A program made the position numbers and the translations under genes. Under the pieces are notes generated by a model. The model did not search any database and was not told where the DNA came from. It saw only the letters and a program-made list of their open reading frames with translations. This document shows, one piece after another, positions 1-64,000 of a stretch of DNA of 64,000 nucleotides. Positions within the stretch are counted from its first letter, which is position 1. Every line of letters starts with the position of its first letter. Source of the DNA: Paracoccaceae bacterium (GTDB lineage: Bacteria; Pseudomonadota; Alphaproteobacteria; Rhizobiales; Stappiaceae). The stretch covers positions 16,126 to 80,125 of the forward strand of contig JABXHV010000025.1 in assembly GCA_013373445.1 (NCBI GenBank). The letters run 5' to 3'.

Positions 1-254
1 TCACCGGGCTTTTCAGCTGGCTCGGGCGCATCCTCAATCGGTGTCTCGGTTGGCTTTACAGCAGCAACCTCACGCACCTCTGTCTCGCTCGTCTCACCTT
101 TGCGCAACTGGGTAAACTCTTCGATAGAAACAAGGTCAACCGGCAGGGATTCAACTGGCGGCGTTACAAACAGCTCTGCACCCGGCAACGCAATAGCGCC
201 CCAAAGCAGAATGGCCGAGTGGCCAAGCAGAGATGTTGCTAAACCTGCACGCAT
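1..254 (-). CDS. tolA: TolA-like cell envelope integrity protein, 5' part (runs off the window)
   Basis: Not in the ORF track. ATG at 254 translates MRAGLATSLLGHSAILLWGAIALP... (N-terminal TM helix) followed by an acidic/Pro-rich linker; lies directly downstream of tolQ-tolR. Confidence 0.85.
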   Translation of the reverse strand, partial: MRAGLATSLLGHSAILLWGAIALPGAELFVTPPVESLPVDLVSIEEFTQLRKGETSETEVREVAAVKPTETPIEDAPEPAEKPG

Positions 255-260
255 AATGGC

Positions 261-710
261 TTATGAGCCTCGTTCTTCCAGTGTCACCAGACCGAGACGT
301 TTGAAACCTGCCGCGTTGATGCGACCCATCAACTTCATGATCGTGCCGTAATCGGCATTCTGGTCGCCACGTACAAAAATACGTTCCTCATATCCGTTGG
401 CGGCAATGGCTTCCAGCTTCGGGACGACTTCATCGATGTCGATTTCGGTTTCCTGAATGAAAACCTGACCAGACTCCTTAACCGAAATTGTAATCGGTTC
501 CTGATCACCTTCCAGGGCCTTAGCCCGCGTTTCAGGCAAGTCAATTGGCACGCCGACGGTCAGCAAGGGTGCCGAAACCATGAAAATGATCAGCAGCACA
601 AGCATCACATCCACGAATGGTGTGACATTGATCTCGCTCATTGGCTGATGGCGGCGCCGACGTCTCCGCCTGCCGTTGTCGCCTGAACCATTCGCCACGC
701 TCATACCCAT
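261..710 (-). CDS. tolR: Tol-Pal system protein TolR
   Basis: MSEINVTPFVDVMLVLLIIFMV signature, ExbD/TolR family; tol operon context. Confidence 0.95.
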   Translation of the reverse strand: MGMSVANGSGDNGRRRRRRRHQPMSEINVTPFVDVMLVLLIIFMVSAPLLTVGVPIDLPETRAKALEGDQEPITISVKESGQVFIQETEIDIDEVVPKLEAIAANGYEERIFVRGDQNADYGTIMKLMGRINAAGFKRLGLVTLEERGS

Positions 711-713
711 GGC

Positions 714-1421
714 TTAAGCTCGCTCATCAATTTGACGGGACAGGATCGACGAAAATTCGTCTGCAAACCCTTCCATCCGGCTAACAGCCTTGCCAGCATC
801 CGAGGACAACTTGTTGTAGGCAATAACAGCGGGGATCGCCGCTAGAAGCCCTAGTGCGGTTGCGAACAGGGCCTCAGCAATACCTGGCGCCACAACAGCT
901 AGGTTGGTACTCTCCGAGCTAGCAATAGCCTGAAACGCGGTCATGATGCCCCAGACGGTTCCGAACAAACCAATAAACGGCGCAGAAGAGCCGACCGTCG
1001 CCAAGATCAACAAACGACTTTCTAACCGCTCCGATTCCCTCTGAATCGTTACGTCCATGACCCGGTCAATTCGTTGCTGCAGACTTCCAATCGCTGGACG
1101 CGCACCTTCATGGCTCCGCTTCCACTCGCGCATGGCTGCCGTAAACAAAGCAGCCATTGTGTGATTGGAGCGCCCTTGAAGGGCGCCGTAAAGTTCTTCC
1201 AGCGACTGCCCTGACCAGAAAACGGTTTCAAACCGGGTCATCTGGCGCCCGGTCCGCATGAACAAAAGCGACTTGTCGACGATAATGGCCCAGCACCAAA
1301 TGGATGCCAAAATGAGCCCAAACATCACGATTTTTACGACGATGTGAGCTTCCCAGAACAAAGCGAAGAATGAAATTCCACCTTCCTGGGCCGCTAACGT
1401 CGACTGAATAAGGTCATTCAT
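714..1421 (-). CDS. tolQ: Tol-Pal system protein TolQ
   Basis: LATVGSSAPFIGLFGTVWGIM and APGIAEALFATALGL motifs; likely ATG at 1421 (ORF track extends to 1481). Confidence 0.95.
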   Translation of the reverse strand: MNDLIQSTLAAQEGGISFFALFWEAHIVVKIVMFGLILASIWCWAIIVDKSLLFMRTGRQMTRFETVFWSGQSLEELYGALQGRSNHTMAALFTAAMREWKRSHEGARPAIGSLQQRIDRVMDVTIQRESERLESRLLILATVGSSAPFIGLFGTVWGIMTAFQAIASSESTNLAVVAPGIAEALFATALGLLAAIPAVIAYNKLSSDAGKAVSRMEGFADEFSSILSRQIDERA

Positions 1422-1584
1422 AAAACAATAAACCCCTTGGGCATTAGACACGAAACAGTTTGCGCCACACACGCGCGTCATTCATGGTCGTGGATTAAAT
1501 CTTAAACGGTGTTTGCCTGCTGATTTTGGCAAAACTGGGACCCAAACCAAGACAATCTCGAATGACCACAAGAATCAATTAAGG

Positions 1585-1600
1585 TTACGAGAGCGTTAAC
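1585..1600. promoter_or_regulatory. Candidate CtrA-binding site upstream of tolQ
   Basis: TTAC-GAGAGCG-TTAAC, one mismatch to TTAA-N7-TTAAC; an extra TTAA half-site at 1579-1582. Confidence 0.45.
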
Positions 1601-1631
1601 CCGTTGACCCCTTTTCGAAATTGTTTGAAAT

Positions 1632-2087
1632 TCAGTTCAGGTCGGAAGCTTGTGCCAGCTTGACTGCGAGCTCCGCGGGCAGCCTTGTTGCGCGTCCATC
1701 CAAGGTAATCACTGCAACAACAATATCGCAGGCGACAAGCAAAACGTCGTCACGATAGATCTTTTGCTCAAGTTCTATTCGCGCGCCCTTTAGATTTGTT
1801 ATGCGTGTCCGAACCTCAAGAACGTCATCAATTGTGGCAGGTCGTGAAAAGGTAAGCGTCATTTTTTTAACGGCGAAGGCCAAAGAACGATCATCTTTAC
1901 CATTCAGAAGTTCAGAATGATGAACGCCGGCAAGGCGCAAGAAGTCCGACCGACCGCGTTCAAAAAAACGAACATAGGATCCATGGTAGGCAATTCCGGT
2001 GAAATCCGTGTCTTCATAGTAAACTCGGACAGGCAGGTAATGCACTCCCCGCTCTAAGCGCCCGGATAGGTCTGGCCAACTGCTCAT
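1632..2087 (-). CDS. ybgC: Tol-Pal-associated acyl-CoA thioesterase YbgC
   Basis: RVYYEDTDFTGIAYHGSYVRFFERGR hot-dog thioesterase motif; position between ruvB and tolQ. Confidence 0.93.
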   Translation of the reverse strand: MSSWPDLSGRLERGVHYLPVRVYYEDTDFTGIAYHGSYVRFFERGRSDFLRLAGVHHSELLNGKDDRSLAFAVKKMTLTFSRPATIDDVLEVRTRITNLKGARIELEQKIYRDDVLLVACDIVVAVITLDGRATRLPAELAVKLAQASDLN

Positions 2088-2149
2088 GGCTTTCTGCCCT
2101 ACTGCCTGAAATTCTTGAGCGTCACAACACCCACCATTGAGTACATGCT

Positions 2150-3193
2150 TTAAGCGTCCGGTTCAGCAAACAAACCCATTTGGGGAATATCAGACCGATC
2201 CGGTACCGCAAGTCCGAGATGCCGGAACGCCACCTGAGTCAAAATTCGACCACGAGGCGTTCGTTGCAAAAAGCCGTTTTGAATAAGATAGGGCTCGACA
2301 ATATCTTCAATAGCATCCCGAGGCTCTGAAAGCGCCGCCGCAATTGTCTCGATACCAACAGGGCCTCCGCCAAAGTTCAGCGCAATCTGCTGCAGATAAC
2401 GCCGGTCAAGACTATCAAGACCGGCAGAATCCACCTCAAGCTGAGACAGCGCCCTGTCAGCCAGGGCACGGTCAACCGTCTCTGTCCCTGCAACAGCAGC
2501 AAAGTCCCGCACACGGCGCAGCAGGCGACCTGCAATACGCGGCGTCCCGCGCGACCGTTTTGCGATCTCCCGCGCACCATCTTCAGCCATACCCAAGCCA
2601 AGCAGCCGTGCGCCGCGCTTCACAATATGCTCAAGCTCCGGGATCGTATAAAATTCAAGCCGAACCGGAATACCAAACCGGTCCCGCAGAGGCGTGGTCA
2701 GAAGCCCCAAACGCGTCGTTGCTGCAACCAATGTGAATTTGGCAAGATCAATTTTCACCGAGCGGGCCGCGGGCCCCTCGCCAATGATCAAATCAAGCTG
2801 GTAGTCCTCCATCGCAGGATACAGAACTTCTTCAACCGCCGGATTCAAGCGATGTATCTCATCGATGAAAAGAACGTCGCGATCTTCCAGGTTGGTGAGT
2901 AGCGCAGCAAGATCACCGGCCTTGGCGATAACGGGACCCGATGTGGCACGGAAGTTGACACCAAGTTCTCGTGCCATGATCTGTGCAAGCGTTGTTTTGC
3001 CAAGTCCTGGAGGGCCGACAAACAAAACATGGTCGAGGGCTTCATTGCGCGATTTGGCGGCTTCAATAAAGATCTTCAGATTGGCGCGGGCCTGAGCCTG
3101 ACCAACAAAATCGTCCAGCACCTGCGGCCGCATCGTGCTGTCAATCTCGTCGCCCCGGATCTCGGGCGTTACGATACGCTGATCATCCGACAT
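2150..3193 (-). CDS. ruvB: Holliday junction branch migration helicase RuvB
   Basis: Walker [31 protein letters not shown]; ATG at 3193 (ORF track starts at TTG 3202). Confidence 0.98.
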
Positions 3194-3428
3194 GGCTGGC
3201 AACCACGATCAAAAGCACCAGCAACAAAATACTGTAGCCAACACGAATTGCATAAAACTTACGGAACTGCTTCGACACATAGGGATCATCGGTCTCAACG
3301 CGGCGCCCCTTCATTGCAAAGGGACGATCCCCGACAGCCAAGGCGAAACGATGATCGATGTACATGATCCCGCCCATACCAAGCAGGAAAAACGAAATGG
3401 CGATCACTGCATAGGTCAGTGCAATCAT
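3183..3428 (-). CDS. Small membrane protein of unknown function (two hydrophobic segments)
   Basis: 81 aa; overlaps ruvA stop (ATGA, 3425-3428) and ruvB start, filling the gap exactly; hydrophobic N- and C-terminal helices. Confidence 0.7.
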
Positions 3429-4042
3429 TGCGCAAGTTCCTTCAGACCCATGCGGATCAAGATTTCTGTCGAGGCGTCCTCGCCGGCGGCCTGCATTGCC
3501 TTCGCTACAGCAGCAGCGGCCTGCGGTTGACCATATCCCAAATTGGTCAATGCTGACACTGCCTCTGCGACCGGCCGCACAGCAACATTATCAGAAACAT
3601 CCTGCGACACAGAAATGGTTCCCGCATCAACACTGGCAAAGCTTGGAGCCTTGTCCTTCAACTCAGCGAGAAGACGTTCCGCAACCCGCTTCCCGACACC
3701 CGGCGCCCGTGAAATCGTTGCCTTGTCACCAAGAGCAATCGCATTGGCCACTTCGCTTGCTTTCAAAATACCGAGAATTGCGAGCGCCACCTTTGCGCCG
3801 ACGCCCTGCACAGTCATCAGCAGACGAAACCACTCGCGCTCCGCATCATCCGCAAAACCGTAAAGACGGATCATATCCTCGCGCACGATGGTCTCAATCG
3901 CCAGAACGGCTGCTTCGCCGACCCGAGGCAAGGTCTGCAGAATACGCGAAGGGCAATGCACTTGATAACAAACGCCATGCACATCAAGCAGCACGTAGTC
4001 CTCTCCATAAGAGTCTATCGTGCCTTTCAGTTTACCAATCAT
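3425..4042 (-). CDS. ruvA: Holliday junction branch migration protein RuvA
   Basis: MIGKLKG start at 4042; [13 protein letters not shown] HhH motif; ALTNLGY C-terminal domain. Confidence 0.97.
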
Positions 4043-4554
4043 GCTGCCCCCATCTGAGCCAAACGTGCGCTTGTACTTCCGCGGTGATGCGCATGGCAAA
4101 TGGCTATAGCAAGCGCATCGGCAGCATCGTCGCTGTTAAATGTAGCTCGTGGCATCAGGACTTTCACCATCGCTCGGATCTGGTCCTTATCAGCGTGTCC
4201 AGTGCCGACCACCGTCTTCTTCACCAGGTTTGGCGCATACTCCGCAACGCCAAGACCTGCCAGTGATGGCACCAAAAGTGCTATCCCGCGGGCTTGTCCA
4301 AGCTTCAACGTGGCACCGGCGTCCTTGTTGACGAAGGTGAGCTCGACAGCAGCTTCCGCAGGTGCATGGAGTTCGACCACCCCACTCAATCCATTGTGAA
4401 GCTGCACCAGACGCTCAGCCAGGGTTTTCTTGTTGTCGGAGGTGACAGTGCCAGAGGCAATGAAGGTGAGACGATTGCCGATAGCTTCGACCACGCCCCA
4501 GCCGGTACGCCTGAGGCCTGGGTCTACGCCAAGGATTCGAATCGGTAGGTTCAT
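4039..4554 (-). CDS. ruvC: Crossover junction endodeoxyribonuclease RuvC
   Basis: [33 protein letters not shown] motifs; ATG at 4554. Confidence 0.97.
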
Positions 4555-4650
4555 AGAACAAACCGGTAACAAAACTTGTCGGTTGACGCCAGTCCATGTC
4601 GTCGATACCTAGGTGATCTTGCCATTTTCTCAACCGAAAAGCGCCAATCC

Positions 4651-5412
4651 ATGTTCCAGATCTTCGATTCCTTCGATCCGACGATCGTCGCGGTTCTATC
4701 GTTGGCTCTTTTTGTTGCGGGATGCGTACGTGGCTTTGCAGGATTTGGCGCAGGCATGATCTATATGCCAATTGCGACAAGCCTTCTCTATCCGCCCATG
4801 GCCGCCGCGGGTTTTCTGTTCCTTGATATGGTCATCGCACTTCCTCTGGTGACCAAGGCTGTCAAGATTTGTGATTGGCGCACAATCATCCCCGCCGTGG
4901 TCGCCTCTGTGATCTTTGTGCACGCAGGGACCTGGTTCCTGGCTAATGCGGACGTGCTGGTTCTGCGCTGGGTGATCTTTGGAATCGTCGCAAGCCTATT
5001 GGTATTGCTTCTGTCCGGCTGGCGCTACCACCGCCGCCCGACCTCTTCAATTTCATTCGGAGTGGGAGCTGTTGCAGGCGTCCTTGGCGGGGTCAGCCAA
5101 GTGTCGGGGCCGCCCGTTGTTGCCTTCTGGCTCTCAAGCGCCAGTGAAACTGCCGTTGTACGGGCCAATCTGATCGTATTCTTCGCGCTCGCTGGTGTTG
5201 GGAGTATGGTCGCCTACGTGCTCAATGGGTTCTACACTCTGGATGTATGGCGCTTTCTGGTTTTTGCCGCACCCGCCTACGCCTTGGGACTGTTCCTGGG
5301 GTCAAAGGGCTTCGGGCGAGCAAACCCCAAATTCTATCGCTGGATTGCCTACACCTTGATTGCGATTTCTGCGATCACCAGCATGCCCGCACTTGACGGT
5401 CTCATCCGATAG
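4651..5412 (+). CDS. Sulfite exporter TauE/SafE family membrane protein
   Basis: Polytopic hydrophobic protein with GFAGFGAG and GVSQVSGPP repeats typical of TauE/SafE; ATG at 4651. Confidence 0.8.
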   Translation: MFQIFDSFDPTIVAVLSLALFVAGCVRGFAGFGAGMIYMPIATSLLYPPMAAAGFLFLDMVIALPLVTKAVKICDWRTIIPAVVASVIFVHAGTWFLANADVLVLRWVIFGIVASLLVLLLSGWRYHRRPTSSISFGVGAVAGVLGGVSQVSGPPVVAFWLSSASETAVVRANLIVFFALAGVGSMVAYVLNGFYTLDVWRFLVFAAPAYALGLFLGSKGFGRANPKFYRWIAYTLIAISAITSMPALDGLIR

Positions 5413-5427
5413 GTTGGAGGCGAGACT

Positions 5428-5736
5428 TTAATCAGCTTCGAGCGTCTTGATCCACTTCGAGACCTTCAAGTCCAGCAAACGCGAGAATTCAGTATCAAAC
5501 GCCTCGCGGCTTTCACTGGCTTGCGCAAATATAGCCATGGCAACAATAACCGTGTCCAAAGCTTCTTCGCGTACATCTGCCAGTGTCAACTTCTTGTAGG
5601 CGGATCCCGGCGCTCCTGTTGCCGACAGCACTGCCTGCGCCACCTCACCAGATTCCTCGCAAAGCTTCAGGCATCGCTCCTGCAAGGTCTTCGTATCCTG
5701 CGCTGTGAGCTCGTAAATTTCGGCCAATTTTTCCAT
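5428..5736 (-). CDS. MazG-like nucleotide pyrophosphohydrolase (single domain)
   Basis: KLCEESGEVAQAVL...EEALD acidic helix motifs of the MazG fold. Confidence 0.75.
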   Translation of the reverse strand: MEKLAEIYELTAQDTKTLQERCLKLCEESGEVAQAVLSATGAPGSAYKKLTLADVREEALDTVIVAMAIFAQASESREAFDTEFSRLLDLKVSKWIKTLEAD

Positions 5737-5756
5737 GCTGGTCTCAAAATCTCCAT

Positions 5757-6662
5757 TCAGGGAACTTCGTGGCCCAATCCAGCCTGATAAAGGGCAAACC
5801 AGGTTTCACGGTCGAGATTGACTTTCAAGGCGTCCGAAATGCGCGCGATACGCTCCAGGTTGTTCGTTCCCAGGACAGGTAGAATATTGGCGGGATGGGC
5901 AAGCAGGAAAGCAACCGCAACGGCCGCTCGATCGACACTGAACTGAGCGGCAATGTCATCGAGGTGCTGCCCGAGCATGCCGTCAGCAAGGCTGGCCTCA
6001 TCAAAAACCACACGTCCACCACCCAGCGGTGACCATGCCATGATGGGAGCCCCATGCCTTTGCATGAACGCAACATCTCCATTCGTGAATGGCTCCAGCT
6101 CACACAATGAGAGCTCAATCTGGTTTGTTGCCAGAGCCGTAGTCATTACCGATTGAAGTAGCTCCCAGTCCCAGGATTTGAAGTTGGACGCACCAACACT
6201 ACGGACCTTTCCGCTTGCGACAAGTTCGTCCAAAACAGCTCCCGTCTCATGATGATCCATGAAAGGGTCAGATCTATGAATAAGAAGAAGGTCAATCTCA
6301 TCAATTCCCATCTCCTGCAACGACGCATCGACAGAGTCGAGAATATGCTGGCGTGACGTATCATAATGCTTGTGGCGCTTGTCGGCGTGACGGCCTGTGG
6401 GGACCACGATGTCACACTTGGTGATGATCTCGAGCTTGGAGCGCAAACCGCGCTCGGCGCGCAACGCATCGCCCAGGAGGCGCTCAGCGGTATAGCCGCC
6501 GTAAACAGCTGCCTGATCAACGGTCGTAATTCCCTGATCGAGGCAGGCATGGATTTTGGCAGCAACGTGACTGGCAGACGTGTCATGGTCATTTGCCAGT
6601 CGCCACATGCCATAGACAAGGCGGCTCAGTGTAAGATCGCCAGAAATTGAAACACGCTGCAT
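5757..6662 (-). CDS. Aldo/keto reductase (YdhF-like)
   Basis: SRLVYGMWRL, DQAAVYG, IITKC, DLLLIHR, NQIELS, MAWSPLGGG, PVLGT motifs. Confidence 0.9.
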   Translation of the reverse strand: MQRVSISGDLTLSRLVYGMWRLANDHDTSASHVAAKIHACLDQGITTVDQAAVYGGYTAERLLGDALRAERGLRSKLEIITKCDIVVPTGRHADKRHKHYDTSRQHILDSVDASLQEMGIDEIDLLLIHRSDPFMDHHETGAVLDELVASGKVRSVGASNFKSWDWELLQSVMTTALATNQIELSLCELEPFTNGDVAFMQRHGAPIMAWSPLGGGRVVFDEASLADGMLGQHLDDIAAQFSVDRAAVAVAFLLAHPANILPVLGTNNLERIARISDALKVNLDRETWFALYQAGLGHEVP

Positions 6663-6737
6663 AACTTAATCTCTCCCAGAAGTCCGGCTGCCACCGATGG
6701 ACCTACCTTAAGCAGGCAACCTCCCAACTGCCCAGGC

Positions 6738-6763
6738 AAAAAATAACCCCGGCAAAGCCGGGG
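6738..6763 (-). terminator. Rho-independent terminator after yebC
   Basis: Stem CCCCGGC/GCCGGGG (6747-6763) followed on the minus strand by TTATTTTTT. Confidence 0.75.
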
Positions 6764-6787
6764 CTAAAACTCGATATGCAATCCGCT

Positions 6788-7534
6788 TTAAGACGCCAGA
6801 GACGCCATCGTCTCTTCATCAACATCGAAGTTTGAATAGACGTTTTGAACGTCATCATCGTCTTCAAGCATGTCGATCAGCTTCATCAAGGTTTGCGCTT
6901 TGTCTGCATCAACCGGGGTCAGGTTCTGCGGCTTCCAGATAATCTTCACGCTATCAGCTTCGCCAAGTGAACCTTCCAGGGCGCTCGCAACTTCACCAAG
7001 GTCCTCGAAGGCCGTGTAGATTGTATGGCCGCTTTCATCAGACTGGACATCCTCTGCACCGGCTTCAATAGCCGCTTCGAGAACAGCATCCGGCTCTCCG
7101 GCTTCTGGCTTGTAAATGATCTCGCCGACGCGATCGAACATGAAAGCTACAGACCCGGTTTCACCGAGCGACCCGCCGCATTTGGTAAAATAGGAACGGA
7201 TATTGGATGCAGACCGGTTACGGTTATCCGTCAGGGCTTCAACAACCACAGCAACGCCCGCCGGTCCGTAGCCCTCGTAACGGATTTCCTCGTAGTCGTC
7301 GCCTTCACCAGCCTGGGACTTGTTAATCGCACGCTGAATGTTGTCCTTCGGCATGGACTGGGACTTCGCGTTCTGGATCGCCAGACGCAAGCGTGGGTTT
7401 GCATCAGGATCCGGATCGCCCATCTTCGCAGCGACGGTGATTTCCTTGGACAGCTTTGAGAACATCTTGGAACGCACGGCGTCCTGACGCCCTTTGCGAT
7501 GCATGATGTTTTTGAATTTTGAATGTCCTGCCAT
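6788..7534 (-). CDS. yebC: YebC/PmpR family DNA-binding protein
   Basis: [15 protein letters not shown] start; [11 protein letters not shown]; [11 protein letters not shown] end. Confidence 0.96.
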
Positions 7535-7635
7535 GGCTCTTCTCGGCTCTTCAGAATGTTTTGTTCATAATAACTGGCCCGCTTATAGGCAAAGCGTGCG
7601 CCAAAATCCAGCTTCAGGGCACATCAAAGCTCAGA

Positions 7636-8460
7636 TCACAGGTTCCAGAATGGAGGAACGATTGGATCAAGATGTCCGCCAATGCGCAATGGAGCCACTT
7701 TGACAGCAAGTCCTGTCCGGTCATCCGTCTCGACTGCTAGTCCACTTACAGTCGCCTCGCCTAAAGCAGGCGTAAACCGTCCACCCGGGATCTTACGCAT
7801 AAATCGATTGACCGGCTCTTCCTTGTCCATACCCAAGACACTGTCGTAATCGCCGCACATTCCTGCATCCGACATATAGGCAGTCCCACCAGGCAAAATG
7901 CGGTGATCTGACGTCGGCACATGGGTGTGCGTTCCCACAACCAGACTGACACGGCCATCCAGGAAATGACCCATCGCTTGCTTTTCACTGGTAGCTTCCG
8001 CATGCATATCGACAATGATGGCATCGGCAACATCGCCAAGCGGGCAATCATTTATGACGCGATCAATGGCTGTAAAGGGATCATCGAGCGGGTCCATGTA
8101 AACACGACCCATGACGTTGGCGACCATAACGCGGGCACCATTTCGCGCCGTATAAAGATGTGCGCCGCGGCCAGGTGTCCCTAAGGGAAAATTGACCGGT
8201 CGCAACAAAGTATCGTTGCGCTCAATATAAACGAGCGTATCACGCTGGTCCCAGACATGGTTGCCGGTTGTGACCACATCCGCACCTGCATCCAGGACGT
8301 CTTGCAGGATTCCTTCGGTAATCCCGAAACCAGAGGCGGAGTTTTCACCGTTCACAACGACAAAATCGAGCTCCTGCGCCTCAATGATATCCGGCAGCTG
8401 CTCAATAACGGCATTACGACCACTGCGGCCTACAAGGTCGCCAAGGAATAGTAACTTCAT
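7636..8460 (-). CDS. YmdB-like metallophosphoesterase (TIGR00282 type)
   Basis: FLGDLVG, NGENSA, TGNHVWD, DMHAEATSEK, GTHTHV, DAGMCG motifs. Confidence 0.92.
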   Translation of the reverse strand: MKLLFLGDLVGRSGRNAVIEQLPDIIEAQELDFVVVNGENSASGFGITEGILQDVLDAGADVVTTGNHVWDQRDTLVYIERNDTLLRPVNFPLGTPGRGAHLYTARNGARVMVANVMGRVYMDPLDDPFTAIDRVINDCPLGDVADAIIVDMHAEATSEKQAMGHFLDGRVSLVVGTHTHVPTSDHRILPGGTAYMSDAGMCGDYDSVLGMDKEEPVNRFMRKIPGGRFTPALGEATVSGLAVETDDRTGLAVKVAPLRIGGHLDPIVPPFWNL

Positions 8461-9065
8461 AAAACCTCATCAGGTCCGAAACGGCGATAGCCCTGTTCTG
8501 TCAAAATGCCATCCAACACCTCGTCGTGCGGCTCAGCAGGCACATGGTCCAGTTCCTGTATCGAAAACGCGATCCCAATGCAAAGAAGTTGGCTTTTTTT
8601 CTTAAGCGCGGCGATCGCCGTATCATAATGGCCTTTGCCATATCCGAGGCGGTTTCCGTGACTATCGAACCCGGCCAAGGGCATCAACAAGACATCCGGA
8701 TACACTTGCGGGGCATCAGCGCTCGGCCCCATGGTTCCAAAACCAGCACTTTCAAACGCTGTATCGGGTCCAAACTCACGAAACAACAAATGGGGATCCG
8801 CAACAATCGGCAGACAAAGACGATGCCCGCTTTTGCGCAAACCATCCAGCAGCGGACGAGGATCGATTTCATCTCGGATAGGCCAGAAACCGGCGACAAT
8901 CGCGCCATCGGGCAACAGCAAAGCGTCAAGATGCGCAACAAGAGCGAGTGATTGTTCGACCCTGTCTTGGACACTCATGGCTGCCCGCTTTGCCAAGACA
9001 TGTCTGCGAAGAGCGTTTTTTTGCTCCGCAAGAGAACCAGCGCTAACAGACATTGGACGAAACAC
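8457..9065 (-). CDS. ygfA: 5-formyltetrahydrofolate cyclo-ligase
   Basis: LLMPLAGFD..GNRLGYGKGHYD and VPAEPHD motifs; directly downstream of 6S RNA. Confidence 0.93.
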   Translation of the reverse strand: MFRPMSVSAGSLAEQKNALRRHVLAKRAAMSVQDRVEQSLALVAHLDALLLPDGAIVAGFWPIRDEIDPRPLLDGLRKSGHRLCLPIVADPHLLFREFGPDTAFESAGFGTMGPSADAPQVYPDVLLMPLAGFDSHGNRLGYGKGHYDTAIAALKKKSQLLCIGIAFSIQELDHVPAEPHDEVLDGILTEQGYRRFGPDEVL

Positions 9066-9091
9066 CCTGAAGGTCTTTTACGTGTAAATAC

Positions 9092-9244
9092 GACAGCCAC
9101 ACGACCGTTGGAAGTTGCAATCCCGGAGAACCTACTATGTAGGTGGGCGCCGTATGCAACAGACCACGGTCCAAAGCAGGGACAGCTCCCTAAGGAATGC
9201 GTAAGGCCCCGGGGATATGATTCCTGACGCGTCGCGCAGCCGCC
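9092..9244 (-). ncRNA. ssrS: 6S RNA
   Basis: Canonical zapA-ssrS-ygfA position. The 5' end GGCGGCUGCGCGAC pairs over 14 nt (with G-U) with the 3' end GUCGUGUGGCUGUC. Internal UAGGGAGCUGUCCCUG and AUACGGCGCCCACCU blocks resemble alphaproteobacterial 6S RNAs. Confidence 0.85.
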
Positions 9245-9286
9245 TGACTCATATAGCGATGGCAATTGCCTTTTGCAAAGGAAGCT

Positions 9287-9658
9287 TTAAGTCGCTTTGG
9301 GATCGGCGCTCAACCCTTGTGCAAGTTCTTCGATGCGGGCAGCAGCACTCTCTATGGCTGCAGACACGCTATCCTCCGCACTTTGGACCTGCTCGGCTTC
9401 TGAGGAATGCGCCTTGCGGACATCTTCGAGCTCACCCTCAAGAGCAGCAATCTTGCGTTCAAGTTCAGAAAGCTGATCCGTCGCCATGATACCCGCCATG
9501 ACCATGAGTCGCTGATCACCGATTTCACCGAAAGAACCACGTAATTCCGTGATCGACTTGTCGAACCGCGCAGCAAGGCCGATCAAACGATCTTCCTCTC
9601 CATCGTCGCAAGCCATGCGAAAAGAGCGCCCATTGATGGTCACGTTGATCTGGGCCAT
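9287..9658 (-). CDS. zapA: Cell division protein ZapA
   Basis: VTINGRSFRMACDDGEE..L...A and RLMVMAGIM motifs plus a C-terminal coiled coil. Confidence 0.92.
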   Translation of the reverse strand: MAQINVTINGRSFRMACDDGEEDRLIGLAARFDKSITELRGSFGEIGDQRLMVMAGIMATDQLSELERKIAALEGELEDVRKAHSSEAEQVQSAEDSVSAAIESAAARIEELAQGLSADPKAT

Positions 9659-9664
9659 CTTTTC

Positions 9665-9961
9665 CTAGCCTCCGTGACTGTCCAAAACGCCGCGGACAGT
9701 CTCCATCGCTGTAATCAAACGCTTGGAAACATCACGATTGGCGCTTTCAAGACGATTGGCGCGCGCTTCAACCTTGTCCAGATTGTCAGCAAGTTGAGAC
9801 CGGTCTTCACCCAATCGCTGCAAATCGGCTTGCAGATCTTTTAAGGACCGATCAGAAGCAAGACGGCGTTCAACAGATCCCTCGAGACTGCTCAGTGCGT
9901 TATCCAATCGCTGCAAGGCAGCGTCGAGCTTGGAAGTCGCAGGGGAGTCTGAAGATACCAT
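9665..9961 (-). CDS. Coiled-coil protein upstream of zapA (DUF4164-like; positional analogue of ZapB/ZauP)
   Basis: Heptad-rich all-helical sequence ending ITAMETVRGVL; ATG at 9961; conserved position before zapA. Confidence 0.75.
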   Translation of the reverse strand: MVSSDSPATSKLDAALQRLDNALSSLEGSVERRLASDRSLKDLQADLQRLGEDRSQLADNLDKVEARANRLESANRDVSKRLITAMETVRGVLDSHGG

Positions 9962-10418
9962 TCCCGTTTCACTCACTCTCAAATCCACGATTTACAATCA
10001 AACAGCGGACATAGACGTCCAAAACAGTCATTGTGAAGCCATTGCACAATCAGCCAACGGGCTCGAAATTAAATACGAGCACTGTGATCAGCCTATATTT
10101 TCAAGCGAATCGATCAGAAAGCTACAGTTATGGTTCACCCTTGCCGACAGAGATTAGGCAACTGAACTTCAAGCCGTCAATGGCTTGAAGCCAGAATCCT
10201 CAACTGCGTTATCGTCGCGTCACCAATGCAGATATAAAAGTGCACTTTGTTGACACCAGAAACGTTCCTGCTATTTGTCGGGCGCCTTTTAATTCAATCT
10301 TGGCCAACGCGGAGGATACGGCTAGGGTCTTACACCTAGCACCATCTCCGAAATTAGCAGAGCCAATGGGTCAAACCAACATTTCGGAAAACTCCGAAAA
10401 GCACGTAGCGGGAAAAAT

Positions 10419-12407
10419 ATGACCGATCTTGAAAAACACCACAGCATGGCAAACGCGATCCGTTTTCTCGCGATCGATGCCGTGGAAAAAGCCAAGTCAG
10501 GCCACCCAGGACTTCCAATGGGGACCGCCGATATCGCAACAGTGCTCTTCACAGAGTTTCTGAAGTTTGATCCGACCAGCCCAAACTGGGCCGATCGTGA
10601 CCGTTTTGTTCTGTCCGCAGGACACGGCTCAATGCTGCTTTACGCATTGCTCTACCTGTTGGGTTACGAAGATTTCTCACTCGATGAGATCGAGAACTTT
10701 CGCCAGATCGGCGCGCGCACGGCCGGACATCCAGAGTTTGGTCATGGTGCAGGCATTGAGACGACCACTGGACCACTGGGCCAGGGCCTTGGCAATGCGG
10801 TTGGAATGGCAATTGCTGAAAAGCTTCAGGAAAGCCGTTTCGGCACAGACATCGTTGATCACTTCACTTATGTGCTCGCGGGCGATGGCTGCCTGATGGA
10901 GGGCATCAGCCAGGAAGCGCTAAGTCTTGCCGGGCATTTGAAGCTGAACAAGCTGATCGTTATCTGGGATGACAACGGCATCTCCATCGATGGGCGCGTC
11001 GACATCACAGACAGCACCGATCAAGTCGCCCGTTTCGCAGCATCTGGTTGGAACACAATCTCCGTCGATGGACATGACCCAGCAGCAATCTCGGTTGCCC
11101 TTCGTCAAGCCCAAAGCAGCGATCGTCCAACGCTGATCGCAGCTCAGACAACAATCGGATTTGGTTCCCCTGCAAAGGCTGGCACCAACAAGGTTCATGG
11201 CTCTCCGCTTGGGGAAGACGAAATTGTAGCGACACGAGAAGCGCTTAACTGGCCACATGAAGCCTTTGAAGTTCCAAGTGACATTCTTGATGCATGGCGC
11301 ATTGCAGGTCTGCGCTCATCCCAGGCACATAAGGACTGGCAAAAACGTTTTGCCGCGAAGGATGCAGAAGTTCGCGCTGAATTTGAGCGCCGCAACCGCG
11401 GCGACCTGCCGGTAGGCTTCACAGAAGCAGTGCTGGCCTACAAAAAGCAGCTTGCCGAAGAACAGCCGACAATGGCAACGCGAAAAGCTTCGGAAGCCTG
11501 TCTGGCTGTCCTGAACGAAGTCATCCCGGAGACGATTGGCGGCTCTGCCGATCTGACCGGCTCAAACAATACCAAGACATCTCAGACCACATCCATCACC
11601 CCGAATGATTTCTCTGGACGTTATGTTCACTGGGGTGTGCGTGAACACGGAATGGCAGCAGCCATGAACGGCATGGCTCTCCATGGCGGCATGATCCCTT
11701 ATTCCGGCGGATTTCTTATCTTCTCTGATTACTGCCGCCCGTCCATCCGTCTGGCTGCGTTGATGAAACAGCGTGTCATTCATGTGATGACACATGATTC
11801 TATTGGCCTGGGCGAAGACGGCCCGACACACCAGCCGGTTGAACATTATGCAGCGCTGCGTGCAATTCCAAATCTACTTTTCTTCCGCCCGGCAGACGTG
11901 ACAGAAACTTTGGAATGCTGGCAGCTCGCGCTGGAATCCGATGACGCTCCATCCGTGCTTGCTCTGACGCGCCAAAACCTTGTCTCGCAGCGCAACACCT
12001 TCGAAGAAGAAAACCTCTGCGCCCGTGGTGCCTATGTTCTTATCGACAGTGAAAACGATGCTGCCGTCACGATCTTTGCGTCAGGTTCAGAAGTCGAAAT
12101 CGCCGTCGAGGCCCACGCGGAACTGACCGAAGCTGGTATCGCAACACGCGTGGTTTCTGTTCCATCTTTCGAGCTCTTCGAGATGCAGTCCGACGACTAC
12201 AAGTCAGATGTCATCGGTCAAAGCCCTGCAAAGATCGCGATCGAAGCCGGCATCAAAATGGGCTGGGAACGTTTCATTGGTACTGAGGGCACATTTATCG
12301 GCATGTCCGGATTCGGTGCCAGCGGGCCATACAAGGCGCTCTACGAACACTTCGGCATAACGAAAGAAGCTGTCGTTGCAGCTGCAAAGGCAAAGCTCGG
12401 TTCTTAA
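10419..12407 (+). CDS. tkt: Transketolase
   Basis: [25 protein letters not shown] motif, [16 protein letters not shown]. Confidence 0.98.
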
Positions 12408-12488
12408 TTGATGTGCAGGCAGCGGCAAGACATGCAGCCTGCATCTTAGGTAATCTGCACAAGGCACAGTAATTCTGAGGAGTTTGAA

Positions 12489-13499
12489 ATGGTGACCAAG
12501 GTAGCAATCAACGGTTTCGGCCGTATTGGACGAAATGTTCTGCGCGCCATCGTTGAATCCGGTCGCACAGACATCGAAGTCGTTGGCATCAATGATCTCG
12601 GACCAGTTGAGACCAACGCGCACCTTTTGCGTTATGATTCAGTTCATGGCCGTTTCCCGGCCGAAGTAACCGTCGACGGTGACACGATCTCGATCGATGG
12701 TGGAAAGCCGATCAAGGTCACAGCCATTCGCGACCCGAAAGATCTGCCTTGGGGAGAACTTGGTGTTGACGTTGCGATGGAATGCACAGGCATTTTCACC
12801 GCGAAGGAAAAGGCATCTGCACACCTTGAAGCCGGTGCAAAACGCGTTCTTGTTTCAGCCCCGGCTGCCGGCGCAGACAAGACCATCGTTTACGGTGTGA
12901 ACGACAGTGCCTTGACCAAAGATGATCTGGTTGTCTCCAACGCCTCTTGCACAACCAACTGTCTTTCTCCTGTCGCTTACGTGTTGAATGAGACTGTCGG
13001 TATCGAAAAAGGTTTCATGACGACGATCCACTCCTACACAGGGGATCAGCCGACACTCGATACGATGCACAAGGATCTGTACCGTGCCCGCGCGGCGGCC
13101 ATGTCCATGATCCCGACATCGACCGGCGCTGCCAAGGCCGTTGGACTGGTATTGCCAGAGCTGAACGGCAAGCTCGACGGTGTGGCCATCCGCGTACCGA
13201 CACCAAATGTTTCGGTGGTTGACCTCAACTTTATCGCCAGCCGTGAAACATCTGTCGACGAAATCAACGCAGCTATCAAGACTGCAGCTGAAGGCAAGCT
13301 GAAGGGTATTCTTGGATTCACGACAGAGCCTCTGGTGTCCATCGACTTTAACCACAACAGCCACTCGTCCATTTTCCATATGGACCAGACCAAGGTCATG
13401 GACGGAACATTTGTCCGCATCCTGACCTGGTACGATAACGAGTGGGGCTTCTCGAACCGTATGTCCGACACTGCGGTTGCAATGGCGAAACTTATCTGA
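12489..13499 (+). CDS. gap: Type I glyceraldehyde-3-phosphate dehydrogenase
   Basis: [19 protein letters not shown] active-site motif, WYDNEWG. Confidence 0.98.
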
Positions 13500-13526
13500 A
13501 CACCGCCATTCAAACAGAACGAAAAG

Positions 13527-13564
13527 AAATCCGCCGCTACGATCTGGTAGCGGCGGATTTTTTA
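13527..13564 (+). terminator. Rho-independent terminator after gap
   Basis: AAATCCGCCGCTAC-gatctg-GTAGCGGCGGATTT 14-bp stem followed by a T-run. Confidence 0.85.
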
Positions 13565-13673
13565 TTCACCTGCCTTCACCAGACCGAACTTACTTCGGAT
13601 AAACAATTAGTCCTTACAATACGTCAGGAATACAAGCGACCGAGCACCAGACCTCGGAAGAAGAGCAGGCAAT

Positions 13674-14297
13674 ATGAACTGGACTTGGATCTACCGCGAA
13701 CTCATCACTTTGATCGTTGTCATCGACCCAATCGGAACCATACCGATATTCTTGGCGACAACTGCCAGTATGTCGAATGAGGTGGCTCGCAAAGTCGCCG
13801 TTCGCGCCGTCTTGATATCGGCAGTCGTGCTGCTTTTCTTCCTTGTCCTCGGACAAATTGTCTTTGAGGCTCTTGGACTCCAACTTGGAGCCTTCCAGAT
13901 TTCCGGCGGTATCGTCCTGCTGCTCTTCGCACTTTCAATGATTTTCGGGCCTACAAAGGCAGATCGCGAAATCGAAGAGGCAAATCACAAATACTCTGCG
14001 GTTTTCCCGCTCTCAATTCCATCAATTGCCAGCCCCGGCGCTATGTTGGCCGTCGTCATCTTGACGGATAATCAAAGCCGGTCCCTGATGGATCAATCGA
14101 TTACCGCCGGGCTGCTGGCAGTTGTATTGCTAATCACGCTTCTGCTCTTGCTAATCGCAAAGCCGATCCAGAAGCTGCTGGGCAAGGCAGGGACCAGTGT
14201 CATCAGTCGTGTGATGGGTATCATTCTGGCAACGGTTGCTGTGGACTCAATCTTGAACGGCTTCGCTGTACTGGGCGTCATTCAGCTGGCGCAATAA
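13674..14297 (+). CDS. MarC family integral membrane protein
   Basis: VVIDPIGTIP, AFQISGGIVL, AVFPLSIPSIASPG, ISRVMGIIL motifs. Confidence 0.9.
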   Translation: MNWTWIYRELITLIVVIDPIGTIPIFLATTASMSNEVARKVAVRAVLISAVVLLFFLVLGQIVFEALGLQLGAFQISGGIVLLLFALSMIFGPTKADREIEEANHKYSAVFPLSIPSIASPGAMLAVVILTDNQSRSLMDQSITAGLLAVVLLITLLLLLIAKPIQKLLGKAGTSVISRVMGIILATVAVDSILNGFAVLGVIQLAQ

Positions 14298-14323
14298 CCC
14301 CGCACGACATCGAACGCCGGACC

Positions 14324-15676
14324 TCATCCAAACGTCACGATGGCGTCTTCGCCAGCTCCGTCGGCGGGCCCCTTCGGCGAGCCCGCAGGACTGCGGGAAA
14401 GCCGAATATCCAAAGCCTTGCGAAAGTCGAAAAGTTCGACATGGATCTGGCCTTGACCATGATAATCGCGCCATGAAGAGCAAACGATATCAATCAAAGG
14501 TTCCGGCCCACACACATACAGGTCACCGTTTTGCCAGCCAGGTGCACACAAGTGCATCAACGTCTCATTGTCAAAGGCGTTAGCAACGTCAGTGCCCAGG
14601 AAGTGAACCCGCAGCTGCGGCAAACGTTCTGCAGCCTTTGCAAGGCGCTCCACGTCCACAGCCCATTCAAGCGAGCGATAGCTGTAGATCAAGTCAATGG
14701 ACGGTCCATCATCTGGCACCATAGCATCAACCGCGGCTAGAAATGGTGTGACGCCAATGCCACCAGCAACCCAGACCTGAGGTTTACGACGATCCGGAAC
14801 ATATGAAGGTGTAAAGTCCCCGCAGATCTCGTGAATCTTAACACGGTCTCCTCGTTTAAGCCCCGTCATCAGGCCTGCCGTGAAGTCTCCCCTGTTGCCA
14901 ATCAGAAACCGCATCTCATGGCTTCGTGCGGAAGAAGCAATTGTAAAGGGATGCCGCTCGGGGCTTCCTCTCCAATCAAATGATATGGACGCAAACTGTC
15001 CAGGTCGCCAATGCTGTTCATCAGCTGGCCCAGCCGGGACAAGTTTCAGATCAACACCCTGTTTGATCGGCTCAACTTCGGTGATGATGTAAACACCAGG
15101 CTTCAAGACAAGGCGAACGAGGGTCCAAGCGTATGCTGCAAGTCCAAGCAATGACAGAACCACCAAAACCCACCAGACGAAGCCTGCAGTAGCCACAGGG
15201 ATCTTCGAGAAAAACGTATGATAGACCGCCGCGATGTAGACTGGCCCCATAAGATAATGCGACCATTTCCAGATATGATAAGGAACCAGTTTGAGCGCAG
15301 ATGCTACGGCCAAAAAGATCAAGGCAATGGCAGACCACATCCCTGCTTCGGTCGCCGACGGCGCCAGCGCTGGGATGAGACCGGTTCCAACTGGAGAAGC
15401 CAGCACCCAGTGACCGACAATGACAACAATTGATGTATAACCAAGCCACCGATGAAGACGATAAGCGCGCCCGGCACCCACCATAATACGATCAATCACC
15501 GGTATACGAGCAGCAAGTATGAGTGCAAGCGTCATCGCAGTGAGACCAGATGCACCCAACGTGGCCGGGATTTGATTCTTGTCAGGCACCTTGCCCAACA
15601 AAAAGATATAATGGATTGCGAGAAAGCCCATGAATTCCAAGACCGGAATCAGACTTCTCAAAGACAGGTGCCGCAT
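14324..15676 (-). CDS. Ferric-reductase-like transmembrane domain + FAD/NAD(P)H-binding oxidoreductase
   Basis: N-terminal TM helices with His pairs (YRLHRWLG, WKWSHYL..HT); HPFTIAS FAD motif, GDFT, VAGGIGVTPF, YVCGP. Confidence 0.85.
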   Translation of the reverse strand: MRHLSLRSLIPVLEFMGFLAIHYIFLLGKVPDKNQIPATLGASGLTAMTLALILAARIPVIDRIMVGAGRAYRLHRWLGYTSIVVIVGHWVLASPVGTGLIPALAPSATEAGMWSAIALIFLAVASALKLVPYHIWKWSHYLMGPVYIAAVYHTFFSKIPVATAGFVWWVLVVLSLLGLAAYAWTLVRLVLKPGVYIITEVEPIKQGVDLKLVPAGPADEQHWRPGQFASISFDWRGSPERHPFTIASSARSHEMRFLIGNRGDFTAGLMTGLKRGDRVKIHEICGDFTPSYVPDRRKPQVWVAGGIGVTPFLAAVDAMVPDDGPSIDLIYSYRSLEWAVDVERLAKAAERLPQLRVHFLGTDVANAFDNETLMHLCAPGWQNGDLYVCGPEPLIDIVCSSWRDYHGQGQIHVELFDFRKALDIRLSRSPAGSPKGPADGAGEDAIVTFG

Positions 15677-15907
15677 TACTGCATCCAGATCTGTGTGACC
15701 AAAGAAATTATCGATAAAGTAAAATCAACTCATGAAATTAGTTTTAAAGAGGAGCAGATCAGGTACGGCGAACACTGATAAAGTCTGGCTGCAGGACTTG
15801 AAATCAATAAAAAAGCAATCGATCTAGACGCGAACACCAAGCAACAATAAAAGACCCTGACAACGCTTCCATGCAAGCGTCCAAGGCAACTGCCCCAAGA
15901 GGTTCCA

Positions 15908-16531
15908 ATGATAGAGTTATTGACGGTTCTTTCACTCACCGCCATTGCGGCGATCGTCCCGGGCCCCGATCTCGCGATCGTCATCCGCAACGCTGTTTTC
16001 GGCGGGCGCGCCGCGGGTTTCATGACAGCGCTGGGGATCGGCCTCGCCCTCGTGCTCCATGCCACTTACGCCATTGCAGGGATCGGCCTTATCGTTTCCC
16101 AATCCATCTTGCTTTTCAACGTGATCAAACTCGTCGGCGCTGCCTATCTGGTCTTCCTTGGCATTACCATGTACCGCTCTGCAAGTGTCCAAATTCCAGA
16201 AGCGCCTGAAAACGCAGGTATGTCTCCATACAAGGCATTTCGCTGGGGCTTCATCACCAACGCAACCAACCCAAAGGCGACCATGTTCGCCCTAAGTGTT
16301 TTTGTCCAGGTGACTTCAAGCGAGACACCTCTTTGGGCGCAGGTCGGCTACGGTGCTATTATGTCATTGGGCGTTTTCTCCTGGTTTGTCCTGGTCACCT
16401 TCTTCTTTACGCGGGCACCAGTGCGCGCCGCTTTTTACAGCGCCAAACTCTGGATCGAGCGCACCTTCGGCGTGCTCCTGACGCTTTTTGGAATAGGCCT
16501 CGCACTTTCTACGAACAATTCACGCCCTTGA
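15908..16531 (+). CDS. LysE/RhtB family translocator
   Basis: IVPGPD, GAAYLVFLG, NATNPKA motifs. Confidence 0.9.
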   Translation: MIELLTVLSLTAIAAIVPGPDLAIVIRNAVFGGRAAGFMTALGIGLALVLHATYAIAGIGLIVSQSILLFNVIKLVGAAYLVFLGITMYRSASVQIPEAPENAGMSPYKAFRWGFITNATNPKATMFALSVFVQVTSSETPLWAQVGYGAIMSLGVFSWFVLVTFFFTRAPVRAAFYSAKLWIERTFGVLLTLFGIGLALSTNNSRP

Positions 16532-16546
16532 TCAAAGGTATCAACC

Positions 16547-17740
16547 ATGACTTTCAAAACACTCGACGACCTCCAGGATGCCGCTGGCAAATGTGCGCTC
16601 GTCCGCGTTGATCTCAATGTTCCAATGGACAATGGCAAGGTGACCGACACAACGCGTATCTCGCGCGTTCTGCCGACAATCCGCGAATTGTCAGACAAAG
16701 GCGCCAAAGTCATCCTGTTGGCGCATTTTGGAAGGCCGAAAGGCGAGCGGGTTAAAACTATGTCTTTGGCACCTGTTACCCCTGCTCTTGCCGCATTGCT
16801 CGGCAAAGAAGTGCTTTTCTGCGAGGATTGCATAGGCCAGACGGCGTCGAGCGCAATTGCGAACCTGGGCAATGGCGATGTTATCCTGATGGAAAACACG
16901 CGCTACCATCCGGGCGAAGAGAAAAACGACGCTGAGTTTGCCAAAGCGCTTGCTGCAAACGGCGACATTTACGTGAATGATGCTTTCTCTGCAGCGCATC
17001 GGGCACACGGCTCCACCGAAGGTATAGCTCGTCTACTACCAGCCTACGCCGGCCGTACGATGCAGGCGGAACTTGAAGCGCTCAGCTCGGCACTTGGCAA
17101 CCCGGAGCGGCCGGTCCTCGCCGTTGTTGGCGGCGCAAAAGTCTCTTCGAAAATTGACCTGCTCGAAAATCTTGTCTCAAAGGTCGACATGCTGGTCATA
17201 GGCGGAGGCATGGCAAATACCTTCCTCGCCGCAAAAGGCATCGACGTAGGAAAGTCGCTCTGCGAACATGAATTGGCGGCAACAGCAAAGACAATCATGG
17301 CAGCTGCAGAGAAATCAGGCTGCGAAATTGTCTTACCGGTAGACGCAGTCGTCGCGCGTGAATTCAAGGCAGGGGCAGACAACGAAACGGTCACCCTCGA
17401 CGCCATACCCCAGGATGCGATGATGCTCGACGTTGGAGCCTCCTCGATCGAAACCGTGAAGCAGAAAATTGCTGCGGCAAAGACACTGGTCTGGAATGGT
17501 CCGCTTGGTGCGTTTGAGATAGAGCCTTTCGACAAGGCAACGGTCGCAGCGGCGAAATTTGCAGCCGAAAGAGCAAAAGCTGGTCAGCTGAATGCAGTGG
17601 CAGGTGGCGGTGATACGGTGGCTGCTCTCAATCACGCAGGCGCCGCGGATGACTTCTCATATGTCTCAACAGCAGGTGGCGCATTTCTCGAGTGGTTGGA
17701 AGGCAAAGAACTTCCCGGCGTTAAGGCGCTGGAAGTTTAA
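16547..17740 (+). CDS. pgk: Phosphoglycerate kinase
   Basis: [47 protein letters not shown]. Confidence 0.98.
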
Positions 17741-17748
17741 AAGCACCC

Positions 17749-17784
17749 GATTGCAGGCAGGGCATTTATGCCCCGCCTGCAATC
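17749..17784. terminator. GC-rich hairpin after pgk (no clear U-tract)
   Basis: GATTGCAGGC-A-GGGCA-ttta-TGCCC-C-GCCTGCAATC inverted repeat. Confidence 0.5.
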
Positions 17785-17990
17785 CTTGGCAGCAAAAAGT
17801 ATTAATTTGACTGCAAAATTAAGGCTACAGCATTTTTCTGTATATCTATTTGAATTTCAAACGATTTAAGGGAAAACGCCCTACTTCCATATTGTTTGAA
17901 TCTTGCTAGAACTTGTCTCACTCAAAAACACAAGACCGCATCAGACACTTGTCCGGCTTCGTCAGCTGTAAGCGGTTCGGGAGACAAAAA

Positions 17991-19058
17991 ATGGCGCGTA
18001 TCACCCTGAGACAATTGCTCGATCACGCAGCTGAGCATGACTATGGCGTTCCAGCCTTCAACATCAACAACATGGAACAAGCACTTGCGATAATGGCTGC
18101 TGCGGACAAAACCGATGCGCCAGTGATTATCCAGGCTTCGCGGGGCGCGCGCGCCTACGCTCATGATGTCATGCTAAAGCACATGATGGATGCAGTCACC
18201 GAAATCTATCCTCACATTCCAGTCTGCGTTCACCTGGACCATGGCAACGAAGCTTCCACATGCATGAGTGCAATGCAGGCTGGCTTTACGTCGGTCATGA
18301 TGGACGGGTCACTTGAGGCAGATGGCAAGACACCGGCAGACTGGGACTACAACATCGGCGTCACCAAAACCGTTTCAGAAATGGCTCATCTTGGCGGCAT
18401 TTCGATCGAGGGAGAGCTTGGGGTGCTGGGCTCTCTGGAAACCGGCATGGGAGACAAGGAAGACGGCCACGGCGCGGAAGGCAAACTGACGGAAGACCAG
18501 CTGCTGACCAACCCGGATGAAGCAGTCAAGTTTGTTTCAGAGACCAAAGTTGATGCCTTGGCAATCGCGATGGGCACGTCTCACGGCGCCTATAAGTTCA
18601 CCCGCAAACCGGATGGTGATATTCTTGCAATGCATGTCATCGAGGAAATCCATCGCCGTCTGCCAGACACCCATCTGGTGATGCATGGCTCTTCATCGGT
18701 GCCACAAGATCTTCAGGACATCATCAACCAGTATGGCGGAGAGATGCCGCAAACATGGGGTGTGCCAGTTGAAGAAATTCAACGCGGCATCAAAAACGGC
18801 GTGCGCAAAGTCAACATCGACACCGACAATCGCATGGCCATGACCGGCCAGATCCGCAAGGTCTTGTCCGAAAACCCAGGTGAGTTCGATCCGCGCAAGT
18901 ACCTCAAGCCGGCACGCGAAGCGATGGAGAAGCTCTGCATCCAGCGCCTTGAAGACTTCAATACTGCGGGCAAAGCGTCGAAGTTCGGACGCATCGCAAC
19001 GCTTGCTGAAATGGCAGCTGAATACAAAAGTGGTCGCCTCGATCCGAAGATCAGCTAG
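17991..19058 (+). CDS. fba: Class II fructose-bisphosphate aldolase (CbbA/FbaA subtype)
   Basis: [15 protein letters not shown] start at 17991; [27 protein letters not shown]. Confidence 0.96.
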
Positions 19059-19099
19059 GTTTCAGCTCAGGCTGGACGTTTACTTTCATGAGAAATTCC

Positions 19100-19125
19100 A
19101 AAGAGGGGCCTTGCGTCCCTCTTTT
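19100..19125 (+). terminator. Probable terminator after fba
   Basis: AAAGAGGG...CCCTCTTT stem ending in a T-run. Confidence 0.55.
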
Positions 19126-19181
19126 GCCGTCTTTAGGGACTACAACACATTCTTGTTTCAAAACCACACGGATTCTAAAGC

Positions 19182-19823
19182 GTGAACAGACCCCGCATTT
19201 TTCTTGTTACTCCACCTGACCTTGATGCAGACGCGCTAGCGCCGAAGCTGAAAGACGCATTGCAGGGCGGTGACATTGCATGTGTCCTGATATACACGCC
19301 GCAGACCAACTCTCGAGATCTGCAGGAAGCCGCCAAAAGCCTGGTGCCTCTCATTCAGGAAAGTGAAGCAGCCGCCCTGATTTACAATGACACTCAGGTT
19401 GCCGGTCGCAGCGGCGCAGATGGCGCCCATGTCGATAGTTCACTTGAAGATGTAAAGCTCGCCGTTGAGAGCCTGCAGCCTGAAAAGATCGTTGGCGCAG
19501 GTGGCACCAAGCTCAAACACGAAGATATGGAACACGCCGAGACCGGCATTGACTATCTCTTTATTGGACGCCTCGATCTGGAAGAGCAGGAAGAAACCCA
19601 TCCAAAGACGTTGTCGAAAGCAGAATGGTGGGCCAATCTGTTTGAGACGCCGTGTGTGGCACTTGCAGGAAAAACCATTGGTGCAGTGGAACAGGCTGCA
19701 GCCACAGGCGCAGATTTTGTAGCTATCAAGGACTTCGTCTGGAACCATTCAGAAGGTCCGGCAAAAGCGATCGCAGAGGCCAATGCCCTTCTGGAACAAC
19801 ACACGTTTGAGGACGTGGATTAA
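19182..19823 (+). CDS. Thiamine-phosphate synthase-like (ThiE/TenI family) protein
   Basis: TIM-barrel pattern with ADGAHV, DYLFIG, PCVALAG, GADFVA; conserved position after fba in Rhizobiales. Confidence 0.75.
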   Translation: MNRPRIFLVTPPDLDADALAPKLKDALQGGDIACVLIYTPQTNSRDLQEAAKSLVPLIQESEAAALIYNDTQVAGRSGADGAHVDSSLEDVKLAVESLQPEKIVGAGGTKLKHEDMEHAETGIDYLFIGRLDLEEQEETHPKTLSKAEWWANLFETPCVALAGKTIGAVEQAAATGADFVAIKDFVWNHSEGPAKAIAEANALLEQHTFEDVD

Positions 19824-19827
19824 ATCG

Positions 19828-20889
19828 ATGCAGCGTTTCCTGGCTTTCTCAACGGCACCGTTGATTTGCCTTTTGTGCCTTGTCGCACCTGCAACCAGCG
19901 TCGCGCAAACACAGGATGATGCGCAGACGAAGGTCGAAACGCCACCTCAATCACCTGAAGCAATCGAGCTGCGCAGCCCGACTGCCGTTCCAATTCCGGA
20001 GCTTGAAGATGGCACTGCGCCGGATGCCGACCTCGCCTATTCGGCGTTTCAACGCGGTTGGTATTTGACCGCCGCAGCCATCGCAAGACCTCTCGCCGAA
20101 AACGGCGATGCAGCTGCGCAGGCCTTGTTGGGCGTGCTGAACGAAGCTGGTTTAGGCATCAACCAGGACAAAACCAGAGCCACACAGTGGTATGAGCTTG
20201 CTGTCAAAGGTGGCAACACAACCGCAGCCTTCCAGCTTGCCCAGATGTACCTTCTCGGGACCGGTGTCGAGCCCGATAAGAAAAAGGCGGCGGATCTTTT
20301 GGAGATCGCAGCCGAGAAGGGCAACCCGGCTGCTCTATATAATCTCGCGCTGCTCTACCAGGAAGGTGAAGGCCGTCCGAGGGATGAGGCGAAGGCCCGG
20401 GAACTTCTGGAACAAGCGGCCCAACAGAACGATCCGGACGCCCAATATGCGCTCGGTCTGTCTTACCTGGAAGGTGTCGGGGGTTATGACGATCCCGGTC
20501 AGGGTGCGTTCTGGCTCGGCCGCGCCGCGCGACGCGGACATACGGCAGCGCAGGTCTATTATGGCATCTTGCGTTTCCAGGGCCGGGGCGTCGATACAGA
20601 CGAAGAAGAAGCCGCTGATTGGTTTGAACGCGCTGCGACAGCGGGCAACCCGGTTGCCATGAACCGTCTGGCACGAATCTATGCTCGGGGCAGAGGCCGA
20701 GCTCTTGACCCTGAAGAAGCAGCCAAGTGGCATTATACAGCAAGAGCACTTGGTGTTTCAGACCTTGTGTTGGATGGTTTCGTCGAAACTCTGGACGAAG
20801 AAACTCAACTAAAAGCACAGAAAAAGGCTGGTAAAATGACAGCCACAATTCTTGCCCCATCGTCAGATCCAAGTCGCTCCTCACCTTAA
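19828..20889 (+). CDS. Sel1-like repeat (SLR) exported protein
   Basis: Signal-peptide-like N-terminus; repeated A...LG.LY..G.GV..D...A..W...AA..G units. Confidence 0.9.
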   Translation: MQRFLAFSTAPLICLLCLVAPATSVAQTQDDAQTKVETPPQSPEAIELRSPTAVPIPELEDGTAPDADLAYSAFQRGWYLTAAAIARPLAENGDAAAQALLGVLNEAGLGINQDKTRATQWYELAVKGGNTTAAFQLAQMYLLGTGVEPDKKKAADLLEIAAEKGNPAALYNLALLYQEGEGRPRDEAKARELLEQAAQQNDPDAQYALGLSYLEGVGGYDDPGQGAFWLGRAARRGHTAAQVYYGILRFQGRGVDTDEEEAADWFERAATAGNPVAMNRLARIYARGRGRALDPEEAAKWHYTARALGVSDLVLDGFVETLDEETQLKAQKKAGKMTATILAPSSDPSRSSP

Positions 20890-21031
20890 GCACATAAACC
20901 AAATCTGCTTTTTTCCTTGAAACCGCGTGGCAATTGTGTAGGACAGGCGCCAACACTGGTGCTGTGATGAAACTCTTTCAAATTATCTCACGGCACCCAA
21001 GCTTCACATAATTGGGTCAATCGGTCGTTCC

Positions 21032-21595
21032 ATGAAAATCAACGGTAACGAAATCAAACCAGGCAATGTTCTGCAGCACCAGGAAACGCTTTGGGCAGTC
21101 GTGAAAGTCGATCACGTCAAACCGGGCAAAGGCGGTGCTTTTGCCCAGGTAGAAATGAAAAACCTCATTGACGGCCGCAAGCTCAACGAGCGGTTCCGGT
21201 CAGAAGACAAGGTCGAGCGCGTCCGCCTCGAGCAAAAAGACTTCCAATACCTCTACACACAGGAAGACATGCTCGTATTCATGGACACAGAAACCTACGA
21301 GCAGCTGGAACTTCAAGCTGACTTCGTCGGAGACCGCGCTGCGTTCTTGCAAGATGGCATGATGGTCACCGTTGAGCTTCATGAAGAGCGCCCAATCGGG
21401 ATTACTCTGCCGACGCATGTGACCCTCGAAATCTCCGAAGCAGATGCAGTGGTGAAGGGACAAACCCAGTCCTCATCCTACAAGCCAGCCATTATGGAAA
21501 ACGGTGTCCGCGTAATGGTACCGCCGTTCATCAAGGCCGGCGAGCGGATCATTGTTGACACGGGTACGCTGGAATACGTCCGCCGCGCTGACTGA
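21032..21595 (+). CDS. efp: Elongation factor P
   Basis: [12 protein letters not shown] loop, [21 protein letters not shown]. Confidence 0.98.
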
Positions 21596-21668
21596 TCCAA
21601 GGTCTGAGAAATAAAACAGGTGCAGGTATGATCTTCAGGTCTGCACCAAAACAAACTGGCACAATAAT

Positions 21669-22463
21669 ATGGCTCGCACAGCTATCCTCAACGTAATGGT
21701 CCAGGCCGCAACAAAGGCCGGACGTAGCCTCATTCGAGATTTTGGCGAAGTTGAAAACTTGCAAGTCTCCCGCAAGGGGCCTGGCGATTTCGTCTCCGCT
21801 GCTGACCGCAAGGCAGAAGAAATCATCAGAGAAGAGCTGATCAAGGCGCGTCCAACATTTGGTCTCGTCATGGAGGAAAGCGGTGAAATTGAAGGCACCG
21901 ACGGCCAGCACCGTTGGCATGTTGATCCACTCGACGGAACAACCAACTTCCTTCATGGCATTCCGATTTTTGCGACATCGATTGCGCTCGAGCGTCAGGG
22001 GCAGATCGTAGCCGGGGTCATTTACAACCCTGTCATGGACGAACTCTACACAGCTGAGCGTGGGCGAGGCGCCTATCTGAACGATCGCCGTTTACGTGTT
22101 GCAGGACGGTCGGAACTGACAGAGATGGTCTTCGGCACCGGCCTTCCATTCGTTGGCCGGGGCGACCACGGGCTCGCTCTGAAGGAGATGCGCTATTTCA
22201 TGCCTGAGGTTGCAGGCATCCGTCGTTGCGGCGCCGCAGCCATCGATCTTGCATGGACAGCAGCAGGTCGCCTGGACGGCTACTGGGAGCACAAGCTGAA
22301 CTCCTGGGACATCGCAGCTGGCCTTTTGATGGTTCGTGAAGCTGGCGGATACGTCACCGATATGGACGGCAAGGACAAGATGCTTGAAAACGGCGATGTC
22401 GTCGTTGGCAATGAATTCGCGCACCGCCAAATCATGCGCCTTTTGAAGCTTGCCAAGGGATAA
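21669..22463 (+). CDS. suhB: Inositol monophosphatase family protein SuhB
   Basis: DFVSAAD, WHVDPLDGTTNF, WDIAAG motifs. Confidence 0.93.
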   Translation: MARTAILNVMVQAATKAGRSLIRDFGEVENLQVSRKGPGDFVSAADRKAEEIIREELIKARPTFGLVMEESGEIEGTDGQHRWHVDPLDGTTNFLHGIPIFATSIALERQGQIVAGVIYNPVMDELYTAERGRGAYLNDRRLRVAGRSELTEMVFGTGLPFVGRGDHGLALKEMRYFMPEVAGIRRCGAAAIDLAWTAAGRLDGYWEHKLNSWDIAAGLLMVREAGGYVTDMDGKDKMLENGDVVVGNEFAHRQIMRLLKLAKG

Positions 22464-22494
22464 ACACCCGACTGAGCTAGCCTTTTAACTCCCG

Positions 22495-22530
22495 AACCCC
22501 GGCAACATTCATGTTGTCGGGGTTTTGTTT
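22495..22530 (+). terminator. Rho-independent terminator after suhB
   Basis: AACCCCGGCAACA-ttca-TGTTGTCGGGGTT followed by TTGTTT. Confidence 0.8.
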
Positions 22531-22546
22531 ACGCAAAATTGCTTTG

Positions 22547-22563
22547 GGTTAATTTCCGAATAA
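22547..22563. promoter_or_regulatory. Candidate CtrA-binding site upstream of the MotA/MotB-like pair
   Basis: Minus strand reads TTAT-TCGGAAA-TTAACC (one mismatch to TTAA-N7-TTAAC), ~70 bp before the ATG at 22634. Confidence 0.4.
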
Positions 22564-22633
22564 GAGTTTCCAAGCCTGTGAAAATCACGCTATCAATCTT
22601 GAACGGTTCAATTTTCAAGACTGATTAGGACAC

Positions 22634-23623
22634 ATGGCCAGAGAATACGATCCCTATAGTCTGTCGAGCCCCAAGGCATATCTTTCCTTCATGATCATCT
22701 TCCTTGTGATCGTGTCTTTCATTGCATTCATTTTATATGCCCAGATCACTACAGCGTTCGTCAGCAACCCCGGCCTAAATGGCCTCATCATCATGGTCGC
22801 GGCCTTCGGCATTATTTTGCTTTTTGGACGTGTCATCAGGTTGTTTCCGGAAATTGCCTGGGTCAACAACTTCCGAATTGGTGAGCCAAACCTGGATACG
22901 CGCCCTCCTCGTCTTCTGGCGCCAATGGCAACCCTGCTTGGCAACAAGATGGGCGAGATGGCCCTGACGCCGACGACCGCCCGTTCAATGCTCGACTCGA
23001 TCGACATGCGCCTTGAAGAATCGAGAGAGATTTCTCGTTACCTCACGGGGCTACTTGTGTTCCTCGGGTTGCTCGGCACCTTTTGGGGCCTGCTGGAGAC
23101 AGTGAGCGCCGTGGGAGCGACAATCCAGTCTCTTGATGTCGGGTCTGGCGACGCGAACGTGATCTTCGAAGACCTGAAAAGTGGCCTTGAAGCTCCCCTC
23201 TCTGGCATGGGCACAGCGTTCTCGTCCTCGCTCTTCGGTCTCACAGGGTCATTGGTTCTTGGTTTCCTGGATCTCCAGGCAGGACAGGCTCAAAATCGTT
23301 TCTACACGGAACTTGAGGACTGGCTGTCCACGGTCACAGATATCGATCCGGAAGAAGGCTCGCTGTTTGAGTCTCCCTCATCAAGTGCGGATGAGATTCA
23401 GTCTGCAATCAACAAGCTGGAAAAGACCATCGAGGCTGGTGGCAGCAAAAATGCTGCACAAGCCATGGCCAATCTCGCCGACGGAATTCAGGGCCTTGTC
23501 AAACATGTCCGTTCCGAACAACAGATGATGCGCCAGTGGGCCGAAGGCCAGGGCGAACAGCAAAAGCGTATCGAGACGCTCCTGACTTCGATTTCAGCCG
23601 CCTTTGATCGGGCGAAGGACTAA
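22634..23623 (+). CDS. MotA/TolQ/ExbB proton-channel family protein
   Basis: LVFLGLLGTFWGL and GMGTAFSSSLFGL channel helices; C-terminal cytoplasmic coiled coil. Confidence 0.85.
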   Translation: MAREYDPYSLSSPKAYLSFMIIFLVIVSFIAFILYAQITTAFVSNPGLNGLIIMVAAFGIILLFGRVIRLFPEIAWVNNFRIGEPNLDTRPPRLLAPMATLLGNKMGEMALTPTTARSMLDSIDMRLEESREISRYLTGLLVFLGLLGTFWGLLETVSAVGATIQSLDVGSGDANVIFEDLKSGLEAPLSGMGTAFSSSLFGLTGSLVLGFLDLQAGQAQNRFYTELEDWLSTVTDIDPEEGSLFESPSSSADEIQSAINKLEKTIEAGGSKNAAQAMANLADGIQGLVKHVRSEQQMMRQWAEGQGEQQKRIETLLTSISAAFDRAKD

Positions 23624-23626
23624 GTA

Positions 23627-24658
23627 ATGGCAGGATCGAGAAGTCGAAAGCGCCAGCAGAACACCGACTATTGGCCGGGCTTCGTCGATGCCATGGCGAC
23701 GCTGCTGCTCGTCATCATCTTCCTGTTGTCGATCTTTATGCTCGCTCAGTTTTTCTTGAGTCAGCAGTTATCAGGCCGGGATAACGTCCTGAACCGACTG
23801 AACAGCCAAATCAGTGAATTGACCGAACTTCTTGCTCTTGAGCGGGCCAATTCCAGCGAACTGGAAGCCACAATTACCGGCCTGCAAGCCAGCCTGGGTG
23901 AGGCAACATCAGATCGGGACAGGTTGCTTGGACTGATGGACAGCACAAGCGACGATGCGGAGGCCGCAGGCGGCCGCGCGGCACAACTTGAAAATCTTCT
24001 GGATGATGAAAAACGCGTGTCTCAGCGCGCGCTGGCCCAAGTCGAACTGCTCAACCAGCAGATTTCAGCTCTACGCCGACAATTGTCCGCCGCCAACGCA
24101 GCACTCGATGCAGCCGAGGCAAAGGAAAGCGAAAGCCAGGCCAAGATCGCCAGCCTTGGACGCCGCCTGAATGCGGCTTTGGTTCAGCGCGTGCAAGAAC
24201 TGTCGCGCTATCGGTCTGACTTCTTTGGCCGACTGCGCGAAATTCTGTCTCAAAGATCTGACATACGCGTGGTGGGCGATCGGTTCGTCTTCCAGTCCGA
24301 GGTTCTGTTTTCCTCTGGATCTGAAGAGGTCAATCAGGCTGGCACCAAGGAATTGGATAAGCTCGCAGAAGCCATCCTGGAACTCAGCAAAGACATCCCG
24401 GAGGAAATCAACTGGGTGCTTCGCGTTGATGGCCACACAGACGCGGTTCCGCTGTCCGGCACCGGTAGACTGCGTAACAACTGGGAACTGTCTGCAGCAC
24501 GCGCAATTTCAGTTGTAAGGTATCTTATTGACCGTGGTGTCGACCCAAGCCGTCTTGTTGCAGCCGGCTTTGGTGAGTTCAGGCCGCTTGAAGAAGGCGA
24601 CAGTCCTGAAGCGCTTGCGCGAAATCGGCGCATAGAACTCAAGCTCACCGAGCGCTAA
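23627..24658 (+). CDS. MotB/OmpA-like peptidoglycan-binding protein with long coiled coil
   Basis: YWPGFVDAMATLLLV TM helix with conserved Asp; C-terminal VDGHTD..NWELSAARA..NRRIE OmpA domain. Confidence 0.88.
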   Translation: MAGSRSRKRQQNTDYWPGFVDAMATLLLVIIFLLSIFMLAQFFLSQQLSGRDNVLNRLNSQISELTELLALERANSSELEATITGLQASLGEATSDRDRLLGLMDSTSDDAEAAGGRAAQLENLLDDEKRVSQRALAQVELLNQQISALRRQLSAANAALDAAEAKESESQAKIASLGRRLNAALVQRVQELSRYRSDFFGRLREILSQRSDIRVVGDRFVFQSEVLFSSGSEEVNQAGTKELDKLAEAILELSKDIPEEINWVLRVDGHTDAVPLSGTGRLRNNWELSAARAISVVRYLIDRGVDPSRLVAAGFGEFRPLEEGDSPEALARNRRIELKLTER

Positions 24659-24670
24659 GACTTGAAGAAG

Positions 24671-25010
24671 CGTAGTCTCCTGTTTTTAGTGGGTTTGAAA
24701 CTGGCCTTAAGGTGGCTGTTTTCAGCTTCATAGCAGGCGTAAGACCGCTGATGGCCATATCGGGCCGCTCATTGTCGGTATGCCTATAGCCAGCGTGTGG
24801 CGTGGTCCTGTGTCTCCTCGATCGTTTCGAATATATTGTTCGGGCGGTTCGGTTGTAGCGTTCGACATAGGCATTCTGCTGGGCGGTTTGCCGGGCTGGA
24901 GTACTCCAAGCCGATCTCACGCCTTGAAGCCCATGTTTGCACGTCGGCGCTGAGGTTTTCTAGGCCATTGTTTACCCGGATGTTCAACGGCTGTCCCCGC
25001 CTGTTCCTAG
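24671..25010 (-). mobile_element. Degenerate IS3-family transposase 3' end (relic)
   Basis: Frameshifted rve remnants QNAYVERYNRT, IEETQDHATRWL, NERPDMAISGLTPAMKLK; IR-like end CGTAGTCTCC.. at 24671, 13 bp after the motB-like stop. Confidence 0.8.
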
Positions 25011-25297
25011 CTGACAAGAGATATGATGACGATACAGTGCCGTCAAAGTCTGCGGTTTGCAGCCACGCGCATATGGATACGCGATCTTCTCTATAAACCC
25101 TAATGATTCAGGTTTATTTCTTTAGACAATAGCGCTGAATAGTGGGAGGCATAGAGGGCCTTACTGTGTTAGATGCCTAAATTTCGAACAATTTCTCCGC
25201 GCAAAAACAGTTGCCTCTCCATCCTATGGGATTTTTAGGTACATATAATTACATTAGAAGCCAAATTACGATAATTATTTTCGTAGCAATTCAGCTG

Positions 25298-26149
25298 CTA
25301 CCCGAATGCACGCATTTGCGAAATCAAGGTCGGCCATTCAGGTGCTTGATAGTTGGTTGCTTTGTTGAACCGCGTGCTGTCAAGCGACCGGTCGATTTTC
25401 AATTTCTCGTCGGCTTCGATTGAAATCCCTGTTCCGTATTCTTCATTAACTAATGTGAGCAAGTCGAACTTAGAAATCGGCTTCGCGCTTACATGGTAAA
25501 CGCCGCGAAGGTTCTCGTTTGGAATGACGAAATCACGAACAATTCTTGCTTGCTCGCAGGTTGGTAAGCCGGAAAAGACTGCATTTGTAAAACCCTTAAT
25601 GGTGCCCTTTTGAGAGAGAAACCAACTGATTAAACTTCTTGTGCCATTAAGCTCGTGACCGATGATGGACGTGCGTAAAGTAACTGCGTTAGCGTAGTCT
25701 ACCTCGCCAAGAAGCTTTGCTCGACCATAGATATCCCCGGCATCCGCAAAATCGCTCTCCAAATATTGACCTTTGGAACCTGAAAAGACGCAATCAGTAC
25801 TGAAGTGAATCAAACGCGCACCTGCCAAGTCGCAAAGTCTTGCAAGCTGATGTGGAAGCAGTGAGTTGATCGGGATTGCTTCGAGGGAGTCCTCTGCAGT
25901 TTTCAATTGTTTCACCAAACCAATGCAGTTGATCACAACTTTAGGCCGGGCTTCCAGAAAGGCGCGAAGCAGACTATTTGCCTGATTGACGTCAATATCG
26001 GCAAGCAATCTTGCGTTTGGAGCCTTGCTTGCAAGTCCTGGATTAGCGGAGCGTAACGTCCCGAAAACGTTCCAGTCTTTCTTCTCGCTCAGAAGTCGGA
26101 TCACGGCATTTCCAAGCATACCGCTAGCACCCAGCACTAGTATATTCAT
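25298..26149 (-). CDS. RmlD-like SDR reductase, probably QnlA/WbvR-type UDP-4-keto-6-deoxy-HexNAc 4-reductase
   Basis: GASGMLG, HFSTDCVFSG, YGRAK, LRTSIIGHEL; this subtype accompanies FnlA/QnlB rather than RmlC. Confidence 0.75.
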   Translation of the reverse strand: MNILVLGASGMLGNAVIRLLSEKKDWNVFGTLRSANPGLASKAPNARLLADIDVNQANSLLRAFLEARPKVVINCIGLVKQLKTAEDSLEAIPINSLLPHQLARLCDLAGARLIHFSTDCVFSGSKGQYLESDFADAGDIYGRAKLLGEVDYANAVTLRTSIIGHELNGTRSLISWFLSQKGTIKGFTNAVFSGLPTCEQARIVRDFVIPNENLRGVYHVSAKPISKFDLLTLVNEEYGTGISIEADEKLKIDRSLDSTRFNKATNYQAPEWPTLISQMRAFG

Positions 26150-27378
26150 GAGCTTTGCCCTTTCCCGTGTTTCTGGATGACTCGGGAAAAATGCTCCATC
26201 AAGTCATTGACAAGTTTCTCTTGCGAAAATTGCTCTTCATAGAAGCGCCGGCCGTTTTCGCCCAGCTTGACCCTCTTTTGCAGTGGTAGGCTATGAAGCG
26301 TTTTGATCCGCTCTGCAAGTGCGGTGGCATCTTCCGCAGCGCAGGTCATTCCCGCTTTAGCCTCTTCTATGACCTCTGCGCCCGCACCGTTCAGGCATGC
26401 AATAATCGGACGTCCAGCGGCTAGATAGGCCTGAATTTTGCTCGGAATTGTAAGGTTGTAGATTTCAGCGTCTGCAAGCGTCACGAGTAGCGCTGCTGCC
26501 TTGGTCATCAATACCGGCATTGTTTCAACCGGAAAACTTCCTGGGAAAACAATGTTAGTGAGACCGCGCTTTTTGGCTTCCTCCATCATCCAATCGCGTT
26601 TGCTGCCAGCACCCATCATCACGATTCTGATTTCAGGACGCTCTTTGAGAAAGTCAGCTGCTTCCAAGATTGTTTCTACGGCCTGTGCTGTCCCGATGTT
26701 TCCGGCGAACAGGATGGGGAATTCGCATTCAAGATCGGGACAGGAATACGTGTGTTGTTTGTCGGTCTGCTCGGTTTCAAGAAATGGATTTGGCAGATAA
26801 GAAATTTCGGTTGAACCTGAGTTTTGACGAATTCGAGGAATAAAATTTCTGGACTGCGCCAAGATCAGATCGACATTTCGGTAGATCCAGCCAACGACCG
26901 ACCCGACCATTCTTAGAACGCGTTGGTTTGTGACGTAGCCGGTTGCGGACAAGCTCTCTGGCCACAGGTCCTGCACCCAGAGCAGCACAGGTGTTTTTTT
27001 CAGGCGACTGAGCCATATCGCCGGAATAGCCTGCAAGATCGGGGAAGGTGCAAATACGAAGATTGCGTCAAATTTTTTCCTACGTAGCAGCCATGGGGCA
27101 AACAGAATGCCGAACAGGATGAAGGAAAGATAGTTCAGGAACAGTCCCAACGCGCCTTTCCCGCGCGGCAGTAGCGGAACGCGATGCACCAAGAGGGATT
27201 GTTCAATGTCCTGACTGCAGCCAAAGGCCCGGTAGCCTTCGAAAATCTTTCCGGCTGGATAATTTGGCTTGCCGGTCAAAACTTCGACAAAGACACCTTT
27301 AGCGCTCAGCGCCTGCGCAATTTCATTAATTCGGAAGCTCTCCGGCCAGAAATATTGACTGAGAATAAGGACTCTCAC
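26146..27378 (-). CDS. GT4 glycosyltransferase, WbuB-like
   Basis: SQYFWPE, LTGKPNYPAG, WVQDLWPESL, FAGNIGTAQ, IPSKIQAYLAAGRPI. Confidence 0.85.
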   Translation of the reverse strand: MRVLILSQYFWPESFRINEIAQALSAKGVFVEVLTGKPNYPAGKIFEGYRAFGCSQDIEQSLLVHRVPLLPRGKGALGLFLNYLSFILFGILFAPWLLRRKKFDAIFVFAPSPILQAIPAIWLSRLKKTPVLLWVQDLWPESLSATGYVTNQRVLRMVGSVVGWIYRNVDLILAQSRNFIPRIRQNSGSTEISYLPNPFLETEQTDKQHTYSCPDLECEFPILFAGNIGTAQAVETILEAADFLKERPEIRIVMMGAGSKRDWMMEEAKKRGLTNIVFPGSFPVETMPVLMTKAAALLVTLADAEIYNLTIPSKIQAYLAAGRPIIACLNGAGAEVIEEAKAGMTCAAEDATALAERIKTLHSLPLQKRVKLGENGRRFYEEQFSQEKLVNDLMEHFSRVIQKHGKGQSS

Positions 27379-28451
27379 GGGTTCTCTTTCTGTGTCGCAC
27401 GCGCAAGGAATGTTTCAACATCAATCGGTGTTGCGATATCCTGCTCTTTGCGAAGGTGCCTCTTTACCGCGCGAGCGATCGACAGGGCTGAGTTTGGATC
27501 AAAAGTCTCTACCGGTGCAATGATGTCCCGCACATAGTCAAGTTCTGGCGCTATGACTGGCAGCCCTGAGCTGCGGGCTTCAAGCAACGGCAAGCCAAGG
27601 GATTCAAAGCAAGACGGGTAGATCAAAGCACCGGCTTCGCGGTAAAGCTTGAACAAAGCTTCATGGGGACGCTGTCCCAGATTGTGAATGTTCAGCTTAT
27701 GCGACACGCTTGCTTCATTGATCTGAGCGACTAATGTGGCTTCTTTTTCCGGATTTAAGGTAAGCACAAGCGATGGGAAAAGCCCGTCACCTGCCAGAAG
27801 TTTCCATGCGGAAATCAGGTTTTGGTGGTTTTTGTGGGCCTCACCTGATGCGACATAAAGAAAATCGAATTTTCGTGAGGTTGTATCTTCTGTCGAATTC
27901 TCGGGAAGCGCCATCATCTCTGGAACGAACATTGCGCATTCGACAGACCTTCTCAAGGTGCCTTCGGCCAGTCTTCTCATTGTTCGAGTTTGAACGATAA
28001 CGCTGCTTGCTTTGTTCTGCTTGAGCTTGAGCCAACGCTTTTCAATTCTAAGTCGCAATCTGGCTTTCCATGGCAGAGCTCCCAAAGGAGCGTCTGGATC
28101 AACAAGGTATCGGTTTTGAAGAAATAGAGTGACAGTCCCCGCCACTTCTAATAACGGCGGCAGGTTCCCGAAACAAATAACATAGTCTTTAGCCGTTACC
28201 TGACGTGAAAGCTTAAATTCAACGTTCAGTCGCGCTAAGATTGTTGGCCGAATTTGTTTGATATTGATATGGGTTGAGAGCCCCTCCGGGATTGGCATGC
28301 GCTGGTCTAGAAAGACCGTACAAGGAAGGTCTGGCGGGACATTCTCAAGTAGTCCGAGGAGGAGCACTCTCCCTCCCCCTTGATGAATATTGCTAGCCTG
28401 AATAAATAATCTCGGCATGGTTCCATTCATCGTTGTCTGCTTCTGGTGCAT
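27375..28451 (-). CDS. GT4 (group 1) glycosyltransferase
   Basis: YVASGEAHKNH, YPSCFESLGLPLLEA (E-x7-E-type motif). Confidence 0.85.
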   Translation of the reverse strand: MHQKQTTMNGTMPRLFIQASNIHQGGGRVLLLGLLENVPPDLPCTVFLDQRMPIPEGLSTHINIKQIRPTILARLNVEFKLSRQVTAKDYVICFGNLPPLLEVAGTVTLFLQNRYLVDPDAPLGALPWKARLRLRIEKRWLKLKQNKASSVIVQTRTMRRLAEGTLRRSVECAMFVPEMMALPENSTEDTTSRKFDFLYVASGEAHKNHQNLISAWKLLAGDGLFPSLVLTLNPEKEATLVAQINEASVSHKLNIHNLGQRPHEALFKLYREAGALIYPSCFESLGLPLLEARSSGLPVIAPELDYVRDIIAPVETFDPNSALSIARAVKRHLRKEQDIATPIDVETFLARATQKENP

Positions 28452-28502
28452 TTAGCTGGTTCAGCAGCCCAGTCCATTGGTGAGAGCTTAGCCAATCAGA
28501 TG

Positions 28503-29636
28503 TCAGGTTTTCAAACATTCAATAATTCGTATCGCGGCCTTTCCGTCGCCGAACGGGTTCACCGCACGAGCCATTTGGTTATATGCAGCCTGATCATCGA
28601 TTAGTTTTTGGGTTTCGCGAATTATTGTCTCTGCACTTGTGCCGACCAGCCTTGCTGTGCCAGCGGTGATCGCCTCGGGACGTTCGCTCGTATCTCGCAT
28701 AACCAATACCGGTTTTCCCAAGGCTGGGGCTTCCTCTTGAATTCCTCCGCTATCCGTCAGAACAAGATGACAATGGCGAAGGAGCCATGCAAACTCCTTA
28801 TAGTCCTGCGGAGGAATTAAATTTACATTTTCGAGACTGGACAGTTTTTCTTCGACAACATCTTTTACCTTAGGGTTGAGATGCACAGGGTATATGAAAC
28901 TCAAGTCTGGATTTGCTGTTGCGAGCTCTCGAATACTGAAGCAAATATTGTCGAGACCTAAGCCAAAATTTTCACGCCGATGAGCCGTAATCAGGATAAA
29001 GGGCTGCTTTTCGATATCAAAACCGATTTGGGGTGTTAGTCTATCCCTTAGTCCTTGGATCTCTGATGGATTGGCTTCCAGAGATTGTATGGTCAAAAGC
29101 AGCGCGTCGATGACCGTGTTTCCGGTTACCAGGATATCCTTTGCCGCGATGCCCTCGCGTACCAGATTAGCGTTGGCAGCGACGGTGGGGGCAAAATGAT
29201 ATCGCGCGGCGAGTGCAACGGATCTGCGATTGTATTCTTCCGGGAAGGGGGACAGAAGATTTCCTGTCCTTAGCCCGGCTTCGACATGTGCGACTTCAAT
29301 CAGATTGTAAAATGCTGCAAGTGCACCCGTCATAGCTGAAGTCGTATCGCCGTGGACAAGAACGAGGTCGGGGTTGGTCGCTGCGAAGTGCGTGTTGAGG
29401 GCAAGTAGGAGACGAGATGTGAGTTCCGCCAGAGACTGGCCGGGTTTCATTACGTCGAGTTCAACATCAGCCTTTAGGTTGAACGCGGACATCGCGCCAT
29501 CAAGCATCGTCGTATGTTGACCCGTACTGCACACGCTCACATCAAAGTCTTGCGGGTGTTCGCGCAACGCAAGCACTACCGGCGCCATTTTGATCGCTTC
29601 CGGCCGCGTTCCAATTACGACACATACTTTTTTCAC
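28503..29636 (-). CDS. wecB: UDP-N-acetylglucosamine 2-epimerase (non-hydrolysing)
   Basis: GTRPEAIK, TGQH, HGDTT, HVEAGLR, TAHRREN, TDSGGIQEEAP; GTG start at 29636 with a GGAG RBS. Confidence 0.93.
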   Translation of the reverse strand: MKKVCVVIGTRPEAIKMAPVVLALREHPQDFDVSVCSTGQHTTMLDGAMSAFNLKADVELDVMKPGQSLAELTSRLLLALNTHFAATNPDLVLVHGDTTSAMTGALAAFYNLIEVAHVEAGLRTGNLLSPFPEEYNRRSVALAARYHFAPTVAANANLVREGIAAKDILVTGNTVIDALLLTIQSLEANPSEIQGLRDRLTPQIGFDIEKQPFILITAHRRENFGLGLDNICFSIRELATANPDLSFIYPVHLNPKVKDVVEEKLSSLENVNLIPPQDYKEFAWLLRHCHLVLTDSGGIQEEAPALGKPVLVMRDTSERPEAITAGTARLVGTSAETIIRETQKLIDDQAAYNQMARAVNPFGDGKAAIRIIECLKT

Positions 29637-29649
29637 AAGTATCTCCAAC

Positions 29650-30519
29650 TCAGATATGAATATTTTTCTTGGCGAGTTTGCGCTGAACCGCGCGTCCCCA
29701 CTTTCCAATCAATGGATACTTTTGCGCTAGGCGTTTGACAAAACGAAGACGGGTAACACCTGGGCCAATCACTACTCCTGCGGATGACCTATGACTTGTA
29801 TCCTTGCAGAGTCGAAAGCCGTTCGATGTGCAATATTTTAGCGCAGTATCAAACTTGCGAAGTGCTTCTTCGCCTTGAGAAACTGCTTCTTTGGAGGTTC
29901 CCAATTCCATGGCCAATTTGGGGTCGCTACCCCAAATACTCGGGTCGGATACTGGATGGGGTGGAACCATCGTTCGAATGCCGAAATGTTTTTGGAGCAT
30001 AAACGAGAAATGCATATCCTCGCCGACAAGACGAGATGTTCCTAAAGGCGGGAGCTCCCGCCAAAATGCGCCGAGCCATTCACGTTTGAAAAACCAGGCA
30101 TGACCGACGATGTCTACGACTTCGGTTTCCTCATTTGGTGCGTCCCAGCCAAAAGATGTGAAAGGATGATAGCGGTTGTTGCTGAGAAATCTTAACCCTC
30201 GTGCTCCCAGCAATGCTGGTTCTCTTTCCATTTGCTGCAAGCAGCTTTCAAAGAACCGTGGCGCTGGAAAGGTGTCATCGTCCAAAGCGCATATATAGTC
30301 GGTCTCAGCGTTTATCGCGTAGGCGAAGCGGGACCAAACCCCGAGATTCTCAGAGTTGTTAGCAATCATCACCTGCTCGCCATAACCATTCAGGTCCAAT
30401 TCATCTCCATTGTTCCAGATGAGTATCTTGGCTGCCGGAACGCTTTGAGAGAGAACGTTATCAATTTGTTGTTTAAGGTATTTCTGTCGCTTGAAAGCGT
30501 TGAGAAGTACTGTGATCAT
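29650..30519 (-). CDS. GT2-like (GT-A) glycosyltransferase
   Basis: ITVLLNAFKR..LKQQI N-terminus; ICALDDDT DxD motif; GEDMHFS. Confidence 0.7.
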   Translation of the reverse strand: MITVLLNAFKRQKYLKQQIDNVLSQSVPAAKILIWNNGDELDLNGYGEQVMIANNSENLGVWSRFAYAINAETDYICALDDDTFPAPRFFESCLQQMEREPALLGARGLRFLSNNRYHPFTSFGWDAPNEETEVVDIVGHAWFFKREWLGAFWRELPPLGTSRLVGEDMHFSFMLQKHFGIRTMVPPHPVSDPSIWGSDPKLAMELGTSKEAVSQGEEALRKFDTALKYCTSNGFRLCKDTSHRSSAGVVIGPGVTRLRFVKRLAQKYPLIGKWGRAVQRKLAKKNIHI

Positions 30520-30523
30520 AGTG

Positions 30524-31351
30524 CTACCATTTCAATTGGTATTCCTTGTGCCAGCGATAACGCCAGGCCGCAAACTTTTCCGTCATTGTTTTTGGATTTA
30601 TAAGCTTGTGATAAGAACGCGTGCCCAATGGCAGGCCAAGCAGATCGTTAAGGGCGGTCCCAATATCCAAAAGGGTGAGATCAGGTCGTTTCAGGCGCAA
30701 CTGGTGACCGAGGATATTTGAAAGGGACGAAGCCGAAGAAAGAACCAATGCCCGTTTTGGTGCGTTTTCAAGGTCGCGCATAGCCTGGCTCAAAGTCTCC
30801 GGATAGACGGAGAAAAAGTTGTCCGGCACTTTAATCAGCTCTGCGGTTTTCAGATAGCCTTGTAGCTCGCAGCGCCAATTGCCTAGAACAAGCGTTTCCT
30901 TGAAAGAGGCCACGAGGAACGGAAAAAAATCTGATCGTGCCCGAAGATAATTTGCATTCAGGAAGAGATCTGAAAAAGTCATTTGTGGCGTAAAACCGCC
31001 ATTCAACCGCAGCATGAATTCCCGATCATCCAACACGTTGTTATGGCGAGTGGGGATTCCCTTATAATACCACGGATCCGAAAACATTGCGGATGACAAT
31101 AGGTCACGACGAACATCTTGTCCGGATAGCGGGTCAAAGCGTTTTTGATCAAAATCGGGAAACCGATTTGAAAATTGCTTTCCTCGAAATTCAGTGATGC
31201 CTTTTGAGATCACCAATTTGCGGTTTCGCAATATCTCAATTTCGCCATCGCTAAAACGAACAAAGGTAAAGGGTTGCCCATCTCGAACGAGTCCTTCAAA
31301 TCGGTCTAAATCAGCTTTCCCTGTTGGAACCTTGATCATTGTCTCAATCAT
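30524..31351 (-). CDS. Putative GT-D fold (DUF1792-like) glycosyltransferase
   Basis: FTFVRFSDGE resembles the RFGDGE signature of DUF1792; LLDIG near the C-terminus. Confidence 0.5.
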   Translation of the reverse strand: MIETMIKVPTGKADLDRFEGLVRDGQPFTFVRFSDGEIEILRNRKLVISKGITEFRGKQFSNRFPDFDQKRFDPLSGQDVRRDLLSSAMFSDPWYYKGIPTRHNNVLDDREFMLRLNGGFTPQMTFSDLFLNANYLRARSDFFPFLVASFKETLVLGNWRCELQGYLKTAELIKVPDNFFSVYPETLSQAMRDLENAPKRALVLSSASSLSNILGHQLRLKRPDLTLLDIGTALNDLLGLPLGTRSYHKLINPKTMTEKFAAWRYRWHKEYQLKW

Positions 31352-32937
31352 TTTTTGTGTCCTGAGAGATCACAAAATAGGGGCACTCTTCTAGAAATTG
31401 TAAAAAATTTTCTCCCTATATTTTGGTGCTCGGATTCTGAGTTATGAAGTTCTCGCACTAGCTCAAGCATCGGAGCTGCCGTTGCAATCAAGTTGAAACA
31501 TCTAAAGGTTGCAGTCTCATCTGCCGTATAGAGATCCGGGAAGTCCTTGAAGATTTGTTCCTTCCCCATTCCATCAAGGCTAACGAAATTCGATCTGCTC
31601 CAAGCCACGTATTTGAGAAGTGCATTGAGATAGAACCAGTCACTGCAGGCAAGATATTGTTTGACGGATGGAAGCAATAAAATAGGTTGGAAGTCAGCTG
31701 AGGCATTCGTGATTGCGTTCAGAGCAACGGTCAACTTATCAATCGGATCTTTGCTTGTCGCGTCTAATACTGAGATCGTCCATCCACTTTGATCGCTAAA
31801 ACGATGTTCAATAACGCGGTGTTTTTGCAGCTGATAAACTGAAGAAAGCGGCAACGGGCTTTCCGCAAGGAGAGTCGATATTTCACTATCGTCAGCATCT
31901 TCGACTATTAGCACTAGCGCTGCTGGGTTGATGAGCTGACCTGTTTGGCTGGCTGAACTAAAGTCACTGCATGTCAGGAAACGTGTCTTCTGTCTTAGGC
32001 CTTTTGAAAGCAGGAAATACTTCAAAATTGAATTGCCGTTGAGCGCCTTTGAAAGGGGAAAAATCAACTTTGACTGTTTTGAGGTCTCAATGCACGAGTT
32101 CTCTGCAGTAATGGTGGGGCGTTGCAGGAAACGGTTTAGCGGAGTAAGCAATCTTCGGATGACCCGGCTGAAGAACGCGGTTCCTTGGGCGCGAGTCAAG
32201 ACTTCATGTACGGCGCAGGAAATACCGGCATGAATGCCTTGTGCGAGCGGGTGTTTCAATAGGTTCGCGTAGATCGACTGTCTTTGAGCCCGCGGCCATC
32301 CTGTTCTAGAAAACTTCTCGAGGTATGAGTTTTCCTTCACCAAGGAAGCCATCACAAAATCGGCAAAATCAGTAAAATGCTCTACGAGCCCTAAGGGCAT
32401 GACTGCCCAGTTGTCACAGTAGCCCTCATCGACATCGGCAGAAGAGGATAGGTAAAGATATTCAGTCGGTAGAGCAGCATCCAATATCGGACGTTGTCGA
32501 GTGACTGCATTGCCCTGACCGATATCCCAATTGGTCAATAGCGCCTGGCCATACCCGGTTTCTAATTCCTGTGCAAGCTGAACGGCTTTGGAACGCGAAT
32601 ACGCGTTTGCAAGCAGTCTAGATGCAGAGATTGGATCCCAAATTTCACTTAGTTTTTCTGACTGCACTTCGATCTGCGTTGGGGCTTCGACAGAGCAAGC
32701 TAGCTGAGGAAAGGAACAGTTTTGTTGTTCTATCGCTAGATCATTTGGTCCATAAACAGACTTAACGAGGCTAGAAAACTCAGAATTCCAGCTATGCGCC
32801 ACAATTTGTTCCAGTGGCAGTTGGTTCGGTAGGCATTTCTGAATGTCAATGAAACCGTTCCAGAATGGAAGCAAGCCTTCTGAACCAGGGGCTTGGATAA
32901 ATCCGGACAGAATCAAAGTTAGTTTGGCACCAGCCAT
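31348..32937 (-). CDS. Hypothetical protein, possibly a divergent two-domain glycan-modifying protein
   Basis: 529-aa open frame, ATGA-coupled to 30524..31351; no clear family motif. Confidence 0.65.
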   Translation of the reverse strand: MAGAKLTLILSGFIQAPGSEGLLPFWNGFIDIQKCLPNQLPLEQIVAHSWNSEFSSLVKSVYGPNDLAIEQQNCSFPQLACSVEAPTQIEVQSEKLSEIWDPISASRLLANAYSRSKAVQLAQELETGYGQALLTNWDIGQGNAVTRQRPILDAALPTEYLYLSSSADVDEGYCDNWAVMPLGLVEHFTDFADFVMASLVKENSYLEKFSRTGWPRAQRQSIYANLLKHPLAQGIHAGISCAVHEVLTRAQGTAFFSRVIRRLLTPLNRFLQRPTITAENSCIETSKQSKLIFPLSKALNGNSILKYFLLSKGLRQKTRFLTCSDFSSASQTGQLINPAALVLIVEDADDSEISTLLAESPLPLSSVYQLQKHRVIEHRFSDQSGWTISVLDATSKDPIDKLTVALNAITNASADFQPILLLPSVKQYLACSDWFYLNALLKYVAWSRSNFVSLDGMGKEQIFKDFPDLYTADETATFRCFNLIATAAPMLELVRELHNSESEHQNIGRKFFTISRRVPLFCDLSGHKK

Positions 32938-33018
32938 GAGCGTACTTTCAAAGGCGGAATTTAGATTTACGATGCTTAGCTCTTCAGGACTCTAAGCGGG
33001 TCTTGACGCGTCGCTTCT

Positions 33019-34176
33019 CTACGCTGCTCTTTTTGCGCTGGCTTTCTCTATCGCCCGTTTTAGCGCCGCTATGACCCTTTCCTGGTCAGCATCCGTCATT
33101 CCGACCCATAGTGGCAGGCGTATGATGCTCTCTGACAAGCGATTGGCGCCGGAGAGATCTCCATGGCTACGGCCGAATTTTTCTCCTGCAGGTGCGGAAT
33201 GCAGCGGGATGTAATGGAAGACAGCATGAACGCCGTGTTGTTTCATTTCATCCAAAACGGTTTTACGGTCCAATCCCTCTGCGAGCAGAACATAGAAAAT
33301 ATGACCGTTGTGCTCGCACTCGGGAGGCACCCCCGGTCGTTTTATCAGGCCTTCACACTCTAACTCTTCGGTGAGGGAATTGTATCTGTTCCAGATTGCG
33401 AGGCGCTTCTTTGTGATCTGCTCAGCATGCTCCAGCTGAGCATAAAGAAATGCAGCAGTCAGCTCACTGGGCAGGAAGGATGAACCCACATCCTGCCATG
33501 TATATTTATCGACCTCTCCCCGGAAGAAACGGCTCCTATTAGTTCCCTTTTCCCTGATAATCTCTGCCTGTTGTATGAATTCATCTCGATTAATTAGCAG
33601 TGCGCCACCCTCCCCGCTAATTATGTTTTTTGTATCGTGAAAACTGAAAGAGCCGAGATCACCTATACTACCCAGCGGTTTTTTCTTGTAGGTCGCCACA
33701 ACGCCTTGCGCAGCATCTTCAATAATTCTCACGTTGTTTCGTTTGGCAATGTCCAAAATTGTGTCCATCTCACAGGCAACACCGGCATAATGAACAGGAA
33801 CAATTGCTTTCGTTCTCTTTGTGATTGCGGCTTCTATTTTCGTCTCGTCGAGGTTCAGAGTGTCTTCTCGAATGTCCACGAAAACAGGGATGCCTCCGCG
33901 CAAGACAAAGGCATTTGCGGTGGATACGAAGGTAAATGAAGGCATGATGATCTCGTCGCCTGGACGAACGTCAATGAGCAAGGCGGCCATTTCAAGCGAT
34001 GCCGTGCACGAATGAGTAAGGAGCGCTTTTTGTGCCTGGGTTTGGGTTTCCAACCAGTGATGGCAGTTTTTGGTAAATCTGCCGTCGCCCGAAAGCTGTC
34101 CGTTTCCTAGCGCATCTGTAAGATACTGCGTCTCAAATCCTGTGAAATACGGACGATGGTAAGGAATTGGCTGCAT
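33019..34176 (-). CDS. wecE: dTDP-4-amino-4,6-dideoxygalactose transaminase (WecE/RffA type)
   Basis: LSGDGRFTKNCH, LLTHSCTASLEM, SFHDTKNIISGEGG, EKGTNRSRF, WQDVGSS, VFHYIPLH. Confidence 0.85.
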   Translation of the reverse strand: MQPIPYHRPYFTGFETQYLTDALGNGQLSGDGRFTKNCHHWLETQTQAQKALLTHSCTASLEMAALLIDVRPGDEIIMPSFTFVSTANAFVLRGGIPVFVDIREDTLNLDETKIEAAITKRTKAIVPVHYAGVACEMDTILDIAKRNNVRIIEDAAQGVVATYKKKPLGSIGDLGSFSFHDTKNIISGEGGALLINRDEFIQQAEIIREKGTNRSRFFRGEVDKYTWQDVGSSFLPSELTAAFLYAQLEHAEQITKKRLAIWNRYNSLTEELECEGLIKRPGVPPECEHNGHIFYVLLAEGLDRKTVLDEMKQHGVHAVFHYIPLHSAPAGEKFGRSHGDLSGANRLSESIIRLPLWVGMTDADQERVIAALKRAIEKASAKRAA

Positions 34177-34495
34177 AGTAGCTTTTTTCTCAAATGATCA
34201 CGATCTGGCTCATCAGATCCGGAGGTTGAATTCAAATACTGTTATAGCTTCAACCTGCGCTGCGGTCCAAGGGATCTAATCAAATGGAACTGCTCGGTTG
34301 AACGACCAGACATAATGTGTTTTCAGATGGATCATGAGAACCAGTCTGATTTTTACGGCGTTCCAGGCGAGTGGTCGCAGGAAATTTGTGTTTAGTTTGT
34401 CCAATGGAAGTGATCAGTCAATGGCGTTTATCTTCGCATAAAGAAGTCATGGATGATCGTGCAACTGATTTGTGAACTGCGAGCTTAGAAATTTT

Positions 34496-35554
34496 ATGCG
34501 TATTCTTGTGACAGGTGGTGCGGGATTCATTGGATCGGCGTTGGCTCGTTATCTCGTGCGAGAGATTGGGGCGGAAGTGCTTGTTTTGGACAAGCTGACC
34601 TATGCAGGTAATCTTGCCTCCCTGCGACCGATTGAGAACGCTTCAAACTATAGCTTTATTAAGGCTAATATATGTGATCGAAGCACTCTCCACCACGTGT
34701 TCGCAGAGTTCAGACCAGAGCGGGTCATGCATTTGGCAGCAGAGAGCCATGTAGATCGGTCAATTTCTGGCGCTCGTGATTTCATTGATACCAACATTCT
34801 AGGGACGTTTACTCTTCTGGATAGTGCGCTCAGCTATTGGAACAAGCTTGCCTCTGACCAAAAAGGCATTTTTCGTTTTTTACATGTTTCTACTGATGAG
34901 GTGTATGGGGCGCTCGGAGATCAAGGGCTTTTCCGGGAAGGGACTCCCTATGACCCATCATCGCCTTACTCAGCTTCCAAGGCTGCCTCGGATCATCTTG
35001 CGATGGCTTGGCACCGGACCTATGGTTTGCCTGTTGTTATTTCCAACTGTTCAAACAATTATGGCCCGTTTCATTTCCCTGAGAAATTGATCCCACTAAC
35101 TATTTTGAATGCGCTTGAGGGTAAGCCGTTGCCCGTGTATGGGCGCGGAGAAAACATTCGAGACTGGTTGCACGTCGACGATCACGTTCGTGCACTGCAC
35201 CTCATTGCTTCGCAGGGGCGGCTTGGCGAGAAATACAACGTTGGTGGACGCAATGAACGGCGAAATATTGAAGTTGTTTTGCAAATTTGTTCACTTATGG
35301 ACAGCCTTCGCCCAAAGAACGTTCCTCATGAAACACTTGTGCACTATGTGAGTGATCGTCCTGGACATGATGCGCGTTATGCAATTGATGCGACGCGCCT
35401 GGAAACAGAACTTGGTTGGAAAGCAACATACCACTTCGACAGTGGGATTAAGCAGACCGTAGCTTGGTATCTTGAAAATGAATGGTGGTGGCGCCCAATC
35501 CGTGAAAAGGTCTATTCTGGCGAGCGCCTAGGCACATTGGAGCAGGACGTTTGA
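34496..35554 (+). CDS. rmlB: dTDP-glucose 4,6-dehydratase
   Basis: [49 protein letters not shown]; ATG at 34496. Confidence 0.96.
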
Positions 35555-36420
35555 AGGGTATTATTCTCGCTGGTGGAACAGGGTCTCGCCTTTTCCCTAT
35601 GACGATAGTCGCATCTAAACAGATGTTGCCTGTCTACGATAAACCGATGATTTATTATCCCCTCTCGACACTCATGCTTGCGGGTATACGGGACATTCTG
35701 ATCATATCTACGCCTCAAGATCTGCCGTTATTTCAACATCTTTTGGGAGATGGGTCGAAATGGGGAATCTCTCTAGACTACGCCGTTCAACCAGCGCCGG
35801 ATGGCCTCGCGCAGGCCTATATCATTGGGGCCGATTTTGTTTGTGGTGAGCCATCATGCCTGATTCTCGGAGACAATATCTTCTACGGGAATGGGTTGCC
35901 TGAGATGCTTGAACAGGCTTACCAGCGGCCGTCTGGAGCGACTGTATTCGCCTACCACGTGACTGATCCTGAACGTTATGGTGTCGTTTCCTTCGATTCA
36001 GAAATGCGCGCGCTTTCCGTTGAGGAAAAGCCTTTGGTTCCAAAGTCAAATTGGGCCGTTACGGGATTGTATTTCTATGATTCTCAAGTGATCGAAATCG
36101 CCGCAAACCTGAAACCTTCAAGTCGTGGCGAACTTGAAATTTCGGATGTGAATCGGATTTATCTCGAGCGCGGTCAACTCAACGTGAAGTTGATGGGACG
36201 GGGTTACGCGTGGTTGGATACGGGCACACCGGACAGTCTGATCGATGCAGGAAACTTTGTGCGGACTCTTGAAACCCGGCAAGGAATGAAGATTTCCTGC
36301 CCTGAGGAGATTGCATGGCGCCGGGGATTTATTTCGGATGCGGAGCTTGAGGCGCTGGCTGGAGAGTTTGGAAGCAGCGCGTATGGAGCGTATCTTCGGT
36401 CGCTGCTGTCGTATGACTGA
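35551..36420 (+). CDS. rmlA: Glucose-1-phosphate thymidylyltransferase
   Basis: [45 protein letters not shown]. Confidence 0.97.
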
Positions 36421-36509
36421 TGATCACGTCGTGGAGTGCGTGTCAAAAGCTCCAGAGCAGGCAAACTTCAGTGTGCCGGAAGAAATGAAGACGAGGTAAA
36501 AGAAAACGG

Positions 36510-37091
36510 ATGGTCTTTGAGGGAAAAGAGCCACGTGCAGCAGTCTTCCTCGACCGCGACGGAACTGTGAATGTCGATAAGGGGTATGTCCACAAGATCG
36601 CGGACTGGGAGTGGATTCCAGGTGCAATAGAGGCTATCGGTTTACTTAACCGAAGCGGCTATCTGGTTGTTGTCGTAACCAACCAAGCTGGTATCGCTCG
36701 GGGTTACTACAATCATGAGACAGTTGCGGCTCTACACCAGCATGTTGATAGCCTTCTGAAGGCTGAAAATTGTTGGATCAATGCTTATTACCTGTGCCCA
36801 CATCACCCTGAATATGGGTCGGTGCGCGAGTGCAATTGTAGAAAGCCGCTACCGGGAATGCTGCTGCAAGCAGCCCAGGATCTTAATATAGATATGAGCC
36901 GCTCCTGGCTGATTGGTGACAAACTTTCGGATACCGAGGCCGGCTTTGCTGCGGGTGTATCTCCAATTCTCGTTCGGACGGGATATGGAGATCAAGAGCG
37001 GGAGATGGCTGATACCGGAGTGCAATGCGAAGCCGACTTGCTTAGAGCGGTTCGGAGCATCTGCTCACTTGAGAACCCCCAAATAAAATAG
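36510..37091 (+). CDS. gmhB: D-glycero-D-manno-heptose 1,7-bisphosphate phosphatase
   Basis: FLDRDGTVN, VTNQAGIARG, CPHHP..C.CRKP Zn motif, IGDKLSD. Confidence 0.93.
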   Translation: MVFEGKEPRAAVFLDRDGTVNVDKGYVHKIADWEWIPGAIEAIGLLNRSGYLVVVVTNQAGIARGYYNHETVAALHQHVDSLLKAENCWINAYYLCPHHPEYGSVRECNCRKPLPGMLLQAAQDLNIDMSRSWLIGDKLSDTEAGFAAGVSPILVRTGYGDQEREMADTGVQCEADLLRAVRSICSLENPQIK

Positions 37092-37775
37092 TTGCTTACC
37101 AAAGGGCCATGCCTCCGGTACGTCACCCTTAGTGACCTTTATTTCTGTGAAATAGGGGTTGATGAATTTCTCAAGAAATGCATCGTCAATGGTATTCACG
37201 TGTTCGCCGATCGGCGTCTGCGACGTCAGAATTGAACCATCCAAATGTCGCTCGTTCCAAGGGCACTGGATACACACATATTTGGACGATGAGACCGCGA
37301 GACTTTCGACGAATTCTTCAACATTCTCGATGTGTTCAATAACATTTGAGCAATAAACAAAATTACACTTTGTGGTTTGGTCCCACTTTTTTACGCCAAA
37401 GTTTTCCTGTTTTTTGACCGCAATATTCAGTCCACCTGTACTAACATCCCAGAGAAAAATCTCAGATTTAGGCCAATTTTTTCTGAATATTCGAGCAGAA
37501 TCACCATGAGCGCACCCAAAGTCAAGCACACTTGGCGGGTCGAGGTCACCAATGTTGCAAAATTCGAATAAACTCTCCGAAAATCTAACCGTTTGAAGGC
37601 TTCCTTCCTTTGACCAATTGAATTTTAGTCTAAAATCCCAGTACGATTTGGAGTTTATTTGAAAAAAATTTTTGGATATTCGTCCAATGTAGATGCCCGG
37701 TGCATATTTTATTGCTTTTTTTATCGCGACATCAATTCCATCATCTTTTGCGATTTCAAAAAATCTTCTAATCAT
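37065..37775 (-). CDS. Class I SAM-dependent methyltransferase
   Basis: VLDFGCAHG motif I; CSNVIEHI; converges on gmhB with a 27-nt 3' overlap. Confidence 0.8.
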   Translation of the reverse strand: MIRRFFEIAKDDGIDVAIKKAIKYAPGIYIGRISKNFFQINSKSYWDFRLKFNWSKEGSLQTVRFSESLFEFCNIGDLDPPSVLDFGCAHGDSARIFRKNWPKSEIFLWDVSTGGLNIAVKKQENFGVKKWDQTTKCNFVYCSNVIEHIENVEEFVESLAVSSSKYVCIQCPWNERHLDGSILTSQTPIGEHVNTIDDAFLEKFINPYFTEIKVTKGDVPEAWPFGKQLFYLGVLK

Positions 37776-38131
37776 GACAGCCTTCTTCTCAAAAATTCTG
37801 GGTTATCGAAGTGTCGAATCTGCCCAACGTGACTAGGAAGTTTGAATTCAAATTGGTCTAAAAATCCCACACTTTATTCTGACTGAGACTGTCTGCGGTG
37901 TGCCGAGCAAAATCAAGAGTTTGGGATTTGTGTGGCCGTAAATTCGTACATATCAGGCTGCTCTTCAACAAAACGACGATGAAGACCTTTCCATTCGTCA
38001 GTACCTGGACTAAGAAACTCGGATAAGATCGCTTGTGTGCTGCTCCCGGTTTCGAGTTTTTCATCTTGCAGATCGTGGAGTTGCGGTGAAGGTTCTCCGC
38101 ACAAGGTTCCTTTCAACATGCAGTCGATAAG

Positions 38132-38725
38132 ATGGTCAAAATCAAAACTCCCTCAGAGCTGTTGAACCAAAATATTTCAGACTCAATTTCTGCAAAGAAA
38201 TCGTTTCTTCTGAATTCCGTGCAGATTGAGAATTTTGAAAAAGCGGTCTTACTCATTGCTGAGCGGTATCGAGATGGTGGGCGTCTCTACATTGCTGGAA
38301 ACGGTGGATCTGCAGCAGACGCGCAGCATTTGGCAGCAGAATTTGTGAGTAAATTGGCGAAGGACAGAGCGCCACTCCCAGCGGAAGCATTGACTGTGGA
38401 CACGTCAATTCTGACGGCTATAGGCAACGACTATGGCTACGATCAGGTTTTTGCTCGACAGGTCCGCGGAAAAATGACCGAGAAGGACGTTTTTCTTGGC
38501 GTGACTACATCGGGCAACTCACCGAATATCCTGTGTGCCCTTGAGGCATGCAGTGAGAGGAATATTCCTTCAGTTGTTTTTACCGGGCATGATGGAGGGG
38601 CGGTAAAAGCTCTTGCGGATCACTGTGTGGTTGCGTCGGGCGAACGTACGGCAACCATCCAGGAGATACATATTGTACTGGCGCATTCTCTTTGTGAATA
38701 CGTCGAGAATTTGCTTTTTGGTTGA
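38132..38725 (+). CDS. gmhA: Sedoheptulose-7-phosphate isomerase
   Basis: AGNGGSAADAQHLAAEF, GNDYGYDQVFARQ, TTSGNSPN, IQEIH. Confidence 0.95.
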   Translation: MVKIKTPSELLNQNISDSISAKKSFLLNSVQIENFEKAVLLIAERYRDGGRLYIAGNGGSAADAQHLAAEFVSKLAKDRAPLPAEALTVDTSILTAIGNDYGYDQVFARQVRGKMTEKDVFLGVTTSGNSPNILCALEACSERNIPSVVFTGHDGGAVKALADHCVVASGERTATIQEIHIVLAHSLCEYVENLLFG

Positions 38726-38751
38726 CCTGACACACTCTGTAACGAGGCATC

Positions 38752-39690
38752 ATGACATATAATATTCTTGTAACCGGTGGCGCTGGTTACCTTGGCTCAA
38801 TTTTGGTTCCAGATCTTTTGGCCGCAGGCCATAAAGTGACCGTGCTTGACAATTTCATGTACAAGCAGGCCAGCCTAAACCACTGTGCCTACCATTCGAA
38901 TTTCAGCGTCGTTAAGGGCGACATTCGTGTTGAAGAGACAATTGCGCCGTTGATGAAGTCCGCGGATGTCGTAATACCGTTAGCTGCATTGGTTGGAGCG
39001 CCGATCTGTAGTCAGGACCCAATCGGAGCGACGACCACAAATCACGATGCAATTGCATTAATGCTGAAGCTGCTGTCCAAACAGCAAATTGTGCTCATGC
39101 CGACGACCAATAGCGCTTATGGGACCGGCGATGAGAATAACTTCTGTACGGAAGAATCGCCTTTGCGACCGATCTCGCAGTATGCGATTGAAAAGGTCGC
39201 CATCGAAAAGGAATTGATGCAGCACGAGAATGCGATCAGTTTCCGACTTGCTACAGTATTTGGCATGTCCCCGAGAATGCGCCTAGATCTGCTGGTAAAT
39301 GACTTTACTTACCGTGCGTTCAATGATCGTTTTGTCGTCCTTTTCGAAAGTCAGTTTAAAAGGAATTATGTTCACGTGAGAGATGTCTCGCGTGTGTTCC
39401 GGCATGCACTTGATAACTTTGAAAAAATGCGCGGCGAGATTTTCAACGTTGGGCTTTCTGACGCAAATGTTTCAAAGAAGGAGCTTTGCGAGGTAATCCA
39501 GACGCAGCTACCTGACTTTACCTTTATTGATGGCGCTGTTGGCAAGGACCCGGATCAGAGAAACTACATCGTGTCGAATGAGAAAATCGAAGCGACTGGT
39601 TTTCAACCGGAGTTTAGGCTCGCTCGAGGAATTGGAGAATTGATCAAAGGCTTCCAGATGATCAAAAATAGCCGCTACGGAAACGTTTAG
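38752..39690 (+). CDS. NAD-dependent SDR closely resembling C. jejuni Cj1427 (GDP-heptose C4-dehydrogenase)
   Basis: IPLAALVGAP, TNSAYG, CTEESPLRPIS.Y, FRLATVFG.SPRMRLDLLVNDFTYRA, KRNYVHVRDV, DPDQRNYIVSN match the recalled Cj1427 sequence along its length; next to gmhA. Confidence 0.75.
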   Translation: MTYNILVTGGAGYLGSILVPDLLAAGHKVTVLDNFMYKQASLNHCAYHSNFSVVKGDIRVEETIAPLMKSADVVIPLAALVGAPICSQDPIGATTTNHDAIALMLKLLSKQQIVLMPTTNSAYGTGDENNFCTEESPLRPISQYAIEKVAIEKELMQHENAISFRLATVFGMSPRMRLDLLVNDFTYRAFNDRFVVLFESQFKRNYVHVRDVSRVFRHALDNFEKMRGEIFNVGLSDANVSKKELCEVIQTQLPDFTFIDGAVGKDPDQRNYIVSNEKIEATGFQPEFRLARGIGELIKGFQMIKNSRYGNV

Positions 39691-39715
39691 TCAGGTTGAA
39701 ATCTTTAGAAAACGC

Positions 39716-39755
39716 AAAATGGCCATCCAAGACCGTCCTGGATGGCCGCTTTAGA
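39716..39755. terminator. Bidirectional terminator between convergent units
   Basis: Stem GGCCATCCA (39721-29)/TGGATGGCC (39739-47) flanked by an A-run on the left and T-rich sequence on the right. Confidence 0.7.
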
Positions 39756-39804
39756 TTTGGCTGGTTGTGCCTATTAGTCGATTTGCGGTTAATTCAAGGA
39801 ACCA

Positions 39805-40851
39805 TTATAGATCCCAGAACTCTGCCTGATTAAAAGTGGGCTCTTCCTCAGGTTTTTCAGAGGCGATAACCTTTGAGTATAGGTTCATGAAATTCTCGGA
39901 AGTATATCTTTTTGCCTTTTCAAAAGCAGATTGGACTATGTTCTGGATTTGATCGGTGTCCCAATTTTCCAAGATGAAATCGATTTTGCGATTAAGGTCA
40001 TCTTCATCGGTGAAGTAGATGAACTCTTTTTCCGGCTCGTAATAATGCTCAATTAGGTTCCATGAATCGCGATAGACTAGATTGACAGATCGAGCGATCG
40101 CAGCCTCGTGGACTCTTGTTTTAAATTGCGGCAAAACGCCTACCCAAGGATAGTTCGAGATTATATCACGATATCGCAACCCATCAAAAAAATCTCCGCT
40201 TTCGGGAAGTTTCTGACGGTAATGTCTCATGTTAGTCAAATGCTTTGTTGAAACATGGATGAGATTAAAACAAATAGATATCTTTGTTTCTGCAATACGT
40301 TCAATTTTTTCTTTGAAAGGAAGATTGATATCTGTCGCGTGCTTCAGATATTTACTCGTTAATTTGTTGATCCCATAATCCAAACTTGAATAACGATAAT
40401 TTCTCTTCATTATCGTCTTCATCGCCATAATATGTTCTTTTCCGTGAATGCCGCCATGGTAGATTGCATCATATTTTTTTTCGAGTTTCGCTGGAATAAT
40501 ATCAGTCGAATACGGATAGAAGGCGTATATAAAGCGCTTTCTTGTAGAATTACTATTTCTCCAGTGAGCGGAATATGGGCAAATAGTCAGTATATAATTA
40601 AACTTATTCTCTGCGTTTAAAGCATCTAGACCCTTGGCTATTTCTCCTTGAGCGTATTCACAAGGCGCCCAATTGTTGAAAAGAGCGATTTTTGTATGCT
40701 CACTTGTACGAAATTCGTCAAAATTGTCTTGCAAGAGAGAGTTGAAACCTACGGCAAGTTTATTCCCATCGTCGATTCCGAACGGCTCAAAGTTCCAATG
40801 GAAACTATTAGTATCAAGAATTTCAACGCTTAAGTCTTTTATTGATTGCAT
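39805..40851 (-). CDS. Putative glycosyltransferase (CgeB/Glyco_trans_1_2-like C-terminus)
   Basis: C-terminal KTRVHEAA..HYYEPEKEFIYFTDEDDLNRKI pattern. Confidence 0.6.
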   Translation of the reverse strand: MQSIKDLSVEILDTNSFHWNFEPFGIDDGNKLAVGFNSLLQDNFDEFRTSEHTKIALFNNWAPCEYAQGEIAKGLDALNAENKFNYILTICPYSAHWRNSNSTRKRFIYAFYPYSTDIIPAKLEKKYDAIYHGGIHGKEHIMAMKTIMKRNYRYSSLDYGINKLTSKYLKHATDINLPFKEKIERIAETKISICFNLIHVSTKHLTNMRHYRQKLPESGDFFDGLRYRDIISNYPWVGVLPQFKTRVHEAAIARSVNLVYRDSWNLIEHYYEPEKEFIYFTDEDDLNRKIDFILENWDTDQIQNIVQSAFEKAKRYTSENFMNLYSKVIASEKPEEEPTFNQAEFWDL

Positions 40852-41635
40852 TTTTAACCTGAGGCAATGAGTTAAGATATAAGAAGAGCCTCTGTACGTT
40901 TTTATTCGACGGTCCTTTTGTCCTATCTGTCGAAATCGCGAACTCCTCGAATATCTCCTCTAATTTTATCTTATATTCGCTCATGTTCCATTTTCCATCA
41001 ACAATCGCGCTTATTAGGTGGGGCATGATGCTACATTCGTAGTGGAAATAACCTTCCTTTGGTTCGTCGTTATAGTAGACGAGGCCCTCTAATCCCAGCC
41101 TGGCACATGTTCGATTTGCTAAGACTTCAAATTGCTCTTCGTTCCCTTTGCGAGCGATACCTGACTTAGGGGTATTCTCGTAAACCTGAATGAGATCATC
41201 TCTTTTCCATAGGCTTAGTGTTTGGCTGAAAAAAAATGGTTTAGAATTATCAAGTTTAAATAGCCTATCGAAGCCGGAAAAAGCAGAAAAATTGGGGCCT
41301 CTAACAAATCGGATTTGACTAAAATTACTCATCTTAAGAACTTCAATACAACGATCGATTTCCGAATAGGCCGGTGTATCGGTCACGAAGTAATCATCGT
41401 TAAATGTGAGAATGTATTGGAAAGGTATATTTTTAAGTGAATATAGCCCCTGTTCACTAAATGTCTTTCCAGAATATTCGACAAGGATTTCATTATCCGT
41501 TAGTTCGATACCATCCTTAGTATTGGTACATACATATAATGGAATATTATCGGTTTTTTGTCTGAAGCATTTTAAGAAAATCTTCAATGCATCATGATAT
41601 GATTCATGCGAATTGACAACTGCACAGTATTCCAC
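40823..41635 (-). CDS. Putative GT-A-type glycosyltransferase, unclassified
   Basis: YILTFNDDYF DxD-like motif; SQTLSLWKR..L segment; glycan-cluster context. Confidence 0.5.
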   Translation of the reverse strand: MEYCAVVNSHESYHDALKIFLKCFRQKTDNIPLYVCTNTKDGIELTDNEILVEYSGKTFSEQGLYSLKNIPFQYILTFNDDYFVTDTPAYSEIDRCIEVLKMSNFSQIRFVRGPNFSAFSGFDRLFKLDNSKPFFFSQTLSLWKRDDLIQVYENTPKSGIARKGNEEQFEVLANRTCARLGLEGLVYYNDEPKEGYFHYECSIMPHLISAIVDGKWNMSEYKIKLEEIFEEFAISTDRTKGPSNKNVQRLFLYLNSLPQVKNAINKRLKR

Positions 41636-41637
41636 TT

Positions 41638-42462
41638 TTATTTCCCTACGAAGATTGAATGAGCGGCCTTTAAAAGCCTTCTTTGTACTTTCAATATTAC
41701 TAGTAAATATCTGCTCAATAATGTTTTAAACTGAGAGCTGTCCTTTTTGACAAGTCTTAGTAAGTCCGGCGTTGGCCACTTTTCTAAGAAGAAGGGGCGA
41801 TCACGAGGGTCGTAGAAATCAAAATATTTCAAAAGATGTTGAATGAGTTCTTTCGTTCGTTCTTTGCCAAGCGCTGTGTAGTGTATCTCTAATACTGCGA
41901 AGTCAATATTTGATAAATCCTCATTGATTAAGCCTGCATATTCAGCACCCTCGACATCAACCTTCAGGAAATTGATATTACTCTTCACATTCATTTCTTT
42001 TAAAAAATCTGAAAAGGAGATTGTACTAACGATTTCTTCGATTCCTTCAAAAGAACCGGGGAAGCTCGAGCGATTTAACTCTTTTTTGTCCCAATCTGTG
42101 GTGGTGAAATTGCCGCTTTCACAGGAACCGTTTATTGACACTTTTTGAAGCGCAATTTTTTCATTTGATATTGAGTGCAGAGCTGCATGCATGATCTGAA
42201 TGTTGTCGTAACCCGCTAAGTTCTCTCGAGCATCGGTGCAATTAGCTTTCGAGGCTTCGAGGCAATATATCTGATCAAAATTGCTAGAAAAAACGAGTGG
42301 AAATGAGCCAACATTCATTCCCAAATCTACTGCTATTGATTGATGGTCATGCTTAATATTAGTCAGTATTTTTCCAATTGGATCCGTAAACAACGGGATC
42401 GAATACGCTTTTTTTGCCTCATCGATCCGTTCAGCAAGGAACTTTTTTTTCTCAGTATGCAT
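41638..42462 (-). CDS. FkbM family methyltransferase
   Basis: VDLGMNVGSF, LEAS..N, INFLKVDVEGAEY, LEIH. Confidence 0.85.
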   Translation of the reverse strand: MHTEKKKFLAERIDEAKKAYSIPLFTDPIGKILTNIKHDHQSIAVDLGMNVGSFPLVFSSNFDQIYCLEASKANCTDARENLAGYDNIQIMHAALHSISNEKIALQKVSINGSCESGNFTTTDWDKKELNRSSFPGSFEGIEEIVSTISFSDFLKEMNVKSNINFLKVDVEGAEYAGLINEDLSNIDFAVLEIHYTALGKERTKELIQHLLKYFDFYDPRDRPFFLEKWPTPDLLRLVKKDSSQFKTLLSRYLLVILKVQRRLLKAAHSIFVGK

Positions 42463-42512
42463 TTTACGTAATCTCTGTTTTTGATGTCGTTTAATATTAG
42501 TGACGAAGAAGA

Positions 42513-43772
42513 TTAAAGAGAAAAAGACATTATCTTTTGGACCTGATTAGTTACGCTTAGTGTGGAAAATTCGGAAGTTTGATTCATAATGTTTTGCCGC
42601 TCCCTGTGGCCACAAATTGCCGAGCTTAAAGCATCTTTGATCGCTTGTTCATCGCCACAGTCCGCAATAAAGTCTTCATATTGAGGAAATAGCTCTTTAA
42701 TCTCTGGATTTTTTACGAGCATGATGATTGGAAGCTTCAGATTCGCGTAGTCGTATAACTTGTAGGGGATCGTTTCCGCACTGCGGTTGTCATCGTGCTG
42801 AACAAGCAGCAGAAAATCGGCGTTTTGAGCAACCTGTAACGCTTCTAGGCGACTTTTTTCTTTAAGCAGCCTAAAATCATCTCTGCGCGCGTATTCGTCA
42901 GCATTGTCTGTGTACACCGAACCTTGGTTGGTGATGAGGATAGTACCCCTTTCCACTTCGCCATCTGCATAAAGTTTATCCAGAGATCGGAAGAACTTAT
43001 CTAAATTCCTAGAACCGTAGAGAGTGCCAAGATGCAGAATTTCTAGTGGTTTTTTTTTCGAATTGAGGCTTTTGTCTCGTTGAAGGTCAAAATCCCAAGC
43101 TGCTGGGTAGTTGTGGATGATACGATCTCCGAACTCTGGATATCTCTTTCGAGAATCTTCAGCTGCCTTTCTCGTCACATAAACAACAAGATCAGAGTTT
43201 TTAATCAGGAATCTCTCGATTGTACGAACCATCCGTTGTTTGTAGTTCGAGTTGTTTGTTTCTGCACCAACCAGTGGGTCCTGAAATTCAATTTTTAAGG
43301 GAACACGTTTGACCCATTTGACCGCGACACCGATTAGATAAGCGCTCGGTGGCCCGCCAGTGCAATAGATTACTTCGATTCGTTTTGTTAAGCTGAGCCA
43401 CAGACCCGTTGGAATCCCACAAATCACCCATGACCACATGCCGCCTGAACCACCTCGGGTCAGAAAGTGTGTTAGTGCCTGCAACAATGTGCCAAATACC
43501 CTGACGATGACCTTCAAGATCCAGCTGCTCGGGCCGTTGACAACTTCGAACTGCTTTCTAAGCGCCAGTTCATGTTTGAAATCATCTGACGACAACGATG
43601 GGATTTTGTAGATCTGGGTATTCGTTGTGTCTTTTAGATGGGAGCCGTAATTCGTAAGAACAGTTGTCTCAAAATCGAGTGCTGCCAATGTTCGCAGGCG
43701 ATCATCCGCCCACTCTGCAGGACAATTAGCATCTACTCCAGCAAAGTAGCTTATAAACAGGATGTCTTTCAT
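42513..43772 (-). CDS. GT4-like glycosyltransferase
   Basis: GT-B pattern: YCTGGPPS, EFQDP, HLGTLYG.RN, IPYKLYDY. Confidence 0.7.
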   Translation of the reverse strand: MKDILFISYFAGVDANCPAEWADDRLRTLAALDFETTVLTNYGSHLKDTTNTQIYKIPSLSSDDFKHELALRKQFEVVNGPSSWILKVIVRVFGTLLQALTHFLTRGGSGGMWSWVICGIPTGLWLSLTKRIEVIYCTGGPPSAYLIGVAVKWVKRVPLKIEFQDPLVGAETNNSNYKQRMVRTIERFLIKNSDLVVYVTRKAAEDSRKRYPEFGDRIIHNYPAAWDFDLQRDKSLNSKKKPLEILHLGTLYGSRNLDKFFRSLDKLYADGEVERGTILITNQGSVYTDNADEYARRDDFRLLKEKSRLEALQVAQNADFLLLVQHDDNRSAETIPYKLYDYANLKLPIIMLVKNPEIKELFPQYEDFIADCGDEQAIKDALSSAICGHRERQNIMNQTSEFSTLSVTNQVQKIMSFSL

Positions 43773-43804
43773 TTCACGCTTCCCTTGGCGCCGACCAGAC
43801 GGTC

Positions 43805-44746
43805 CTAAATGCTGCGCTCATCAACACCAAGGTATGCTTTTTCAGCAATAAACCAGTCAATTGTTTCTTTGAGGCCCTCACGCAACGGTATGAGGCTGGA
43901 CTTGTAATCTAGGATCTCGTTTTCGATTTCACTAATCTCGAGCATCTTGGCTTTTGCGCCAACGTATCGAGTAGTGTCATATTCAATATGGGTTTCATCA
44001 AAGTTGATTTCCTCACAGATAATTTTGACGAAATCGCGAATTGAATAGTCTTCACCTGCACCAATGTTGAGAAGCTTGTTGTCGACGTTCTCCGTCAGGT
44101 TTAACAGGATGTCTACAAAACTTCTGACATGGACCAGTTCCCGCCTTTGGTGACCGTCGCCCCAAAGAACGACACGATCTCCCAGCAATTTTCCGCGCAG
44201 AATTTTTCGGACTAAGTCAAAAATGAAATGCATCTGCCGACCGTCCAGATGATACCTTGGTCCGTAAAGTGTTGACGGAACTGCACAGAGCCAAGTCTGT
44301 CCAAACTGTTTCTCGATTGATCGCGCCCCCTGGAAGAGCATGCGCTTGGTCATTGCGTAGGTGTAGAGACTATCTATCGGCTCCCCTGACATGTAATTCC
44401 GTTCACGAAGTTCCATGTCAATTGGATAAGCGCAGCTGGTGCCCATGAAAATCAGTTTTGCCTGGGGTTGGTGGGCTTGCCACCAAGTCAGGACATTAGT
44501 GTTGATTTTCTGATTATTGATCCACTGTTCCCCTGGATGAAGCAGGCAAAAATCACCTGCCTGTGTCCAAGCCGCCAAGTGAAAGATGCGATCAAACTTC
44601 GTATGCGCAAATTTCTCAAGGGCGTCTGGATCAAAGAGGTTGCAGTCTCGAGACCGAGGATAGGTAACGCTACACCCATTCTCGAGCAGCTTTGACACCA
44701 GTTCCTGGCCAAGGAAACCGCCACCACCTGTTACAAAAACATCCAT
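43805..44746 (-). CDS. Fcl/WcaG-like GDP-4-keto-sugar reductase (GDP-fucose synthase family)
   Basis: GGGGFLG, FHLAA, GTSCAYP, YAMTK, PSTLYGP, WGDGHQRREL. Confidence 0.8.
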   Translation of the reverse strand: MDVFVTGGGGFLGQELVSKLLENGCSVTYPRSRDCNLFDPDALEKFAHTKFDRIFHLAAWTQAGDFCLLHPGEQWINNQKINTNVLTWWQAHQPQAKLIFMGTSCAYPIDMELRERNYMSGEPIDSLYTYAMTKRMLFQGARSIEKQFGQTWLCAVPSTLYGPRYHLDGRQMHFIFDLVRKILRGKLLGDRVVLWGDGHQRRELVHVRSFVDILLNLTENVDNKLLNIGAGEDYSIRDFVKIICEEINFDETHIEYDTTRYVGAKAKMLEISEIENEILDYKSSLIPLREGLKETIDWFIAEKAYLGVDERSI

Positions 44747-44749
44747 CTT

Positions 44750-45946
44750 TTATCTCGGTTCAATCGGAAAATAGAATTCGACACCCTGTTCAATCAGGTG
44801 CTGATTGTTTCTCAGAATCTCGGTTTTAAAATTCCACGCCAAGCCATAATAGACATCCGGCAGAACCTCGAGCTCCTTTTCGATAAGAATTGGAATGTGC
44901 ATTCCCGGCGAATAAAGACCGCGACGCAGTTCATTCTTTTCAATCAAAAATTCGATGGTCTCCGGTCCGATACCGAAATAGTTCAGAAGAGTGTTGCCTT
45001 TCACCGGCGCCCCCATTCCAAAGATCCGCTTCCCAGCTTCCCTGCATTTCGTCAGATACGCCACATCTCGCTCCTTTATCTGAGCAACCCGATTTGCAAA
45101 TTCGAAATAGGAATACTTATCGTTACATTTCGAGGCAGCTTCAGCTTTCTCAAGGTCGACAAGCCTGGTCGATTTGTCGCGTTTTCCAGGATGCCCAACG
45201 AAGCCAATCATTTGACCGCCGTGGATTGGAGACAAAAACGCGTCAAACATCTCCAAGCCGTGAATTTTCAAGAGCTTCTGGATTGTCTCAAGAGAATAAT
45301 AAAGCAGGTGTTCGTGATAGATCTGGTCGAAGGCGTTATTCTCCATAATGTTCTTCATGTAGAGGAATTGAACAACAAAAACACCTGTGTCTTCGAGACC
45401 TACACGAATGGCATCAGTTACGGAGTGGAGTTCTTCGAGGTGGAAAAACACGCCTGCAGCGTTAATCACCGAGAACTGTTTATTTATGTCGTTTATGCAT
45501 TCCAAATTAAAGAAACGATTTAGTGTTGGAACATCACTATCATTTGCAATTGCTGCGGTGGTCTTTGACGATTCTACGCCAAGAACATCCCAACCAAGGG
45601 TTTGATAATGTTTCAACTGTGTCCCGTCATTTGACCCAATATCGAGGATGCTCTTCTTTGTGAAACCATCACCGAAGCGGTTGTCGACATCTTCTGCGAT
45701 ACCTTTGAAATGATCTGACAGTGATTTGGTAATGCCGGACAGGTAGGTGTGGTCACCGAACATGATTTGCTTATCGACCGTGTAATCCAGCTGGGAAGTG
45801 CGACAGCTATTGCAATACATCAAATTCAGTGGGTAGAGCGGCTCTGTGCCGACCTGCGCTTCCGTAAGGAAGTTATTGCACCAGGGCTGATCTCCTAAAT
45901 CAAGCACTGGTTCCAAATCGGTTCCGTCGCAAACTCGGCATTTCAT
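44750..45946 (-). CDS. NDP-sugar C-methyltransferase (Zn-binding N-domain, SAM domain, C-methyltransferase C-domain)
   Basis: CRVC and CNSC Zn ligands, LDIGSNDG, FDQIYHEHLLYY, GMGAPVKGNTLLNY, AWNFKTEI; architecture of TcaB9/KijD1/NovU-type sugar 3-C-methyltransferases. Confidence 0.85.
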   Translation of the reverse strand: MKCRVCDGTDLEPVLDLGDQPWCNNFLTEAQVGTEPLYPLNLMYCNSCRTSQLDYTVDKQIMFGDHTYLSGITKSLSDHFKGIAEDVDNRFGDGFTKKSILDIGSNDGTQLKHYQTLGWDVLGVESSKTTAAIANDSDVPTLNRFFNLECINDINKQFSVINAAGVFFHLEELHSVTDAIRVGLEDTGVFVVQFLYMKNIMENNAFDQIYHEHLLYYSLETIQKLLKIHGLEMFDAFLSPIHGGQMIGFVGHPGKRDKSTRLVDLEKAEAASKCNDKYSYFEFANRVAQIKERDVAYLTKCREAGKRIFGMGAPVKGNTLLNYFGIGPETIEFLIEKNELRRGLYSPGMHIPILIEKELEVLPDVYYGLAWNFKTEILRNNQHLIEQGVEFYFPIEPR

Positions 45947-45964
45947 TTCATTGTCCTCGGTAGA

Positions 45965-46705
45965 TTAATTATTTTCGAAATGCAGCTTGATGAAGTCTCC
46001 GCTTTCGCCAAGGCTAGCTTCCGTGCCAATATCGATAAATGGGCTGATTTCTGGGATAATTTTAATTTTCATACCCTTTTCAAGCAATGAAGGAATTATG
46101 TCTTGCTCCATTGATAGCGGCCGGGTTTTACTGTCCGACTGCATGAGGCTTTCTGGCCTAAATAGGTAAACCCCAGAATTTATGACGCCAGCTCCCGGCG
46201 TTTTTTCTTGAAAGGCGGTAAGTGTGTATTGTTTGTTGAAGGTTAAGGTTCCGTAGCGGCTGGCATCTTGCATCTCTACGCCAAAAATTGCGCCCGAATA
46301 ATCCGCTCCCATGCACTCGACCGCTACCGCTAGATCATAATCTACCAACATGGAATCGCCGTTCAATATTAAAAAAGGCGATGAGATATTCGGGTGCTGA
46401 ACGAGGAAGTCGAGCACACTTCCGCCTGTTCCGGCAGGTGAACTCTCCCGAATACAGGCAATCTCGAAATCACTTGATCGCTCGCTTCGAGCGTAGGCTT
46501 CGATTTGCTCAGCTTCATAGTGGGTCAACAAATAGACTTCGCGAATTTGTTGCGCCTTGAGGCTTTTGAAAATCCAATGAAGAAAAGGCTTTCCATTTAC
46601 CTGTGCGAGCGGTTTGGGAACAGTTCCGGTCAGGTGCCTTATTCTAGTTCCGAATCCACCCGCTAGCACGACTGCCGACAGACCTTGAGGAGATGCATTG
46701 GGCAT
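45965..46705 (-). CDS. hddC: D-glycero-alpha-D-manno-heptose 1-phosphate guanylyltransferase (HddC-like)
   Basis: LAGGFGTRI..PKPLAQVNGKPFL, GTGG, LNGDS, INSGVY, FIDIGT; close to hddA. Confidence 0.8.
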   Translation of the reverse strand: MPNASPQGLSAVVLAGGFGTRIRHLTGTVPKPLAQVNGKPFLHWIFKSLKAQQIREVYLLTHYEAEQIEAYARSERSSDFEIACIRESSPAGTGGSVLDFLVQHPNISSPFLILNGDSMLVDYDLAVAVECMGADYSGAIFGVEMQDASRYGTLTFNKQYTLTAFQEKTPGAGVINSGVYLFRPESLMQSDSKTRPLSMEQDIIPSLLEKGMKIKIIPEISPFIDIGTEASLGESGDFIKLHFENN

Positions 46706-46853
46706 TCATTTTACCACGGATAGATACTCGAGGATCATCTTTGGCAACTATCTAGTTCATTTCTGTAGATGATCGCAACAGTGAGATCGAAAGGTTTTGC
46801 TTCGTTCTGCTCCCTACTGACATCTTTTGGATTATGAAAAGTACTCTTTCAAG

Positions 46854-47762
46854 TTACGGATAAAGCTCATACTCGGTAAGTAGGTGTTCCAGATCGAGGT
46901 TCAGGAACACATAATCTCCGGGTCGTGAGCTCACGAGCTTGAAGTTGAATGTTTTCAAATAGTCAACAATCGCAGATGCTGAATCATGATAGCCATCCGC
47001 TCCAAGCACAATGTGATCGGGTTGCGCTTTTGGATCGGCATATTGTGAGTTCTCATAGATGCCTTTGAAACACTCTACACGGCAAAACAAAACCTTCTTA
47101 ATTTCTAGACCTGCCCCTTTGAGAACTTCCAGGTCATGTCCTTCCGTGTCGATCTTCAGAGATTCAACAAAAGAGAACCCGGCTTTGTCGATCTCCGGAA
47201 ACAGAAGTGACAATGGGAATTCCAATACGTTAAACTCCTGATCAACGATGTTCCCGGTCGATTTAGGCGTTTGAATTTTGTAAAGTGAGCTGTTTCCCTT
47301 ATCGGGATAGGCAGAATAGAAAGTCCTTTCTATCGGTGCATCGGAGGAGCCGGCCGCACCTTGAATGATGACAAATCTTTTCTCTAGGTCCGGAATATTT
47401 TTAACATTATTCCCTTTTCGAATGATCTTGTCCCGAGTGGACATCGAATGAAACTTGGGCACTCCAAACCTTAGGCCTCTCAAATTGCCAGGGTGCGGTT
47501 CGATCCCAATAATCATCCGATTATCGGCATCGAACAAACAGTCAACCGAATGGGATGCGTCATCGCTCAAGCCAATATCTATTCGAAGAAATTGGGCTGT
47601 TTCAGATCGGGTTAATGAGAAATCGATTGGTGACAGGAATTTTCCTTCCTGCGTTAAAGATGGACCAGATCTCTGATATAAAAATGCTATTGCTTTACTG
47701 AACCCTCTACAAACGAAGCTCAATAGTACCATGCGAATTTTTGACATCGATTTCCCGCTCAT
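46854..47762 (-). CDS. Divergent FkbM-like methyltransferase
   Basis: RIDIGLS..IIGIEP, LKIDTEGHDLEVLKGA motifs. Confidence 0.7.
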   Translation of the reverse strand: MSGKSMSKIRMVLLSFVCRGFSKAIAFLYQRSGPSLTQEGKFLSPIDFSLTRSETAQFLRIDIGLSDDASHSVDCLFDADNRMIIGIEPHPGNLRGLRFGVPKFHSMSTRDKIIRKGNNVKNIPDLEKRFVIIQGAAGSSDAPIERTFYSAYPDKGNSSLYKIQTPKSTGNIVDQEFNVLEFPLSLLFPEIDKAGFSFVESLKIDTEGHDLEVLKGAGLEIKKVLFCRVECFKGIYENSQYADPKAQPDHIVLGADGYHDSASAIVDYLKTFNFKLVSSRPGDYVFLNLDLEHLLTEYELYP

Positions 47763-47852
47763 GCCAGTTTTTGGCAGTTTATGTGCTTCAAGGTGAAGCG
47801 AATTTAGACTTGTAAAAGTATATTCAAATCGGAACCATGCGCATGGCTCAGA

Positions 47853-48839
47853 CTAGGAACCGGCATGAATAACAGAGCTTCCTTGTGCGTTTAATGTAAC
47901 GGCTACTTCATGCATATTTGAGAATGCACTCCTAAAGCGGTGTTGTTCCCGTTTGGGAACATAGAAGAGTAGAAAGCCACCACCGCCAGCACCGAGTAGC
48001 TTGCCTCCCAATGCCCCGCTCTGCATCCCAAGTTTATAAGCGTCATCGATATGCGGGTTTGTAACATCCCCGCTTAGCGAACGTTTCAATTGCCAGCTCT
48101 CATCGAGGAGATGCCCGATATCATCTATTGAATCACCCGATGAAAGTACTTTACGTGCCTCATCTACGCATGCATACATCCTATCGAGTGAACTGAGGTT
48201 CTTGTCCATGCGTTTGAGCTTCTCTTCCTCTATGTCCGAAGCCCGACGTGTCATTCCGGTGTAAAGCAGGATCAGGTTGTCAGAGAGCTCTTGGGTCTGC
48301 CCCTCATTAACGTTGATGCGTTCTACATCAAAACTTTCATTGCCATAGAATTTTATATGATTGAACCCGCCGTAACTTGCGAATAGTTGGTCTTGAAACC
48401 CTACCGATTCTTCCAAAACGTTTCGTTCGAGATGGATTGCGGTTTGCGCCAACTCTTTCATACCTATGAGCTGACCTTTGAAAGCATTTAACCCTTTGAT
48501 CAGGCCAACCGTGAACGAGGATGAGGAGCCAAGCCCGGTAAATGATGGCAAGTCCGATGCGAGGTTTACCTCAATATTTTCGTGGATGCCGTGATACTTG
48601 AGGATCTCTTTGAACGGGCGATGCTTGATGTGCTCAACATCAGGTACCTGTTCCACAATCCTATAAGCAAAGCGAATTTTGTGCTCAAACAGCCAAGAGG
48701 GGAAATGGGAGAGCGTATGGTAAATGTATTTGTCGATCGCCGATCCGATGACACCTCCACCGTTCGCTTTAAAGTATTCGGGAAAGTCCGTTCCACCACC
48801 AAACAGGCTAATACGGAGGGGGGTGCGCACAATTATCAT
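47853..48839 (-). CDS. hddA: D-glycero-alpha-D-manno-heptose 7-phosphate kinase (GHMP family)
   Basis: RTPLRISLFGGGTD, DLPSFTGLGSSSS, G.QDQ, GGKLLGAGGGGF. Confidence 0.88.
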   Translation of the reverse strand: MIIVRTPLRISLFGGGTDFPEYFKANGGGVIGSAIDKYIYHTLSHFPSWLFEHKIRFAYRIVEQVPDVEHIKHRPFKEILKYHGIHENIEVNLASDLPSFTGLGSSSSFTVGLIKGLNAFKGQLIGMKELAQTAIHLERNVLEESVGFQDQLFASYGGFNHIKFYGNESFDVERINVNEGQTQELSDNLILLYTGMTRRASDIEEEKLKRMDKNLSSLDRMYACVDEARKVLSSGDSIDDIGHLLDESWQLKRSLSGDVTNPHIDDAYKLGMQSGALGGKLLGAGGGGFLLFYVPKREQHRFRSAFSNMHEVAVTLNAQGSSVIHAGS

Positions 48840-48871
48840 AGGGCTATCCGAGTCAGTGTTTCAAATAGTTT

Positions 48872-50077
48872 CTATAGCAGGCTGAATTTTTGAAAATAGT
48901 GCCTTGGGATTAAACTTTCTGCATAGTAGTCATATGCGTCTTGAGGGCATAATTCGGAGTACATTACTTGTTGCTTGGAGGTTTTCAAATCATTCAGTAA
49001 TTTTTGATCATGCTCGACAAAGGCGCGAAAGAATTCATCAAAGTCATCAATACAGTCGTTTGGATCAGCCGATAAAGTCTCTAAATGAGCTGACTTATAG
49101 TCACTGTCGTTTCGATACCAATGATATTTTTTGGAAAAAATTTCGAGAGCTGACACCACCCTATTTTTTTCTAACAACAGCTTAGGTATCGCCATACTGT
49201 TTTTCGGGTGCGGCCTTAAAAAGGAATAGGGTAGAATATTCACTAAAAAGATGGGGCGCCCCCAGATCGTAGCAAGTTGTGACGCCCCAGACGCAGATCC
49301 GATAAACAGTGTACACTGACTTGTGAGGTAGACGTTGAGAAGCTCAGTATCAGCAATATCCAAATCGGGCAATTCCAAATAACGTTTGGGACCTTCAACT
49401 TCGTTCCCCTGGTATTCACCAATTCGTATGGTTGTGAAACTGCGATCATGCAGATAATCCAAGATTGCGTTGAATGATCGGATATCACTGCTGCGGTAAT
49501 TTTGAGTAAATAGATTCGGATTCTTCGTTTTTGAATCAAAGGTAGAGTCCCGTGAATGAAGAACGGCAATTCGATCCTTTTCTACATTTGGAAAGACCGC
49601 TTTGAATAGCTTTTCAGCTCTTTTTAGAGAAGGTGCATCCCATTCGATGACCGGAACATTTGAATTGTACTTATTATAAATATTGAATACTTCTGCTGGG
49701 CTAAAGTCTAACGCAACGTATTTTGAGCAATCATAGCCGGTTTCAGGGTAAATTCTGAGGTAATCTAGTAAAAAGCATAAAAAGGGATTCGTGATGACTA
49801 TGAGATCTTTATGATTGGACCATAATCTTGCAATGTCATTATTGGCACATTTTCTTTGATCAGATAATAAAATTCCTCGAAAATCGAATTTTTCTAACTT
49901 CTTTTCTTTGATAAAGCAATCAACGTCAGCGCAGAGGTGGCCTATTGCCGCAGAGTTTGTATTTAAAAATCTATACCTCGCAGAAATACCGAATTTTTTG
50001 AACAAAAAGCACAATAGTGGACCAATAAAAACGCGTTTCGAAATGTTTAATGATTGATCTATTTTTTTGGCAAACAT
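48872..50077 (-). CDS. Putative glycosyltransferase, TIGR04372-like
   Basis: AIGHL, LHSRDSTF..NYRSSDI, IRIGE, FIGSASG..W.RP pattern recalled for TIGR04372. Confidence 0.65.
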   Translation of the reverse strand: MFAKKIDQSLNISKRVFIGPLLCFLFKKFGISARYRFLNTNSAAIGHLCADVDCFIKEKKLEKFDFRGILLSDQRKCANNDIARLWSNHKDLIVITNPFLCFLLDYLRIYPETGYDCSKYVALDFSPAEVFNIYNKYNSNVPVIEWDAPSLKRAEKLFKAVFPNVEKDRIAVLHSRDSTFDSKTKNPNLFTQNYRSSDIRSFNAILDYLHDRSFTTIRIGEYQGNEVEGPKRYLELPDLDIADTELLNVYLTSQCTLFIGSASGASQLATIWGRPIFLVNILPYSFLRPHPKNSMAIPKLLLEKNRVVSALEIFSKKYHWYRNDSDYKSAHLETLSADPNDCIDDFDEFFRAFVEHDQKLLNDLKTSKQQVMYSELCPQDAYDYYAESLIPRHYFQKFSLL

Positions 50078-50121
50078 CGAGAGACTACTCTTGAGGGTAA
50101 AATGTCGCTTGTTGGGTGAGC

Positions 50122-50643
50122 CTAAATCTTTAGCGCTTTATAGAGGCGATTTAATGTCTCTGTTGAAGAGAATGTTTCTTCGAAGGTATGGATAACTTCG
50201 ATTCCTTTACTTTCAGCGTAATCGCGTTCCTTAAGAAAATTTTGATTTCGTTCTTGTATTTGTAGATGGTATTCTTGACCTTTGAAAAATTTATTTGGCT
50301 TCAAGTGATCTAATACCATAATTGCACTTGGTGAATTTGATATAACGACACCATCAACGCATGCGAGACCAGAAAGCATTTCCGCCCGGTATTTTTCATC
50401 AAAAATAGGCCTTTCTGGCCCTTTGTTGACATACCTATTTGCTGTCACAGAAACGATTAGAGCGTCACACATACTTGCGGCGGACATAAGATGCCGGAGG
50501 TGTCCGAAATGAAGAACATCAAAGCAACCATGGCACAGGCCTACGACCAGTTGATTATCTTTGAGAGCTTGAATTTTTTCCGACGCGGAATTTTCGTCTA
50601 TGACGCCCATTCTCGGATGTCGGGGAAAGTCTCTTGCGTTCAT
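50122..50643 (-). CDS. Stand-alone HldC/RfaE domain II-like nucleotidyltransferase (cytidylyltransferase superfamily)
   Basis: HGCFDVLHFGH (HxGH), NKGPERPIF, FKGQEY, FSSTETLNR; no fused PfkB kinase domain. Confidence 0.82.
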   Translation of the reverse strand: MNARDFPRHPRMGVIDENSASEKIQALKDNQLVVGLCHGCFDVLHFGHLRHLMSAASMCDALIVSVTANRYVNKGPERPIFDEKYRAEMLSGLACVDGVVISNSPSAIMVLDHLKPNKFFKGQEYHLQIQERNQNFLKERDYAESKGIEVIHTFEETFSSTETLNRLYKALKI

Positions 50644-51449
50644 TGTACTTTACGTCCTCCCTGGAAGTGCAAAATATCTCTAAAAATGTTCTTGGATTGT
50701 GAAAAGTCTAACTCGTTAAGCGACGATACAACGATACCTGCACCATTTGTGCGAAGTGTCTCACCGTCACCTTTTCGATCAATGCCGATAATCAGTCCTG
50801 CGCCAGCGTCGCGCGCCGAAATCACCCCTGAAATCGCATCTTCAATCACGATACATTCTTCAGGAAGTTTGCCAAGCAGACGTGCTGCAAAGGTGTAGAA
50901 CTCGGGATCGGGTTTTGATTTTATTCCGTTCTCCTCTGCAACCTCACCATCAAGTATAGACGAAAAATATTCTGTCAAGCCCGTCCGTTCCAGGACCAAA
51001 CTTGCGTTCTTACTTGAGCTTGCAAGGCCAAGCAGCGCATTGTTTTGTTTGAGAGTATTAAGTGCAATTAATGCGTCTTCGAAAAGCTTGACGCCTTCGG
51101 TCTCTAGAAATTTTCTGAAGATCTGGTTCTTGTCGTTACCAATTCCGCAAATTGTATTGACGTTGCTGTCAGTAACTTCGCCAGTTGGCAGCTGGAGATT
51201 GCGAGAGCTTAAGAAATCTCGAATTCCTGCGGGTCGGCTCTTTCCATCGACATAGCGCAAATAGTCCTCTGTTTCGTTGAATGGAGGTGCGCTTGGATCA
51301 ATATTTGAAAGCACTTGGTCAAAAACGGCTTTCCAAGCTTTTGTATGGATAGAGGCTGTATCAGATATTACCCCGTCCATATCAAATAGAACTGCACAAG
51401 TCATTCCACGGCTCTCTGGTACTCTGTTGAGGGGAATATCGCTCTTCAA
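50640..51449 (-). CDS. Beta-phosphoglucomutase-family HAD enzyme
   Basis: FDMDGVISDTA..H..AWK, YVDGKSR, ASSSKNA, SKPDPE, IEDAISG; likely ATG at 51404; ATGA overlap with the downstream gene. Confidence 0.82.
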   Translation of the reverse strand: MKSDIPLNRVPESRGMTCAVLFDMDGVISDTASIHTKAWKAVFDQVLSNIDPSAPPFNETEDYLRYVDGKSRPAGIRDFLSSRNLQLPTGEVTDSNVNTICGIGNDKNQIFRKFLETEGVKLFEDALIALNTLKQNNALLGLASSSKNASLVLERTGLTEYFSSILDGEVAEENGIKSKPDPEFYTFAARLLGKLPEECIVIEDAISGVISARDAGAGLIIGIDRKGDGETLRTNGAGIVVSSLNELDFSQSKNIFRDILHFQGGRKVQ

Positions 51450-51464
51450 GAAATCTGAGTTCTG

Positions 51465-52130
51465 TCAGAACAAGATTTTGAAATTTACCTGACCTTTGTA
51501 ATCGAGATCCGAAAGAAAATTACGCCACCAGTTGGTATCGTGAATTGTGAGGTGTGTCTCGTCCCATGATTTTATCAAATCCTGGCCGCGTTTGTCCTCA
51601 CTTACCTGAATTTCGAAAAATATATTATCGGTTTTAGATACTCTCTTGATTTCATGCAGCGTTGCGCGCAACTGGTTCTCCGATAGATGCGGCAATGTTT
51701 CTTTAGAGTAGACAAAGTCGAAAGTATTATCGGGCCACGGCAGCTGCTCGCAAGAACCATTGACGATAAATTCTTTCACCTCTTCCATCGAATTTTCCAC
51801 CGCGTATGAAGATAGGTCTATGCCATTGACCTGGATACCACGCTTGTGAAACTCATAAAGTATGAAACCTTTAGCACAACCGATTTCTAACACCCGAGAA
51901 CTTGAGTTCAGCCTATAATGGCTGATCATTTTTTCAGCGCAAACACCATAACGACCATCATAACTATAGCCCCCATAGCCAACGCCGTATTCTGGGTTGT
52001 CCCAATAGTTAAAGCCGTAATTCTGAAAGTCTGCGCGTTGCTCTGGAGTAGGCGAGAATTCCTCAATCAAAGTTTCGCGTTCGCTAGCACGACGAGACTT
52101 TGAAAAACTGAAAAAATCGATTTCAATCAT
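51465..52130 (-). CDS. Class I SAM-dependent methyltransferase
   Basis: GYGGYSY, VLEIGCAKGF, GIDLS.YA, FDFVYS.ETLPHL. Confidence 0.85.
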   Translation of the reverse strand: MIEIDFFSFSKSRRASERETLIEEFSPTPEQRADFQNYGFNYWDNPEYGVGYGGYSYDGRYGVCAEKMISHYRLNSSSRVLEIGCAKGFILYEFHKRGIQVNGIDLSSYAVENSMEEVKEFIVNGSCEQLPWPDNTFDFVYSKETLPHLSENQLRATLHEIKRVSKTDNIFFEIQVSEDKRGQDLIKSWDETHLTIHDTNWWRNFLSDLDYKGQVNFKILF

Positions 52131-52171
52131 TGGTTGAAAATTCTCTCATTACTACAGGATGGCTACTTAGG

Positions 52172-53278
52172 TTATCGGTAAAAGGTCTTGATGTGTTGGC
52201 ATACGTAACGCACATCCTCAACTGTAATATGCTCGGCCATGGGGACACTTAAAATTCTTTTTACCATGTGCTTTGCGTTCGACAAGTCGCCATGAATTCT
52301 GCAACCGTTTTGGGCAGCTTTCAGCTCAGGAATAAGTTTAGGATAGTGAACTTTTACTTCAATACCGTGACCCGCAAGATATTCTATCAACTCATCTCGT
52401 CGCTCCACGAGGAGCATCACCCAGTTATAAGATGCGTTGTTTTCCTGCGAAATGAGCGGGAATTGTACTGTTCCCGCTAATTCTTCGCGGTAAATCTGCG
52501 CAAGTTGTCTTCGGCAATCTAGTTCCTCAGCATAGCGAGGGAGCATCGAGCTCAAGAATGCCGCGTGAAGCTCGTCGAGGCGCGAGTTGATTGACCAAAA
52601 ATCACAGTCATCGCGGCCTGCGTGACCGTGATTACGCGCTTGTCCTAACCATTGCCCATTATCTTGGTTGCTGACGAGAATCATTCCGCCATCGCCTAGG
52701 GTGCCAAGGTTTTTTAGCGGATGAAAGCTGAGCGTTCCAAAATCACCGAATGTGCCAGTCATCTTCCCGTTGCGTGTCGCACCCAAAGATTGCGCACAAT
52801 CTTCGATGAATACTAGCCCTCGCTTCGTTGCAATTTCCGCTATGCGCTCCGCTTGGGCAGGGACCCCGGCTAAATGAACGACTGAAATCGCACGAGTGCG
52901 ATCAGTAATGGCATCTTCGATCAAATCCGGATCCAGATTTAAGCTCGCATCCACATCAATAAAGACCGGTATCGCCCCTACCAACGCAATCGATGACGCG
53001 GTCGCCAGATAGGTCATCGGTGTCGTTATTACCTCATCACCAGGTTTGATGCCGGCTGCCTTCAGACTGAGTACAAGCGCATCTGTCCCGTTTGCAACCG
53101 CCACGGCATGTTTGGCGCCAGTGAAAGCTTTCACGCTTGTCTCGAATTGCTTTACTTCATTCCCAAGAATGAAGAAGCCGCTTGAAAGAACGCGATCTAG
53201 ATCATCATGGAGTTTTTCTGAAAAACGGGAATATTTCTTTTCAAGGTCAATAAACGTTACAGCTCGACTTGAAGTCAT
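52172..53278 (-). CDS. DegT/DnrJ/EryC1/StrS family PLP sugar aminotransferase
   Basis: VANGTDAL, IEDCAQS, SFHPLKNLGTLGDGG, NSRLDELHAA. Confidence 0.9.
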   Translation of the reverse strand: MTSSRAVTFIDLEKKYSRFSEKLHDDLDRVLSSGFFILGNEVKQFETSVKAFTGAKHAVAVANGTDALVLSLKAAGIKPGDEVITTPMTYLATASSIALVGAIPVFIDVDASLNLDPDLIEDAITDRTRAISVVHLAGVPAQAERIAEIATKRGLVFIEDCAQSLGATRNGKMTGTFGDFGTLSFHPLKNLGTLGDGGMILVSNQDNGQWLGQARNHGHAGRDDCDFWSINSRLDELHAAFLSSMLPRYAEELDCRRQLAQIYREELAGTVQFPLISQENNASYNWVMLLVERRDELIEYLAGHGIEVKVHYPKLIPELKAAQNGCRIHGDLSNAKHMVKRILSVPMAEHITVEDVRYVCQHIKTFYR

Positions 53279-54264
53279 GGTTTGTGCTCATAGCTTTGGG
53301 GCAGCAGGAGTAACTCTTCCAGATTGTTTTTGCACCATTCTGCACAGCGTTCTAGCCCCGCCTCCAGTGAGAGCTGAGGAGACCAGCCGAGCTCTGTCGA
53401 GATTTTGGTTGAGTCGAGAAGATAGGCTTGATCCTTACCGAGCCGATCTGGTGCGAGCTCTACAATTTCAGAGAATTGGGCGCCAGCAATCGCGCAGATC
53501 TTTTCGACGAGGGCTCTGATGGTCACCGAATCCTTGGGTGACATGTGGTAGTCTTCGCCACTCTGTCCATTTTCGCAAACACGCATTACACCGTCAGATA
53601 TGTCGTCGAAATGTACGAACGCGCGTTCGGACAATCCGCCGCCATGCAACGATAATTTTGTATTGGAAAAACAACACAGGAATGTTCGGGGTATGATCCG
53701 ATACAATTGCTGGCCTTCACCATAAACATTGGCAGCCCGGGTGATGACCGTTGGCAAATCGTAGGTCTCGCTCCATAGGACAGTACTCATGTCTCCAGCA
53801 GCGCGTGAGAGCGCATAGGGTGTGCTTGGATTGTAATTTCTATTCTCGACAATCCATCCATCTGTTGAACCGTATACCTCTGGCGTCGAAAAATGCACGT
53901 AGCGTTCAAGATAGTCAGCGTTTCGCAGGAGTTCGAGTAGGTTGGCCATTGCGACAACGTTGGTCTGCATCCAGTGGGATGGGTTCTCCCAACTTTGCGC
54001 GACCATTGCTTGTGAGGCGAAGTTAACGACATACGCAGGTCGATGCTTTCGCATTAGCTCGGCTAGGCGCTCTATGTCTCTATTAAGATCAATTTGTTCG
54101 AATATGGGAGTTTTTCTCGAGCCCCAGGCGTAAGGAAGAAAAACCTTTTCTTTTTCAGGAGATCTACTCGTCGCGATGACCTCATACCCTCTATCAAGAG
54201 CGTAGGCACAAAAATTCGCTGCTGATGGGGAATTGCTTCCAAGTACAATGATACTCTTCGTCAC
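53275..54264 (-). CDS. NDP-sugar 4,6-dehydratase-like SDR
   Basis: FASQAMVAQSW, HFSTPEVYGS, PSTPYALSRA, RAANVYG, LHGGG.SER, DRLGKDQAYLLDS; degenerate NAD motif GSNSPSA. Confidence 0.75.
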   Translation of the reverse strand: MTKSIIVLGSNSPSAANFCAYALDRGYEVIATSRSPEKEKVFLPYAWGSRKTPIFEQIDLNRDIERLAELMRKHRPAYVVNFASQAMVAQSWENPSHWMQTNVVAMANLLELLRNADYLERYVHFSTPEVYGSTDGWIVENRNYNPSTPYALSRAAGDMSTVLWSETYDLPTVITRAANVYGEGQQLYRIIPRTFLCCFSNTKLSLHGGGLSERAFVHFDDISDGVMRVCENGQSGEDYHMSPKDSVTIRALVEKICAIAGAQFSEIVELAPDRLGKDQAYLLDSTKISTELGWSPQLSLEAGLERCAEWCKNNLEELLLLPQSYEHKP

Positions 54265-54312
54265 GTGATAACCTCGTTGAGAGCTATGTTGGGTTTAATC
54301 CGAAAATGTATT

Positions 54313-55758
54313 CTATTTCGCGAAACCACGACGATACATATTTATCAACTCGGGATGAATGCCCCAGTCAACTGCACCAACAGAATCATGTAGTTCTTCC
54401 AGGTCGCGACGAATATATTCTCGGTATTGCCTGTCCATTCTGATGCCTGACGGCCGGTAGCCATGCTGATAGTGTTGGCTGATCAGGCTTTCCACTCCCA
54501 TCTCAATCGCATCTTCTCTTGCGATGTCTCTAATCGGTTCGCGCTCTGGGTTGAATATGCTCAATCTTGGGTCGACGTCCTCGCCGCACATGAGGGCAGC
54601 GATGTTTTGGGAGATCACGGGGGCCAGATGAAATCCGTCTCGTTTGGTGCCTGTTGTGACAAATAGATTGGCGATAGAGGTTCCGCCAAGCAGCGGGTAA
54701 ACGTCTTGCGACGTTGGTCGCCATCCAACATTGACGCGAACCAATTGCGCGTCCGCGAAGTTCGCATTGATCTCCTTGGTTGCGCTTTCAAGGAGGTGCG
54801 CAATGCTGATTACCCTGCCATGGTAAAATGGTTTGGGTGAAAGGAAGTTGCTTGCCCCGATCAAGACGTGATCATTTGCAAGTTGCGGGCCTTGGAAATA
54901 GGGAGCTGTATATACGCCGCAGGCGCCTCCTCGATTGGGTGTCCGAATGCACTTCGTCAAGCCAAATCCGGGAGACTTGATTTCGAGTGAAACACCTACA
55001 CCATAGAATATGGGCTGGATTTGTAGTCCAAGATCACTATCCGAAAGCAGTTCTTCAGACGGAGCGCCATTCGCGACCAAGAAGACATCACCCTCAATGC
55101 GCTCGTTCGTATCGAGCAGGACTGATGAAATTTTTCCATCAGTTTGCTCGAGTTTTGTAACCTTCGCATCTTTGACAGTGATTTGAGCGTGATTGGAAAG
55201 TATTGCATCTAGTTTTTCCAAAACAATACGCGGGTTCAACCAACCTTCATTATGAATAAGAATTGCTTTGTTTGCCCGGCTATCGGTACTCGGTGCATAG
55301 TTCGGAATCGACTGCGGTTCAACGAACTCATACTGTTCATTAAAATCCTCGCATGCCTGGACAATTGCAGCGAAGTTACGATCGTCTAGTTCATCTGCGA
55401 CAGTGTTATTCAGAATATAGGTACCTTTTTCAAAGCAGCCTCCTGAATGGATTTGGCACTTGGCGCATGCGCCCGGCAGGTTTTCACCTGCTGCATCAAT
55501 CAATTCCTTTTCAAACTCTGGCCATAGTCGAGTTGCGAGATGACTCAGCTCAAAATGGAAGATGTCAGCATCAGATTTAAAAGAATTTGAATGGATTTCT
55601 GCAAATGAATTTAGCATTGCAGCAGCAGCCAGCGTTGCAGACCCAACACGTTCATTGGGGCCGATCAGTATAATTGTATCGTTAGCGCTGATTTTGCTTA
55701 GGAGCCTAAACGCCGAGCTCATAGCGATGATACCGTTACCGATCACTACATACTGCAT
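54313..55758 (-). CDS. FAD-dependent oxidoreductase, DAO/glycine-oxidase (ThiO)-like
   Basis: VIGNGIIA FAD motif, SATLAAAAML, GWRPTSQD.YPLLG, TGTKRDGFHLAP. Confidence 0.75.
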   Translation of the reverse strand: MQYVVIGNGIIAMSSAFRLLSKISANDTIILIGPNERVGSATLAAAAMLNSFAEIHSNSFKSDADIFHFELSHLATRLWPEFEKELIDAAGENLPGACAKCQIHSGGCFEKGTYILNNTVADELDDRNFAAIVQACEDFNEQYEFVEPQSIPNYAPSTDSRANKAILIHNEGWLNPRIVLEKLDAILSNHAQITVKDAKVTKLEQTDGKISSVLLDTNERIEGDVFLVANGAPSEELLSDSDLGLQIQPIFYGVGVSLEIKSPGFGLTKCIRTPNRGGACGVYTAPYFQGPQLANDHVLIGASNFLSPKPFYHGRVISIAHLLESATKEINANFADAQLVRVNVGWRPTSQDVYPLLGGTSIANLFVTTGTKRDGFHLAPVISQNIAALMCGEDVDPRLSIFNPEREPIRDIAREDAIEMGVESLISQHYQHGYRPSGIRMDRQYREYIRRDLEELHDSVGAVDWGIHPELINMYRRGFAK

Positions 55759-55883
55759 GATTTTTCACAAACTCCGCGAAGTCAAAGGGGTAAGGTTGAG
55801 CAATTTGTAAAGGTACATCAAGAACTTTGGAAAATGAGCACCCGCGGGGTAATTGTTATAGCAATAGTATCAGAATTCATAGC

Positions 55884-56700
55884 TGGGCGCCCTCAAAAAC
55901 CCAATAATTTGGGGTGAGACTTGACGGTGTAGCTGTGTGGCTGCAGTATAATTACCACTCCGGCCTGTTTGGAGAGCTATGTGGCATATTTGAGCTTCCA
56001 AAACGCGCGCTACTCCCATTTCGGGACGCAGTCATGCTGAGGCGCCCTGAAATTCTACTAGACTAGCAGGCACCCTCTTTAGCACTTAATTTGGAGCAAG
56101 GAGGCCATAGGGGCACGAGCAATTACAGTGAGGATTTTACGCTGGACGCGTTCGCGCAGCTTACCGAACGCGGCTGTTCTGTTTCGGAGGTTTCGAAGCG
56201 TCTGGGGGTTCGCGCACATTCTCTTTATACCTATTGGAAGAAGTGTTCCACGCTGAGCGAAACGGACAACACCGATCAAACTGCTTAGATCTGTCGCTTG
56301 ACAGCAGGACGCCACCCGCGTCCTCGAGGCGAGCCGCATCCGAAGATAGACGAGACGCAGTCGACTGCATAGTTCACCGGGATTCAACTTGAGGTATGCA
56401 TCTGTCGCCGAGGACGGGTTGCTATTTTCGGTACCGGCAATGTACCAATTCCATCCAAGCGGCCTGATCTCTGTCTCAAGGAGACGCTTAGCAGAGAGAG
56501 CGATAGCGGCTATCGAAATCAAGGGTTTCATTACAATCTGCTCGACCCGGCGTAGGCGGGCCGCCTAAATCGTGTGTAGGTATCGGTAAGCTGGCGTGAA
56601 CAAGGCCGAGATCGGCTACAAGCGCCGACTAAACAGCAATGGCGAAAGACTTTTATAGTTATCGACAACGCGTTGCACCGACAGGTTAATGAATTCTTCC
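55884..56700 (+). mobile_element. Degenerate IS3-family element(s), with two tandem left-end-like motifs
   Basis: TGGGCGCCCTC (55884) and TGAGGCGCCCTG (56038); orfA relic GTSNYSEDFTLDAFAQLTERGCSVSEVSKRLGVRAHSLY; orfB relic AEIGYKRR..IDNAL. Confidence 0.7.
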
Positions 56701-56734
56701 CCAAATCGGATCTGAGCAACTGGAATCAGCTACA

Positions 56735-56900
56735 CTAGGCTCTGTTGACAAAGTCGCATAATCAGAAGCGTGCTGCCGCGAGACTTAGAGGGGCCAATGG
56801 ATCTTTTGGTATTGTCGTACCTGGCGGCAATCTTTCTGAGTTGTTTGACGTCGTTGAACATTCACTCGATCCGGTTTCTTTCCTGGTAAAACTCTCTTTT
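56735..56900 (-). mobile_element. IS5-family right-end relic
   Basis: CTAG + GCTCTGTTGACAAAGT end; the minus strand translates RMFNDVKQLRKIAARYD (cf. IS5 RRIATRYDK). Confidence 0.65.
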
Positions 56901-57051
56901 TTGTATCGACATCGTGAACAGCCATTGAAATGAGAGTGCGCCAGCACTGTTGAAGCGCTGTGCAAAATTTCAACTTTGGGGACATCAAATAAACTTGGGC
57001 ACCCTTATGCCAGCTGCTGCTCTGTTCGGAAAACTGGGATCGCTTCACCCA

Positions 57052-57738
57052 TCAATAAGTTGCGCGTTTGCCACAACACAAGGCAAAACTGTAGTGAGCC
57101 ATTTTACTAAAGCCAGTGTGAACTACTTCATCATTTGCGGAAAACATAAATACATTCACAAAATATTGTTGCATAACCTTTCTAAATTCAGGTTGGGTCT
57201 TGCAGTTGACATGCGCTTTCCTAGGTCGTTCAGACGCGTAAACCTGAGATTCCAACGACGGCATACCAACAATGCAAGCACCGCCAGTTTTCAAACCTGC
57301 AATTGCGTTTGAAATGAATACGTGCTCATCGCTTTTTGAAATGTGTTCCAATACATCAAGAAAATACACTCCGTCGAATTCCCCTTCTACTGGAGCTTCC
57401 AACACGTCGTGTTCATAACATTTAACTGGCCAATTTTCATGCGAGGTTTCATTGGCAGAACTCACATATGCAGGGTCAAAGTCGACACCTGTTACGCTGT
57501 TGACAGCCTGTGCCACAACTCTCGCACCGAAGCCGTCGCCACACCCCACCTCCAAAACGTGGCCAAAGCCTTCGAACATTTTTGCTACGAATTTGTAACG
57601 CGACAGAACAAACAGGACGCGCCTCGGGTCATTTCGCCATTCGAAACCTGTTGCGACGCCAAAAACCTCTGGGCCGGTCGCCAGCATTTCTGCTGTAGTT
57701 ATGGCATTCTGAGGCTCACCTTTAGGTTTCGAACTCAC
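57052..57738 (-). CDS. Class I SAM-dependent methyltransferase
   Basis: LSRYKFVAKM, VLEVGCGDGFG, GVDFD, LDVLEHI; intact between IS relics. Confidence 0.85.
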   Translation of the reverse strand: MSSKPKGEPQNAITTAEMLATGPEVFGVATGFEWRNDPRRVLFVLSRYKFVAKMFEGFGHVLEVGCGDGFGARVVAQAVNSVTGVDFDPAYVSSANETSHENWPVKCYEHDVLEAPVEGEFDGVYFLDVLEHISKSDEHVFISNAIAGLKTGGACIVGMPSLESQVYASERPRKAHVNCKTQPEFRKVMQQYFVNVFMFSANDEVVHTGFSKMAHYSFALCCGKRATY

Positions 57739-57813
57739 CTCAAGTACTCCTTTTAGATTTCACAGGCTCGAATTTGTTTTACTTACACGATCAATATCAA
57801 AACAGATAGACCT

Positions 57814-58310
57814 CTAGGCCTTATTGACAAAGTTTCCCGACCAAATGCGTATGGCGGCCCAATTTATGAGCATGGCGAACGAGCTTTGACTTTGTCATGC
57901 CGGGTGGCGATCCTGCGGAACTTTTTGGCCATGTTGAACATGCGCTTGATCCAGTTTCTGTCTATTAAATTCGATGTCACACACTATGAGTCATTTGCGG
58001 CTTGGCTACTAGGGCATGATGAGACCGACCTCAGTCATTTGACCTGATTATGACCAATGACTGAGATATTGGCAGTCTTAGGTGAGACCTAGCTTAACGG
58101 CGTTCCCAGCAGTCGTTACGAAATGCTTTGCTTGCCGTCGACGAAACCTGACATGGACAGAATTTTATTTTCCATAGCGTTCTTGCATCTCTCGCCCGGA
58201 ACAACCGTCGCGCCAGACATGTCGTTCGAGTATCCCGATTGTAGATACCGAGCGAGACTTTCGTCCTCGCTCCGGAGGAAGCAGTGGCTGGATAAAGATC
58301 CCATGCCGCC
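57814..58310 (-). mobile_element. Internally deleted IS5-family element (relic)
   Basis: CTAG + GCCTTATTGACAAAGT end; C-terminal RNWIKRMFNMAKKFRRIATRHDK and N-terminal PLLPPERGRKSR..ERYGK (DUF4096-like) remnants. Confidence 0.75.
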
Positions 58311-58434
58311 TGCAACAATGCACCGAGTGTCAAACGTACTCCTAAAAGTCAGTTTTGGATCACAGCTATGTGATTTGGAATCCACATTATCACCAAAGTC
58401 TAGCTAAGGAAGGCTCATGAGGGATACACGTATT

Positions 58435-59379
58435 TTAAACTGCGACCTCTGTTGTCTGCATCCAGTTTAGGTTGTGGAAATGCGGCTCGTTTAGAAGTTG
58501 GCCAGCGCGATATGCAGCAGCAATTTCTTGAACAGCGTCTTCAATTGTTTTCGTTGGCTTGAAACCTGTCGCAAGCAATTTGTCGGAATTCACTCTGTAA
58601 GATCGTGGATCGTTTGATTCGGTTACAGCAATATCCGCGTTTGCGTACCGCCTTGCGAGTTCAGCAATTTGCATGATCGAGACGTTTTCAAATCCTGCGT
58701 TGTAAATCCCAGTAAACTCGGGGTGCTGTAGAAAGTGCAAATAGACGTTACATATATCTTCGATATGAATATTAGGGCGCATTTGCTGCCCGCCAAAAAC
58801 AGTAATTTTCTGGTTTGTTAGCGCTTGCATCGTTAGCATATTTACAGATACATCTAAGCGCATTCGAGGAGAAAGGCCACACACGGTCGCTGGTCGAACG
58901 ATTTGGACAACGAAGTCGCTAGCGTAGGACAATAATACACGTTCAGAGACCATTTTCGTCTTATTATAAGCAGAAATAGGCGTTAAGGGTAGATCTTCAG
59001 TTACTTGATCTTCATCTTTTAGGCCGTATACGCTGCCAGACGATGCATAAATGAACTGTGATACGTTCCCAGTTCTTTTTGCTTTGTCTGCCAATTGCAT
59101 CGTCGAAAGAGCGCTAACTTCCCAAGTCAAAGTCTGATTGAGGTCACCGCACGGGTCGTTTGCAATTGACGAAAGATGAATGATTGTATCGATATCGTTA
59201 AGATCAATCTCATCTACATTGCATACATCGCCAACTTGTTTGCTAAGGTTCTCATGTTCACCGAGAAAATCTCCAAACCAAAATGTATCGAGTACATGAA
59301 CATGGTGACCCAAGTTTAGAAGCTTTGGCACGAGAACGGAGCCCTTGTATCCCGCTCCACCAGTCACTAAAATCTTCAT
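58435..59379 (-). CDS. NAD-dependent epimerase/dehydrogenase SDR (paralogue of 38752..39690)
   Basis: GGAGYKGS, ASSGSVYG, YNKTK, RPATVCGLSPRMRLDVSVN, RPNIHIED, DPRSY. Confidence 0.85.
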   Translation of the reverse strand: MKILVTGGAGYKGSVLVPKLLNLGHHVHVLDTFWFGDFLGEHENLSKQVGDVCNVDEIDLNDIDTIIHLSSIANDPCGDLNQTLTWEVSALSTMQLADKAKRTGNVSQFIYASSGSVYGLKDEDQVTEDLPLTPISAYNKTKMVSERVLLSYASDFVVQIVRPATVCGLSPRMRLDVSVNMLTMQALTNQKITVFGGQQMRPNIHIEDICNVYLHFLQHPEFTGIYNAGFENVSIMQIAELARRYANADIAVTESNDPRSYRVNSDKLLATGFKPTKTIEDAVQEIAAAYRAGQLLNEPHFHNLNWMQTTEVAV

Positions 59380-59503
59380 ATATCCAATCCATCGTCAAAA
59401 TTTGGCTTCATCAAGAGACAATACCGAGGCGTCACAAATTTCTTAGCCTATGCAGTATCTTGAGCACACTATACTATGTTTCAATCAAGAATGTATTTCT
59501 AGG

Positions 59504-61291
59504 CTAATGCTCACTAATTTCACTGAATTTTCCTTCCCAAAAAACCTTACCCTTCTTCAACTCAATAATGTAATCGCAGTTCTTGAGTGTCGTTAAGCGG
59601 TGGGCTATATGAATCATGGTTATATCTTTTCCAAGCCCTTCAATGGCTGACATTACATTTTCTTCAGTTTCATTGTCGAGTGCGCTGGTCGCCTCATCGA
59701 GAACCAACACTCTTGCTTTTTTATACAAAGCTCTTGCGAGTCCAATACGTTGTCGCTGGCCGCCGGATAGTTTGATACCGCGTTCTCCAACAAAGGTCTG
59801 ATATTTCTGGGGAAGACTTTCAACAACGTCGGAGACCTGCGCAATCCTAGCTGCCTCCTTAACACGGATCATGTCGATCTCATGTTTTTCGATCCCGAAA
59901 GCGATGTTTGCGGCAATCGTTGTATCTGCAAGATAGACCGATTGAGGAACGTGAGCTACCAATGCGTGCCAGGCTCGCATGTTTTTCTCGTTTAACTCTT
60001 CCCCATCGATAAGGATGTTGCCGTCGGATGGCGTAAGCAAACCCATGATAAGGTCGACAAGTGTGCTTTTTCCGCTACCAGTTGCACCAATGAGACCTAT
60101 ACGGTCTCCTCGGCTTATATGAAGGTTGATATTGTTCAATACTGGTCGAGCGCTGGACTGGTAAGCATAGTGCACTTTATTAAGCGTGAGCGTCGAATTG
60201 AATTTTAGCTTGTGGCTTTGATTTGTATCGTCGGTAGTTGTAGGCTCGGCTTGGTCGAGCAGATTTAGAGCGTCAATCGTACTTTGCATGCCTCCTCTGA
60301 TGGTTGCGTATGCAGAATACGTTTGTTGGAGGATCGGAAGCAGGCGTTGTGCACCCAGCGCGATCGCGCCGAAGATTGGAATTGCAGCGACAAAGTCGCC
60401 ATCTCGACTAACGAGTACGTACGTAATCGTGGCCATAAATACCAGACCTAGCATTTCGATGACAAAACGTGGTGTCTGAGCAAGCAGGACGTTCCCTGCG
60501 GCTGCAAGTTGCATTCGGGTTAACGCCCTACGATAAACCTTTGCGTAGGTGGGCTGGTTAGCATCAATGATAACATCTCGAATTCCGCCAACCCCTTCTT
60601 GAATCACTTTGTTTACGCGGCCCAATTCAGCTGCATAAACGCGGCTGTTGGAAAGAAGGAAACGTTTGCTGACTGCAGTTGCGATAAAATACAGAGTGCC
60701 AAACCCGATCACTCCAGAAATGGCAACGGTCGGTTCGATGATAAAAAGCGTAGTCAAGACAACCACTAGCATGAACAAAGAGCTGAAAAAAATTAGCGCA
60801 GGCTGGATGATGTAGCCCACAAGGTCCTTCGCCTTATGGGCGCCCGCTAAAATTTCACTGCTGTTCCTCGAGATAATTTCTTCATACGGTTGGAAAAGGG
60901 TTTTCTCATAAACTTGAACGCTGAAGTCGATGCCAATCGCCATGCTCAACCGAGTCTGCAGCCAAAAAAAGGTTATTCTGAAGAAACCAGACGCCAAGAT
61001 AAGACCGATGAATGTAACGGTGAAAACCAGACGCATATCGGAGGGATTAGTGCTGGCAGTATATTCCAAAATGCCTTTAAGAAATGGGATGTTAAGAAGC
61101 TTTGTTGGGTCAGTCAGCGCTGCCAAAAACGGAATAATTGAACTGATACTAATCGCTTCTACAAAAGATGAAATGATCATCAAAATGCCAAGGATAATAA
61201 GTTGATGGCGGCGGCGAGATGAAAGGTGGCGAAAAACGCGCTTGATGACATCAAGTGTCGAATTCTTGGTTTCGTTCATTGTTTCAGACAA
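59504..61291 (-). CDS. ABC exporter, fused TMD+NBD (PglK/WlaB/MsbA-like putative lipid-linked glycan flippase)
   Basis: ~6 TM helices followed by GATGSGKST, LSGGQRQRIGLARALY, LVLDEATSALD, IAHRL. Confidence 0.85.
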   Translation of the reverse strand: MSETMNETKNSTLDVIKRVFRHLSSRRRHQLIILGILMIISSFVEAISISSIIPFLAALTDPTKLLNIPFLKGILEYTASTNPSDMRLVFTVTFIGLILASGFFRITFFWLQTRLSMAIGIDFSVQVYEKTLFQPYEEIISRNSSEILAGAHKAKDLVGYIIQPALIFFSSLFMLVVVLTTLFIIEPTVAISGVIGFGTLYFIATAVSKRFLLSNSRVYAAELGRVNKVIQEGVGGIRDVIIDANQPTYAKVYRRALTRMQLAAAGNVLLAQTPRFVIEMLGLVFMATITYVLVSRDGDFVAAIPIFGAIALGAQRLLPILQQTYSAYATIRGGMQSTIDALNLLDQAEPTTTDDTNQSHKLKFNSTLTLNKVHYAYQSSARPVLNNINLHISRGDRIGLIGATGSGKSTLVDLIMGLLTPSDGNILIDGEELNEKNMRAWHALVAHVPQSVYLADTTIAANIAFGIEKHEIDMIRVKEAARIAQVSDVVESLPQKYQTFVGERGIKLSGGQRQRIGLARALYKKARVLVLDEATSALDNETEENVMSAIEGLGKDITMIHIAHRLTTLKNCDYIIELKKGKVFWEGKFSEISEH

Positions 61292-61369
61292 GGATAAGCT
61301 CGGTTCTCATATTGGACTGAATAGATACTCGACATTTTGGTCCGAGCACAATTGGTATCAGGACTTGTT

Positions 61370-61816
61370 TCAGCTTTGTTTGAGATAAACACTCATTTCC
61401 TGATGGTCTACTGCAAAGCCGAGCGATTCATAAAATGGAATATTATGGTTGGCGGTCACAAGGCTGGCTTTAAAACAGTTCTCTTCCTGCGCGCGCTCGA
61501 GCAGGTTTCGAACGATCAATCGCCCGATGCCCATGCGTCTTGCTGTTTCGTGAACAACGACATCCTCAACAATTGCTGATCGCCCCCCCCGGATTCGGTC
61601 TAAAATGAAAATTGAACCAAATCCTATTACTTGTTCTTGGGATTCAGCAACGGAAGCGAAGCAGTAAGAGTTCTGAACAAAGGTAGCGGCAAGTTCTTTA
61701 AATTTGGAATGGTCGGGTTTGAATGTGCTGATGCTTTGCAGCATTTCAACAACTTGTTCTATGTCGTTAGGGTTAAAAGAACGAATTACAATAGCTTGAT
61801 CATTCATAATTTGCAC
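61370..61816 (-). CDS. GNAT acetyltransferase resembling glucosamine-6-phosphate N-acetyltransferase (GNA1)
   Basis: IVEDVVVHETARRMGIG motif A, CFKASL, FYESLGF. Confidence 0.75.
   Translation of the reverse strand: MQIMNDQAIVIRSFNPNDIEQVVEMLQSISTFKPDHSKFKELAATFVQNSYCFASVAESQEQVIGFGSIFILDRIRGGRSAIVEDVVVHETARRMGIGRLIVRNLLERAQEENCFKASLVTANHNIPFYESLGFAVDHQEMSVYLKQS
61583..61590 (-). repeat. G8 homopolymer inside the GNAT coding strand
   Basis: Plus strand CCCCCCCC; encodes the R-G-G codons CGG GGG GGG. Confidence 0.9.
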
Positions 61817-62126
61817 CCAAGGTTTTTGGGATTTCGGGACGAAACCATCTCTACTTTGCGTTCTTAGAGTGAACCGCTCCCATCTAGATACATCTCAGCT
61901 GAAGTCGCGCAGGAGTAGCCTTTTTGATTGGCAGAGTCCATCGACAATCTAACCACGCAGTTGTGCTTTAGAGGTCTTTTGCGCGTGCACAGCTAGTGGT
62001 ATTGAATTGAGATCTCAAGTTAAAGTGGACAGTGGCTGTTTATCCGATGACAAAAGTGGTACTGCTCCCCGAAAATCAATCGATCTGAAATTTCACTCAA
62101 AAATTTGCGAAAATCGGTAGTAGTAA

Positions 62127-63182
62127 ATGAGCTCAACACTTTCAACGCAGCAGGCCGATTTGGATGCAGAGTTTGGTCCGGTCTTGATTACGGGTGGTAC
62201 AGGGTCTTTTGGCAAAACAATGCTAAAGGATTTGATCAAGCGGAACGTATCCGAGGTTCGTATTCTAAGCAGGGATGAGGAAAAGCAGGACCTTCTGCGC
62301 AATACCTTGAAGAGCACAAATGTTCGCTACTTCATTGGTGACATTAGGGATCGGGAAAGCGTAGATCGCGCCATGGCTGGAGTTGATTGCGTATTTCATG
62401 CAGCGGCTTTGAAACAGGTTCCTTCCTGTGAATTTTTCCCAATTGAAGCTGTTCGCACAAACATTTTAGGCTCTGAAAATGTCATCCGCTCTGCGACGGC
62501 TGCTCGTGTTCGATCTGTCGTTTGCCTGTCGACTGATAAGGCTGTGCTGCCCGTGAATGCGATGGGAATGTCGAAGGCGTTGATGGAGAAATCTGCTTTG
62601 GCCATTGCGCGGTCGCTTGCTGCCCAGTCTCCAACGACTGTTTCGATGGTCCGCTACGGCAATGTTATGTATTCACGCGGTTCGGTGATCCCGCTCTTTA
62701 TCAATCAGATCAAGAGCAGAGAGCCGATCACCCTGACTGAACCCACAATGACACGTTTCCTGATGCCTCTTCGCGACTCAGTTGCACTGGTTCACCATGC
62801 CTTTCAGAATGCAAATCAGGGAGATCTATTTATTCGAAAGGCTGCGGCGGCAACGATCTCTGATCTTGTTTTGGCCCTTTTGGAGCTATTTGACGTTCCC
62901 GAGCATCCTGTTGAAGAGATTGGATGGCGGCATGCGGAAAAACTGTATGAGACGCTTGCAACTGCGCAAGAACTCGCCCATTCCCAGGATATGGGGGACT
63001 ATTACAGAATTAAAATGGATTCTCGTGATTTGAACTATTCTCTATATTTCTCAGAAGGGGAGAAGGAAACTGTTCGGCATGAAGACTATCATTCGCATAA
63101 TACGGTCAGGCTGGATGTCGAAGGTGTGAAAGCCCTGTTGCTTTCACTACCAGAAGTCCAGGCAGAACTTGCGGCCTGGTGA
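62127..63182 (+). CDS. fnlA: UDP-GlcNAc 4,6-dehydratase/5-epimerase (FnlA/WbjB/CapE type)
   Basis: GGTGSFG, HAAALKQVPSCEFFP, LSTDKAV, MGMSKALMEK, RYGNVMYSRGSVIP, MTRF. Confidence 0.88.
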   Translation: MSSTLSTQQADLDAEFGPVLITGGTGSFGKTMLKDLIKRNVSEVRILSRDEEKQDLLRNTLKSTNVRYFIGDIRDRESVDRAMAGVDCVFHAAALKQVPSCEFFPIEAVRTNILGSENVIRSATAARVRSVVCLSTDKAVLPVNAMGMSKALMEKSALAIARSLAAQSPTTVSMVRYGNVMYSRGSVIPLFINQIKSREPITLTEPTMTRFLMPLRDSVALVHHAFQNANQGDLFIRKAAAATISDLVLALLELFDVPEHPVEEIGWRHAEKLYETLATAQELAHSQDMGDYYRIKMDSRDLNYSLYFSEGEKETVRHEDYHSHNTVRLDVEGVKALLLSLPEVQAELAAW

Positions 63183-63257
63183 CCATAAAATCATATTATG
63201 AAGGTCAATGGGCGGAGTGATCGCAACCAGGACGGACTGCCTGCATAGGGAAGAAAT

Positions 63258-64000
63258 ATGAAAAAGCTTCGGGTCATGACAATCTTGGGGACACGTCCCG
63301 AAATCATCCGCCTTTCCCGCGTCATCGCGCGTCTCGATAGATTCACAGACCACACTATCGTGCATACTGGGCAAAACTGGGCCTATGAGCTCAATGAAGT
63401 GTTTTTCAGCGATTTATCAATTCGCAAACCCGACTTCTTTCTGGGAGCGGGCGGTGGTTCTCTTGGCGAGACGCTCGGAAAAATCTTGACCGAGACCGAG
63501 CGGGCTTTGCTCGACGTTGCGCCGGACGCAGTGCTAATTCTCGGCGATACAAATTCTTCCTTGGCGGCGATCATGGCGCGGCGGCTTAAAATTCCCGTGT
63601 ACCACATGGAAGCTGGAAACAGATCGTTTGATCGCAATGTTCCAGAAGAAACAAATCGCAAGATTGTAGATCATATCTCAGACTTTAATCTGGTTTATAC
63701 TGAGCATGCTCGCAGGCACTTGATCGCAGAAGGGTTGCCGCATAAGCGAATATATCTAACCGGCTCCCCAATGCGTGAGGTGCTTGAGCACTATAAAGAG
63801 CAGTTCGAAGGCTCGGATTGCCTTGAACGTCTGGGGCTGAAATCAAAAGGCTATTTTATTGTTTCTCTGCATCGCGAGGAAAATGTTGACCACTCTGGTA
63901 GGCTCGCGGATGTCGTGAGTTCATTGAATATGCTTGTGTCTCACTATGACATGCCGGTTATCGTTTCTACGCATCCAAGAACCCGAAAGCGTTTGGATGC
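63258..64000 (+). CDS. UDP-2-acetamido-2,6-dideoxy-L-hexose 2-epimerase (FnlC/QnlB/WbjD type), 5' part, runs off the window
   Basis: Not in the ORF track. ATG at 63258: MKKLRVMTILGTRPEIIRLS..HTGQN.YELN..GDTNS..HMEAGNRSFD..VPEETNR..HREEN. Confidence 0.88.
   Translation, partial: MKKLRVMTILGTRPEIIRLSRVIARLDRFTDHTIVHTGQNWAYELNEVFFSDLSIRKPDFFLGAGGGSLGETLGKILTETERALLDVAPDAVLILGDTNSSLAAIMARRLKIPVYHMEAGNRSFDRNVPEETNRKIVDHISDFNLVYTEHARRHLIAEGLPHKRIYLTGSPMREVLEHYKEQFEGSDCLERLGLKSKGYFIVSLHREENVDHSGRLADVVSSLNMLVSHYDMPVIVSTHPRTRKRLD

What the first reader, a model, noticed from the sequence alone, without database searches (positions are those of the whole stretch)
36510..48839. Candidate pathway to a branched 3-C-methyl-heptose (GDP-heptose + C4-dehydrogenase + C-methyltransferase + C4-reductase)
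Seen: all four GDP-D-glycero-alpha-D-manno-heptose genes (gmhA 38132, hddA 47853, gmhB 36510, hddC 45965) are present. hddC is followed after 18 nt by an NDP-sugar C-methyltransferase (44750..45946), and after 3 nt by an Fcl-like reductase and a GT4. gmhA is followed by an SDR matching Cj1427. Established: in Campylobacter, Cj1427 oxidises C4 of GDP-heptose, an RmlC-like epimerase (Cj1430) acts, and Cj1428 reduces C4. TcaB9/KijD1-type enzymes methylate C3 of 4-keto NDP-sugars. No RmlC-like epimerase is visible in the window. Inference: the C-methyltransferase takes the middle slot, giving GDP-4-keto-heptose -> 3-C-methyl-4-keto-heptose -> a 3-C-methyl-branched heptose. I know C-methyl branching for 6-deoxyhexoses (e.g. 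virenose) but not for a heptose.
Basis: partly seen in the sequence, partly recalled or inferred. Interest (0 to 1): 0.85.

Follow-up and report, generated by a model that had tools for sequence, protein, structure and literature searches.

The report
Predicted C-methyl-branched heptose sugar pathway
A marine bacterium's surface-polysaccharide gene cluster carries a gene cassette, conserved across many bacterial phyla, that most likely turns GDP-heptose into a methyl-branched seven-carbon sugar that I could not find described anywhere.

Summary
All the named genes are intact at the stated coordinates. They are gmhB, gmhA, a Cj1427-like C4-dehydrogenase (51% identical to PDB 6vo6), hddA, hddC, a TylC3/TcaB9-type sugar C-methyltransferase (C-MT) and a GDP-fucose-synthase-like reductase (FclL). 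The window has no RmlC-like epimerase and no Gmd.

- I found 56 distinct loci from several phyla with a C-MT at least 54% identical.
- FclL follows directly in 40 of the 44 loci with enough downstream sequence.
- Of 18 loci with at least 4 kb on both sides, 15 carry hddA, 13 hddC and 12 a Cj1427 orthologue. Only one carries a true RmlB.
- Minimal operons read hddA–Cj1427L–hddC–C-MT–FclL.
- Natural fusions join a C-MT to a GFS-like domain, and a C-MT to a Cj1427-family domain.

One refinement: every FclL orthologue keeps the Cys/His epimerisation pair of GDP-fucose synthase. FclL is therefore probably a C5-epimerase as well as a C4-reductase, which would explain the missing RmlC.

The methylation site (C3 or C5), the stereochemistry and the activity itself remain untested. 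The literature I searched does not link heptose with C-methylation. I rate it a new variant of a known kind, with fairly high interest.

The parts
36510..37091 (+). gmhB: heptose 1,7-bisphosphate 7-phosphatase (HAD-IIIA)
   Evidence: NCBIfam NF006506 scores 196 bits, above its cut-off of 178. Pfam finds HAD domains. Orthologues lie in cassette loci L001, L013, L012, L065 and L098.
38132..38725 (+). gmhA: sedoheptulose-7-phosphate isomerase (SIS domain)
   Evidence: Pfam SIS_2 matches at 2.5e-21. The best NCBIfam families are all phosphoheptose isomerases, but below their cut-offs. Present in 7 of 18 well-flanked cassette loci.
38752..39690 (+). [quoted passage not shown]
   Evidence: PDB 6vo6 matches at E 1.3e-109 and 51% identity over 310 aa with no gaps. 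Orthologues 52-72% identical lie beside the C-MT in 12 of 18 well-flanked loci, and directly upstream of it in L010, L011, L030 and L051.
39805..40851 (-). Glycosyltransferase, last gene of the minus-strand operon
   Evidence: Pfam Glyco_trans_1_2. Conserved at 58-70% identity and in the same order in the closest relatives L021, L024, L025 and L028.
40823..41635 (-). Conserved hypothetical protein with no family match
   Evidence: No Pfam or NCBIfam hit. Conserved at 48-54% identity and in the same order in L021, L022, L024, L025 and L028.
41638..42462 (-). FkbM-family methyltransferase (probable O-methylation of a glycan sugar)
   Evidence: Pfam Methyltransf_21 and TIGR01444. It is not found at this position in the syntenic relatives.
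42513..43772 (-). GT4-like glycosyltransferase directly downstream of FclL; candidate transferase for the modified heptose
   Evidence: The Pfam Glyco_trans_4_4 match is weak and below its cut-off. Conserved at 49-58% identity directly after FclL in L021, L022, L024, L025 and L028.
43805..44746 (-). FclL: GDP-fucose-synthase-like SDR; predicted C4-reductase, probably also an epimerase, for the methylated GDP-4-keto-heptose
   Evidence: The best PDB hits are GDP-L-fucose synthases (E 8e-28). All 49 orthologues conserve the equivalents of GFS T/S107, C109, Y136, K140, H179 and W202. It lies directly downstream of the C-MT in 40 of 44 loci.
44750..45946 (-). C-MT: TylC3/TcaB9/KijD1-family NDP-sugar C-methyltransferase; predicted to methylate a carbon next to the 4-keto group of the GDP-4-keto-heptose
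   Evidence: Pfam PF08421 and PF08484. PDB 4rv9 matches at E 6.5e-68 and TcaB9 at E 7e-50. The four zinc cysteines (C3, C6, C45, C48) and the equivalents of TcaB9 H181, Y222, E224 and H225 (H169, Y210, E212, H213) are invariant in 56 orthologues.
45965..46705 (-). hddC-like sugar-1-phosphate nucleotidyltransferase (predicted heptose-1-P guanylyltransferase)
   Evidence: Pfam NTP_transferase. The best PDB hit is the Y. pseudotuberculosis HddC entry 5xhw/6jq8 (E 2e-27). NCBIfam HddC is below its cut-off. Present in 13 of 18 well-flanked loci. gmhB-hddC fusion genes occur in L015 and L078.
46854..47762 (-). FkbM-family methyltransferase between hddA and hddC (possible O-methylation)
   Evidence: Pfam Methyltransf_21. 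Conserved at 49-73% identity within the hddA-to-C-MT block in L023, L024, L025, L027 and L028; in L028 it lies after hddC instead.
47853..48839 (-). hddA-like GHMP kinase (predicted D-glycero-D-manno-heptose-7-phosphate 1-kinase)
   Evidence: Pfam GHMP_kinases_N and _C. The best PDB hits are heptose-7-P kinases 4n3o, 3k85 and 4usk (E 1e-39 to 2e-35). Present in 15 of 18 well-flanked loci.

Best explanation
**What it is.** The region is one module of a large surface-polysaccharide cluster (about 25-63 kb of the window). The host is a marine alphaproteobacterium related to Roseibium/Labrenzia.

**Proposed pathway**
1. [quoted passage not shown] This is inferred from homology.
2. [quoted passage not shown] This is inferred from 51% identity to an enzyme whose reaction is established.
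3. The C-methyltransferase removes the proton on a carbon next to the 4-keto group and transfers a methyl group from SAM to it. C3 is most likely, as in TylC3, TcaB9 and KijD1. The result is a quaternary, methyl-branched 4-keto-heptose. This is inferred.
4. FclL has the SDR Thr/Tyr/Lys triad and also the Cys/His acid-base pair of GDP-fucose synthase. It epimerises the remaining exchangeable centre (C5 if the methyl is on C3) and reduces C4 with NAD(P)H. The product is a GDP-C-methyl-heptose of unknown configuration. This is inferred.
5. The adjacent conserved glycosyltransferases then place the sugar in the glycan. FkbM-type enzymes may add O-methyl groups.

**Shown versus not shown.** What is shown here is gene content, catalytic-residue conservation and cross-phylum gene linkage. 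No enzymatic step is shown.
For: **Homology of each enzyme.**

**Catalytic residues are intact**
- The C-MT keeps its zinc cysteines and the His/Tyr/Glu/His set in 56 of 56 orthologues.
- FclL keeps the T/S-Y-K triad, the Cys109/His179 pair and the guanine-stacking Trp in 49 of 49 orthologues. The meaning of these residues comes from PMC7949155.

**Gene linkage**
- There are 56 distinct loci with a C-MT at least 54% identical.
- FclL lies within 100 nt downstream in 40 of 44 loci.
- Of 18 loci with at least 4 kb on both sides, hddA is present in 15, hddC in 13 and a Cj1427 orthologue in 12. gmhA is present in 7, a true RmlB in 1 and a Gmd-like gene in 2.

**Minimal and complete operons**
- hddA-Cj1427L-hddC-C-MT-FclL occurs in Ramlibacter sp. 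G-1-2-2 (L020), Ca. Solibacter (L002) and Korobacteraceae (L013).
- All seven genes lie in one direction in Calothrix rhizosoleniae (L098).
- L025 is syntenic with the window from 39.8 to 54.3 kb. L028 carries the Cj1427 orthologue inside the operon.

**Fusions.** P0143 joins a C-MT (48% identical) to a GFS-like domain. P0220 and P0229 join a C-MT to a Cj1427-family SDR.

**A second lineage.** A distant C-MT lineage lies in Cj1427-paralogue/RmlC-like/reductase/hddA/gmhA/gmhB-hddC operons.
Against: - No biochemical or glycan-structure data exist for any carrier of the cassette.
- Every characterised member of this C-methyltransferase family uses a dTDP-linked 6-deoxy sugar. GDP-linked and heptose substrates have no precedent.
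- In the window, the Cj1427 orthologue and gmhA/gmhB lie 5 kb from the C-MT and on the opposite strand. A true rmlB-rmlA pair sits next to gmhB.
- HddA, HddC and GmhA score below the curated equivalog cut-offs. The GmhB match is to the beta-anomer model.
- Three well-flanked loci (L007, L034, L062) show the C-MT and FclL with no heptose gene within 4.5-10 kb on either side.
- The methylation site (C3 or C5) and the stereochemistry cannot be read from the sequence.
Confidence: 0.65

Rival explanations
1. The cassette makes a C-methyl heptose, but the methyl group goes on C5 (a NovU-type reaction) rather than C3. FclL would then epimerise C3 and reduce C4.
For: C3 and C5 both lie next to the 4-keto group. 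From my own knowledge, the same enzyme family includes 5-C-methyltransferases such as NovU, CloU and CouU. The conserved Cys/His pair of FclL fits either option.
Against: The closest solved relatives (4rv9, TcaB9, KijD1) are all 3-C-methyltransferases, and their catalytic residues are conserved here. C5 of a heptose carries the bulky C6-C7 diol side chain. I compared no 5-C-methyltransferase sequence.
Confidence: 0.1
2. The C-MT and FclL act on GDP-4-keto-6-deoxy-D-mannose made by a Gmd encoded elsewhere. The product would be a virenose/evalose-type 6-deoxy-3-C-methyl-hexose. The heptose genes would serve a separate sugar in the same glycan.
For: This is exactly the route proposed in silico for Coxiella virenose: Gmd, then the C-MT CBU_0691, then the GDP-fucose-synthetase-like CBU_0688 (PMC3539893). 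FclL resembles true GFS more than it resembles Cj1428. A Gmd-like gene lies within 10 kb in L032, L014, L031 and L006. P0269 is a C-MT fused to a Gmd-like domain.
Against: The window has no Gmd. Gmd-like genes accompany only 4 of the 56 loci, whereas hddA accompanies 15 of 18 and the Cj1427 orthologue 12 of 18. In the minimal operons the 4-keto-heptose made by the Cj1427 orthologue would have no reductase if FclL served another pathway. P0269 is only 34% identical to the window C-MT, so it belongs to another subfamily.
Confidence: 0.08
3. The C-MT methylates a dTDP-4-keto-6-deoxyhexose, or another NDP-linked one. The donor would be RmlA/RmlB (34472-36420) or the RmlB-like dehydratase at 53275-54264. 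This is the alternative the reader named as refuting the hypothesis.
For: rmlB and rmlA are in the window and adjacent to gmhB. Every characterised family member uses dTDP sugars. Other subfamilies are fused to RmlB (P0196) or RmlD (P0207, P0212). L025 conserves the 53275-type dehydratase in the same operon.
Against: A true RmlB lies near only 1 of the 18 well-flanked orthologous C-MTs, and RmlA near none. The RmlB- and RmlD-fused C-MTs are only 32-34% identical, so they are different subfamilies. The 53275 dehydratase overlaps its own DegT aminotransferase by 4 nt, which points to a 4-amino-sugar branch. FclL keeps the guanine-stacking Trp of GFS.
Confidence: 0.07
4. The Cj1427 orthologue oxidises GDP-mannose, and the cassette makes GDP-3-C-methyl-mannose. 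That non-deoxy branched hexose is known from some Helicobacter pylori O-chains. The product would then not be a heptose.
For: 3-C-methyl-D-mannose exists in nature (PMC4205683), and I found no published route to it. The hddC-like enzyme scores about as well against a mannose-1-P guanylyltransferase model as against HddC.
Against: hddA-type kinases, gmhA and gmhB travel with the cassette. gmhB-hddC fusions occur in the sister lineage. No manB or manC is conserved in the cassette.
Confidence: 0.04

Closest known systems
Campylobacter jejuni capsular heptose modification pathway (Cj1427 C4-dehydrogenase, Cj1430/MlghB/DdahB RmlC-like epimerases, Cj1428/MlghC/DdahC C4-reductases)
   Same: [quoted passage not shown] It opens with the same kind of C4 oxidation, by an orthologue 51% identical to Cj1427. 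It ends with C4 reduction by a GFS-related SDR.
   Different: - A SAM-dependent C-methyltransferase is inserted into the pathway.
- There is no RmlC-like cupin epimerase.
- The reductase keeps the GFS Cys/His epimerisation pair. MlghC has Tyr/Arg at those positions and DdahC has Thr/His.
- None of the C. jejuni products described in PMC10680097 is C-methylated.
TylC3, EryBIII, TcaB9, KijD1 and MtmC: NDP-hexose 3-C-methyltransferases of antibiotic deoxysugar pathways
   Same: The three-domain architecture is the same: a Cys4 zinc domain, a SAM-binding domain and the Methyltransf_14 C-terminal domain. The catalytic His/Tyr/Glu/His residues are the same, and the enzyme needs a 4-keto sugar nucleotide.
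   Different: The known enzymes act on dTDP-linked 2,6-dideoxy or 3-amino-6-deoxy hexoses in actinomycete natural-product clusters. This orthologous group is separated from its next relatives by a clear gap in identity (over 54% within the group, 48% or less outside). It lies in GDP-heptose operons of Gram-negative and cyanobacterial surface-glycan clusters.
Proposed GDP route to virenose (6-deoxy-3-C-methyl-gulose) in Coxiella burnetii: Gmd, then C-MT CBU_0691, then GDP-fucose-synthetase-like CBU_0688
   Same: The logic is the same: a GDP-4-keto sugar, then a C-methyltransferase, then a GFS-like epimerase/reductase (PMC3539893).
   Different: In Coxiella the 4-keto group comes from Gmd, which removes the C6 hydroxyl of a hexose. 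Here it comes from a Cj1427-type dehydrogenase acting on a heptose, with no deoxygenation. The Coxiella route is itself only predicted in silico.
[quoted passage not shown]
   Same: FclL has the SDR fold family, the Ser/Thr-Tyr-Lys triad, the Cys109/His179 pair and the guanine-contacting Trp, all conserved.
   Different: It is only about 27% identical to E. coli Fcl and scores far below the NCBIfam equivalog cut-off (140 against 500). Asn165 is replaced by Thr in all orthologues. The predicted substrate is a C-methylated 4-keto-heptose. If the methyl is on C3, that substrate cannot be epimerised at C3.

Membership tests
TylC3/TcaB9/KijD1-type NDP-sugar C-methyltransferase | N-terminal four-cysteine zinc-binding domain (Pfam PF08421) | tested here: met
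   PF08421 matches at 3.4e-21 and 75.6 bits, above its cut-off of 31.3. C3, C6, C45 and C48 are invariant in 56 orthologues.
TylC3/TcaB9/KijD1-type NDP-sugar C-methyltransferase | Class I SAM-binding domain followed by the C-methyltransferase C-terminal domain (PF08484) | tested here: met
   PF08484 matches at 6.1e-42 and PF13489 at 2e-10. Full-length alignments to 4rv9 (E 6.5e-68) and TcaB9 (E 7e-50).
TylC3/TcaB9/KijD1-type NDP-sugar C-methyltransferase | Active-site His181, Tyr222, Glu224 and His225 (TcaB9 numbering; the residue roles are from my own knowledge of the Holden laboratory's papers) | tested here: met
   They align with H169, Y210, E212 and H213 of the window protein. These are invariant in 56 orthologues.
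TylC3/TcaB9/KijD1-type NDP-sugar C-methyltransferase | Methylates C3 of a dTDP-4-keto-6-deoxyhexose | not testable with these tools
   Gene context argues for a GDP-4-keto-heptose instead. The methylation site is unknown.
Cj1427-type GDP-heptose C4-dehydrogenase | Full-length similarity to Cj1427, with the GxxGxxG and YxxxK motifs | tested here: met
   6vo6 matches at E 1.3e-109 and 51% identity with no gaps over 310 aa. The TGGAGYLGS and YaieK motifs are aligned.
Cj1427-type GDP-heptose C4-dehydrogenase | [quoted passage not shown] | tested here: met
   It lies 26 nt downstream of gmhA in the window. It lies between hddA and hddC in L002, L013, L020 and L028.
Cj1427-type GDP-heptose C4-dehydrogenase | Tightly bound NADH recycled by 2-oxoglutarate; oxidises C4 without dehydration | not testable with these tools
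   This needs an enzyme assay. PMC10680097 uses alpha-ketoglutarate with Cj1427.
[quoted passage not shown] | All four enzymes present and meeting curated family thresholds | tested here: inconclusive
   All four are present as best hits. GmhB passes NF006506, although that is the beta-anomer model. GmhA (176 against 276), HddA (158 against 600) and HddC (111 against 300) are below their cut-offs. The best PDB hits are heptose enzymes.
GDP-L-fucose synthase (GFS/Fcl) | SDR Ser/Thr-Tyr-Lys triad plus the Cys109/His179 epimerisation pair | tested here: met
   T, C, Y, K and H occupy the aligned positions in the window protein and in 49 of 49 orthologues. The residue roles are from PMC7949155.
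GDP-L-fucose synthase (GFS/Fcl) | Equivalog-level sequence similarity and partnership with Gmd | tested here: not met
   NF047922 scores 139.6 bits against a cut-off of 500. The window has no Gmd, and Gmd-like genes lie near only 4 of the 56 loci. FclL works like a GFS but is not a GFS orthologue.
Cj1428/MlghC/DdahC heptose C4-reductases | GFS-like fold with the Cys/His pair replaced (Tyr/Arg or Thr/His) and no epimerase activity | tested here: not met
   FclL keeps Cys and His. Similarity to 7m13, 7cxt and 7anc is weak and partial (E about 4e-14, residues 191-300 only).

The most novel reading that the evidence does not exclude
C-methyl-branched heptoses may be a widespread, so far unrecognised class of bacterial surface sugar. 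At least two independently recruited C-methyltransferase lineages would make them inside GDP-heptose pathways.
- One lineage is paired with a GFS-like epimerase/reductase. This is the window's type. I found it in Alpha-, Beta- and Gammaproteobacteria, Acidobacteriota, Planctomycetota, Synergistota, Chlamydiota and Cyanobacteria.
- The other lineage is paired with a Cj1427 paralogue, an RmlC-like epimerase and a separate reductase.
Probability: 0.55. Interest if true: 0.8.

Novelty: new variant of a known kind. Interest (0 to 1): 0.72.

Why it matters
- **A new kind of sugar.** Heptoses and C-branched sugars are each established determinants of bacterial surface antigenicity and of antibiotic sugar chemistry. 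As far as I know and could find in the literature, the two have never been seen combined. A GDP-C-methyl-heptose would add a new monosaccharide type, an eight-carbon sugar with a quaternary centre, to the bacterial repertoire.
- **A wider substrate range for a known enzyme family.** It would extend the TylC3/TcaB9 C-methyltransferase family from dTDP-6-deoxyhexoses to GDP-heptoses.
- **A different solution to epimerisation.** It would show a GFS-like enzyme doing the epimerase and reductase work that Campylobacter splits between two proteins.
- **It is directly testable.** The cassette is conserved across many phyla and occurs in named, sequenced strains such as Ramlibacter sp. G-1-2-2 and Calothrix rhizosoleniae. 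The assay system for Cj1427-type pathways is already published, so a test needs only three or four recombinant enzymes.
- **Practical use.** The enzymes would be useful tools for chemoenzymatic synthesis of branched heptoses.

Tried and rejected
- **The window's own contig.** The exact-sequence look-up found nothing. Nostoc protein P0115 could not be located either.
- **Papers not held.** The two Cj1427 papers (PMC7500870, PMC7509852) are not in the library. I therefore could not check how well Cj1427 accepts GDP-mannose. The statement that 6vo6 is Cj1427 rests on my own knowledge; a search for '6VO6' returned only irrelevant papers.
- **A wasted search.** One literature search was set too loosely and returned only generic methyltransferase papers.
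- **Hidden epimerase, rejected.** I looked for an RmlC-like or cupin epimerase hidden in the window or in the orthologous cassettes. tblastn with E. coli RfbC finds none in the window. No cupin-sized ORF family recurs in cassette loci. The one exception is the partial locus L081.
- **RmlA/B or the 53275 dehydratase as substrate source, considered unlikely.** They do not travel with the orthologous C-MT.
- **Cj1428-type plain reductase, rejected.** FclL keeps the Cys/His pair.
- **Unknown 390-aa family.** I tried to name the recurrent family found in cassette loci. It has no Pfam or NCBIfam match.
- **Structure prediction, not run.** Sequence homology to solved structures is already unambiguous. 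The available outputs could not separate GDP from dTDP binding, or C3 from C5 methylation.

Full report
**1. The observation**

Family searches give the following assignments.
- **36510-37091.** A GmhB phosphatase that passes the NCBIfam NF006506 equivalog cut-off (196 bits against 178).
- **38132-38725.** A SIS-domain protein whose best families are all phosphoheptose isomerases, though below their cut-offs.
- **38752-39690.** An SDR that matches PDB 6vo6 at E 1.3e-109 over its full length, 51% identical with no gaps. I know 6vo6 to be Cj1427; the entry's own title is only 'putative sugar-nucleotide epimerase/dehydratase'.
- **47853-48839.** A GHMP kinase whose best solved relatives are heptose-7-phosphate kinases (4n3o, 3k85, 4usk).
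- **45965-46705.** A short, single-domain nucleotidyltransferase whose best solved relative is the Yersinia pseudotuberculosis HddC entry (5xhw/6jq8).
- **44750-45946.** A protein with the full three-domain architecture of the sugar C-methyltransferases. Its PDB matches are the mycarose 3-C-methyltransferase 4rv9 (E 6.5e-68) and TcaB9 (E 7e-50).
- **43805-44746.** An SDR whose best relatives are GDP-L-fucose synthases.

HddA, HddC and GmhA are best-hit assignments that fall below NCBI's equivalog cut-offs.

tblastn with E. coli RfbC finds nothing in the window at E<1. Pfam scans of 60 window ORFs found no cupin epimerase. There is also no Gmd orthologue.

**2. Setting**

Positions 1 to about 24,600 hold housekeeping genes, including fructose-bisphosphate aldolase, EF-P, an inositol monophosphatase and an OmpA-family protein.

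From about 25,300 to the end of the window lies a large polysaccharide cluster. It holds:
- several glycosyltransferases;
- two DegT aminotransferases;
- a UDP-GlcNAc 2-epimerase;
- true rmlB and rmlA;
- an RmlD-like gene;
- an ABC exporter;
- a PseB/FlaA1-like dehydratase.

GC content drops from 52-55% in the housekeeping part to 38-49% in the cluster.

The GAPDH at 12489-13499 falls in a 90%-identity cluster with Roseibium/Labrenzia (Stappiaceae) proteins. The only sequencing run holding the region is a seawater metagenome. The host is therefore a marine alphaproteobacterium near that family.

The genes of interest form two units.
- **The minus-strand operon.** One long operon running from 55758 down to 39805. 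Its order is: FAD oxidoreductase, RmlB-like dehydratase, DegT, methyltransferase, HAD, RfaE-domain-II-like nucleotidyltransferase, TIGR04372 glycosyltransferase, hddA, FkbM, hddC, C-MT, FclL, GT4, FkbM, hypothetical, GT.
- **The plus-strand unit.** A convergent unit made of rmlB, rmlA, gmhB, then (after a gap) gmhA and Cj1427L.

**3. The decisive evidence is comparative**

The C-methyltransferase has many close relatives. All of the best 120 database hits are 66-83% identical. In a library clustered at 50% identity the close relatives collapse to essentially one cluster. The next relatives are 48% identical or less, so this is a discrete orthologous group.

I fetched loci around relatives from reference genomes and metagenomes, and scored them with the window's proteins.
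- There are 56 distinct loci with a C-MT at least 54% identical.
- FclL (45-69% identical) starts within 100 nt downstream in 40 of the 44 loci that have enough downstream sequence.
- Eighteen loci have at least 4 kb on both sides. Their gene content is shown in the table.

| Gene | Loci with the gene (of 18) |
|---|---|
| hddA | 15 |
| hddC | 13 |
| Cj1427 orthologue (at least 45% identical) | 12 |
| gmhA | 7 |
| gmhB | 2 |
| true RmlB | 1 |
| RmlA | 0 |
| Gmd-like | 2 (4 of all 56 loci) |

The carriers include Steroidobacteraceae, Burkholderiales, Ramlibacter, Ca. Parabeggiatoa, Ca. Solibacter, Korobacteraceae, Synergistaceae, Planctomycetota, Chlamydiota and the cyanobacterium Calothrix rhizosoleniae.

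Several operons are minimal: hddA-Cj1427L-hddC-C-MT-FclL in L002, L013 and L020. In these, the 4-keto-heptose made by the Cj1427 orthologue has no candidate reductase other than FclL, and the C-MT sits between the genes that supply the substrate and the reductase. In L010, L011, L030 and L051 the Cj1427 orthologue lies directly upstream of the C-MT.

Calothrix has all seven genes in one direction. The closest relatives of the window (L024, L025, L028; 73-79% identical) share its order hddA-FkbM-hddC-C-MT-FclL-GT4-hyp-GT. L028 also carries the Cj1427 orthologue inside the operon.

**4. Fusions**

Among family representatives, several longer proteins are natural fusions.
- P0143, the closest fused relative at 48% identity, is a C-MT joined to a GFS-like domain (E. 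coli Fcl E 2e-50).
- P0220 and P0229 are a C-MT joined to a Cj1427-family SDR.
- Other, more distant subfamilies (32-34% identical) are fused to RmlB (P0196), RmlD (P0207, P0212) or a Gmd-like domain (P0269).

The family thus consists of subfamilies, each physically tied to its own 4-keto-sugar supplier or consumer. The window's subfamily is tied to GFS-like and Cj1427-like partners, not to Rml enzymes.

**5. A second lineage**

C-MTs only 27-35% identical to the window's (L015, L071, L072, L076, L078, L082, L089 and others) are followed directly by an RmlC-like epimerase. They sit in operons with:
- a Cj1427-family paralogue;
- a further SDR, presumably the reductase;
- hddA and gmhA;
- in L015 and L078, a gmhB-hddC fusion gene.

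This is the Campylobacter layout (dehydrogenase, RmlC-like epimerase, reductase) with a C-methyltransferase added. It shows that the link between C-methyltransferases and GDP-heptose genes arose more than once.

**6. Catalytic competence, and a refinement**

The C-MT orthologues keep the four zinc cysteines without exception. They also keep the residues that align with TcaB9 His181, Tyr222, Glu224 and His225.

I aligned FclL and 49 orthologues with E. coli Fcl. All conserve the Ser/Thr-Tyr-Lys triad, Cys109, His179 and the Trp that contacts guanine in GFS.

According to PMC7949155, Cys109/His179 is the acid-base pair for C3/C5 epimerisation in GFS. The Campylobacter heptose reductases MlghC (Tyr/Arg) and DdahC (Thr/His) lack it and do not epimerise.

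FclL is therefore not a Cj1428-type plain reductase. It is likely to epimerise whichever alpha-carbon still carries a proton (C5 if the methyl is on C3) before reducing C4. That would account for the absence of an RmlC-like gene in this lineage, in contrast to the second lineage. This is an inference from residue conservation, not a demonstration.

**7. Most likely mechanism**

[quoted passage not shown] The steps then are:
1. [quoted passage not shown] This reaction is established for Cj1427 (PMC10680097).
2. The C-MT with SAM makes GDP-C-methyl-4-keto-heptose. C3 is most likely, by analogy with every solved relative.
3. FclL epimerises and then reduces C4, giving a GDP-C-methyl-heptose.
4. 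The conserved downstream glycosyltransferases transfer the sugar, possibly with O-methylation by the FkbM enzymes.

I put about 0.65 on a C-methyl heptose as the product, and about 0.5 on 3-C-methyl specifically.

**8. Rivals**

- **5-C-methylation** is a variant I cannot exclude (0.10).
- **A virenose-like route** from GDP-4-keto-6-deoxymannose matches the Coxiella in-silico scheme (PMC3539893). It is disfavoured because Gmd is absent from the window and rare near the cassette (0.08).
It is disfavoured because RmlA/B do not travel with this orthologous group, and the 53275 dehydratase is translationally coupled to its own aminotransferase (0.07).
- **A GDP-mannose-derived 3-C-methyl-mannose** is disfavoured by the accompanying hddA, gmhA and gmhB genes (0.04).

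**9. Comparison with what is known, and novelty**

Each enzyme belongs to a known family, and the logic (make a 4-keto sugar nucleotide, modify next to the keto group, reduce) is standard. Three things are new.
- **The combination.** A Cj1427-type oxidation of a heptose feeds a TylC3/TcaB9-type C-methyltransferase and a GFS-like epimerase/reductase.
- **The predicted product.** It would be a C-methyl-branched heptose.
- **The breadth.** The cassette occurs in many phyla.

Full-text searches found no paper that links heptose with C-methyl branching, or the Cj1427 product with a methyltransferase. They also found no biosynthetic route for the non-deoxy branched sugar 3-C-methyl-mannose. The library lacks most subscription journals, so absence there is not proof.

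I rate it a new variant of a known kind, with interest 0.72. The enzymology is directly testable with published methods.

Noticed in passing
L015 798-4796; L071 294-4971; L072 3129-10108; L076 318-7289; L078 97-6449; L082 1132-10103; L089: A second, distant C-methyltransferase lineage (27-35% identical to the window's) lies in GDP-heptose-type operons. In most of these loci it is followed directly by an RmlC-like epimerase; L076 has no RmlC-like hit. A Cj1427-family paralogue lies upstream of the C-MT in most. A further SDR follows the epimerase (the C-MT in L076) in L071, L072 and L076.
   Followed up: partly
L015 2581-3807 and L078 4691-5875: Single ORFs of 408 and 394 aa combine a GmhB-like phosphatase with an HddC-like nucleotidyltransferase. 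These natural fusions tie this nucleotidyltransferase type to heptose metabolism.
   Followed up: no
Proteins P0143, P0220, P0229, P0196, P0207, P0212, P0269 and P0174: The C-methyltransferase family contains many natural fusions. Partners are a GFS-like SDR, a Cj1427-family SDR, RmlB, RmlD and a Gmd-like domain. P0174 also carries an extra N-terminal region of about 175 aa that looks cupin-like by eye. The partners could be used to predict the substrate class of each subfamily.
   Followed up: partly
window 58435-59379 (-): The window holds a second Cj1427-family SDR. It matches 6vo6 at E 1.7e-37 and is about 30% identical to the first one. It resembles the SDRs that precede the distant-lineage C-methyltransferases, and homologues (41% identical) occur in L009 and L011. 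Its role in this cluster is unknown.
   Followed up: partly
window 50122-54264 (-): A second sugar-nucleotide module lies in the same operon. It holds an RmlB-like 4,6-dehydratase, a DegT aminotransferase that overlaps it by 4 nt, a class I methyltransferase, a beta-phosphoglucomutase-family HAD hydrolase and a short RfaE-domain-II-like nucleotidyltransferase. It is conserved in L025 and partly in L009. It probably makes a methylated 4-amino-4,6-dideoxy sugar carried on an unusual nucleotide.
   Followed up: no
L020 14190-15362 (-); L098 13485-14657; L009 555-1673; L042 12089-13240; L054; L061-L064 and others: A recurrent protein family of about 390 aa has no Pfam or NCBIfam match. It accompanies the cassette in 16 loci but has no homologue in the window. 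Its C-terminal sequence looks like that of GT-B glycosyltransferases. It may be a dedicated transferase for the modified heptose.
   Followed up: partly
L020 (Ramlibacter sp. G-1-2-2) 1494-2660 and 15355-19157: In Ramlibacter the cassette lies between two type IV pilin genes and two GT9 heptosyltransferase-family genes plus a Wzy_C (O-antigen-ligase-like) gene. The sugar may therefore go onto pilin or the LPS core there.
   Followed up: no
window 1-64000 (composition): GC content is 50-55% across the housekeeping part (1-28 kb) and 38-49% across the polysaccharide cluster, with a minimum of 37.8% at 40-42 kb. This fits horizontal acquisition of the cluster.
   Followed up: no
window 37065-37775 (-): A class I methyltransferase gene lies on the opposite strand between gmhB and gmhA. 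Its 3' end overlaps the 3' end of gmhB by 27 nt. It interrupts the plus-strand unit rmlB-rmlA-gmhB ... gmhA-Cj1427L.
   Followed up: no
L081 2-840: This is an exception to the rule. A partial C-MT, 64% identical to the window's, is followed by an RmlC-like gene rather than by FclL.
   Followed up: no
L009 (record title 'MAG: Chlamydia trachomatis isolate MaH-04nov19-293'): The contig carries a large environmental-type polysaccharide cluster with the heptose/C-MT cassette. The species label of this metagenome-assembled genome looks doubtful.
   Followed up: no

What the first reader, a model, noticed from the sequence alone, without database searches (positions are those of the whole stretch)
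50122..51449. Beta-PGM-like mutase coupled to a kinase-less HldC-like nucleotidyltransferase: possible kinase-independent route to an NDP-beta-sugar/heptose
Seen: a HAD enzyme with beta-phosphoglucomutase motifs (DMDGVISDTA, SSSKN, KPDP, ED) overlaps by ATGA (50640-50643) a stand-alone RfaE-domain-II-type nucleotidyltransferase. No HldA/PfkB kinase is in the window; the only kinase, HddA, makes the alpha anomer. Established: HldE/HldC nucleotidyltransferases use beta-heptose-1-phosphate, beta-PGMs interconvert sugar-6-P and beta-sugar-1-P, and beta-PGM genes usually sit with GH65 phosphorylases rather than in glycan islands. Inference: the mutase could turn heptose-7-P (or a hexose-6-P) directly into the beta-1-phosphate for the neighbour, bypassing the kinase + GmhB steps. 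The C-terminal SST-ETLN-R resembles the STT-x4-R motif I recall being linked to CTP/UTP-accepting heptose nucleotidyltransferases (needs verification). NDP-beta-heptoses are ALPK1 agonists.
Basis: inference. Interest (0 to 1): 0.75.

Follow-up and report, generated by a model that had tools for sequence, protein, structure and literature searches.

The report
Beta-phosphoglucomutase plus HldC-like nucleotidyltransferase sugar-activation module
Two overlapping genes in a marine bacterium's surface-sugar island most likely turn ordinary glucose-6-phosphate into an unusual beta-linked nucleotide sugar without a kinase, a route not found in the literature searched but inferred here only from sequence and gene neighbourhoods.

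Summary
On the minus strand, a 254-aa HAD protein (50640-51404) keeps every catalytic and phosphate-site residue of beta-phosphoglucomutase. Its stop overlaps (ATGA) the start of a 173-aa PF01467 nucleotidyltransferase (50122-50643). That enzyme's nearest solved fold is HldC, but it fails the HldE-domain-II cut-off. No PfkB kinase is in the window.

Across 89 loci holding relatives of the nucleotidyltransferase, 17 sit with a beta-PGM-like HAD, two of them also with a GH65 phosphorylase, which makes beta-glucose-1-P. Another 69 are fused or adjacent to a PfkB kinase, 55 of them with a GmhA-like SIS isomerase. None has both.

The likely sugar is glucose rather than heptose. The window has its own complete GmhA/GmhB/GHMP-kinase/HddC-like set. 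The recalled "STT-x4-R" motif is wrong: the real motif is (F/L)xxGRSTT, and it is not met.

The pair belongs to a conserved cassette: methyltransferase, HAD, NT, RmlB-like SDR, DegT aminotransferase and an N-formimidoyl-synthase-like flavoenzyme. This predicts an NDP-beta-hexose-derived N-formimidoyl amino sugar. All functions are inferred, none assayed.

The parts
50640..51404 (-). Beta-phosphoglucomutase-like HAD-IA protein (254 aa from ATG; an alternative TTG start is at 51449)
   Evidence: Pfam Hydrolase/HAD_2. TIGR02009 scores 154.5 against a 153.35 cut-off; TIGR01990 scores 111, below 189. Best PDB hits are 8h5s 'Beta-phosphoglucomutase' (E 4.7e-46) and L. lactis bPGM 1lvh (6.5e-22). D8, D10, T16, H20, W24, G46, R49, K76, S114, S116, K117, N118, K145, E169 and D170 are 100% conserved in 29 cassette-type homologues, and N77 in 97%.
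50122..50643 (-). Stand-alone cytidylyltransferase-fold nucleotidyltransferase (173 aa), a distinct HldC-like subfamily. Signature: LCHGCFDvLHxGH, VNKGPxRP, FKGxEY, T-E-x-x-SST
   Evidence: PF01467. rfaE_dom_II scores 89.5, below the 181.5 cut-off. AF2 model has pLDDT 90. Best solved fold is B. pseudomallei HldC 5xf2, E 5.5e-12, TM 0.70-0.81. At least 559 genomic relatives were found.
50640..50643 (-). ATGA stop/start overlap of HAD and NT (probable translational coupling)
   Evidence: The same 4-nt overlap appears in L004, L005, L089 and, with reversed gene order, in L088.
51465..52130 (-). SAM-dependent methyltransferase (Methyltransf_11/25), a conserved cassette member directly upstream of the HAD
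52172..53278 (-). DegT/DnrJ/EryC1-family sugar aminotransferase, cassette member
   Evidence: PF01041 scores 329 bits. It is conserved in the cassette.
53275..54264 (-). RmlB-like extended SDR with atypical catalytic motifs (STPEVYG instead of STDEVYG; YxxxR instead of YxxxK), cassette member
   Evidence: TIGR01181 scores 183.5, below the 365 cut-off. Best PDB hits are dTDP-glucose 4,6-dehydratases, 6bi4 at 1.7e-40. The motifs are conserved in orthologues.
54313..55758 (-). FAD-dependent DAO-family enzyme resembling N-formimidoyl fortimicin A synthase/Orf1, cassette member
   Evidence: PF01266. PDB 7xyl, E 6.7e-49. The function of Orf1 is taken from PMC10156733. It is conserved in the cassette.
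48872..50077 (-). TIGR04372-family glycosyltransferase immediately downstream of the NT (candidate user of the product; present only in island-type relatives)
   Evidence: The same position is occupied in L001, L008 and L089.

Best explanation
The two genes form a two-step, kinase-independent sugar-activation module.

Step 1 (inferred). The HAD protein is a true beta-phosphoglucomutase-type mutase. An Asp8 phospho-enzyme acts through a beta-hexose-1,6-bisphosphate intermediate. It converts a 6-phosphate from central metabolism, most likely glucose-6-P, into the beta-1-phosphate, a metabolite the cell otherwise lacks.

Step 2 (inferred). The translationally coupled HldC-like nucleotidyltransferase condenses that beta-sugar-1-P with an NTP of unknown base. 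This gives an NDP-beta-D-hexose plus PPi and pulls the unfavourable mutase equilibrium forward.

Step 3 (inferred from the conserved cassette). The RmlB-like SDR, the DegT aminotransferase, the Orf1-like flavoenzyme (glycine-derived N-formimidoyl or iminoacetyl transfer) and the methyltransferase convert the product into an N-modified amino(-deoxy) sugar. The adjacent glycosyltransferase and the island's ABC exporter then use it.

Shown: gene structure, residue conservation, fold, and the mutually exclusive genomic contexts. Inferred: every catalytic activity, the sugar identity, the nucleotide and the anomer.
For: 1. All beta-PGM catalytic, distal-phosphate-site and hinge residues align with L. 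lactis bPGM. They are invariant or nearly so in 29 cassette-type HADs, as in 85 more distant stand-alone beta-PGM-family homologues.
2. The best solved relative is a beta-PGM at E 4.7e-46.
3. Relatives 42-46% identical are stand-alone bPGMs. The one looked up (L091) sits beside a GH65. Rv3400-type enzymes are genetically validated beta-PGMs (bioRxiv 10.1101/2025.11.20.689507).
4. The NT's nearest solved fold and nearest NCBIfam family are HldC/HldE domain II, enzymes that use beta-anomeric sugar-1-phosphates. B. pseudomallei HldC accepts beta-glucose-1-P (PMC7993394).
5. Of 89 loci with NT relatives, 17 are HAD-linked, 69 are PfkB-linked (55 with a GmhA-like SIS), 3 have neither and 0 have both (PfkB and SIS confirmed by Pfam). 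The HAD therefore displaces the isomerase/kinase supply branch.
6. Two HAD-linked loci from unrelated lineages (L006, and L023 Tepidibacillus) also carry a GH65 gene. The L006 GH65 is closest to kojibiose and maltose phosphorylases, which make beta-G1P.
7. Cassette copies in a Betaproteobacteria MAG, Rhodospirillaceae, Pseudoalteromonas sp. OOF1S-7, Marinimicrobia and L090 have no sugar kinase or SIS gene detected within 8-10 kb.
8. Adjacency survives gene-order inversion: HAD then NT in cassettes, NT then HAD in L023, L044 and L088.
9. Logic: glucose-6-P is ubiquitous, so the only thing a dedicated beta-PGM can add to a biosynthetic cassette is the beta-1-phosphate.
Against: - Nothing has been assayed. 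Several members of the TIGR02009 subfamily are phosphatases (YqaB, HxpB), and the HAD is below the bPGM equivalog cut-off (111 against 189).
- The NT is far below the HldC equivalog cut-off. It replaces the predicted HldC sugar-binding motifs: TNG becomes CHG, NSD becomes TAN, KGG becomes KGQ. Its substrate could therefore differ from any known one.
- By plain sequence search, ethanolamine-phosphate cytidylyltransferase scores slightly better than HldC.
- The downstream SDR lacks the Asp of the RmlB Asp/Glu pair and has Arg in place of the catalytic Lys. A classical 4,6-dehydratase step is uncertain.
- No natural NDP-beta-D-glucose pathway was found in the searchable literature. This fits novelty but also means there is no precedent.
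- The window has a GmhA-like gene 12 kb away, so heptose-7-P is available in this organism.
- The context survey covers only the best 80 of at least 559 genomic relatives, plus 8 metagenomic loci, some of them redundant.
Confidence: 0.55

Rival explanations
1. Same module, but the sugar is a heptose. The HAD converts D-glycero-D-manno-heptose-7-P, made by GmhA, directly into the beta-1-phosphate. The NT then makes NDP-beta-heptose, bypassing HldA and GmhB.
For: Most NT relatives (type B) are fused to a PfkB kinase and sit next to a GmhA-like SIS isomerase, the hallmark of heptose activation. The nearest family and fold is HldC. The window has a GmhA-like gene at 38132-38725.
Against: No SIS gene was detected within the 8-10 kb flanks held for the HAD-linked loci surveyed. 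Two HAD-linked loci carry GH65 phosphorylase genes, which make beta-glucose-1-P and not heptose. The cassette HADs show no change at any known ligand-contact residue relative to the stand-alone beta-PGM-type homologues, although a 1,7-bisphosphate intermediate is longer. The window's GmhA/GmhB sit with a GHMP kinase and an HddC-like NTP-transferase that already form a complete alpha-heptose route. The type-B SIS proteins are themselves well below GmhA cut-offs (85 against 209).
Confidence: 0.15
2. The HAD is only a phosphatase, like YqaB/HxpB/GmhB or the C. jejuni Cj1435-type enzymes. It trims a phosphate from a pathway intermediate or product. The NT gets its substrate from elsewhere, such as a distant kinase or housekeeping HldE/GmhB.
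For: The TIGR02009 subfamily contains many phosphatases, and the HAD is below the bPGM equivalog cut-off. The rest of the genome outside the 64-kb window cannot be inspected.
Against: The complete distal phosphate-binding site (R49, S116, K117, N118) and the H20/K76 cap-closure residues are invariant in the cassette group. These are needed for a bisphosphate intermediate and not for simple hydrolysis. The HAD and the PfkB/SIS branch are mutually exclusive, whereas a trimming phosphatase would be expected together with the kinase. The window already encodes a bona fide GmhB that passes its cut-off (196 against 178). Some kinase-linked loci carry a different, non-bPGM-like HAD for that role.
Confidence: 0.15
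3. The NT is a cytidylyltransferase for a non-anomeric phosphate ester. Candidates are glycerol-, ribitol-, ethanolamine- or serinol-phosphate, or a sugar-6-phosphate. The cassette would then decorate a glycan with a phospho-alcohol rather than make an NDP-beta-sugar.
For: The best PDB sequence hit is human ethanolamine-phosphate cytidylyltransferase (E 1.4e-12). TagD and CCT also match. The predicted HldC sugar-contact motifs are not conserved.
Against: TagD-family scores are far below cut-off (28.7 against 165.4), and rfaE_dom_II scores three times higher. The NT is fused or adjacent to PfkB sugar kinases plus SIS isomerases in 69 of 89 loci. It also co-occurs with RmlB-like SDR and DegT enzymes that normally act on NDP-sugars. 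A beta-PGM is not needed to supply any of these alcohol phosphates.
Confidence: 0.1

Closest known systems
Beta-phosphoglucomutase (EC 5.4.2.6; L. lactis PgmB, M. tuberculosis Rv3400-type; HAD subfamily IA, TIGR02009/TIGR01990)
   Same: Same fold class and cap type. Every catalytic, Mg, hinge and distal-phosphate residue is conserved. It has the long cap insertion seen in PDB 8h5s (E 4.7e-46).
   Different: It scores below the bPGM equivalog cut-off. It is not next to a GH65 phosphorylase or a maltose/trehalose catabolic operon. Instead it is translationally coupled to a nucleotidyltransferase inside a glycan-biosynthesis cassette. The proposed physiological direction (G6P to beta-G1P, anabolic) is the reverse of the known catabolic role.
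[quoted passage not shown]
   Same: Nearest NCBIfam family and nearest solved fold. It shares the HxGH and C-terminal SST(T)-type nucleotide motifs and a small single-domain size. Relatives are fused to PfkB kinases and neighbour SIS isomerases, as in the HldE/GmhA logic.
   Different: It scores 89.5 bits against a 181.5 cut-off. TNG becomes CHG, NSD becomes TAN, KGG becomes KGQ, and there is an extra insertion of roughly 7-8 residues (NPNFxxER). The STTR5 motif is absent. In fused relatives the domain order is NT then kinase, the reverse of HldE. In the window it is partnered by a mutase, not a kinase.
Classical hexose-activation pairs (alpha-PGM/PMM plus RmlA/GalU/ManC-type nucleotidyltransferase feeding RmlB and DegT enzymes)
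   Same: The overall logic is the same: a mutase makes a sugar-1-P, an NT makes an NDP-sugar, then an SDR oxidation or dehydration, a transamination and an N-modification follow. The window itself has a canonical RfbA/RfbB pair for comparison.
   Different: Both enzymes come from unrelated superfamilies: a HAD beta-PGM instead of an alpha-D-phosphohexomutase, and an HxGH cytidylyltransferase fold instead of the RmlA-like fold. The predicted anomer is beta-D rather than alpha-D.
Orf1 / N-formimidoyl fortimicin A synthase and KasN-type glycine-oxidase-like enzymes (for the cassette's DAO gene)
   Same: E 6.7e-49 to PDB 7xyl over residues 3-435. These enzymes add a glycine-derived formimidoyl or iminoacetyl group to an amino sugar or aminoglycoside amine (PMC10156733).
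   Different: Here the gene sits in a cell-surface glycan island next to NDP-sugar enzymes, not in an actinomycete aminoglycoside cluster. Its substrate is unknown.

Membership tests
Beta-phosphoglucomutase (EC 5.4.2.6) | HAD motif I DxDGV(I/L)(T/S)DT with nucleophile Asp8 and acid/base Asp10, plus motif II Ser114, motif III Lys145 and motif IV Glu169-Asp170 | tested here: met
   Alignment to L. lactis bPGM. All are 100% conserved in 29 cassette homologues.
Beta-phosphoglucomutase (EC 5.4.2.6) | Second (distal) phosphate site Arg49, Ser116, Lys117, Asn118, and cap-closure residues Thr16, His20, Lys76 | tested here: met
   All are invariant in the cassette group.
Beta-phosphoglucomutase (EC 5.4.2.6) | Score above the curated equivalog cut-off (NCBIfam TIGR01990, 189.4 bits) | tested here: not met
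   111.3 bits. Only the broader subfamily TIGR02009 is passed, and barely (154.5 against 153.35).
Beta-phosphoglucomutase (EC 5.4.2.6) | Genomic partnership with a GH65 (or other beta-G1P-forming) phosphorylase | tested here: not met
   None was found among the window ORFs scanned with Pfam/NCBIfam. It is present in relatives L006, L023 and L091.
Beta-phosphoglucomutase (EC 5.4.2.6) | Interconversion of beta-glucose-1-P and glucose-6-P via beta-glucose-1,6-bisphosphate | not testable with these tools
   This needs an enzyme assay.
HldC / HldE domain II heptose-1-P adenylyltransferase | Score above the curated cut-off of TIGR02199 (181.5 bits) | tested here: not met
   89.5 bits.
HldC / HldE domain II heptose-1-P adenylyltransferase | Cytidylyltransferase-fold HxGH nucleotide motif and C-terminal xSTT-type motif | tested here: met
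   H45-F-G-H48 and S159-S-T161. The AF2 model's best match is HldC 5xf2.
HldC / HldE domain II heptose-1-P adenylyltransferase | [quoted passage not shown] | tested here: not met
   Only KG is kept (K74-G75). TNG becomes C37-H38-G39, NSD becomes T67-A-N, and KGG becomes K121-G-Q. The motifs themselves come from docking, not from a complex structure.
HldC / HldE domain II heptose-1-P adenylyltransferase | Co-occurrence with GmhA isomerase and HldA/PfkB kinase (fused or nearby) | tested here: not met
   There is no PfkB in the window, and the GmhA-like gene is 12 kb away in a different module. This feature is met in 69 of 89 loci of relatives, but never together with the HAD.
NTP-promiscuous heptose nucleotidyltransferases (STTR5 class) | (F/L)xxGRSTT motif with Arg at position 5 (PMC11573728) | tested here: not met
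The window has F154-E-E-T-F-S-S-T161, with Thr at position 4 and Phe at position 5.
GmhB heptose-1,7-bisphosphate phosphatase (as an alternative role for the HAD) | Capless HAD-IIIA architecture and a score above the GmhB cut-offs | tested here: not met
   The HAD is a capped IA type with no GmhB hit. A separate gene at 36510-37091 passes NF006506 (196 against 178).
TagD-type glycerol-3-phosphate cytidylyltransferase | Score above the TIGR01518 cut-off (165.4 bits) | tested here: not met
   28.7 bits.

The most novel reading that the evidence does not exclude
This is the first natural biosynthetic route to an NDP-beta-D-glucose-type sugar nucleotide. A beta-phosphoglucomutase has been recruited from disaccharide catabolism to run 'backwards'. 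It feeds a new HldC-like nucleotidyltransferase subfamily and founds a family of beta-D-configured, N-formimidoylated amino sugars in the surface glycans of marine and soil bacteria, and in some small-molecule clusters. The same NT family, fused to PfkB kinases in Bradyrhizobium and methanotrophs, would define a second large uncharacterised branch of beta-sugar activation.
Probability: 0.4. Interest if true: 0.8.

Novelty: new variant of a known kind. Interest (0 to 1): 0.62.

Why it matters
Known bacterial sugar-nucleotide pathways start from alpha-phosphohexomutases or anomeric kinases. Beta-phosphoglucomutase is known only as a catabolic enzyme downstream of GH65 phosphorylases (my own knowledge).

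A beta-PGM-initiated, kinase-free route would add a new entry point to glycan biosynthesis. It would predict a class of NDP-beta-D-hexoses for which no natural pathway turned up in the literature searched, together with the glycosyltransferases that use them. It would also give a function to a widespread unannotated nucleotidyltransferase family, with at least 559 genomic loci.

The idea is directly testable with commercially available beta-glucose-1-phosphate. The cassette also places an aminoglycoside-type N-formimidoyl-forming flavoenzyme in cell-surface glycan synthesis.

Any relevance to ALPK1 sensing is speculative.

Tried and rejected
1. STT-x4-R/STTR5 motif. I checked it against the literature. 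The real motif is (F/L)xxGRSTT and it is not met.
2. The HAD as the GmhB of the window's heptose pathway. Rejected, because a dedicated GmhB passing its cut-off is present at 36510-37091 and the HAD is of a different HAD subclass.
3. A hidden PfkB kinase in any frame of the window. None at E<=10.
4. Rosetta-stone HAD-NT fusions among the longer NT homologues (P0041, P0045, P0074, P0078). None found. P0074 and P0078 look like truncated NT-kinase fusions; this is judged by eye against the L018 fusion sequence, not by a domain scan.
5. Literature searches for beta-G1P with a nucleotidyltransferase or cytidylyltransferase and beta-PGM, and for NDP-, CDP-, UDP-, ADP- or GDP-beta-D-glucose. No natural pathway was found. 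One query failed on syntax.
6. Searching the Rv3400 preprint for the PDB code 8H5S gave nothing. That 8h5s is Rv3400 is therefore my recollection only.
7. Specificity-determining-position analysis of cassette HADs against the more distant stand-alone beta-PGM-type HADs. It gave only conservative differences away from known ligand contacts, so there is no signal for a changed sugar.
8. Assigning the SDR as a plain dTDP-glucose 4,6-dehydratase. Not accepted, because of STPEVYG and YxxxR.
9. Organism identification. I established only 'seawater metagenome', with a proteobacterial-looking tkt-gap-pgk-fba backbone. The closest genomic NT relative in the GTDB species set is 64% identical.
Full report
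**1. What is there**

On the minus strand, two ORFs occupy the flagged interval.
- The upstream one runs 50640-51449 from a TTG. The ATG at 51404 gives a 254-aa protein beginning MTCAVLFDMDGVISDTA, matching homologue lengths of 243-256 aa.
- The downstream one, 50122-50643, encodes 173 aa.
- The HAD stop (TGA, 50642-50640) and the NT start (ATG, 50643-50641) share the tetranucleotide ATGA. A GGAGG lies 11 nt upstream of that ATG.
- Some homologues are called from the equivalent of Met12, so the overlap is likely but not proven.

**2. The HAD protein**

- Pfam places it in Hydrolase/HAD_2.
- NCBIfam places it just above the cut-off of the beta-phosphoglucomutase-family subfamily TIGR02009 (154.5 against 153.35). 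It is below the bPGM equivalog TIGR01990 (111.3 against 189.4).
- Against solved structures the best hit is 8h5s, 'Beta-phosphoglucomutase', at E 4.7e-46 over the whole length, including the long cap insertion. Lactococcus lactis beta-PGM follows at E 6.5e-22.
- In that alignment these residues are all conserved: nucleophile Asp8, acid/base Asp10, hinge Thr16, His20, Trp24, Gly46, Arg49, Lys76/Asn77, Ser114, the distal phosphate site Ser116-Lys117-Asn118, Lys145 and Glu169-Asp170.
- I compared 29 close homologues (at least 51% identity; both of those looked up, sit in the cassette) with 85 more distant stand-alone beta-PGM-family proteins (42-46% identity). Every one of these positions is conserved in 97-100% of the first group. 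The few group-discriminating columns are conservative and lie away from known ligand contacts.
- The 42-46% relatives include a gene sitting directly beside a GH65 phosphorylase (L091).
- Rv3400-type enzymes have been validated genetically as beta-PGMs.
- So the protein has everything a beta-PGM-type mutase needs. Whether it is a mutase or a phosphatase cannot be decided without an assay.

**3. The nucleotidyltransferase**

- It is a PF01467 cytidylyltransferase-fold protein.
- The best NCBIfam model is HldE domain II (rfaE_dom_II), but at 89.5 bits against a 181.5-bit cut-off. TagD, PPAT and other models score far lower.
- By plain sequence search against PDB chains, human ethanolamine-phosphate cytidylyltransferase (1.4e-12) and Burkholderia pseudomallei HldC (2.5e-11) are about equal.
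- An AlphaFold model built on 23 family members is confident (pLDDT 90). Its best structural match is B. pseudomallei HldC (E 5.5e-12, TM 0.70-0.81).
- The family is distinct. It has an invariant C-H-G-C-F-D...H-x-G-H, then V-N-K-G-P-x-R-P and F-K-G-x-E-Y, an insertion of roughly 7-8 residues (NPNFxxER), and T-x-E-x-x-S-S-T.
- Canonical HldC-like out-groups in the same search have TNG.. and ..GRSTT or GFSTT.
- Of the sugar-binding motifs predicted for HldC (TNG, NSD, KG, ExTP, KGG; PMC7993394), only KG is retained.
The window protein reads FEETFSST, so it is not met. The downstream Arg in ETLNR is irrelevant to it.

**4. Genomic context decides the question**

Homologues of the NT (89 proteins at E<=1e-5; at least 559 loci in one-genome-per-species contigs) were examined in 88 fetched loci plus the window. 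I searched six-frame translations with the window's own proteins and with proteins taken from the loci.

Two contexts emerge and they never mix.

*Type A (17 loci, with some redundancy).* The NT stands alone and lies next to, or in L006 and L008 within about 5 kb of, a beta-PGM-like HAD.
- Members: the window; L001-L003; L004/L005/L009, which are one Betaproteobacteria MAG; L008; L010 (Rhodospirillaceae); L011; L012 (Pseudoalteromonas sp. OOF1S-7); L015; L039 (Marinimicrobia); L044; L088 (Gemmatimonadaceae); L006; and L023 (Tepidibacillus infernus).
- L089 (Shewanella sp.) and L090 were found later through the HAD and show the same arrangement.

*Type B (69 loci).* These include many Bradyrhizobium, Methylomonas and Methylobacter, plus Elusimicrobia and Nitrospinae.
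- The NT is the N-terminal domain of, or lies just upstream of, a PfkB kinase. Pfam confirms CTP_transf_like 29-138 plus PfkB 194-484 in L018.
- In 55 of these loci a GmhA-like SIS isomerase is close by.
- These loci also carry a UXS-like SDR, thiamine-diphosphate enzymes (E1 alpha/beta or a split transketolase), one or two DegT genes and radical-SAM genes.

No locus has both a beta-PGM-like HAD and the kinase, and three have neither. In a neighbour-joining tree the cassette-type NTs form one clade. A second, basal group contains the other HAD-linked ones. The HAD therefore takes the place that isomerase plus anomeric kinase occupy elsewhere: supplier of the NT's sugar-1-phosphate.

**5. Which sugar?**

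Several observations point to a hexose, most simply glucose.
- L006 and L023 come from unrelated lineages. There the NT and the beta-PGM are clustered with a GH65 gene.
- The L006 GH65 is closest to kojibiose phosphorylase (3wiq, 2.4e-94), glucosylglycerol phosphorylase and maltose phosphorylase. All of these release beta-glucose-1-phosphate.
- B. pseudomallei HldC accepts beta-G1P in vitro, so this fold can handle it.
- Cassette copies in a Betaproteobacteria MAG, Rhodospirillaceae, Pseudoalteromonas, Marinimicrobia and L090 have no SIS or sugar-kinase gene detected within the 8-10 kb flanks held. The input must therefore be a central metabolite.
- Glucose-6-P is always available. The only thing a dedicated beta-PGM can contribute is the beta-1-phosphate.

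In the window itself the heptose genes form a separate, complete set:
- GmhB, 36510-37091, 196 bits against a 178 cut-off;
- a GmhA-like SIS protein, 38132-38725;
- a GHMP HddA-like kinase, 47853-48839;
- an HddC-like NTP-transferase, 45965-46705.

They sit with a sugar C-methyltransferase and an Fcl-like reductase. That set is absent from most other cassette loci.

Heptose-7-P as the mutase substrate cannot be excluded, since GmhA is present in this organism and the type B relatives look heptose-like. It is the less economical reading.

**6. The cassette**

In type A the pair is embedded in a conserved set of genes:
- a Methyltransf_11 methyltransferase (51465-52130);
- the HAD and the NT;
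- an RmlB-like SDR (53275-54264);
- a DegT aminotransferase (52172-53278);
- a DAO-family flavoprotein (54313-55758);
- often a radical-SAM/SPASM protein, which the window lacks: only 41 bp separate DegT and the methyltransferase.

The flavoprotein matches N-formimidoyl fortimicin A synthase/Orf1 at E 6.7e-49. [quoted passage not shown]

The SDR aligns best with dTDP-glucose 4,6-dehydratases (6bi4, 1.7e-40). It has STPEVYG in place of STDEVYG, and in type A YxxxR in place of YxxxK; both are conserved across orthologues. I therefore treat '4,6-dehydratase' as unproven.

The simplest chemical reading has five steps:
1. formation of the NDP-beta-hexose;
2. C4 oxidation, with or without 6-deoxygenation;
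3. transamination;
4. N-formimidoylation or iminoacetylation;
5. methylation.

Transfer would be by the adjacent TIGR04372 glycosyltransferase (48872-50077). An MsbA-like ABC exporter (59504-61291) lies upstream in the window and in four relatives.

**7. Setting**

- The window comes from a seawater metagenome.
- The first 24 kb (about 53% GC) carry ruvB, tkt, gap, pgk, fba, efp and an OmpA-family gene.
- From about 25 kb onward the GC falls to 38-50%, and nearly every gene is glycan-related.

**8. Comparison with what is known, and novelty**

The module works like the classical mutase/nucleotidyltransferase pairs that feed RmlB and DegT enzymes. Both enzymes, however, come from other superfamilies, and the predicted anomer is beta-D.
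- It is not a member of the HldC equivalog family: the cut-off, the sugar motifs and the kinase partnership all fail.
- It only marginally passes as a beta-PGM-family member: the residues are met, the equivalog cut-off and the GH65 partnership are not.
- Full-text searches found no natural NDP-beta-D-glucose pathway and no beta-PGM/nucleotidyltransferase pairing. The library lacks most subscription journals, so prior description cannot be excluded.

I classify it as a new variant of a known kind of system, well supported by comparative genomics but entirely unassayed. I put 0.55 on the mutase plus NT giving an NDP-beta-hexose, 0.15 on the heptose version, 0.15 on a phosphatase-only HAD, and 0.10 on a non-anomeric phosphate ester as the NT substrate.

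Noticed in passing
L013-L087 (for example L018:9397-13576, L031:8118-16000, L092:8001-16301): Most relatives of the NT are N-terminal domains of NT-PfkB fusion proteins, the reverse domain order of HldE. They sit next to a divergent GmhA-like SIS isomerase, a UXS-like SDR, thiamine-diphosphate enzymes (E1 alpha/beta or a split transketolase), DegT genes and radical-SAM/SPASM genes. This occurs in many Bradyrhizobium species, Methylomonas/Methylobacter, Elusimicrobia and Nitrospinae. It looks like a large, uncharacterised pathway for a chain-extended or branched beta-activated sugar. Some loci have a second stand-alone NT copy upstream of the fusion.
   Followed up: partly
window 54313-55758 (-): The DAO-family flavoprotein of the cassette matches N-formimidoyl fortimicin A synthase/Orf1 (PDB 7xyl, E 6.7e-49). 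This suggests glycine-derived N-formimidoyl or iminoacetyl decoration of a cell-surface amino sugar. That chemistry is known to me only from aminoglycoside antibiotics.
   Followed up: partly
window 53275-54264 (-): The RmlB-like SDR has STPEVYG (Asp to Pro) and YxxxR (Lys to Arg) at the catalytic positions, and a GSNSPSA dinucleotide-binding motif. All are conserved in cassette orthologues. Orthologues in two kinase-type loci keep YxxxK.
   Followed up: partly
window 36510-39690 (+) and 43805-48839 (-): A separate, apparently complete GDP-heptose-type module is present. It comprises GmhB, a GmhA-like isomerase, an SDR, a GHMP HddA-like kinase and an HddC-like NTP-transferase. With them are an FkbM methyltransferase, a TylC3-type sugar C-methyltransferase (44750-45946) and an Fcl-like reductase (43805-44746). 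This suggests a C-methylated or deoxy heptose. All score far below the HddA/HddC equivalog cut-offs.
   Followed up: partly
L006:5699-13773: A cluster with an Aminotran_3 gene, an Rmt/FmrO-like 16S rRNA methyltransferase (85.6 bits, below the 250 cut-off), the NT, a GH65 phosphorylase, an SDR, DegT and a classical beta-PGM. It lies beside a phage-type integrase. It could be an aminoglycoside-like biosynthetic cluster with a self-resistance gene.
   Followed up: no
L023:221-12795 (Tepidibacillus infernus): A Firmicute cluster holding two aminotransferases, an ATP-grasp-like ORF (judged by eye from the sequence, not scanned), a GH65, an SDR, DegT, the NT and an MFS-like transporter. Its beta-PGM gene is split into two ORFs (10465-10821 and 10833-11114), which indicates a frameshift or sequencing error.
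   Followed up: no
window 52131-52171: The radical-SAM/SPASM gene sits between DegT and the methyltransferase in the closest relatives (L001, L089, L090, L015). It is cleanly absent here, with only a 41-bp spacer, so the window's cassette is a shorter variant like L010, L012 and L039.
   Followed up: partly
window ~24700-25300 (GC profile 1-64000): There is a sharp compositional boundary. The first ~24 kb are housekeeping genes (ruvB, tkt, gap, pgk, fba, efp, an OmpA-family gene) at about 53% GC. From about 25 kb on is a ~39-kb or longer glycan island at 38-50% GC, with the minimum at 40-42 kb. This is consistent with a horizontally exchanged O-antigen or capsule island. Related islands occur in a Shewanella sp. 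assembly (L089).
   Followed up: partly
window 33019-36420 and 25298-26149: A canonical dTDP-sugar branch is also present: RfbB 34472-35554, RfbA 35551-36420, a second DegT 33019-34176 and an RmlD-like reductase 25298-26149. The island therefore encodes at least three independent sugar-nucleotide entry points.
   Followed up: no
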